Assembly: GCA_003344405.1 (NCBI GenBank)
Contig: NOWV01000159.1
Location: forward strand, 1 to 64,000
DNA from: Trichoplax sp. H2
Taxonomy: Eukaryota
DNA length: 64,000 nt
Reading direction: 5' to 3'
In this document: positions 1-64,000 of the stretch, one piece after another
How positions within the stretch are numbered: the stretch's first letter is position 1
How the letters are laid out: the number at the start of each line of letters is the position of its first letter
Notes under the pieces: generated by a model
Databases searched by the model: none
The model's input: only the letters and a program-made list of their open reading frames with translations
What the model was told of the DNA's origin: nothing
Made by a program: the position numbers and the translations under genes

Positions 1-318
1 GTACAGTACTTTACTGTAATAATCAGTCATTCGAGAGTTGAGGCGTTGAAATATTTCACTGTCAGTAAGTAATCTGAAACATCTAGTACCATGTCAATAT
101 GATCTACAATTAAAGGATGAGATTTGCAAAGGTGTTCATTTCGTGGGTCTTTCCACTATACTTGTAGTAAAGCTTTCCGACATGAAACACTATTAGAAAG
201 TAGTAGAATGACATATTTTTTATAAGTTACATATAAAAAATATACGCCACATACAGTACAGCATATAGCATAATTATTATTATTATTTATTATTAATTAT
301 AAATCATACATACGAAAG

Positions 319-558
319 ATGAGAATCATCATAGAACGGCGATTTAAGAAATCCGTTGCTCGTCACACTGTTGAGATGCAAATGGGTGATGATATCCTTC
401 AGATGAAACAAAAATATGCAGAAGAAACTGGTATTGACTTGCTAACTATAAATGGTTATTACGGTTTGTACGATGAAAATGATAACCTGCTATGCGACGA
501 GATGTCGGCAACTAATTTCGAAGATGATACGGTGGTCTATCTACTATATCAAGGTTAG
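319..558 (+). CDS. Small (79 aa) putative ubiquitin-fold protein ending in ...VYLLYQG
   Basis: Intact ORF. Length and pattern (MRIIIE beta-strand; 'DILQMKQKYAEETGI' helix; 'LCDE' loop; C-terminal 'VVYLL..G') resemble ubiquitin-like domains. A GTAAGT donor at ~65 and an AAG directly before the ATG suggest a 5'UTR intron. Fold assignment is inference. Confidence 0.5.
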   Translation: MRIIIERRFKKSVARHTVEMQMGDDILQMKQKYAEETGIDLLTINGYYGLYDENDNLLCDEMSATNFEDDTVVYLLYQG

Positions 559-1139
559 AAGCCACAATATAATATGAACTCCATACATACTGTATTACGA
601 AATACGAGTCTACCCGTATAATCTAATCTAATATATCGTGACTTTTTTAAAACGATCATCACATACTGTACTACTGATTATGATAGGCGTACATGAATGA
701 ACACTACTAATAATTATAAGATAATCAATCTGCCTGGCGAAGCGTCCCGGCAGGCCAAAGCTAGCTTGTTAAATTACATTAGTTGTTGTTGCAGCGAGAT
801 ACTGTATTCATGTTTGTATTTGTATACCTACGTCAGTACACCTGTACAGTATACGCGTGTTTCAGGTACAATATACTACTGTACAGTAAACAATAAACAT
901 CGCGGATCAATTCGAATATAAGCGGTTTAGTCGAATTGATCCAGCAACGCGTTACAATTTGACAGTTTAGTTAGTATTTTGGATCAAATCTATAGTATTT
1001 CAACTACTGCAAATCTTGCTAAATCATTGTAGTAAAATAAAATAAAAATTGTACTGTATGTACGGTACACTACAGAGTATACAGTACAGTACAGTATATC
1101 GCTTATTACTGTAGGAACTTCACTTTTGCAGTACGTCGT

Positions 1140-4100
1140 ATGGATTTATGTGATCTATCAGCAGATGAAGGATATTTTTTCCCTTTCTCTATGGATCTTA
1201 TGAGGCATAAGAGTGAGACTTCGAAGCGTATTACTGTATTAATTAATTGAAAGAAAAGAAATCGATTTTATCGTGATTGTAAATAAAGTCAAAGTATAGA
1301 AAGTGTAATACAGTCATGTGTAAAAGCTTTGAATATGCCAACTACTGTACAAATTACTGGTTCTTTTTACTCTGCTAAAACTTTAAGTATGTACTCGTAC
1401 AGTACCATTAGGGTAATATGGCTAATTATATCAATTAATTAATTAATACCAGTAAATTACCCGTTTAAATGAACTGGAATATAATCTACACAAAGCAATA
1501 AATTAAAAGAAATTTACAACTAGATTATCTTAATATACGGTATACGGTTCCTACCTAGATAGGTAGATTGGTATCACAATTGGTATTTTGCTCATACGGT
1601 ATAATGCTCAAATTCTCTCCAGTATTAGCGCGAGACATTTGAACACTTGGATCAAGTGTATTAGACATTGATATAGTATAAGAATTTGCAAGGTCCGTCC
1701 AATGCACTTAATCCGAACACTTTTTGCAGTCAATATTTAATCATTGAAAAGTACAGCAACGTTTCTTATTGATTACAACATTTTATTGCTATTTTGTAAC
1801 ATCGCTGCTAGTTTTGGAGCGATGATGAATTTGATGATTCAACGCTTAATGTCGGCTAATGGATATTATATTGCTGCTACTCGCCAATTCGCCAAATAAT
1901 TTAATAATTAATTTGAAATTCATCCGATACCAGCTAAGACTACAGCAGGTATTTATGATCATTTTCCGTCAAATATAGGAAAGGGATTTCAGCCAACAAA
2001 GAAAACGTGTTTGTGTCTGGCTTTAATACTTGGAATCTTAGGAATAATTGGAATTATCACGTTTTCCGTTTTGCATCAGAGAAAGATTGCTGTCATACCA
2101 CGGCAGGTAGAATTTGCAATTTCTTTTTCTGTTAATCTGCTTTCGAAATTTAATGCGTTCAATTGTGTAGGTGAGTAGCGTTATGTTTGAGTTTTTACCG
2201 TAAAAATGGATTCGCTAACTTAATGAGTACTGTACAGCATTGTATTTGGAATTACATCTGATGGTGTAATACTTGATGTAAGTCATAATATCTGGTATCT
2301 ATGTTGAGTGTATACGTGTACAGTACTGTACTGTACATACTGTACATGTAGGACAAGCCAATGCTGAACATTGCTGAGTTAGTAATTAAGAGTGATTAAA
2401 TGGTCACTAATGTTTTTGTCATTTCTGTAGTTTGGTGTTGTAATCGATGCCGGCTCGACGCACACTCAAGCCAATCTGTATTCATGGCCTGCTTTGAAAA
2501 TCAATTGTACTGGTGTTATTTCTCGACTAGCATCTATAAAATGCGCAGGTATAATCATATATGTTATTAGTAGCCTTGATAATTTGAGTTATGCGCTAGT
2601 CTTGTCTGCAATTTTTAAGTTCATTTTGTATGATTCTCACGTACAGGCGTTAACTAGATATATTGTTGTATCATTAATAGATGCATGTGTAGAACAGAAA
2701 ATTTATACCATTTACTTGAAACCTTGTTACAACTCTTTGCAAATATATTTACGACACGCTTACACTAACTTTGCATTCAATCTTTTACGACTACGGAATG
2801 CAGATACAGTATCGTGTCACCTAGAGTCTATTTTCGTGTTTACTAGTACCATATTGTATGCCTACAATTCCATATCAAGTTCCATCTGTAATTTATCTCT
2901 TCATTAAGCAGCAGAAGGTGATCATGGGAGCGTACTGATAGTATGAATGATGTCTCCTCTTAGGGTCCGGAATTGCGGATTATGGTAGTCATCCTGGCGA
3001 TTTAGTAATGCCGCTGTTGTCTTGCATATCAAAGGCGATAACTCCATTGGTGCCTATAGACGAGAGATCGGAAACTGAGTTATTTTTAGGCGCTACCGCT
3101 GGGATGAGGCTTCTACAGTAATTATCTCTAATAATTCTAATGTCATATGGAAACTAGTGTCTTGGATGAAAACATAATCATTGCTACAAATTATATAATT
3201 ATTTATGCTTCCTTGCGCGAAATTCGGAATTTACATTTACAGACTATGAACTATGAAAGATTGCCAAAAAAACAATTACTCTAGTAGCTACGGTATTATA
3301 GTGATAAATGCACAATATAGGGTACGATTGTACTGCTACTAGAAAGTGAAAGACAAGTTATAGGCGCTGTCAAAGTCTATAGTACGTACTGAACGATTAT
3401 CTAATGGAATATTTACCGTATATTCAATAGAGCGGTGAACAGATCGCAAGCAGAAGCAATTTTACATTCGATTAGAAACGTATTTCAGAAGCTCCCGTTT
3501 AAGACATCAAATGAAAGTGTAAAGATAATTACTGGGGAAAAGGAAGGAGCTTTTGCTTGGATTGCTATTAATTACATTACTGGTGTGATCCATTCCAGGG
3601 AGGTAGTAGATGAAAATTTATTAGTCGATTTTATTATTCGCTTTGCTATCATTGCTTTAGTAACTATGCAGTATCACGAGGCACAAAGGGGTGTAAATAC
3701 TGGCTTGAACATAGGTAAAATGATAATTTTATTATGTTTTTTAAGAGCTTTCCGGTAACCTATCTGGATACAAAAACTAACCACGAAACTTACGGAGCTT
3801 TAGATATGGGAGGAGCTTCGACGCAGATATCCTTTAGTCCTAAGTCTGCAGTTACTCTGCATCCTAAGTATGAAAATAATTTTCATTTGTTTGGAACGAA
3901 GTATAGAGTTTATTCACATAGTTTCCTGTGTTACGGCATCAATGAAATCACAAGAAGATATTTAGCAAGCTTGGCGTCTGTAAGTGTTATATGAAAGTAC
4001 TAACAGGGCTATAATATACAGGTTATTACGATAGCACGCTTATTTATTGCCATTGGCTTACACTCGGATCTCTTTGTATTTTAGAATTCTTCAAGTCTGA

Positions 4101-5163
4101 ATATGGTCGTAGATCCTTGTGCGCCGAATGGAGCAGTTTTTAATAGAACCATTTACTACTTATATAAGGCACCATGCAGCCTTGGTTTAGTCAGTCAAAC
4201 TAACTTGAATAATGAAATTATTGTTTCAGGTGTAACTAATATGCCTGTTAACATTACGTTTTACGGAGATTTTAACGCAAAAAAATGCCAAATGCAAGTC
4301 AAAAACCTCTTTAATAAAACAGAATGTGATGATTCGTGCTCATTTAATGGAGTTTTTCAACCCGCTCTCCACGGAAAATATGCTGTAAGTTGCATATGCA
4401 AGAAATAGCATAATTATATCTGGTACATTAGCTACTAAGCAGTTAATTAAATGCATAGATCTCCGATATAAGGCTTTCATTGCTAGATGATACTTTATCA
4501 ATACTTTTCAGGCATCATCTTACTTTTATTACGATGTAAAATTTTTAAACCTTACCACGACCGATGGTAATATTTCAATGACGGCTTTTAAGAACTCAGT
4601 AAAGCGCTTATGTTCACTTTCGTGGTCGCAGGTATGAAAATATAAGAATTTCTTTATTTGTCGTAATTCTACTCATATTCTTACTATTGGTTTCTTACAG
4701 ATTGTATATATAACATCGGCGAATAAATCGGAACTCCCTGTGTACTGTTTTAGGTTACATTATATACTTACTATTCTCCAGTATGGGTACGGATTCAATC
4801 AGAGAATGTGGAAACAGTTACTATTTCTTAAAAAAGTAATTATATGATTCAACTATAAAGTGAATACTTTATTTACCTGCGCTTGATCTCAGATTATTAA
4901 GAAGACACGCTACATTTTAATTTTAATAGGTTAACGGCTCTGATTTAAGCTGGCCAATGGGATATATGCTCGATAGAACCAACTATATCCCACAAAAAGC
5001 TACCTACTTCACTTCTGAATTTGGAGGGTCTGGCTTTATAATTGCCCTTTTGCTGTGCATTTTACTTATTCTTCTTGGAATAAGTTTTGTTATATTTGTG
5101 TTATCTATTAAGAATACGCCACGAAGACGTTATAACTTACTGAGTTCTTATGGATCAATTTAG
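1140..5163 (+). CDS. Ectonucleoside triphosphate diphosphohydrolase (CD39/GDA1 family, two-TM NTPDase1/2/3/8-like), multi-exon
   Basis: Exons carry all apyrase conserved regions: DAGSTHT (~2446), LGATAGMRLL (~3086), ITGEKEGAFAWIAINY (~3530), GALDMGGASTQI (~3794), SWPMGYML (~4948). N-terminal TM in exon 1979-2106 and C-terminal TM near 5035-5105. First exon 1140-1212 is tentative but phase-compatible with the acceptor at 1978. Confidence 0.93.
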
Positions 5164-5731
5164 TATTTTAGAACTATATAACCTAGATTTATGCTGTAGA
5201 TTTCCTAAAAGTATGATTACTAATGGATGGACTGATGTTTCGTCCTTTCTTTATCGTTTTGCAATTCTTATGATGGCGCTAGCGATAATGTACATTGCAA
5301 TAATGATGCTAATGTAGTGATAAAAATCGTTTGTATAAATAGTTTAAATATGTTTGATGACTTTGAAATCATGCCTTTTAAGTTTTATTGTAGCAAGATA
5401 GATTTACTTTGTCTGTTGGCTTCTAGTACATTTTATTATTTATGATCTACTATGACAAGTATCAACGCTCTATTCTGACACATTCCTGTAGCTGCATACT
5501 ATACAATGCATAGCTACTATCTGAAAATAATTACTATGCTGAAAATGACTTCATTAAAACTAAATACCTCTTCTCATGTTGTGTGCATATTCTGAGACAT
5601 TCAGTATATAAATACGTGTATATGTTGGTACATAGTATGATGATGTGTCATATAGCGAATGGTCCAGTATGCAATAATTCATAATATTAAAAAAGGAATG
5701 ACAGTAGAGAGATGTGTGCCACATGCTGGTG

Positions 5732-6043
5732 CTAGGGACTACCAATAAGAAGGAGGTGGGACAGGAAACGGCCTTCAGAACAAAATAATGTGGAGGTTTA
5801 TCACTTTTTTGATCATTCTGCTGTACCGTACCAATGAAACCGTATACCATACAGCATAAAACCAACTTAGCAGGCTAATAGCGGCTAATTTGGATATTAA
5901 TCAAAGACAGTATAGTTCACCGTTGAAGACGTGTGATACGGTTGAAATGGCCAGTAAAATAATTAATTAATCAGCCTTCACGTTATTATTATAGTAAACG
6001 GCCGTTTCCTGTCTTATTCCGTCTCTTTCTTTTTAGTAGTCCT
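5732..6043. mobile_element. Palindromic MITE / non-autonomous DNA transposon, hAT-like
   Basis: Long imperfect terminal inverted repeats (e.g. GACAGGAAACGGCC 5760-5773 vs GGCCGTTTCCTGTC 6000-6013), termini TAGGGACTAC...GTAGTCCT, and an exact 8-bp direct repeat TGCTGGTG at 5724-5731 and 6044-6051. A related sequence occurs at 63910-64000. Confidence 0.75.
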
Positions 6044-7862
6044 TGCTGGTGTACAGAACTGTGGTTATCATTGAGATATACAAGCGCAGTGTCTACAGTA
6101 TAATGATAATCACATCCTAAATTCATACCTGGGAATATTTCTTAGGCCAGATTTCGAAGTAAAAGATTGGTATATCACTGAACGCAAGTGAATAGTAGGG
6201 TACACTTGACGCTTATTGATATTATGATTCACGCATGCATACAAGTATCAGACAGATGCAATCATAGTTCAGTTATTGTAGTGTACTGTGATATAACTAG
6301 ATTAATTGTTGTGTGATAATAACGAGCGCTGATTTAATACGATAATATCTGATCGGTGTTTTTTATTAACTTCCATGGTGTCAGAGGTTAAATTGCTAGC
6401 ATGACAGTCACCGAGTAAGCCAGCTTGACTTTTTTGCAACTTTGTGCATGCTGAACCGGCCTACTATACTGTACATTATACATGCATCGATGGTAAAAAG
6501 AGACTGTGTACGTACAGAGATCTAAAGTTATAGACGATACACTGTAGGAGTCCCGCTGAGTACTCTACCGCTACTGTGAAGTTTACTGTACTGCCGCATT
6601 GCTGCGAATAGTGTAAAGTGGAAGTAAATAGCGGCTTACTGCGTCGCAATGTGAATGTAACATAGACGAGTGTACAATGAACTGCTACAATAATTCGATG
6701 TGAGTTATATCGGTTAAAGACAATCAGTTACTCATACAAATACGCCTATAAATAAATACCATATTTTAAGCGTACAATAAATATTAGGCACTGCCGGCAA
6801 CACGGCAAATTACATTGCTCGTCTTTTTCAAAGGCCAGGTAGGAAATGATTAACGTCATATTTTGCTAATAATCGTATTCGAGAAAGTTTGTAGTTGGAT
6901 TATGCTAAATATGATCTCCAAGATTACGTTTTTACCACCGTTTTGTATTAACATTAAGAGATAATTTTAAAGTCTCTTAAATCGATTACAGATACTAACC
7001 GTATTGAAGGTGAATATTAGCAGATCATAGATTTCAAAGCTATTATATACGCGTATTCAGCCATTTTCGTTTAAGTAACTAGGAACGAGATAGTGCCCTC
7101 GTATCAGATTTTATAGTTAACGAATGCCATTCGAAATTTTTTTACATCTTTTACTACAAAATATGCAGTATTATATATTTTCGCTATTAATATATTTAAT
7201 TCCCATGAAATCTTACTAAGTTGCCATATTATTGTCAGATATCAATACACTGTTGTACGTGTATTTACAATTTTCTATTTATACTGTGGATAACATACAA
7301 TGAATAACAGATACGAGTATAGCACACATTTTAATTATCGAGCGCTCCTGATACCATAGTTTATTCATTATCATAAGCAGAGGCAAGGTTGCAATGCGTG
7401 AAAGCAAGGGCTACTTTCTAATCAATCATAAAAATCGCGATAACTCTTGGCATCAGGAGTTCTGGCACGCAATGGAGTACAATAGCAAGAATTACGTAGT
7501 AAAACCAAGGATTAAACATTTAGAGTTTTATAGGTTATACCAATTCATTTATGATATTAGAGTATATGATACAATATAGTACAGGAGTTCATCTTTATAT
7601 TGAGCACATGCAACGATAAAAATTGGGATGGTTACAGCTATACCTATTTAACATTATATATAGATGTATCTTTGAAAGCCAAGATGACCATACCGTATAT
7701 ATCGTTAACAGCTAACTTTAAATTAATTACATGTAATCGAGATTAGGCCTGAATAATAACAATGGACGATAAATTATCAAGGAAACTTTTAAGTAATACT
7801 CTTATGTCAAACAGACAAATGAGATCTTAGTTAGGGAGGAATTATCTCGCTATTACCTGACT

Positions 7863-10565
7863 TTAAAAGTGTAATTCCATGGGCTCGTCCCTACGGGTTT
7901 CTTGAGGACAGTAAGGACATTTCATCCTAATTACATTTTAAGTTTAAATTAATGAAATTGTAGTATATAAACACTTGAAAAATACGTGTAGGTGTATGAG
8001 CGATAATGAGCATATTGTAATAAACCATATAGATTAAATACTTAAAATCTCTTACTTGCTGCCAGTTAATAGCTTGTTGACAGCTTCTTTGGAAATTGCA
8101 TGTCCACAAGAAAGCCTCATGGGTGGATTCGCTTCCGTACTTCTACTTCGCATTACTGGACAAGCAAATGCCGAATGGAACCGATATTTCGGGCCCAAGT
8201 CAATCTCAATCTGTAAAAATAAAATTTTTGTTAACTATTCGCAACGAAACTAAGTATGTATTATAAAACATACAGGCAATTCATCAGCGTTCGACCAAAC
8301 ATCATGTAAGTGAGGATACTTTAATTGAGACTTGAGCATTAGAAGAGAAGTTGCAGCTAAACAACCCGCATTTAAACTGCAATTAGATAAAATTTGTATA
8401 AACAAAAATAGAAGTCAATATAGCGGATATAACTGTAGCATATTTTTCCTTTTTTGCAAATCCGTTACCAATATACAGCGTTGTGAAAACGCGATAAGAA
8501 CGTCGTAGCCAGATCATAATCTAATACCTTATAGCTAACGAGCTCTCGCATGGTAGACCCATTAGAGCACAAGCATCACTAACAATGACATCGCAAACCT
8601 CCATCCAAATATTGGGATTCAAAAACGTCGCATAGGGTGAAGTTGAAAGACGACCATTTTTACTGAATAGGAAACATGCCATCAACTTTTGTAATTCTGT
8701 AGCAGAGGATAATTTATTCATCCGTGAGAGATAGTATATTTGTTTTATGTAAGATTATCATATTAACTGTTACTGGAATAATTCACTCATAAATTAGTTG
8801 ACCTTTTTGATGTCTTTGGCTACAGCTGCTAAAATGACGAGCATATTCCAAAGCCCGGCGTTCATTATCTTGCAATAGCGATATAAATTTAATTCGATGT
8901 AACATAAACTCTAACGGGCTATTTCTAGCATCCAAGGCAGGTTTGTGTTGCACTACCCATCTGTAAATATTTACTATGTCTTACATGATATACGTATCTA
9001 CGACCTCTAAATTATCCGATGCATACGACTATATTACGGTAGAATTTAAAAATATTTAAGAAGTGATAAAATTTTACTAACTGCATTGCAGGATCTAAGT
9101 TATGGTCTCTACATGCCCGCAGGATCTGATTTAATTCCATAAAAGGCTCTAGTCTAGATTCGTCCCAATCTAATTCTGCCTCCTAGCAAAGATACAATTG
9201 TTTGAGTGGGTTATGATTCTAGATCTATATTTGTAGACATATGTCAGCACTTATACTGTATATAATTAAATAATTGATATATAATAATACATAAAATTGG
9301 TTGATTGAATGTAGAACCTTAATAAGGGTTCTACCGACATCGATACAACCAAGCCGTAGTAAATGTTCACAGATGATTTCCATTAATGCGCCTTGTTTAT
9401 TTGCGTCCACGACGTCTTCCTTGCCCAGTATATGATCATCCGTTACAAAGTTCTGTAAGAATATCTGAAGTTAGCAAACGCTTATCATTAACTTCTAATT
9501 CGAGAGTGTTGGCTACCTTAAACATTTAACTGCGATCTAGTACATTTTATTGTACATTAATATTCAAAATTTGGATATGCTGTAGTATAAGGTACAATTA
9601 CGGTATTGTATAGTGAAATTTACCTGATAAATAATTAGTAAAAATGTTTAGAAAATGCATACAAATCGATCTAGTTAGGACTGAAATTGCTTATAACTCT
9701 TTAAAGTTGCCATTGCTGATTAGAAAGTTTACTGTCCATGACTGTTTATTTTTATAAAATAGAGTCAAAGATTGGAAAGCATAGCCATCGAAATTTCTCG
9801 GGCAATACGATCACACCTTATCAATAGCCTTTCCTATTTTCGAAATACTGGAATGAAGTTCTTTATGATTACTGGAAATTTTCGATACCGTCTCCTTGAT
9901 ACGTTCTATGGTTCGCGTTAAGGACTGAATGATTGAAAACCTGGATATAGGATCTTGATCGGTCTCTACAAAGTTAAAAGTGGCATCAGAAGCAATCAAT
10001 TCTTACATATGCGTGAAATATACAAAAGAGTATGATTATACGACCATTGTACTGTATTGTTTTTTTAAACAAATTGTACATTAGGCTCAACCATTTGGGT
10101 GAGTTTGCTGATTTTTACTCAATTTCATGTTTAGTGCATCATAAAATAAGTTCTAGAAACGAAGGTCTCATGCTTAACAGCGTACAGTACACGTATGTAG
10201 AGATTGTACTGCACATTGCAATCTTTTTCATGTTACTGTACGCGTATTCGATTCATCATCCACGAAGTTAAGCCTTGCAGGTTCAATCTCTCAAAAGGAG
10301 ATATACTGTATATGGATAGTTAATTATTTCAATCAACTATGCACCGATGATCGATACCTTTTAAGGCTGTAAATTGTTGTTGTACATTAGCAACGTATTC
10401 TATTAAGCCATCAATATCTTGATGATATTGTTGATGAGCAACGTTTATTTTCGTAGCGGCTTTCTCAACCTCGTTGCTAACTGATTCTAATCCTTTCCAC
10501 TCTTTGGTACTTTTTTCTTCACAATCAGGTTTACTTTCTGTATCTGCTGACATTATGTGATCCAT
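7863..10565 (-). CDS. RMND5: RMND5/Gid2 RING-type E3 ligase subunit of the CTLH/GID complex, multi-exon
   Basis: Exons encode [17 protein letters not shown], LisH-like '[10 protein letters not shown]', CRA-like '[14 protein letters not shown]', '[22 protein letters not shown]', '[16 protein letters not shown]' and terminal KCPYCP...LHF-stop. Confidence 0.93.
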
Positions 10566-10918
10566 ACCAATTTAACGCTCGTACATTTACGTTATGCTGT
10601 AGTAGTTTATAGATAGTTAAATTAAATTGAAAGGAATCGTTGTCACTTTGCTTTACACGGCGATTGAGATTAGAAACTAGAAATTACAGTGAAGACCGAA
10701 TGCACACTCAGTAGTACGGTACTATGTTAGTACAGATACTTCACAGTACTGTACTGTACATTCAGTACAATATCTTACCGGTACGCTCTGTTACAGTGTA
10801 CAGTACAGTACAGTACAGTACAGTACTACTGTACACTGTACTATACAGTACAGTACAGTACTGTATGTTCATGCCACTTTCGTTTACTAGTTGTGTTGTA
10901 GTCAGTACGAAAATTGTA
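10566..10918. promoter_or_regulatory. Putative bidirectional promoter (RMND5/FNTA) with (TACAG)n array
   Basis: Head-to-head ATGs about 350 nt apart, with dense ACAGT/ACTGT pentamer repeats at ~10710-10865. Confidence 0.65.
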
Positions 10919-13388
10919 ATGGCGTCCTTCGGCGATTCCTCATCATCAGAAAATGTGAAAGAGAGCACTTTATGTCGATATAATCCCGAATGGGCAGATG
11001 TCACTCCTATCGAACAAAATGACGGCTCTGTGTCCGTTGTGACCATCGCATACTCAGAGCAGTGTAAGTAAGTACTGCACTTAGTTCTCAACGCGGTTCT
11101 CAAACGCTAAACTTTCCAGTACTGTACTGTGTTCAGCGAAAGTGCGCTGTTCGGAGATTATTACTCCACAGTACAGTACTTGCAACGCTCCACGAAGTAA
11201 GAAAAGAAAAGTGTTATAGAATGGTACTTTACTTCAATTTCAATTTTATGATATTACGACCCAGTTTCTTGAGATTTTAAGCACACAAGAGATGCAAGTA
11301 GCTACGAATACTATACAAATCTAACACAAATTTGAACCTAACTCAAATTGTCGTAGGATTAAAGTTAAAAACTGTTAATTTAATAAAATAAAAGCTTATA
11401 AAGGACACATGCGGAGATCGTGGAACTGTATCTGCTGATTGCGGTGTCGAACTTTATGGATTTGAATGATCCGGATTCCTTAATGCAAAATTTTTCGAAA
11501 GTTCGCACTCACTACAGCTGTGCAGGCATTACTTGCTGGACACAGAGCATGAAGAATAGCTAGTTACGCAAGTGTTAGACAAAGAAGCTTCTACATCAGA
11601 GCAATAAACTTTTATTGCAACATGCATGATTTGTTCGTTGTTTTACTCTTCCCTTTTTGTCCGGAATTAAAAATAATAATATAATATTCTGGTCATAGTT
11701 ATGAGTTGCCAATTGCCTTTCGTTTTTCTTGATAACTTGATTATGAAATGAACATCAGTTAAAGACGTTTTTGATTACTTCCGCGCTGTTATGAAGAGTC
11801 AAGAAGTCAGTGAACGCGCCTTTAAACTAACATCCGATGCAATTGCAATATGTCCGGCAAACTACACAGTATGGTAAGATTCAATTCTTAGTCGTTCATA
11901 ATCTGTAGTGTCATATCTGGTTAACCTTAATTAAGCATTGTACTGTAGTTCTAGCGCATAACTGCGAGGATCTGCAGTGTTTAAAGTGTATCTATCTATC
12001 CATATCTACTGTATATTACATACTGTAAATAGATTTTACGTGTGTGCACATTACAGTGCATACAGCTGTACTGTATACTATGTATCGTTTCAGGGCTACC
12101 TTATCTGAGATATTTTGGCTAACTGCCACTAGCTTGACTCTTTCATTTTGTGCGCTTGTTGCTTGACCAAATCATAGTATAAATTTCAATTTTCAAACTC
12201 AAAATTTTTCACTTTTAGGTATCTTTCCTACAATTATAACATATTCATTTTTTGGGATTTTGTTAGGCAATATCGTCGAAGGTTATTAAAAGAACTGAAG
12301 AAGAATCTATGGGATGAATTGGAAATGATTGGAAATTTCATTATCGAAGAACCTAAAAATTATCAGGTGTGGTACCACCGTCGAGTACTAGTGGAGTGGT
12401 TACATGATGCAACTCAGGAGCTAAGTTTTACCACAGAAGTCTTACAAGATGATCCAAAAAATTTTCATGCTTGGCAGCATCGTCAATGGTGTTTAAACAC
12501 TTTTAATTTGTGGAATGATAATGGCCATAATGAATTAGCTTATACTTCTGATCGAATTAAAGAAGATGTTAGAAACAACTCTGCTTGGAATCAGCGCTAC
12601 TATGTTATTAATAACACAATTGGTTTCAATGATGATGTTCTCAATAACGAAATAAGGTTATATTACCATAGGTCAACAAACAGTATTAAACATATCAAAA
12701 CTAATAAAGGATTACGTTGCAATAAAATTGCAGACAGAAGCTAAAATAATCTTATTTCTTACTGATTTTAGTTTTACTTGGCATTGGATATCGAAAGCGC
12801 CTAACAATGAAAGTTCCTGGAATTATTTGAGAGGGTGCATGCTTTTTTATTGAAGTATAATATAATCTTGTTATTCGTCATAGCCTCCCATGAAATTTCT
12901 ATGTTATAATCTAATTGCATCATTTTTATAAGATTATATTTAAGAGACTTCAAAAATGTTATCTTTCTCAATAGAGTCCTTAATGGACGCATGAAGGCCT
13001 ACCTCCATCCTAATCTGAAATCTGGTTGTACTTATTTACTGTCTCAAGGTTTAGAATCATCTCATTTATTAGCATTCTTATTTGATTTATACGAAGAAGA
13101 ATTAGACGATGTACATGGCAGTACCGAAAACAATTACAAGATGAAGTTGCTTGCTAAATCAAATGAGGCATGTGAATTTCTCTATCCGAGTTTGATCAAA
13201 TTTTGAATTGTCATAGTTGCAATCTTCGATAAATTTAAACGTAAAGATTGCGAATAAAAGTGTCTACTATAATCTTTTAGATATGTGATCGTTTAGCTGA
13301 TGAGATTGATCCTATTAGAAAGAAATACTGGAAGTATATGAAGCGACGATTGATCAACAAATTTGATCAAAGCGACTCTTTAAACTAA
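10919..13388 (+). CDS. FNTA: Protein farnesyltransferase/geranylgeranyltransferase type-1 subunit alpha, multi-exon
   Basis: [84 protein letters not shown] and DPIRKKYW (prenyltransferase alpha repeats). Confidence 0.96.
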
Positions 13389-14664
13389 TAAGAATTCCTC
13401 TTTAAGATTTTATTGTTGCATAGATCTATCTAACAGGAGCTAAAGTAGATATTTTTTATCATTCCCTTAAGCTATTAGATCTCATGAAAATACATAATGG
13501 TGTTGATTCTATTGTTGTACAGTACAAGAAAATCAAACTTAATTTCTCAAAACTTTTAATACCTTTCTGATTATTCATACCTTAGTAGTTGGTGGGTGCA
13601 TATTATAATATATTAAATCTGGGTTTCCTGCAATGTGTTCAGAACTGTGTAACTATATATATTATTATCTTAACTAAACTTGCTTTTTCTATGACAGTTT
13701 CAGTAATAATAGTTAGTAAAAAATTTAATAAAATAATAAATAATATAATCGGTAGAGCTATTAAAGTTTCGGTCCTATGAGTAACAAATTTTTTAGATGA
13801 TTTTTCATAATGAAATAAGTAAATTTTGTGTATAATTGTTACATTAAAATTTTAAATTTTAAAATGCTCAGTTACGTAATTGTGTAATAACATACCGTAC
13901 TCAGAAGTAATGAGAGATTAAGACAAGTATGCATACTTGGTCAAGTTTACATAATTTATCTTTTACTTATCAGTATTAGCAGAAAGATACATTATTTCAC
14001 TAACAAACGTATTTGATAAAAGATCTTCGTATTTTAGAACAAATTGATCATAGGGCTTTGTCTTTGTGATCGTAATTGTACTTGTTTAATTAATCGGAAA
14101 ATTTATAGCATATCCTATACGGCTATAACTAAATGATATTGTAATTTGCATGATTATGGGTAGGCTAATGGCTAAAAACTACTTCGCAGCATCTGATAAT
14201 TGAATCTCTTATCCCCATCACCTACCCATTAAAAAGACACGCTGTCAAAAATAGCAGGTCTAGTAATTGTGTAAATATTGGCTTTATTGATTTACAGTTT
14301 ACCTACAGCTTCTTATTAGCATAACCCTGTTGACATTATGTAGTCATTTAAGCGCACGATAATTACCAAGTATAGTATGTAGTAGTAAGCCATCCATTAT
14401 GGAACTCACAATAACGCGTTTAAGCCATTAGTATGGATAGTTCATTTCATTTAAACGTAGAAAATACCATAGATTCATGATCACCCTTACAAATATACCA
14501 TACTATAACCGTAATTTATGAAATAAATTTGTTACCTAATTTTCAAAGGTACTTCGCTAATAAATACTCATAGTGAATAAATAAACTCAATTGAATAAGA
14601 TAAAATAAATTCAATGATTTCTCAACAAATCGATATTTCTTAAGAAAACGAGGGAAGAACTTTG

Positions 14665-17600
14665 TCAAGAGGTGCCAATTTCGTACAGTTCATCGCTGTC
14701 ATGTAACATAAATACCGAAATATCTGTATTACAGCTCTATTGATTCGGAGTCAGAAGAATTATTGTGCCTTTTCATAGATTCTAAATATGGCAAAATGAG
14801 TCTGTAGGGTAATTCGGAGAGGACAAAAACTATTCAGTCAATCAATCAATTTTATGCATAAATAAAAATGCCATAACTCGCCTTTCATAATGTTTTCTTG
14901 TGCACGTCGCTGCACTCGTGATGCCACTACTGCCTCCGAGTCCATCGTATACTTTACGCCAATATCGCTTGGCAGTAACCTGGGCAGATAATTAGGTAAA
15001 TGAATAGTCTACTCAGTATTTAAAATAATATACTAATAGGTAATAGTGACCTTTTCGTATCCTCCTAATCTTTCAGTTAGCCGATAAAGGGACCATAGAT
15101 TAACTAAGAAGCATTGTTATGTATTAGAAGTTACATAATATGATCAGCATTAAACATTTAGATATGCTGATCTGGTAATAATATACTCATACTTACTTTA
15201 ATGTCCAAGAATAGAAATAATAGACACGAAATTTAATATCACAATTTGTATATATACATTGTTCCCATAAATGATTATATAGACCTTACTTTTTTTGAAT
15301 CCTAGAGCTGGAATGTGTTTGATTGGTGTATTTCTGTCTCTCATAAATTTGAATAGGCTGGTGATGAAAGCTGTTTCTTCATTTAAAGGCTTTAAACTCT
15401 AATCGTGGTGTAAGCACGTATTAATTTTGTTAAATGCTACGTAGAATTATTAAAATTAGTGCGAATATAAATATGTTCAATAAACTGTCGACTACTACAT
15501 TAATTTAACGTCAAATGACGAACCTTGCGGTCACTATGTCTTTTTGCAACCATTTGCCTAGTTTCTCTAAACGAGACAGTATCGGTAAAGGAACTGTTAT
15601 CTGATCTTTTCTTTTTCCTAGGGCGTCCTTTTAAGACAGGTACTATAGATCCCAAGTCGTAATTAATTAACTGTTTCAGTAGACAGTCAACAACAATAGG
15701 ACTGGCGATATTATATTGACAAAGTTCTGATTGACTATGTAATTATAGTTACACCTAATGATTGACGATTTTGCTTCATTAGTTGAACTTCCGGAGATGA
15801 AAATTTACTTCGACAGAAGAAGATACGTTGAAAATCGTGCGAAACGTCTCCTATAGCACATGTCAAGTCTTTATGTTTCCATTTGTGATATGACTCGCAC
15901 AGCCTACTCCGCGTCGCTCGATAACGACAGTAATGAGCATAGCTCAAAACAGAAACTTGCCTTTTACAGACATGATGGCTAGCAGTCATACTGTCGCCGC
16001 TATTTATCGTACTAACAGTCTGAAGGGCAGATGGATTTATACAAACTAAATTCTTATCATAGTCATTCACAATGTTCGGTCCATTGTGCATTTGGTAACT
16101 TCGATTGGAAGGCCAATCGTAGATATTTCGTTCAGCTGATATGAGCTCATGACATCTAATAATAATGTTTTCATCAGAAGCTAGTAATTCATCCTACAAT
16201 AGACAAAAATCTTATCAATAATCTCGCAAATTCGCTATCATACAACTACATCATACTAAAGAAATTTAAAATTGCAACATCTATGTTCACTTTACTACTC
16301 CACTGTTGTACAGTTGCACTAATATAATAGCTACTTCGATTCAGCTAAGCTTACACGTGTTCATTCGTTTCACTACTATTAATAATTTGCCAGTACGATC
16401 TTAACTAAACGAGTAAGCAAGCGATCTAAGAGTTAAACTAATCTTTGCATCTTTATACATTACACATTTTATGTGAATTGCTATAATGTGTACACTCTAT
16501 GTAACTAATAATTTGATCTCATAATATCGTTAAATCTAGTAGTAAGTGGCTATGCATACAATAAATAATCTTCTAAATTAATCTAACTCATGCGACTGTT
16601 GTAAATACTTAGGTATTCTATATTAAATGATACGCATATACAAAATAGTACTCAGTTAATGTTCATTAGCTATCCGCCAAGTTGGAGTAGTGCAAATAAA
16701 CGAAAGATTCCAAAATACGAATTACAGAATTGTGAAAAATTTAACCTGAGATGTATATTAATATATACGTATATATACAGTAAATAAAACACTATAAAAT
16801 TTGTATTTTCTGAATAAATTCGTGTAATACGCGTAAATGCAACGTAAAATATTATTCTCTAACATTTTGTACGCACTATATAAATAGTTTAAGATGAGCA
16901 TTCATCGTGATTAATCTACAATCTGAGGATATCATTTAGCAATTACAGTGCATTCTACAATGTGGCAAAGTTTTGGAATAGGAATTCGAATTACGAGAAA
17001 GATTAATTCATGATTACTATTTCATGTAGTGAGCGCATTTAGCTTCATTGGATATTAAGGCTACGATATAGTACATGTGTTTTACAATTCATTAATCTAC
17101 GAGTACACGGATAAATACCTCTCCATACTGATAAAGTGGACGATTACCATCCGGTGTGTCTTCCGGTCGAAAATAGAGGCGCAGACTGAGTAATTTATCA
17201 TGTTTTACCGTATCTTCCCATGCCAATTGTATTTCAGCTATGCAAATTGGTAAGTCAGAGAATTGAAGAACGAAAAATTCTCCTAAACGATATACGGAGC
17301 TGATACCAGAACTTGCTGTTCGTAACGATCGATAAAATGAATAAACTCCATGCCAACCACATCGTTCTCCTATCCACTGAAAGAGATGCGTATCGTATAA
17401 ACGGATTTAATGCTAGGTAAATATACGTATTATATTATAATTATTATATATAATTTATCAACGCATAGATACTGTAATGATGTTATTAGCGTCTGTCATG
17501 CATTATTTCCTTAGTTTGTTCAAAGATCATTTCCATTGTTTATCTATCTGAAAGCGATACTGAAGGAGTTGCAATTGATACTGTAAAATTATCGCTTTCC

Positions 17601-18299
17601 ATGGCTACGTAAGAAGATGCTACAGCCCTACCAGCGAGTTAGTCACATACATTCAGCTATTTACCGTAAACAGACACCGTACTTTATCAAATTGAGCTGT
17701 GACTTGATCCAGCTTACAGTATATAGGAAGATCATTACTGTACTGCTCTAATTCGATACCTAAATATCGAATTTATAAGAACTACTATTGCATACAGTAT
17801 TAGCCAAATATTACATACGATTCTCTTGCATACGTATTAAATAAAATATACTATACACGAGTAAATCAACAAATTCGCTACATAAAATATCTTTGTTGTT
17901 ATCTTGATCAATACGGATAATTACTTAATAGACAAGCATTATTGCATTAAAAAAATTAGAGAAAATTGTATTCAATTTTTTAACTCTACAGTAATAGTTT
18001 TTTCTACCAGTCTACTCGTAAAAATGTAATAATTTTACATTTATAAATTTGGCAGCAAAAATTTACACATGATCGCAAGCGCCTACTGCTTTTGCAACTG
18101 GAAAGAAGCTAACGAAATTTAGTTTCATCGCATACGCGTGCGTAGATAATAATGTTTATTACTTGAAAATGTGCGACCTCCAGGGCATAAAATGCAAAGG
18201 ATAAACTACAGTTATTCTAGTTTGATATGATCTTTTACTTAAGAATAAATCTACCCTTACTTCGCAGGTATAATTTCGTAAATCATGATTTTCCGCCAT
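14665..18299 (-). CDS. ARID5B: ARID5-family transcription factor (N-terminal BAH-like domain plus ARID domain), multi-exon
   Basis: Exon ~17120-17377 reads WIGERCGWHGVYSFY...PICIAEIQLAWE...LYFRPEDTP, like the ARID5B N-terminus. ARID exons read FITSLFKFMRDRNTPIKHIPALGFKKINLW...LGGYEKVTAKRYWRKVYDGLGG...TSAATCTRKHYERLILPY. First exon 18299-18261 (MAENHDLRNYTCE). Confidence 0.88.
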
Positions 18300-18803
18300 A
18301 GCGACATTTCCAAGAAATACAGTACTGTATAAAGTACGTACAGTCTAGTACAGTACAGTACTGTACTAGTTAACTCCACTCACGTCTGTACGTACAGTAC
18401 TGTACAGTATTGTACCACTGTACACTGTACTGTACAGTACAGTATATAAATTACATAGGCATTGCTGGGTACTGTACAGTACAGTCCTGAGTACTGTGTA
18501 TTGTGCTCTTTGCCTCAGATATCAGAATTAGATGTGAGAAAGGTTCTGTTCAGTGTACAGTACAGTACAGTAAGTACAGTAAGCACTGTAAAATAACTGG
18601 CATACTGTACTGTACAGTGTACAGTACAGTAAGTCTAAACCATACTAATTAGAATTGTACAGTACAACATTAGTGTCAAAAACGGGTTTATCGAAGTCTA
18701 TCCAGCGAGTTCGTTTTGAAGTGTTTATTAATTAAGCGATTTCTTTAAATTCTTTACTGTTAAATCGGTTTGCTGTAAGAGGTTAAGCTGATCTTGTAGT
18801 AAA
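18300..18803. promoter_or_regulatory. Putative bidirectional promoter (ARID5/PYROXD2) with (TACAG)n arrays
   Basis: Head-to-head starts about 500 nt apart, with dense TACAGTAC/GTACTGTA clusters at ~18318-18665. Confidence 0.6.
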
Positions 18804-21800
18804 ATGTATAAATTAATATCTGGAACATCGAATATCAATAAGAGATCAATAAAGATATCGAATGATTTGTCGAAATGTGTGATCCGTTGCATATCCAATC
18901 GAAAAGATTTAAAGGTCCATTATGATGCTGCCATAATCGGAGCAGGTGCTGTTAATAATAAATTCATCGTGATTTTAATCATGGCACTTTGCATGCATTT
19001 GCATTTCAGACCAGCTCACAGCTTCCCAAATACAGTACAATTCAGACAATTTGTTCAGTATAGTAAATTGCTAGCGATAAAATAAAGATTCTCGCTTAAT
19101 TATCTTGTATCAAATATTGAGCATACATTTACTTGTATGCTACGCACAACTAGATTAGTTATATTCATTCTGTTAATTTTTTCCTTACTTTAAAGTCGTT
19201 CTATTAAGTAATACAGTACAGTGCAAGGCTAACGGAAGGGACTGCAGTACTGCTGATTGCTGGCCACTTTCGTTGGCAGTTTGGTCGATGCTTGTAATCA
19301 TTCAGAACCTACTCATTATACCGTAATAATGATATGCAAATTTTATAATCCGAGTTGGTTTAGTCTAGTCATAGACTACTAGATACTACTGTACTGTGGA
19401 CCAGGTATCTAGTAGTCCATGCTTTAGTTTACTTACTCCGTAATCAAAAGACTGGTCTAAATTATTAAAATGGACCGATACAAGGTTGAAATTATTTTAT
19501 CTCTTGGTCTTTCTGAACTTATTCTTATACTTGTTATTAATGTCCCTCATTTTCTAGGGCATAATGGCTTAGTTGCGGTGAGTGAGCGGGTATTTACAGT
19601 CTTTGTTAACATTTACGTAAAATAATACAGCATATAATGACAAACAAATCGGATACTGTGTGAGTTGCGATTCTGAAGGTACCTGATGTATAGAGATCTG
19701 ACAAAATTTTTATTAATTAATTTATTTATTTATTTTGGTACAAGCTTGAAGGGTAGGTAAATTTCATAATTAATAAGCGTGGATAAACAGGACAATTGTT
19801 AGTGAATATACTGTATAATTTTGTATCATTATTTGTCACAGGTCTGAAGAATTACAGTACATTACGCTCATCTTAATTTTTACCTTTACGCAGAAGAATG
19901 ATGTATGGGTTTGGGTTCACTGGTTTCGTTGATCATAAGCGTATTCGATGATAAACAGTACATTACGTTCATCTTAATTTTTACCTTTACGCAGAAGAAT
20001 GATGTATGGGTTTGGGTTCACTGGTTTCGTTGATCATAAGCGTATTCGATGATAAATAAATACATTTCCCATATAGGATACTGCTCATGAATACCAAAAC
20101 AATAGTTTTAATTCCAGTTCTGTAACTTCAGCTCATACTTACACTACATAACGTAACTTACAGTTAGTTTCATTATACGAGTTTACTTACTCAATTACTC
20201 ATACATCTCATAGGCTGCTTACTTGCAAAAGGCTGGATTGAACGTTGGCGTATTCGAAAATAGAGAAATTATCGGCGGAGCTGCTGTTACAGAGGAAATT
20301 TTTCCAGGTCCTTCATATTGGCTATTGAAATAATGACTGCATCGTAATATTGTTTGTTTGTCTAATGCAGCGGTGCTGCAATAGTTTTGTCAACAATTGT
20401 TAAGATTTCGATGATAAACATGAAAATAGGATAGATATGCTTGACAGCTAGAGTATTGAAATGGTATAACAAATTACTTAACAATCGTCATAAACGTCTA
20501 CGATCAGTTACTCCCTTGAATAAATTTCCTTACAGTTTCTAATATCGAACGATATCAATTTTGGATTATTATTATACGTCCATAATCTATCGAAATTGAT
20601 TGTACACTGTACAGTAATTAAAAATATTAAACTGAGATGAAAAGTCACATTACCCATGATTTAATTATTATATTTAATTACTGTATTTAGGTAACATCAA
20701 CGACCAGCACTACTGTGTTATGTTTATAAAACAGTAGCAGATTTCTATAATTAAAGAATCGAATCTAAATTTTAGGATTTAAATTTTCTCGATGCTCGTA
20801 TGTACTAAGCTTACTAAGACCACAAATTATTAAGGACCTCGAACTCAAGGTAGTTAAGATTAAGAAAGCATTGAATACACCATTATGTAATATAATAATC
20901 GCAGCGATACTCAGAGCATTTATTCAAACAAAAATATGAAAATATAAAATTAACGACTAAGTTTTAACATATCCATATTTCGTCGTAGAAATTCGGGTTG
21001 AAAGTTTATATCCGTGACCCAAGCTCTTATACGCCAGTTTTGAAAGAGTATTCCAACGGTGTTCCTAAGGCATTGATGCTTGGCCGGGATGGTGACGAAA
21101 ATAGGCGCCAAATTGCTCAATTTTCACGTCATGATGCAGAAATTTTTGATAAATACGAGGCATTCTTAGCAGAAATAGGTAATAGCATAAATTAATATCG
21201 CTAACAGTCTAATACTGTAAATGGTTATAGGACATTTCGATATTTAGTTTCAGCTATTGATCCGTTATACGACCATCAAGCACTTGATATTGATGCCATA
21301 ATGAACGGTAATATAAAGGCTAAATGGAAAAATTTGCCATCGCTGTACGCCCTCCTTCAAACAGGTGTTTTGTTGATCGTTTTTTTAGGTCTGCTTAGGT
21401 ATTATTTATCGCTTCCTGTACTCTACAACTACTAATGTCGGTTAATTATCTTGGCTAATTGTAGGAATAAAGCTAGGGAAAAATATCCCTGATTTTATTA
21501 AATTAATGTCTGCCCCTGCCATTAAGATAAGTTCTATGATGTGATTAAGCACCTTCAAAACAGTTATAATTAATTATGATCATACCTGCATTTTTATCTG
21601 ATATCATTCGTTACTTTAAGTTTTAGATACCTGGTTTAAATCTGACGTTTTGAAAGCCACATTGGCTACTGATGCAGTAATTGGAACTACAACTAGCCCA
21701 TATCTTCCGGGCAATGGGTTGATAATATTGTGATTTTTATTCGCTTTCTGGGCTACTCGTAAGTAATTTTTCTTGTTGCAGATACGTATTACTCCACCAT

Positions 21801-23905
21801 GTTATGGGAGAGGTTGACGGCATAAAGGGTGCTTGGGGCTATGCTGAAGGTGGTATGGGTGCTGTTTCCTCAGCAATTGCTAGATGTGCCGAATCTCACG
21901 GCGCCTCTATTTTTACTAATTCTGTAAGATATATCATTATAAATTAAGGCATTTAACTAGACAAAAAGACACCATTGAAATTGAGTTACTAAAAGACACA
22001 ACTTTAATAATCTGCTAATAGAGTGTAAAAGCAATCACTTTGGATTCAAAATCGAAAAAAGCAGTTGGAATAGTATTGAAGAGTGGGGAAGAGATTTCTG
22101 CAAGAGTTGTCTTATCTAATGCAACACCGTATATAACTTACACCCAACTGCTTCCGAATGAGGCTTTGCAGGAGGAACACGTTAGGAGCATAAGAAACTT
22201 TGATTACTCATCTCCTGTAGCAAAAATTAACGGTAATTATTATTATAGATTAAATTACAATCCTTAGAGCATAAACTTTTTACCATGTATTTCATCCAGC
22301 GAAGACCACTTAAAATTGTATGATAATCACTAAACTACCAATATTGGTTGCAGCATGAATATTTCTTAACTGAATATAGCAAGTTTATAAAACAATGACC
22401 AAGTTTAGCATATATGGTACTTCGTTATTCAGTATTTAATGTCTTGTCAGTAACCTTATATACGTATGGGTAATTTTCTTTAGCAAATGATGTTTGCATC
22501 TTCATTATTATTACTTGATACTCAATCGAAGAGTATTAATATCATGTAAATGAAAGAATCAGCAAATTAGCGTACTAATATTAGAATCTGCGATATCTAT
22601 TTACTGTATTACTATATGCGAGTAACCTGTTGGATTTGCTCAGTAAGAACTTTCAGAGCCTGTATTCAGCTGATCTAGCAGATACTAATTGCGTTTATAG
22701 AATTTGTGTATATTGCTGTAATATTTACATTCTTGTAATATACCGTAACGATTCCTGTCATTAGTGGCGATTAATCAGCTACCGAATTTTACCGCTACAC
22801 CGAATACTACTAATAAGCTACCTGGTCCTCAACATCGAGGAACAATTCACTTAAATTGTGAGCATCCTAAACTTATCCACGATGCTTATGAAGACCTAAT
22901 GAAAGGAGAAATATCAAAGAGGTAAATGCAGTCATTGACAAATTGTAACAAATGAATCCTTTATGATACAGTAATTCGATGATTTTTCCAATTTACGCTT
23001 GCTTTAAAGACCTGTTATAGAAATGTGCATACCTTCCGCTATCGATCCAACGGTTGCACCAAGTGGAAGCCACGTTGTTTCCTTATTTACGCAGTACGTT
23101 CCATATAAGATGAATAATTCACCCGAATGGACTACTGTGGCTCGCGATAACTATGCTAATGCAGGTTCATAGTCTATATACTGTATAGTGGTATGAATCA
23201 ATGTTATCTATGCAGATTGCAAATACTGTACAATATCGTCATCATATTAATTATATCAACAATGAAGTACTTATCTTAAGTATTTCCTTCTATATAAGTA
23301 TTCGAAAACATAGATGAGTATGCACCAAACTTTAGCAAATCTATACTTGGATATGAAGTATTAGCACCGCCAGACTTACAAAAAATCTTCGGCCTAACCA
23401 GCGGCGTATGTCTATTTAATTGTTATGATTACTGTGCATTGGCATTCAAGTTACAGCACCAGTTATTTTATTCATTAGATCTGTTGCAATATCATGCAAA
23501 CGTTTAGAAATAATCTGAATTACCCATCTTTCCTTTACCTTCAGAATATCTTTCATGGTGCACTTTCACCTGACCAACTGTACTTTAATCGGTCACCTAC
23601 TTGTCCAAATAAGTCCATCAAAGGAGTATTTATATGCGGCTCTGGCTCTCACCCAGGTCTGTATAAAAGTATATGTATTTATTCTGATGTTATATCGTAT
23701 AATAATATTTTGATAATGATTCCACTTTGTTGTACTGTACATCTACTACTGTCTATTGCTAAAAATACTGCCCCATCTGTTAATTGATATTTTTAGTAGC
23801 ATAGCGTTTTTAATAGTATTCCAAATTGTTTCCCTTACAGGAGGAGGAGTATCGGGGGCCCCCGGTCGTTTGGCAGCGCTAAATGCTTTATCCTACTTGC
23901 AATAG
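18804..23905 (+). CDS. PYROXD2: Pyridine nucleotide-disulfide oxidoreductase domain-containing protein 2 (phytoene desaturase-like flavoprotein), multi-exon
   Basis: [105 protein letters not shown]-like motif, and [12 protein letters not shown]. The basic N-terminal extension is consistent with mitochondrial targeting. Confidence 0.95.
19854..20055. repeat. Tandem duplication, 2 x 101 bp, in a PYROXD2 intron
   Basis: 19854-19954 and 19955-20055 are identical apart from one visible substitution (ACGCTC vs ACGTTC). Confidence 0.92.
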
Positions 23906-24276
23906 CATCAATCAGCTTAACGTATCGCATACTCTTTATTGATTTTTGCATGGAAATAAGCTGATAAACTTCCATATGGAAGAATTTATTTTCGAAATAC
24001 AAACGCAATCAATAAAGTATTGACGGTGTTATATATAGTTCTTTAATATTAAAACTATCTGTCAAGAATGGTACTGATAGCCACAAACTGCACCTGTTTG
24101 TAATGCCTTCATTAAGATAATAAACAAGACATTAATCAATATAGCCTGTAGTTATCTAAAGAAGTTTAAACCTTGTCTACGAATAAGTTCGTCGTTTGTC
24201 GAAATCAACGTAGACACTAAATCGCAAAGTTTGCTACAAGCGAAATATGACCAGGTTAATAGTATAGTTAACAGGG

Positions 24277-27851
<3,575 letters not shown>

Positions 27852-30800
27852 TTACGAAAATTAAGGGCGAATGATCTCGTGTAAACCAAGAATTAAAATT
27901 ATTGTTACGAATATCTTCCCACTGTAAACTCTTGTCTGCAGTATATACAGTAGCTTCTGTACTCCTGCACAGCAGCTACTGCTCGTACTGACAATCCACT
28001 CATAGTACAAAGTTATACAGTACTGTATCTCGATGCAATTCACTACTTACTGTACTGTACAGTGCTTAGTAAAAGCGCATACAGTACACTGTACTGTACA
28101 GTACAGCGGGATTAACTTCGGTGGCACTAAGGAAAATAAACCATGTACTGTACTGTAGGCTACATTAAGCCCAAAGACCAAAGTAGATAAAAGCTTCGAT
28201 GTACAGTAGACGTAGCCCAATAACTCAGGGATGTAAACCTGGCTTTTATTTCTATAGATTTGTTCTAATTTGTACAGTATTCGTAAATTTTTGACGAAGG
28301 ATAGCGTACTGTACAGTACAGTATATACTATAAGACTGTTATGTTCGTGGTAATCGGTAGTACTGTACAGTAGGTTTAATTGAGAATCGCTTATTAATCA
28401 ATCAGAATCGTGCATTTATACATTTCCGAAATTACTTTATATATGGTACAATTAATGTGTGTTTTAACACGTTTAAGTAGCAATATCTATATTTAATAGA
28501 ATAGAATACACACTGAAATTATAGCAAACCTATTAATGGAAGTAACTTCACAATCCAAGTACTGTACTGTACTGTAGTACAGTACAGTACAGTACTCTAC
28601 AACAAAGACCACTATTGAAGGGGCGTGGCGAGCCCTCTAAAATGTTTGAAGAAATGTACTGTACAGTACAGTACTTTAAATTTGGCTCAAATTCCATGCA
28701 GACAGATCTGTGCAACCATGAGCAATTAGCTCTTGATATATTTTATTACTTTTTACCGCAGTATTGAATAATTATATTTCTTTAAAGTTTCTAATGCAAA
28801 CGATCAGTCGCTGTTACATGCACGGTCACTCCAACCATTTTACAAGTCACGTTGTAATACCGGTCTACAGTACAGTATACTGTACCTACTTACCTACTGT
28901 CAATATTGCGGTATAAACTAGGGATACAGTACGCCGTCAAAATGAGTTTTTATTTAGCTTGTTAAGAGGATACACAATGTGCATTGTGCATTGCACACAG
29001 ATAAAAAGAATTATTAACATCTAAATAATTTTATGTAGAGACACGGCGCAATACGTATCTCCTAGGTAAATCCAACGAGCTATAAAGTATACCACATTAT
29101 GAGCAAGAAATAGGATACTCTGCACTTAATGATGCATGTTATACGCATCACTGTACAGTACATGCTGTTGTATTACCAAGAATCCAGTGTAACGACGTTA
29201 ATAATATCTACATTTATTTGCTAAGAGCATTCAGAAATTAATAAAATTTAAAATTTAATATATTATACGGAATTTTAGTATGTGATTAGTAGATACTATA
29301 TCACGTATACATCCAATAAACAATGGGATTGTATAGAGCACTGACCATCACAAATTCGACAATCAAAATTTATAATCCTGCGGATAATCTAGATGCGTAC
29401 ACTAGCTTAACAACTGCAGAAACTCATATATGGTATAGCAATTACCATACTCCTGTCGCAAATAATTATATTAATCTTATAATAAATTAACAGTAACATG
29501 AGATGCTGCACAATCGAAAGTACGCTAATGAATTGTGGCCTAAATTTGTGCATATAGAGCAGAATAATAGTAACAATACTTACGATTTATCGTAATATTT
29601 TGCTATTTCTGTAGTCGTTTCTTATTTACTCCTATGAAAATTATATTCTTAATTCCTCTGCCGCTAACATCATAGCAATCTAACTGAGAATCACTCCAAG
29701 CCACTGATAAAATCATACTATCGATAGTGCACTTGTTCTCAACTATTTGCTAGTACATCATAAACACCCGCAATTTTAATCACTTATTTTAAACTGCTAT
29801 TACTATGCGAAATAAGTACCAAAAAAGAACTGCACGTATACGAAGTACTGTATAACCTTTTATAAAGTGTAACCGAGATCAAGAATCTGAGACTTTGAGC
29901 TTTCCTTTAGCCTACTCATTGGAAGTACATGCCAAGCGCGATATCCTACACACGTTAACGAGACGTAAGAACTGTGGCAATAATCAGCTCTAGTACGAAC
30001 ATAACTTTAATACCATATCCTAATGCACGTGAACATTTGTAGCATGTGATCTTAATCTAGTACAGTACAGTAGATAAGATGTAGATAAGCCGTAAATAGT
30101 AAATAGTATTGTACTGTACGATATCTAGGATTCCCCACGTTCTATGGCGCGTACACTACTGTACAGTACAAGGTAACAAGCAGTAGTTTACAGGACGGGC
30201 GATGTTATGACATAAAGATCACTTTGTGGTACTGTATACGACGTACTGTATCATTTATACGAAGGTAGAGAATATAAGCAACACAATCTGTACTCGCGAA
30301 ACTCGGATAAAGCAATTAATATTCTACAGTATATTACTACCTAGAAATCAATCAATAACAGTAGTGAATAGGACTTTACGTGATAAGTTAAAAGTGATTA
30401 TAGCTCCTTCTTCTATCGTAAAGTGATGTCAAATGATGCCACTTTCACGAATTATGTTAATATGTCAAAAGTCGTACCTAATTATGAACACAGGTGAAAA
30501 CAAAATCAAAATAGAAGAGACCTTGGCGCACGCGAGAAATAATTTAAATGGAAGAAGAAAAAATAAAAAAATTGTTGTAATACATGTAAAATCTATTATA
30601 TATTTTATACAATAACGATATATGCCCGGTCGCCAACAAGATCGATTTTATATTGAAATAATGATTCAAAGGTTTTTAAGGTAATAGCCATTAGCCACAG
30701 AGGTATTAAAGTAATAGCTGAGTTTAATATAGTGAATGCTTCGTATGATTGGTGATTTACTTACCCTTAAGCTTACTGCGGTCGCTTTTATAGTTTTATA

Positions 30801-33538
30801 TGTAAGACATGTTTATAGTGAGCAACGCACCACCAATGAATCTGATTTTATAAACAAAATATATTAGTGCACTAAACGATTTAGTATCTAGCAATATCTG
30901 AGATACTGTTCTTCAAGTACTGTACTCATTTAGAAATTGCAGTAAAATAATAACTGACAATCTAAAATATAGCTGAAAGGATTTGTTAACACTTACAATA
31001 ATTAATGAGTAAAAAATTCGATAAGTTTGGTTGAAAATCCTCATTACCACTAGCATACTTCATACGGGAATTTTGATAGGTCTAAAACCTTGCATGGGTC
31101 ATATTGAGATTGTTACTAATAAATATATTAGTATTTTCATGTTTTCGTTAAACAAATTTTGGTGATAAAATAAACAATTTTTTAACGCCCGACATATGCT
31201 AGATAGGCTTCAATACAGCTAAAGTGAGTAGAGCTTACTATCTTAAACACGACCCACAAGTAATTATTTGACTAACCATGTTCACGAATAGCACAGTATC
31301 GGTAATTTATTGTATAATAGTATAGAAGCATATGAATAACAGCTATCTATCCACTTATTTATATTAGAACAGCTATTATCAGAAGATATTACGTAACATT
31401 CATAAGTATTCTCAGTTATTTGCAGCTAATAGATTATATACTAATTTTAGCAGCATAAGGAGAATGTTGATTCGTGTTTATGTCATCCATGAAGTTATAA
31501 TGAGTAGAAAATATTTGACATCATTGTTATGGATTCTTTCTCGTAATTACTTTTTTAAATTCACTTTGATTAGAAATAAATATTTACTTATTCGTGTTAT
31601 GTAAATTAAAAAAAATTTAATCTTTGAATCCTTATTAAATCCTATGTATAGAATTTGTCAGAGCGATGAGAAGTTTATCTCATATATTGTTTTGATTAGA
31701 CAATATCGATTCTTACCGCGACATACGTATACACGTAATAGCAAGACATTAAGATTAGTCACAGTAATTAAAAGCATTTTTTGAGTCTATCTCCGGATAG
31801 TCCACTATTATGACCTTAGTAATTCGATTTTGATAATTTTGCAGATTTAATAAAATCGGGCGATGAGGTGCAGATATATGGCATCGTAACCATACTGTAC
31901 TTGATAATATCTATTTTTATCTAATATTACTAACTTACGGGTAAGATATTTGACAACAATAACGTAGTTTATGTACTGTAGGCTTACAGTATGTATTTTT
32001 AAATTACATAGCCTTAAAGTATTGACCGCGCATTTGAGAAATTGAAATATTGCTCTCCGTTAAATTACAGTATCAGAACCTTCAGCGACAACAGTAAGTG
32101 ATCCGTAATTCACTATCCGATAATAATTTAGAGGAAAATTTTTGCTTTGAAAGCGGTGATAATAATAATTAATATTGACGTACAGTATATGAAAAGGTTC
32201 AGCGATCAGACTTGTAATTTTTCCGCAATTTTTACGGCTACTTAATTTAGACTAGCATAAGAATTTGGCAGATCCATGTTACAACCCACGATCGTACATT
32301 TTTTAACTAATTATTATGCTACTTTATAAATACGCAGGAGATAATGCTCATGTTTGTAATGTGCGAAGTCATACATTAGATCCAAGACTATGTAGGATAA
32401 CGATCATACGCGATATGCAGATGATTCAGAATAAGGTTTAGGTTTATTGCAAGGACACGCTACAGGATCGAGATCGATATACCGAGATAGCCATGCAACA
32501 TCTGCATGTATTATATCAGAAGCAATACTATTTAACAGTCTTATTCTGTACTTAGGCTACCGTACTATAGCGTGATTGATCTAGTGTCGCCCGAGAACAT
32601 AACACGATGTATCCCAAAGGAACTGTAAAGTACAATAAATGTTTTTAACAGGTGATTTTAATGCAAATACATAATCTTAGCAATAAATCATCACATTATT
32701 GATGTTACTCTTACTAGTAGTCAGTAGTAGACACTCGAGGGTAATCAAGTGTCACGTGTAATAATTATCAAATATTGTTATAAAAAAAACTTCCAGTCCA
32801 ATGCATTCATCATGCAAGCTTATCCAGTTAGACAACGCACGTGACTCATTCATTTAATCGCCATTGCTAACACAATAATTCTATTGAAAGTTTGGATCAA
32901 CATGTTGATCCAAAAGTTTTAATGGTACCGATATTCTATTCCTCTTGTTGGTATTTTAAGTAAATGGTGTTGAATCATTCCATCTGAATTTTTACCGGAT
33001 ATCCACTTGCCATATTTTAAATTTTATATAATTATTTATTAATTAATTAAATAAATGTAATCTGTAATGATATACAGTACAGTAACACAAGTATATAAGT
33101 GTACATACAGTATAGTTAGCTACACGACACGCCAGCTGAACTTTAAAGCTTTTCCTATACAGTATTAGCTTTTGCTCCTCTTAATTAAATGGGGGGGGGG
33201 GGTTACAGTAAAAACACCGTTAATGGTTAAACACAATTACAATTAAATAGATTCTTAACCTTAATACGTATCAGTCAAATTAACTACCAGGGTCTCTAAA
33301 TTGTACAATACGCATGCTTCCGCACAGAAATTGTATTTAAATGCAGTAATGCAATGCAAATGAGAACAAATCATGGATAAGCTTCTTGGCGCTTTAAAAT
33401 CACACGGCCTTCTTCAGAAAAACGCTTATAAAGTAATAACGTTAAATCCATCTTATTGAATAAAACTCGCAAAAAATTCGGTATTTCCGAGTTTTCCTAG
33501 CTTTTCATCAGAATTATCATGTGAAAACAAACTGACTA

Positions 33539-33633
33539 CTGTAATTTATAGTTGGCATTGTCCAAGTTTTTACACACGAGACAATCGTGTGTAAAACTTT
33601 GAATACTGTACGTATGCCAACTTTAAATTACAG
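33539..33633. repeat. ~95-nt inverted repeat / hairpin upstream of HSPA9
   Basis: CTGTAATTTATAGTTGGCAT pairs with ATGCCAACTTTAAATTACAG, and the inner AAGTTTTTACACACGA pairs with TCGTGTGTAAAACTT around a GACAA loop. Confidence 0.85.
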
Positions 33634-34508
33634 CTTCTCAGTACAGTACTGTACTGTACAGTACAATACTTGAACTAATATGGTACTACTGTACTGTACA
33701 CTACAGTAGTACTGTACAGTACAGTATAAGGTGATCTTGTTACAGTATCTGCTATTAAATGATGCAATATTGCCCAGCCTAACAGAGAGTCCGAAGTACA
33801 GTACAGTACTGTACAGTGTACAGTACTGTAAATGAAAATGAGCTAAGAAATAGTACTGTACGGTACTGTACAGTACAGAGCGATGTTTTGGTCTACAGTA
33901 CAGTACTGTACATGGTAACGGTAACTTACTGTACAGTACTGTAGGTAAAGTAACTGACAGTTAACTTGAGTATCATCAGCACGTGCCAACTTTTAAAAAC
34001 AGTTAGAAATTAAAAATCAAAAATTTTAATCAATGCGCAGCTATGACACTGTAGCACTAGTACCAGTATCAGTCTCAGCATTAATGTACGGTAATTGTAC
34101 TGTACTATACTAACTGATAGATTTCATACTGGTACTACAGTACAGTATGCATGTGCGTACGGTCGCTAGCTGGAATTTCCCAACCTTGAACAGACTGTGT
34201 CTTTTGCCTTTGCTAATAACCATTCCAGCTTCTTGGTTGGTGCGTTGTTCACACAGCTGAAAGGGAACGCAGATACGTTTTGAAGTTAGTAATATCAGAA
34301 ACAGTGTACTTTTCTTCGAGTCTGTAGTCCATGTTGAAGTTTTCTTATTAACAAAGCTTGTGCTTTTCTCTTTCAAAGCAGTTCAAGATTTAGTGTTAAA
34401 TCTGTTTGGATACGAAACAAGTGGGATACTAGTCACATTGCAACAGAATATTTTTCTATTTTACGCGTGTTATCTGGAGCAGTATTTCTTTCCGGGCGTA
34501 ATACGTAT

Positions 34509-38720
<4,212 letters not shown>

Positions 38721-39739
38721 CATATTAGCTTTCATTAAACTGATGCAATGTTATTTTTTGGAGGCTACGTAATTGAATAAAGCGATAAAATGTGACAGCT
38801 TATTATCAGTAACGGTACTAATGCAAAGGAGCAGTTCAGTAATTGAGCTTCTAGTTTTTACTATCCTGCTTGACGTAACAGATATACCAAACAATCGAAG
38901 ATTCGATAGGCCCACTTATGCAAGTTTGACAATTCTACACTAGTATGCGATACTGTATGATTCCGGGTCGAACAACAGAAATTTCGAACGTTACATCATA
39001 CCTTCGTAAAGGCGTACGTTCTACTACATATCATTAGTCGGCAGTACAGTAAAAATACAGATATGTGCTACGTTTCATTACTGTAATGCATACAGAAAAA
39101 CGATATAGTAGTTTACAGGACTTTGTCTTGTGATGTCGGTTTTTAGCTGATAATATGCAACGAAATCTTTTAAAGGTATTTCTGTCTTTAATTCAGTAAT
39201 TTTCATTGGAAAGAATGAACGTGTTTGTAATACAGTAGTACAAGCAGTATTTATAATTTCAGGCTATATTTAAATTCGAAAGGGATAATGAATATCAGTC
39301 ATTTCAAACTATTTCTTGACTAACGCAATTGCCTGAAATACACATGCCAAAAGAGGATAGAAAATGTATTGTAATATCACATTGGGTCTCTCACAACATA
39401 CAGTACACTACTGCACGCTGTACTGTATATGCAGCTTTGTATGTAATTATATAAATTATCGCAGGATCATGTCCTATTCTGGTACAGTATCTTTCAGATC
39501 TTATTTTGGCTAAGCTAATCCATTTTGAATGCACAGTATTTACTATAAGGGTTTCATAATTACTGTATATGGTAATCCCGATAGGATATAATAGTATCAA
39601 AGAATCAGAAAAATGCTCGCACCAATTTTAGATTTATACCAGTGTGAGTGGAGGTACAGATACGTAGTGATACTGAATAGGTAATTTGCATAATTAATCA
39701 ATTAAAGCGATTATAGTGAACATGACAAGTACAGTGATA

Positions 39740-41163
39740 AAGAAAACTACAGAGCAAATGCCTGTCTAAAGGTTAGAATTAAAGATAGAATTGGCTACAT
39801 CACTCACTATACAGCAGATTTTGAGTACATAACAGCCATTACAGTACTTAGTGCCTACGACTATGCGTGTAAGTCAATGGCTCTACAAACAGTTTATAGA
39901 TTCTCTTAAAATATCTTGCATTATCATTGATGCAAAATGCAAAATCCAGAAATTTTTATCAATGCATCCTCTCCCGGAATACTGCTATGTAAGTATACAG
40001 TACATATGCTACGATATAAAATTGAGGTATTGTAAATCTTCGGATATAGAGCTTTAAGCTATCAATTAAACATTGGCGCAGTCAATCAAGACACTTTTCA
40101 TAAAACTGTATAGCTATTACTAACGTATCTACAGCAGTTGCCGATTTAAATAGTGACAATCTCTAATCAACGAAAATAATCTATATCTTGATTTAACAGG
40201 ATCACCGGTACTGTTACCCTAATGTATTCATAGTAAAATTTAAAAAAATTGGACCAATACTATATTTTTAAGAAAGAATGTACATGTATGTAAGCAATAG
40301 TTTTACTATATTGCGTTATGATTGATAGGAACTTCGCATCCAACAAAATATCGTGAAGTAAAAACACCTGTTACTAACATCTACAGACCACAATATTGCA
40401 TTGTACAAACTTGCAAATAGGACGATTACCGGCATAATCTTGGATTAGGTTTTTCAATTGAGTAGCAATATAAGTATACGTATATATACACTATTGTACA
40501 ACACATGAACAGAGGTCAATTTACGTCCCGACTGGTGTGTGATCTTTTGTTGATTTAGATGCTGCCATAGTCTTTCAGAGGCTTTTCAATTCAGAAAATT
40601 TCTAGAAATTCCATAGAACTATGTCAATGTTTTGCACTGATACTTTTCGACGTCCTAAGTCCCAACACCCGACACAATACTTGAACATGATTGATAAACC
40701 AGAAATTTTCAAGAGGAATTTTCTCTTAGATGTCCCCGGATAAACTAAGCCTTTTTTATTTGACGCAAGTCATACATATTTAAATTCGTAATACGTGGGT
40801 TGAAATTGGTGTAATGGCTGAAGATTTATATTATATTCGCAAACTATCAACAGTAATGATAACGACGCCGCATCGTATTATTGATTAATCCATACCGAAT
40901 TCAGAATAATGAAGAAGTAAACGGAGTATCTTGTAGTATTCCTTTCAATCGTTCAATAACAACATTCTGACTTTTAAAGTATAGGTCACTACGAAATAAT
41001 TAGGTATTCGAGTAGTTCATAAGTTGTTTACCTTTTCTGCATGTCTTTTCAAAATCTTTTTGTTTACAACTTTTACTATGAACCCAATCAGTGTATTTTG
41101 ATAAGTAAATTCGCTACAGAAATTAAATATTGTTCCAAAACAAAACTGCGAACTTAAAATTAT
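39740..41163 (-). pseudogene. Decayed protein (tyrosine-like) kinase gene remnant with apparently two tandem kinase domains
   Basis: Minus-strand fragments in correct subdomain order, broken by stops and frameshifts. Domain 1: CFGTIF..FIVKVV, NVVIERLKG..P/LLLHYSEFG, LASNKKGLV..FLLKISGLS, IVLWNF, YIATQLKNL. Domain 2: RNIVKLL, GPIFL/YEY, GD/LLN, ISEDLQYL, GEDALIKISGF, SKSAV*. Recognised by eye only. Confidence 0.5.
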
Positions 41164-41961
41164 CTACTATAAAAAATATAAAATGATCGTTACTTACTCT
41201 TGCTCTTTATTCTTAGGTTACAATACGGGAAAAATTAGTGTCTTTAATTTAAGTAAGTTACAATATCACGTATCCTGGTAATTACATCATACTCTTATCT
41301 AAGTTGACTTATACTGTGTGTGTAAAACAGAGTTTGTAATTACATCGTTAAAAATCTAATGCATTCGTAGTTAACTGGTAGAACCCATGAAAATTCCACG
41401 GAATACAGTTTTAATTAGTATGCCAAATCGCAAAACTTTAACGTTAACGCTATTTACGCGTATATTTAACATGCATTGTAGTACGTACAACAGTATCATA
41501 CAGTCCTATGAAGATCATCGAGCAAAAACATCTAGTATATACATGCAATCACTTCAAATTGCTAGTTCACGAGTACATTAAATGGGGTCAAAAAGTATAA
41601 ACTGATTGAATAGCCTACCAAATGATAAAGCGGGTTGGCCAAAATAGTATTAATTTCTACATGCACATACTAAGTTAGAAACCATCATATCTAAATGCGC
41701 ACTAGCGCTTGTTCGTGTTACAAAAACATCTTGACATCTCGTAGTATGTACGGTATATCGGCGATATATACATGTAGCGTTAACTTGTAATTTCATACTG
41801 CCTGAGATAACGTAACAATGGTGCGAGAGATCATACCAAGACTATAAACGACACTACTATCGTGACTGAATCTATCCAAATTCTTCACAAACTCGCGATA
41901 TATTATTTACAATTAGTCCTGATTACATAGACATAATAATTTTATAGCATTTCTAAACCGA

Positions 41962-46910
<4,949 letters not shown>

Positions 46911-47425
46911 TTTCGAATGATGTTATAATCAGCATTGACGTTGAGTATAATTTTCAATTTCAAAGGTTCTCCAAAAATGCAACAGAATGCTACCGTTGCA
47001 CTCACTAGGGTAAATCGTTCGTGATACTGTACTGTACTGTACACTACTGTACTGTACACTACTGTACTGTAAACCTGCTGTTCAAATGCGAATGCAACGC
47101 AACTATCAATGTACTGTACTGTACAGTACTAGTGTACAGTACGTTGACAAAATGAGGCCGAATGTACTGTGACTGTACACTGTAAATCTCATTCTACTGT
47201 ACAGTACTGTACATTCCAGTGCTACCGTTATTTGACTTAATAAATTTTGACCAGAGATCGGCACCGTTTGCAGGCATACAGTACCTTAATAACAGTACAG
47301 TATTTTTAAGGACCATTTCTAATAACTGACTTCATGCTAGTAACTGGGAAGGTTCTTTTCGACGTTCGATTCCGAACTTAACTCCTAAAATCGTTAATGA
47401 TTAGAAACGTAGCTTTTTATCAGAA
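46911..47425. promoter_or_regulatory. Putative bidirectional promoter (DDX41/ACTR1) with (CTGTA)n arrays
   Basis: Head-to-head genes about 500 nt apart, with TACTGTAC repeats at ~47025-47215. Confidence 0.6.
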
Positions 47426-50333
<2,908 letters not shown>

Positions 50334-50425
50334 TGGTGGTTTCCCCGGCAAGATAGGCGAATCGATTTTGATCTCATGTGCCTGGTAATGTAATGAACTC
50401 CTCTGCAGTATGCTGTAGTTGCTGA

Positions 50426-51835
50426 TGCTGTAGCGGTATCTTTATTCGTTGCTATAAATTTTATAGGGCCAAAGGATTCGACTTAAATTATATTCTAATA
50501 AATCTTTTTTTCAATCTGTTTCCATTCGCTCTAAAATGTATTGTGTAGCAAATCTTAATTGATATTTGTATTATTTACGAACTGTAATTCGTAAATTGTA
50601 ACTCATTAAATTGTTCTTACATCACATTTTGTAGTATTGCTTACTTCTCTAAGTTACACCCACAGCTACCTTCATTATTCCTGTCATTTTAACTACAGTG
50701 TAACGTTGGTGATTCAATGGAACGTATGTAAGGTAGACACAAGGGACTATACTGTAATAGTGAGAAATATGCATTTGTTAACGAGGTCTATGAACAAAAT
50801 AAGGCCGTTACAGTGATCATGTAAAATTAAAATGCATACCTGTCATGTATCTTGTATAGTTATTTTTTCATGTTAGAACGTCTGTTCGAATTTCGAATTA
50901 TGAATTTAAGTTAAAATATATGGCTATTGTTAAAGTTGCATTCGTATGAGTTTATATCAATACAACATTTACGTATATCGTCGCAATTCAAATTTATTCG
51001 TGTTTTAAGTAATAGCAAAGACAATAAAACGCTAGATAGCTAAATAGCGTTTGTGTAGATTCACTACAGCTTTTATTCGGTCCCCAAGGGGAGTGCTTTC
51101 CGATTAACATATTTTAGGACTTAAGACCTGATAACAGTGAAAATACTGTGAAANNNNNNNNNNNNNNNNNNNNTGCTGTAGCGGTATCTTTATTCGTTGC
51201 TATAAATTTTATAGGGCCAAAGGATTCGACTTAAATTATATTCTAATAAATCTTTTTTTCAATCTGTTTCCATTCGCTCTAAAATGTATTGTGTAGCAAA
51301 TCTTAATTGATATTTGTATTGCTTACTTCTCTAAGTTACACCCACAGCTACCTTCATTATTCCTGTCATTTTAACTACAGTGTAACGTTGGTGATTCAAT
51401 GGAACGTATGTAAGGTAGACACAAGGGACTATACTGTAATAGTGAGAAATATGCATTTGTTAACGAGGTCTATGAACAAAATAAGGCCGTTACAGTGATC
51501 ATGTAAAATTAAAATGCATACCTGTCATGTATCTTGTATAGTTATTTTTTCATGTTAGAACGTCTGTTCGAATTTCGAATTATGAATTTAAGTTAAAATA
51601 TATGGCTATTGTTAAAGTTGCATTCGTATGAGTTTATATCAATACAACATTTACGTATATCGTCGCAATTCAAATTTATTCGTGTTTTAAGTAATAGCAA
51701 AGACAATAAAACGCTAGATAGCTAAATAGCGTTTGTGTAGATTCACTACAGCTTTTATTCGGTCCCCAAGGGGAGTGCTTTCCGATTAACATATTTTAGG
51801 ACTTAAGACCTGATAACAGTGAAAATACTGTGAAA
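50426..51835. repeat. Direct duplication (50426-51153 and 51174-51835) flanking a 20-N gap; probable unmerged haplotypes
   Basis: The two copies read identically except for a ~66-bp indel (~50573-50638, present only in copy 1), and both abut the N run at 51154-51173. Confidence 0.9.
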
Positions 51836-52427
51836 TTGCAGATATCATAAATATGTAGTATTTCTGACTTTAGCAAATCGAATTGACAATAAATTAGAAG
51901 TAAAAGATATAAAATATAAAAGCAATCGCAACTACCTAGCGGGCCGGTTGCGCACTATTACAGTCGATAACTAAATATAGAAGTTAACGAATAATACAAT
52001 TCCCCACTGAAAGTTCTATAGCAGTTCGAATCAAATTGTTCACTAGATATATGGTTTTGCTCTTTGCAAAATGCTATCATTACTTCTCGATCGCTTCTAA
52101 GATGCAGTACTAAAAATAAATACGTAACGATTCAGATATTTGGTACATCCTAGTAAGAACTATCAAAAAACTATTTCTCTGAAGCATAGATACAGCATTC
52201 CAGCTGGATAAGAGTCGATAAACCGTATGGTAGATTAGGCATAACGAATAGAGAAATTATATACAGTAACGAAATATAGCTATGATCGATATAATTCCAT
52301 GGTTTATAATGTATAATGTAGGTATCACATTATGATGACGCTAATTTTTAATGGCCATGTTTGTTGACAATAACTATGATAGCATGTGACTGGTAAATAC
52401 CAACTTATAAGTACTTTTCCATTTTGA

Positions 52428-55400
52428 TCAATTGGATCTTTGAAATGTATACTTGACGCGTTGTAAACTTTTTCGAAATCTTTGCGAGCTACGTTGGAGA
52501 GCCGACCGGGGAAAATTATTGTGATTCTGTGCAACAAGCTCCTGCAAGTCCTGATCTTGAAATTCAACCATTCGTTTTGAAATCAGTCTCTGTAAATCCA
52601 TATCAGCAGGGAAAGTATAAGGATTCGCCTTAAAAATACGGACTTGATTTATAATTCTAGCAATCGTCCTACAATCAAAGTCAAACGTAAATATTAATTC
52701 GCATTATCTTAAAATTGCTATATCTCACGACATATGTTTTATGCACGCATAATAATGATACTCATAGAATTATCTTAAAAAGGTAAACTACAACCCTACA
52801 ACCATCATTATGTCCCGTCATCAGAGCCTGCTCCAATGATGATCACTGGACTGTACTAATACAATATGACACCTACCTCATCTTAGACCATTTATACATT
52901 CCATTTGGCATTAAAAAGCCATCACGCTCATGCTGTTGAATCGCGGATAAAAATAAAGAAACTGGCGGTAGTGTCGGCTCGGTTACATTTACCGAATCCA
53001 GAATTACTGTTAATGTGTCTGTTTGCAACTTCAGCTGGAATTATAATAAATAATGTTATAATTAATACCTTGCGATAACATAAAGGATGGTGTACCTAAC
53101 AGTCATTTCGTAAATTCCTATTCGCTATAAAAGGTACCTTATAGCTAGATAAGTGTTCCATAGTATTTAAAGCCTTTGCCGGCAAGCTTCTCCAAACCTA
53201 CCAGAGATCAATAAAATTCGTTTAGTAGAGTCAATATATTTTTCAACACTCGTATTACCAGTGTTTGTACTGCATTGAGCGAAGTCATTAGATTTTCAAA
53301 TATTATCAACAGTGATATCTTATTCAAGTTTCGGTCAGCAAACAGTAGCATAGTAGCATCGATACTTGTAGATATCGATTAACGCGTTGACAACCGTAGT
53401 TATGCGTACCGGTAACTGTCGAACGACAATCATTTCTAAGCCTTCAACAACTTGTAAAAAAGTGGCATAATTTCGTTTCTCGTAGCACCATTTCGCGATT
53501 TTAATAAATTCCGTTAATAACGTTAACTGCATCTAGATAGTGAACGGTGGTTGAACACAAGATGTCAAAAAATGCATCACTTATTAGTGGATATAATTTC
53601 AAATATTAAGAAATTTGTACTGTCACAAATTGCAAAAGATTATAATCCACAATTTCTTACTTTCGCGGAAGGGCAACCGCAAAGTTCTCCTGCGATCCAT
53701 ATTGATGCGCCTTGAGCTCTTTCAAGCAATATTTCTAAGTATTCACTAGGCTCCAGTTTGGCGATATTCTTCAATGAGGTCTTTTCTCTCATACTTCGCC
53801 TCTCCGATGTCATGTAATTAAAAGATTCAAGTTCGTGTTTAGGCTTGCCTATTGATGCTCGAAAATTTACGACTGAACCAAAACGGTTGAATTTTCCAAC
53901 GCTGGAGTTTAAGTCTGACGCTTCGGTACCCAAGAAATCGATCGGATGCATACCAAGAAATAATTCCTAAGTTAAGTTGTATTCGTAAACGAGGATGTTA
54001 TTAGTTTACAGATTTATTATTCTTTCTATAATACAATTACAATTATTAGCTCCCAGATCAACAAGGAAAATAACAGTTTAAATAAAAATAGATTTTCACA
54101 CCTGTTGCATAAGGGTTAGCTGTTTTGCAATTTGAGGAGTAGAGTAATTCAATAACGAATCATGAAAGTTTTTCCCACGATCCATTGCCGTAATTGAAAT
54201 AGCGCTAGGAACATCATCGAAGCACTTAAGTTCTCGCATCCCCATAGCAGTACTATTTGAGCGCCTTACTGACATTCTCCAATTCTGGACGTCAAATATT
54301 TGTCATTGGCTTAAAATTGATACGTATTCTCATCAATCTATCACACTGAAAAACTTACCGATGGAGTGCTACCTAACGTTCTGTTACTTGAAGAGTTGGT
54401 TTCGATATCTAAATAACAAAAACAAATGTTATAATCATTAGTAGTAGTAACTATTTCTAACATGATTTATTTCTGTTTTGCTAACCGTCTTCTTCCTTAT
54501 CTATCTGTTGTTCGCGTATAATAGTATTTTCCGTTTGATCTCTTTCATTCGTACTTAACTTTTTGTCATTGCATAAGTATAACACACGCACTCCCATTCC
54601 AGTTGCGTCAATCGGAATTACCTTTCGAGACATTTGATCAAAAAGATATAGTTACTATGAATCCTTAACCACAGAATCGGTGCTCGCAAAACACTGTTAT
54701 GTAGTACTCACAGTATTCTCCATGAAATCTATCAAGTTGTTCTCTAATTTTTGATTCGTACGAAAATCTTTTGCGTAATATCCCTGCATTAAGGCGAATC
54801 TTAGAAAAGACAAAGTACTGAATATTACAATAACCAGAGCATTACCTCTATCCATTCATACAATATGTCTAGTGAACGAAACTGAACTTGAACTTGTTGG
54901 TAGGTTTGGGTACCACCAGTTTCGATGACGCAAGTTGCAGAGGTATAAACATTAGTAATAAACTGATATAATTGTAGAGGTGTCATAATATATCGGAAGG
55001 TTAACAAGAAATCGTTGACATAATCTTGACCTTTCGCGTCACTAGAAAGTAAAAAGTATTTTTATTCCTTAAAATATCTTTCTTCACCTCATAGCGAGCT
55101 ATTAAATTAGATTGAGTTAGCATTGGCTTTATATTTCCATACCGCGCATACAAGAAAGATAATAAACCCCTTCGTGTACCAGTCTGAAGAACTGGCGTGG
55201 AGCCTGTAGAGCTCGACAACATATTTGGCGAAATCATGTCCCAGCTTCCGCCAAAAATAAGCGTAGGATTCTTTGGTGTAACTCTGAACGATAGTGGCTG
55301 ATTTCCATCGCTATATGAGATAATTGCCGATGACTTAAGTTCCTACTATTGAAGAAATTAAGTAACATTATCTTCTACTAACCAGTTTGCCAAAGAAAAC

Positions 55401-58400
55401 AGCAAGGAAGAATCTAAACCCCAACGTTCGGCATCAATTTCCTGCTCAAAAATAATTTGCTGTGTTATACTATCTCCTTTCTCAACAATTGAAATATGCA
55501 AAGTCTTCGAAAAGATGATATTAGTGACGAACCTCCAGTTGTTGCTTTGCAGCAACCAAGAAAGACATTCTTTTTTCCATATCAATCAGGTTTTTTTTAG
55601 TCCTTGCTAGCCTGCCTTTAGTTGGTGAAACTAATTCATAGTAAATATTGAGCAAAAAACAAGTTAATCTTCTTTCTTATCAACTAATTTTTAATGTAGT
55701 AATCTCTAGTTGTATATGGATATATACTTCTTTGCTTTCCGTCAACATCTTGCAATCTAGAAAGATATTTTAAAGTTTTAACTTTCATCATTTTTTCAAC
55801 CTTAATTTGTTGGTCAACATCCTACATTAATTAAATCAGAAATTTTAGTATCAACATCACTACTTGATACTTTCAAGTCATGATAAGATCTCGAGTATAT
55901 GCTATATGTACGTACAATTAATTTTTGCACGATATTTCTCTTTAGTTCCTCCAAAGTTTTGTTTTTTGACGAATCGACCTGTGAGTATTGTAATTAGCCA
56001 GAGAATACTACTTTATGCAACTGAATCTTAGATGAATCTGTCTTAGCTAGATCCTAAATAAGCCTGTCTCTATTTAATTATCGCCAACATATAGATAGAG
56101 GTAGTTAAGGACAGTAACGAACATAAAGCTACCATTGCAGGATATGAAGAATTTAAAGGTATAATATGTATTTTAGCTTTTTACCACTATAAATACATAT
56201 GATATTAATACCCAATATAGTTATCTCTCATGTCTATTAAGATCTTCTCAAAAATTTAAAATACGTTTTGAGATTTTCCAGGTTCTGTACATTTATGATA
56301 CAACCCTAAATTATATCTGTATATTTCTCCTATTGCCTAGAGCTCATAACTATTAAGAACAATAGCAAACTAAAGCATCATATAACAACTACTATTGTAG
56401 TGCTATAATATCTAGGTGCTCTATAATCAAAGCCCCCTAATAACTGCCGGTGCTTAAATTACCACCTAAAAAAATGTCTATCTCATCATCGAAGCAATTT
56501 TAAAATCTTATACCGCATAAAGATTTGATTTCAAAGATTGATCACGTTCGATGAAAGTCGACAAGCGTCACCATCAGTAAAAATGGTTAAGCGTAGCAGA
56601 CAGGTAGACTGTACAATAAGGTTAGACTCGAAAGAACAATCGTCGCCAATTTTAAGTACAGTAGCATAGTACATTATATGCCTCAATAAATTAAGAAAGC
56701 TAACCATATATACTTACTATTCGCCGATTGTAATCCAGAATTGGCTGTATATCATTATGCAATTCTTCTTTGCTCATGTATATTGAGCTATTACGTCTCA
56801 ATTTTTTCTTCAATATGGCAATACCGGAGACGTCTGAACCAGTATCGATATCGTCGTTTGCTTTTCCTCGCGATTTAGTATCAGTAGGTTGAATGGATTC
56901 AACCGGTTTAAGTAGAGGATCATCTACAGTCACTTTATCTGGTAATTTTCTCGTTATGTGAACTAAATTATCAAAATTATCGTTTGGTCGATCGATATTA
57001 ACTTCTCTAAATGGAGTGACAGCTGATTTTCCGACGACTACGGAGCTAGTAGATAGAGATGGTACGTAGTTACCGACAGCGGCGTAATCATTAGATGGCT
57101 TGTGAATAATTTTGGCTTGTCTGTAAAATCATTAGCATATGTTTATATCAATAAAGTTTCAAAAAAGGATTCGATCACATACAAGGAAATAGTACGCAGC
57201 AATTTCATCGTACCCCATTGGTTTCATTCTAGTATTTGAAGTTTTTCCTCTATCGATGACACGATACATCTCATTAAGAAGTTCTTCATCCCAATATAGA
57301 TCACAGTACTGATCAGCCACAGCTTCTTTGAAAGCGGATCGATTCATTCCAGTTAATGACATTATATATTCAGCTATGACAATAGAACAAATTCACATAC
57401 CGATAAGTATAGAGTGATATTTACGTTAGCATAATGAATCGTATACAACATAGAATATAGGATTTAAGATACGCAATATAGTAGTACAGCAAATTTTACC
57501 CATAGCCAGTTCTTCGATGCCATTTTCAAGATACCCATCATACGCGAATTCTTGACGGATCATCGACGCCAATCTTGATAGCATTTCACGTTCTTCCAAT
57601 GATGAGGGATCACTCTATAAAGTATCAGAAAATAAATAAATTTTACATAAATTGTGGATTTAATAATAAGAATTTTAATTTCAGGTTACCAATTCTAATA
57701 CAGAAATGGTTGGACTCCTATTTTCCTGAAAATGCGTTGATGGCATAAAATTATTAGGTTTACTGTTGTCCATATCGCCGTACATCTCATGAGACATAGT
57801 GATTGGGGAATTGTTGTCGCTAATATGGCGAAGTTTTGATGATAGTCGTGAGTTTCTTTGATTATACCTAGCTGAGCCACTGCGATTTTCGCGCTCGGAT
57901 TGTACAGGGTTACTGTCTTCCAATTGTCTTTGTTCATTACTATTTAATGAATTTGATTCAATGGAATGCACTTGCTTTGTGTTCTCTAGTCTTACATCAA
58001 GCGATCTGTTTGCAGGCGAGGGAGTGTCTTTCCCCTTTACTAAGTACGCCCGGTATTTACTCTCCTCATGAAAATATGGCGTAGGATCGTTTGCTTGCTT
58101 TTTAATTGAACTTTCCATTTGTCGATTCATAGAAAGATCATCATGATCAATTTTCTCATCTACTTCACCTAACAACCTTCGAGATATTTCTATTTCATCA
58201 ATTGATACATCCTGTGTATCGTTCTTATTGCTACGTTCAGTTTCGGATGAGTGAGCCGGTTTATTAATACCCGATCTTTTACTTATTTCGATTTCATTGC
58301 GGTCGTAAGCTGCAAAAAACGAATTTTCGGCACGAGAAACTGGGAAATTGTCGTTCGGGCTATTTACTACTGTAGGATAACTTTGCTGATCTTGCTCACG

Positions 58401-60963
58401 CCCTTTTAAAATATCCCTAGACATCAATTCATTACTAGAATTTTCGCTTAATGAATTGTACCCAGCACTTCTAGAATTTGGCGATAAATCGTTGCCCGTA
58501 GTAAGTTGACCATCATTTCTTGTAAAATAAACAGGGTTAACGGGAACACCAAAAGGCGAAATATTAGAATATGGGTACACTGTGTTCGCATTTCTAGCAG
58601 GAGAAACTGGTGATTGCGGTAGAAAAGAGAACGGGCCGTTTAATTGTTGTTGAATAGCTGCATAATATAATTGCTCTTGATCGGACACTATCGGAAAATG
58701 TTGCGAGTATTGATTCCTGTTACCAGCATTGAGCAGATGCTGGTTGTAGAGAGCATTTGAAGTCGGAGCAGTAACGTAGTGTAGGCCTGATGGTGAGGTA
58801 ACAGGTACAGTTGAAAATTTATGATTTACTTGCAACTGTTCAGGAATTTCTATATTAACTGGCTTAGTTCCAATATTTACTGTATGGCTTCCGCCATAGC
58901 TAACGCCTGGAAGATCAGTGTTGACCGGTAACATGGATGATGTCGAGATGGAAAGCGATGTAGGCAGCGGTTCCACGGTGGGTGTAGAATCACTATGCAC
59001 TTGTTTCAAGTTTACTGTATCAGAAAGTTGAACTTCCGCATCACTCTTAATTTTACTAGAGCTATCTTTAGAGTTATCGGAATGAATTGGAATTAGCATT
59101 GGTGAACCATCTTGTTTCTGAATAATAGCATAACGCTGACCACTAATTTCGATGATTTGGCTTTCCTGCTGATTACTAGCAAACCTAATGAAATCATCAC
59201 TAGGATTATTTTCGATCACAGATCTTTTGGTCGTAGAATGGTTACGCGTTTCTGACTTTCGATCAACTTTAAGAGCATCTTTAGTGGAATGAATTGTTGT
59301 CAACGAAACATTCGATACGGTAAAGTTCACGGAATCGGTAGCATTGCTTACTGACGATGATATGTGTTCAAGACCCGGCGGATCGGCGTTCTTATTATGC
59401 ATTGATGATCGTTCAGATAGCGTAGAGTATTCATTGTCGCGTTCATTAGAATGATTTTTGACTTCTATAACGGGTACTTGCTCACTTTCAGATTTAGCAG
59501 CCTCCGTTGCTGATTCCTTATTGGCTACTTTTTTCTGTATTAATTTAAAAACTGACGTTTTAGACTTGTTGGAAGATGTAGTTGTAGTAACGCTAGTTTG
59601 ATCGGGCTCACTATTTGATGAAGATTTAGCCGTTGATATTATTTTATGATTGTTTGTTACGCCACCTTTGCTACTGGATAAAACAGGTGGACTTCCAATA
59701 TCAGGAGTATGTTCTGGCGTAGGGTGAGTGACTGTTACGACAGGTGTATCAGGTATACTATGCTCTCTTGGCACCAATGAATTAGTGGAATCGTTCTTTG
59801 CTGTAGCAGTCTCGGCGGATTCCTGCTTCTGGCATTCTTGCTTCTTTACCTTGTTATCTTCCTTAAGATCTACTTCCGGTGATGTTTTAGAATGGCCTCC
59901 AGAAGGTTTTTCAGCTTTAAGTTTCTGAATTAGATCATATAACGAAATAGAAGGCTTGCGTTCGCCCCCCATCTCCGCTCGACGCTTTTGTTCCTCTTTT
60001 TTCTTACGAAATGCGGCTAGAATTTTCTGAGCTGCTGCCTGAGTTTGAGGATCAGGTACTGACGGAAGCTTAGATGTTGATCCGGATCTTTCTAACGTTG
60101 TAGTTTTACTGCTAGGAACCACAACATTTTTGACATTGCCACCTTTCTGTAACTCCTCAGTAGTTGTTGCTGATCTTGATCTAGGTGGCGGTCGCAGCAA
60201 AGCTGGAGAAAGCGATTGCGCAGATTGAGATTGACCCTTTTGTAGATCTTTGTCAATGTCGGTCGTACACAGGTTATCTAATTTATTTGTCACATTTTCT
60301 AAATCCTCCACTGGTTCCTGCAAAATACTATGTAATAGCTTGTTTGAAAGTTGAGGTGGTAGACGCCTCGTCGGCGTACTTGAAGGCTGAATATCAGCAG
60401 AAGCGGTTGCTAATACTGGTGTTCCTCCTCCAGGCATTGGCGTTGCAGAATTCGGTGTTTTTATTGTTTCTCCAGTGTCCCCATTATCATGCTGTTGTTC
60501 CTGTTGCCTTTTCGCAGCAGCTGCTAATAGCGCTCTCCTTATTTTTTCGCGGGTATTCTTATTTTTATCACGAGTGCTTTGTTGATTGACATTTTGTCTA
60601 TGTAAAGCATTAAGTGTTGGAGTAGCACCTAATTCTTCACTTTTTCTTCTCGTTATGGCCATCGTTAACTGAAAGAAGTTGCTTATCTTAGGCGTACTAC
60701 CTTCCTCACTTGTAGTGCTAGTCCCATTATTGATTACAGGTACATTCTCCGGTGAACTCATTCTTGATGCATTTCCTGATGTTATTGGTATATTTTATAT
60801 TTACAGAAACCAGACATTAAGTAAGGTAAATTTTAAAACGCAATTAATGTCAATTTAAGAAAAGAGTATACAGTTAAATCCTCCGATAAGTATTTACACA
60901 ATTTACCTGATTCCTGATTATTCGAAAAATCCTGTAATTTTTCCAGTAAAATCTTACGGGAAT
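52428..60963 (-). CDS. KNDC1: KNDC1 (very-KIND)-like RasGEF protein, 5'-incomplete, with a ~3.1-kb low-complexity exon
   Basis: QEFAYDGYLENGIEELAM|AEYIMSL...YCDLYWDEELL matches a KNDC1 central motif as I recall it. REM/RasGEF-N region LQTGT..GLLSFLY..YVNDFLLTFRY; CDC25-like IAKQLTLMQQELFLGMHPIDFL, IAKWCYEKRNYATFLQVVEGLE, NGMYKWSKMR. Exon 60963-60907 has an acceptor, so further exons lie upstream. Confidence 0.8.
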
Positions 60964-63909
60964 CTGAACAATGAAAAATATCGCAAATCTATCGAATAAA
61001 TTAAATTAGAAAGTGAATTATGGGACTTATACCATGTGCGAGTATCTAACAAGCATTAATTAGGAGAACTTTCACTCATTCATTAGATCTTACTGTTACC
61101 AAAATATGATAATAAAAATGTAATTTGCATTGTTAAACCAGCATTTTAAGCTTTATATTATGTTAATGCTGTAAAATATCCAACAATAGCAAGTTCCTAT
61201 GGAAATAAATCTACAATTATTTGTTACTAAATGCTACTTAGCTTACAATAAAATTAATCTCTTAGTGATTTTAGTCTGAAAATCGGCTGAACTATATCTG
61301 ATTAGGTAATTACCTAGTTTTTTCTTTACAAAAATTAGATCAACAAGCTATCACTGTGTTATCAAAACTCTGAGTTTAGTTATTAAAAGACTATAATTAA
61401 TGTCTCTGCGATAGGATATACGTACGACTAATATATGGGTACAGAAAAGCCTTTTTTTGCAGGTACAATATAGTGTATTTGTCACTATTAAAGATTTTGA
61501 ATTGTAATTAAACCTAATGTAGAAACCATAAATGTAATAAATTGACAATTGCGGATTTTACGTAATATGCTACAGATTTTACTATGACGTATACATCACT
61601 TATCGATTTTACCGTCGATAAGTACGTATACCGTACAACCATAACAATACTCTGATTGCAAAATTTACAATTTGGGGAAGGGGGGTTTATTTGGACTCTA
61701 ATAAATGCACGTTAACAATCTTAATGCTTACTGTATATGATGCTACACACTGCACTGTATACAGTAAAGACAAATTAATTAGTACTCGTATTCTTGATCA
61801 ACTGTATGTTGTGATAGGACACAGTGCAACCCTAATTTTTATCATTAAAAGCATATGCGCAAACATTCAGTGCTATACGTGTATTTAATGGAACAGAAGA
61901 AATCATCGAACATATTCGACTATAACTGAGCAAATCAAATCCATGGCAATTACTTACTGTTAAAAATCTGTAGTGTGTGGATGACAATACTGACATAATG
62001 AAGGTAATTCAAAATCAGTAATTAATTAATATTTGAAAAGTGATTTCAACATACGAGTATATTATCAACTTTATGAAACTAAAGCATAAAGTCATTATTA
62101 CAATTAATTGATAGTAAAATAGATATATAGTACTTATCATGCGTATCTAAACGCTATTTAGTACCTGCTTGTGCGTGCCGCACTGCGTCATGACAAAGTT
62201 GGTTATTTCAACATTATAACATTTGCGATATCCATGTAGTTGGAGTAGTTTCTTTAATTTAAAATTGTACAAAAGACAATCGAAGAGACTGCGGTTAAAG
62301 TAGCAGATTATCTAAGATATCAGATAAATGTAGTGTTTAATTATCTGTAATCAATCTCAACTTACATTTTCGCTGACTGAGCTTCCCTACACACATTTTT
62401 TCACGTTTTACATTTAGTTTATGATATCTCGTTTTACTTGTCTTCGTTGTAAGCAAACAAAATCGTTACAAAATGTTCATTAAGTTATATTGATTATTCT
62501 TTATGCTAAACCAGTCATTGTAATTGGTTCCTGTGGCTTAGCAATAATTGTAAGTCACAAAAGACTATTCATAATGTAATCAATGTCACTGCATTGAATG
62601 TTAGTTATTGTCTCCAAAGGCAGACGCTGATAAATAACAAAAGCCTATGGTAATGCCATTGCTGACGTTTGGCGAATTGCTAACAGTAAACTGCGTGGTA
62701 CCAGAGTAGTTACTACGTGTACAACATAATGTAGTAGCAACAAAAAATTTACTCACTTTAAAAATTCATGAACTAGTGTATGACTATTGATACCGAGTCT
62801 ACAGGCACTAAAGACATAGGTATAATTGTTTATTGTGGTATTAGAAGCATATCACAAAAATATACGTTGTACGAATTGCTACTAAGGTAGACTACTTCAA
62901 TTTCATCGTAGGCCATAACAAAAATTAAAGTCTCAAAGACTTCTAGAGGAATGAGATTTACATATCGATCTTAATTTTGTCTTCAGGAATACATATACGC
63001 CTACTATATTTTGTATTCGAAGAGTTGGGAGATACAATTGCCTAGCAAGTACATCATTCGATAGTGACTCACCTATTTGTTGACGAAACGAGGTAACTAA
63101 TTAAATACTCTACAACTATTGATGCAGTAAGACCAATTACCTATCGATATCGTCGCTTGATAATAATTAATTAGTAATTTATACGCGGATACTGAGACAT
63201 CTCCCAGACTTATTTTACAATAGTGTATTACTGAATATCAACTGATAAAACAACGTTTTACCCTTAGAATAACTCATTCATTTTAAACTTGTTACATACA
63301 AATGCAATAATTTATTACTGTAAACTAGTCGAACACCCTCAGCGTATCTTCAAGTCAAGTATACTGAAATTGTATATTCAGTGAACAAGTATGTGAGTTG
63401 CAAAGTATCATGAGGAGTGTGTGTAATAAGATGGCCCGTTAGTAATAAGTAATAGCGTAGGTCTTCCTTTATTGAATGCTTATTGCACGTACATATGTGC
63501 GAATACAATTTTATTAATTATACATTTAAATAGACTATTAAATCTAACTCTTAGGAAATAGCATCTAATTGATAAAATATTGCCGACATTGTCAGGAGAC
63601 CGTACTATACTATTTTTTACAATACTGCAAATAGGTACAATGTCGCACAATTAATAGGTAAATAATGCATTTAAAATATATGGGTATTTTATATTGTAAT
63701 ATGCTAGGAGCTTCTCCGAACGCTACGCATAGATCAGTAATGTTCTAAAATTTAAATTGCTTGATTTTTACAAAACATACATTACTATATAACTACACGC
63801 GCATTCGCAGTATACAATTTACGTATGTACGATTGTACGTATGTCTAGCAATAGCATGCAGCAATAATAGCAAATTTAATCCGTATGGTATACATACAGT
63901 ATTTCGAAT

Positions 63910-64000
63910 CAGGGACTACTTCGAAAGAAGAGAAAGGAAAGAGACGGGACGGACGAGACACGGCCGAAAGCTAGAAAAAATAAGATGGCCGACTTTTTTG
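63910..64000. mobile_element. Left end of a second member of the MITE family seen at 5732-6043 (truncated by window edge)
   Basis: CAGGGACTAC..AAAGAGACGG..ACGGCC..AGAAAAAATAA aligns with both arms of the 5732-6043 element (TAGGGACTAC..ACGGCC..AGAACAAAATAA, and reverse complement of CCGTCTCTTTC..AGTAGTCC). Confidence 0.65.

What the first reader, a model, noticed from the sequence alone, without database searches (positions are those of the whole stretch)
5724..6051. Fully palindromic hAT-like MITE whose arms diverged mainly toward G-U pairs: candidate hairpin/small-RNA locus
Seen: pairing extends from the termini almost to the centre (~5875; innermost CCAACTTAGC...GCTAATTTGG), giving a ~310-nt fold-back, with an 8-bp TSD. 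In the three best-aligned segments (5735-5755/6023-6043, 5756-5773/6000-6017, 5784-5798/5974-5988) my hand count of arm differences is 8 G-U versus 1 C-A and 1 U-U on the + strand. Neutral decay should give G-U and A-C about equally. Established: 8-bp TSD and YAGGG ends typify hAT elements; G-U-rich long hairpins serve as Dicer substrates (hpRNA/endo-siRNA). Inference: a transposon-derived hairpin retained as + strand RNA, ~570 nt downstream of the NTPDase stop and so possibly in its 3'UTR. The sample is small.
Basis: partly seen in the sequence, partly recalled or inferred. Interest (0 to 1): 0.75.

Follow-up and report, generated by a model that had tools for sequence, protein, structure and literature searches.

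The report
Decayed fold-back transposon relic in Trichoplax
This is a single old copy of a small palindromic DNA transposon sitting behind a placozoan NTPDase gene, and its two arms have decayed evenly, so nothing in the sequence says it has been kept as a hairpin RNA.

Summary
The structure is real. A 312-nt element (5732-6043) is flanked by a perfect 8-bp direct repeat, TGCTGGTG. Its two halves are reverse complements: 106 Watson-Crick columns of 136 aligned. Either strand folds far better than shuffles: + -106.8 kcal/mol, z -8.5; - -101.6 kcal/mol, z -7.2.

The claimed G-U excess does not hold. Arm against arm over the full length gives 7 G.U versus 8 A.C on the + strand, or 8:9, in all 12 parameter sets. 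The element has 155 G+T and 157 A+C. The MFE folds contain 12 (+) and 11 (-) G.U pairs. The 5.2 kcal/mol strand difference lies inside a null with sd 9.6. That clustering is not significant once the post hoc split is allowed for (p = 0.38).

The host is Trichoplax: NTPDase exons are 77/77 and 101/102 identical to a Trichoplax sp. H2 protein. There is no second copy in the window, no Rfam match and no transposase.

Verdict: an ordinary, solitary, decaying MITE, with hAT membership plausible but unproven. Expression could not be tested.

The parts
5724..5731 (.). Left copy of the 8-bp target-site duplication, TGCTGGTG
   Evidence: Read directly. Chance rate of an 8/8 repeat is 5.9e-5 per position and spacing.
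6044..6051 (.). Right copy of the 8-bp target-site duplication, TGCTGGTG
   Evidence: Read directly. Identical 8/8 to 5724-5731.
5732..6043 (.). The 312-nt palindromic non-autonomous element (MITE-like), present as a single copy in the window
   Evidence: RNA MFE is -106.8 (+) and -101.6 (-) kcal/mol, z -8.5 and -7.2. Arm-to-arm alignment has 106 WC, 15 transitions and 15 transversions. No other copy in 64 kb. No Pfam hit for the 104-aa ORF 5560-5874 on the - strand.
5732..5877 (.). Left arm. The terminus reads C-TAGGGACTACC.
5878..6043 (.). Right arm, about 20 nt longer than the left through indels. The terminus reads ...AGTAGTCCT.
5735..5801 (.). Left side of the well-preserved outer stem. 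It pairs with 5972-6043 (55 arm-to-arm pairs in the MFE of either strand). Most G.U(+) mismatches lie here.
   Evidence: Outer stem alone folds at -70.3 (+) vs -62.1 (-) kcal/mol.
5972..6043 (.). Right side of the outer stem, with a 5-nt bulge at 6014-6018
5760..5773 (.). Perfect 14-bp core, GACAGGAAACGGCC, complementary to 6000-6013
   Evidence: I2, 100% complementary.
5862..5893 (.). Innermost stem-loop at the centre of symmetry (CCAACTTAGC ... GCTAATTTGG, 9/10 complementary)
4930..5163 (+). Last coding exon and stop codon (TAG, 5161-5163) of the NTPDase (GDA1/CD39) gene upstream of the element
   Evidence: 77/77 identical to residues 533-609, the C-terminus, of P0121, an NTPDase of Trichoplax sp. 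H2. Earlier exons hit PF01150.
5553..5691 (+). Two ATTAAA hexamers (5553, 5686) on the + strand between the stop codon and the element. The next AATAAA hexamers come after the element, at 6751 and 6776.
   Evidence: Motif positions only; actual use as poly(A) signals was not tested.

Best explanation
This is a solitary relic of a small non-autonomous cut-and-paste DNA transposon (a fold-back MITE). It lies in the spacer between two convergent genes of a Trichoplax genome, 560 nt past the NTPDase stop codon.

Shown:
- It has an exact 8-bp target-site duplication, the footprint of a staggered 8-bp cut by a transposase.
- Its two halves are reverse complements from the ends to the centre.
- It encodes nothing recognisable.
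- It has no partner copy or transposase in the 64-kb window.

Inferred:
- It was mobilised in trans, most likely by a hAT-type transposase. This rests on the 8-bp duplication, a TAGGG left end, and hAT remnants reported in the Trichoplax genome.
- It has since sat immobile and accumulated substitutions and indels in both arms without regard to RNA pairing on either strand. Arm-to-arm K2P distance is about 0.26.

If read-through or a long 3'UTR of the NTPDase gene includes it, the RNA would fold into a long imperfect hairpin. The opposite strand would fold almost equally well. The sequence carries no sign that either hairpin has been maintained.
For: - TSD is 8/8, with a chance rate of 5.9e-5 per register.
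- Fold-back: 106 WC of 136 aligned columns; z -8.5 and -7.2, with 0 of 100 shuffles as stable on either strand.
- Symmetric decay: G.U(+) vs A.C(+) is 7:8 in 9 and 8:9 in 3 of 12 alignment settings.
- Transitions equal transversions, 15:15.
- Composition is G 61, C 59, A 98, T 94.
- G.U pairs in the MFE number 12 on + and 11 on -.
- The strand energy difference of -5.2 kcal/mol compares with a null of mean -2.8, sd 9.6. Of 300 randomisations, 64% are at least as large in size.
- An intact TSD is compatible with this age: P about 0.12 for 16 unchanged sites.
- No Rfam family matches at gathering score in the window, or at E<=1 in 5500-6300.
- No transposase domain appears in 73 ORF translations scanned.
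- The host is identified as Trichoplax. Its genome is reported to hold only inactive, degenerate TEs, including 14 hAT fragments, and very few MITEs (PMC2871265, passages read).
Against: - The outer stem taken alone does lean to the + strand. It has 6 G.U vs 1 A.C in the cleanly aligned parts, or 6 vs 3 counting two A.C in a poorly aligned stretch. It folds at -70.3 vs -62.1 kcal/mol. Fisher's test of outer against inner gives p = 0.029 with the two doubtful A.C dropped and p = 0.12 with them kept.
- No family consensus could be built, so ancestral states are unknown. The arms may never have been perfectly complementary.
- Transcription and small RNAs were not testable.
- hAT assignment is weak. 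Only one end reads TAGGG, and the TSD fits neither the Ac-type nTnnnnAn nor the Buster-type nnnTAnnn preference (PMC10368747 and PMC3517528, passages).
Confidence: 0.8

Rival explanations
1. One reading: the transposon-derived hairpin, or at least its roughly 65-bp outer stem, is retained as a + strand RNA. It would sit in the NTPDase 3'UTR or read-through transcript and be cut by Dicer into endo-siRNAs. Selection would tolerate only changes that keep pairing as G.U.
For: - The outer stem has 6-7 G.U vs 1 A.C in its cleanly aligned segments.
- The outer stem is 8.2 kcal/mol more stable on the + strand.
- The element is 560 nt from the stop codon on the sense strand, and the canonical AATAAA hexamers lie beyond it, at 6751 and 6776.
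- Trichoplax has Argonaute and five Dicer2-type Dicers but no miRNAs or Pasha, so siRNA-type processing of long hairpins is plausible there (PMC3991619, PMC3563456 and PMC2655684, passages).
- The MITE-to-hairpin-to-small-RNA route is well documented in plants (PMC9641971, passages).
Against: - The whole-element count is 7:8.
- There is no G+T excess: 155 vs 157.
- G.U pairs in the MFE are 12 vs 11.
- The strand energy difference lies inside the null.
- Clustering of G.U towards the termini is not significant after allowing for the chosen split (p = 0.38).
- The inner part leans the other way: 1 G.U vs 5 A.C, and -36.1 (+) vs -38.4 (-) kcal/mol.
- Two ATTAAA hexamers precede the element, so the mRNA may end before it.
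- Even a real sense-strand G.U bias could arise without selection from transcription-associated mutational asymmetry (PMC2927911, abstract).
- There is no Rfam match.
Confidence: 0.07
2. It is not a transposon insertion but a local inverted duplication (palindrome) formed in place, for example by template switching or hairpin-capped break repair. The flanking 8-mer would then be coincidental or a microhomology used in the event.
For: - Only one copy is seen in 64 kb.
- MITEs are reported to be very rare in Trichoplax (PMC2871265, passages).
- The terminal bases of the two arms are not cleanly complementary: there is a 3-nt offset at the left end.
- The TSD matches neither hAT target preference.
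Against: - An exact 8/8 direct repeat abuts both ends of the palindrome, which is the classic cut-and-paste footprint and is improbable by chance (5.9e-5 per register).
- In-place inverted duplication does not by itself predict a direct repeat flanking both ends.
- The left end carries the TAGGG motif typical of hAT ends (motif recalled; sequence).
Confidence: 0.06
3. It is a MITE, but of a superfamily other than hAT that also makes 8-bp duplications (P, Merlin or some Mutator-like elements; these TSD lengths are recalled, not checked here).
For: - The TSD fits neither nTnnnnAn nor nnnTAnnn (PMC10368747 and PMC3517528, passages).
- Only one terminus reads TAGGG.
- MuDR fragments are also listed for Trichoplax (PMC2871265, Table 2 passage).
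Against: - hAT is the superfamily defined by 8-bp TSDs (PMC3517528, passage).
- hAT is among the more abundant DNA-transposon remnants in Trichoplax, with 14 fragments (PMC2871265).
- The TAGGG left end fits the hAT end motif (recalled).
- A target consensus is only a preference, so one site cannot exclude it.
Confidence: 0.25

Closest known systems
hAT-derived MITEs, e.g. Mar and Vege of Drosophila willistoni (PMC3517528, passages read)
   Same: Short, AT-rich and non-coding. Flanked by 8-bp target-site duplications, with inverted termini. Assigned to hAT from TSD length and end sequence when no autonomous partner is at hand.
   Different: Mar has 11-bp TIRs, many copies and a TSD consensus matching Buster. 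Here only one copy is visible, the whole element is palindromic rather than just its tips, the two termini are offset by 3 nt, and the single TSD matches neither hAT target preference.
MITE-derived miRNA/siRNA hairpin loci (plant MITE-miRNAs, PMC9641971 passages; LIRBase long inverted repeats, PMC8728187 abstract in search listing; human Made1/miR-548, recalled)
   Same: A MITE close to a gene whose co-transcription would give an imperfect hairpin of a size suitable for Dicer.
   Different: Those loci are defined by sequenced small RNAs. Here there are no expression data, no strand-specific conservation of pairing (7:8), and the host animal has no known miRNAs (PMC3563456, PMC2655684).
Drosophila hpRNA/endo-siRNA loci processed by Dicer-2 (recalled from the 2008 Okamura and Czech papers; not read here)
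   Same: A long inverted repeat predicted to fold into a hairpin of more than 100 bp. Trichoplax's five Dicers are all of the Dicer2 type (PMC3991619).
   Different: hpRNA loci have demonstrated small RNAs and targets. No target, transcript or small RNA is known for this locus.
Previously catalogued Trichoplax repeats: one MITE family of about 20 copies and five low-copy non-autonomous DNA transposons in Repbase Reports (PMC2871265, passages)
   Same: Same genome and same class of element. This copy may belong to one of them.
   Different: Supplement 2 of PMC2871265 lists only protein-homology TE fragments and holds no match to the element's 14-nt core (cells there are cut at 400 characters).

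Membership tests
[quoted passage not shown] | Short (about 50-800 bp) with no coding capacity | tested here: met
   The element is 312 nt. The only ORF overlapping it (5560-5874, - strand, 104 aa) has no Pfam hit.
[quoted passage not shown] | Terminal inverted repeats | tested here: met
   Arms are complementary from 5735/6043 inward. There is a 3-nt offset (CTA) at the left tip.
[quoted passage not shown] | Flanking target-site duplication | tested here: met
   TGCTGGTG on both sides, 8/8. Chance is 5.9e-5 per register.
[quoted passage not shown] | Multiple copies (a family) in the genome | tested here: inconclusive
   No second copy in the 64-kb window. No eukaryotic genome collection was available. 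The bacterial/archaeal contig scan gave 0.
hAT superfamily | 8-bp target-site duplication | tested here: met
   The criterion is from PMC3517528 (passage).
hAT superfamily | Short TIRs beginning with the YARNG-type motif at both ends (motif recalled) | tested here: inconclusive
   The left end is C+TAGGGACTACC. The right end read inward is AGGACTACT, or AAGGACTAC if the boundary is shifted by 1. The motif is present at one end only.
hAT superfamily | Target preference nTnnnnAn (Ac family) or nnnTAnnn (Buster family) | tested here: not met
   TGCTGGTG has G at position 2, T at position 7 and TG at positions 4-5. The shifted reading GCTGGTG(C/T) does not fit either (PMC10368747, PMC3517528). This is a statistical preference, so a single site is weak evidence.
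hAT superfamily | An autonomous partner with matching ends that encodes a hAT transposase | not testable with these tools
   None in the window: 0 transposase domains in 73 ORF translations. The rest of the genome was not available.
hpRNA / endo-siRNA hairpin locus | Long, stable intramolecular hairpin | tested here: met
   -106.8 kcal/mol, z -8.5 on the + strand. The - strand does nearly as well: -101.6 kcal/mol, z -7.2.
hpRNA / endo-siRNA hairpin locus | Strand-specific preservation of pairing (G.U over A.C, or compensatory changes) | tested here: not met
   7 G.U vs 8 A.C. G.U pairs in the MFE are 12 vs 11. The strand energy difference is within the null. Covariation was not testable with one copy.
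hpRNA / endo-siRNA hairpin locus | Transcription of the hairpin and Dicer-sized small RNAs mapping to its arms | not testable with these tools
Known RNA families (Rfam 15), including miRNA precursors | Match to a curated covariance model | tested here: not met
   0 matches at gathering score in the whole window. 0 matches at E<=1 in 5500-6300.

The most novel reading that the evidence does not exclude
The outer stem of about 65 bp (5735-5801 paired with 5972-6043) may be maintained as a sense-strand hairpin in an extended NTPDase 3'UTR. This is where 6 of the 7 G.U(+) mismatches sit and where the + strand is 8 kcal/mol more stable. It would then be a natural substrate for one of the five Dicer2-type enzymes of Trichoplax, an animal with no miRNAs whose endogenous Dicer substrates were not identified in the papers read here. 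The interior of the element would decay freely.
Probability: 0.05. Interest if true: 0.55.

Novelty: new member of a known kind. Interest (0 to 1): 0.13.

Why it matters
As it stands it matters little. It is one more decayed MITE, of modest note only because the Trichoplax genome is reported to be very poor in transposons and MITEs (PMC2871265). The check also has a methodological point. A G.U-versus-A.C asymmetry counted only on the best-aligned parts of a palindrome can vanish when the whole element is counted, and base composition (G+T vs A+C) gives a quick alignment-free control. If the outer stem were after all an expressed Dicer substrate, it would bear on what the expanded Dicer2-type family does in a miRNA-less animal. 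Nothing in the sequence points that way.

Tried and rejected
- Family consensus. blastn of the element plus TSDs against the window (word size 7, E<=10) found only itself and its own arm-to-arm match. All other hits were 35 nt or shorter with E>=0.059.
- Search elsewhere. A degenerate 24-nt pattern covering both terminal arms found 0 matches in genome contigs. That collection holds only bacteria and archaea, so the result says little. The phage, plasmid and E. coli collections were not searched, being irrelevant to a placozoan repeat.
- Rfam. Nothing at gathering score over 64 kb, and nothing at E<=1 over 5500-6300.
- Transposase in the window. None in 73 ORF translations.
- Other inverted repeats in the window. 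Those listed are mostly (ACAGT)n-type arrays. Four others examined (I4, I13, I15, I23) show no flanking duplication, so they could not serve as a comparison set.
- Transcription-linked skew. A link between gene orientation and G+T content was considered as a neutral source of G.U bias. With rough gene spans the pattern was inconsistent. G+T fractions ran 0.511-0.543 for the four + strand genes and 0.452-0.530 for the four - strand spans. It is kept only as a caveat.
- Organism identification. The farnesyltransferase-alpha exon gave only 44-60% identical hits. The 1037-aa ORF gave none. The NTPDase exon settled it.
- Supplement 2 of PMC2871265. It has no match to the 14-nt core and no MITE entries.
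- Structure prediction, complex prediction and the protein atlas were not used, since there is no protein to test.
Full report
WHAT IS THERE

The window reads TGCTGGTG at 5724-5731 and again at 6044-6051, and these repeats bracket a 312-nt element at 5732-6043. An 8/8 direct repeat at spacings of 300-340 nt occurs in this window at 155 of 2,610,552 position-spacing pairs, or 5.9e-5. The flanking repeat is therefore not a chance feature, even allowing about a hundred registers.

The two halves of the element are reverse complements of one another.
- The repeat finder reports arms 5736-5766/6012-6042 (31 nt, 74% complementary) and a perfect 14-bp pair at 5760-5773/6000-6013.
- A global alignment of the left arm to the reverse complement of the right arm gives 106 Watson-Crick columns, 15 transition mismatches and 15 transversion mismatches, plus a dozen or so indels.

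As RNA, the + strand folds at -106.8 kcal/mol (shuffles -65.3, sd 4.9; z -8.5; 0 of 100 as stable). The - strand folds at -101.6 kcal/mol (z -7.2; 0 of 100). In the + strand MFE, 78 of 106 pairs are arm-to-arm and 28 are local. In the - strand MFE, 104 of 111 are arm-to-arm.

THE G-U CLAIM

- Segment 1 has 2 G.U, 1 C.A and 1 U.U.
It has 2 in the register chosen by both the alignment and the MFE fold, which places the 5-nt bulge at 6014-6018.
- Segment 3 as written is off by one and gives 8 non-pairs of 15. With the correct partner range, 5973-5987, it has 2 G.U.
- The total is therefore 6-7 G.U, not 8, against 1 A.C.

Over the whole element the picture changes.
- The count is 7 G.U(+) versus 8 A.C(+) in 9 of 12 combinations of centre and scoring scheme, and 8 versus 9 in the other 3.
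- Three independent checks agree:
  - The element holds G 61, C 59, A 98 and T 94, so G+T is 155 and A+C is 157. A palindrome that decayed towards + strand G.U pairs would be G+T-rich.
  - The MFE folds contain 12 G.U pairs on the + strand and 11 on the - strand.
  - The 5.2 kcal/mol advantage of the + strand compares with a null of mean -2.8 and sd 9.6, obtained by randomly re-orienting the same 15 transition mismatches. Of 300 trials, 64% gave a difference at least as large in size.

- Ordered from the termini inward, the transitions read GU, AC, GU, GU, GU, AC, AC, GU, GU, then AC, AC, GU, AC, AC, AC.
- The outer stem alone is 8.2 kcal/mol better on the + strand (-70.3 vs -62.1). The interior is 2.3 kcal/mol better on the - strand.
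- Fisher's test of outer against inner gives p = 0.12 with all transitions. It gives p = 0.029 if two A.C in a poorly aligned stretch are dropped.
- A permutation test that allows for choosing the split point after the fact gives p = 0.38.
- The premise that neutral decay must give equal G.U and A.C holds only for strand-symmetric mutation. Transcribed regions show strand-asymmetric substitution (PMC2927911, abstract). A sense-strand excess would therefore not by itself have shown selection.

CONTEXT AND ORGANISM

ORF translations upstream on the + strand hit GDA1/CD39 (PF01150) in five exons between 2431 and 4408.
- The exon at 4085-4408 is 101/102 identical to 'Ectonucleoside triphosphate diphosphohydrolase 1 [Trichoplax sp. 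H2]' (P0121, 609 aa). The one difference falls at the splice boundary.
- The last exon, 4930-5163, is 77/77 identical to the same protein and ends at the protein's C-terminus.
- The stop codon is TAG at 5161-5163, and the left TSD begins 560 nt later.

The many (ACAGT)n-like arrays in the window fit the reported abundance of that motif in Trichoplax (PMC2871265, passages).

Downstream, a CTLH/RING gene runs on the - strand between about 8052 and 10571, so the element sits in a convergent spacer.

On the + strand, ATTAAA occurs at 5553 and 5686, before the element, and AATAAA occurs at 6751 and 6776, after it. Whether the mRNA includes the element is open.

WHAT KIND OF ELEMENT

The element meets the structural definition of a MITE: it is short and non-coding, with inverted termini and a TSD. 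Copy number could not be assessed.
- There is no second copy in 64 kb.
- No eukaryotic genome collection was available.
- A pattern scan of the bacterial/archaeal contigs found nothing, as expected.

For hAT membership the evidence is mixed.
- The 8-bp TSD is met.
- The TAGGG end motif is present only at the left end, after an extra C. The right end read inward is AGGACTAC or AAGGACTAC.
- The TSD fits neither the Ac-type nTnnnnAn preference nor the Buster-type nnnTAnnn preference (PMC10368747 and PMC3517528, passages).
- No transposase domain was found in the 73 ORF translations scanned.
- The Trichoplax genome is reported to contain 14 degenerate hAT fragments, no active TE, one MITE family of about 20 copies, and five low-copy non-autonomous DNA transposons in Repbase (PMC2871265, passages).
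- I could not check whether this copy belongs to one of those. Supplement 2 of that paper holds only protein-homology fragments and has no match to the 14-nt core (cells there are cut at 400 characters).

I therefore file it as a MITE-like relic, probably hAT-mobilised, with membership unproven.

HOW IT MOST LIKELY WORKS

Shown: the footprint of a cut-and-paste insertion with an 8-bp stagger; palindromic architecture; symmetric decay.

Inferred: mobilisation in trans by a transposase that is now lost or degenerate in this genome, followed by neutral accumulation of substitutions and indels. Arm-to-arm K2P distance is 0.26. At that divergence, an intact 16-nt pair of TSDs has a probability of about 0.12, which is unremarkable.

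If transcribed, either strand would form a long imperfect hairpin. Trichoplax has Argonaute, Drosha and five Dicer2-type Dicers but lacks Pasha and known miRNAs (PMC3563456, PMC3991619 and PMC2655684, passages). Dicing of such an RNA is therefore conceivable, but it is not indicated by anything in the sequence. Rfam has no match.

COMPARISON AND NOVELTY

The MITE-to-hairpin-to-small-RNA route is established in plants (PMC9641971, passages), and long inverted repeats are catalogued as hpRNA sources (PMC8728187, abstract in the search listing). The idea is therefore not new, and this locus lacks the evidence that defines such loci. The element is at most a new, or possibly already catalogued, member of a known kind. 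Interest is low.

The boldest reading not excluded is that the outer stem alone is a maintained sense-strand Dicer substrate. I put that at about 5%.

LEFT OPEN

- Transcription, small RNAs and A-to-I editing.
- Other copies, empty-site alleles and the autonomous partner.
- Identity with Repbase entries.

Noticed in passing
window 10737-10851, 18325-18630, 28006-28697, 33624-33928, 47108-47215 (examples): There are dense direct and inverted arrays built from ACAGT/ACTGT-type units (TACAGTACAGTAC...). They dominate the list of inverted repeats in the window. [quoted passage not shown] Their function is unknown.
   Followed up: partly
window 57681-60794, - strand: A 1037-aa uninterrupted, Ser/Thr/Asn-rich reading frame. 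It has no Pfam domain. A search of residues 560-1037 found no homologue among proteins of 570-1815 aa. It lies next to RasGEF_N-bearing exons (54825-55061, - strand), so it may be part of a larger gene.
   Followed up: partly
window 12178-12744, + strand: This farnesyltransferase-alpha exon (PPTA repeats) found no Trichoplax entry among proteins of 330-2000 aa. Its best hit is a protein labelled UNVERIFIED_CONTAM in an Acipenser sinensis record, at 54% identity. The Trichoplax model may be shorter than 330 aa or missing.
   Followed up: no
window 51154-51173: A run of 20 N, which is an assembly gap.
   Followed up: no
window 5560-5874, - strand: A 104-aa stop-to-stop frame overlaps the left arm of the element. 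It has no Pfam hit and is most likely a chance frame.
   Followed up: yes
window 24001-26000 and 25313-26758: The strongest negative GC skew in the window (-0.159) coincides with the - strand eRF1 gene (eRF1_1 and eRF1_2 hits). G+T fraction there is 0.452 on the + strand. Skew does not track gene orientation cleanly elsewhere in the window.
   Followed up: partly
window 35027-37978 (+), 42526-42783 (-), 49855-50178 (+): Other genes recognised from exon translations: HSP70 (four exons), a Helicase_C-bearing gene and an actin-family gene. The window is gene-dense with short spacers, as expected for a compact genome.
   Followed up: no
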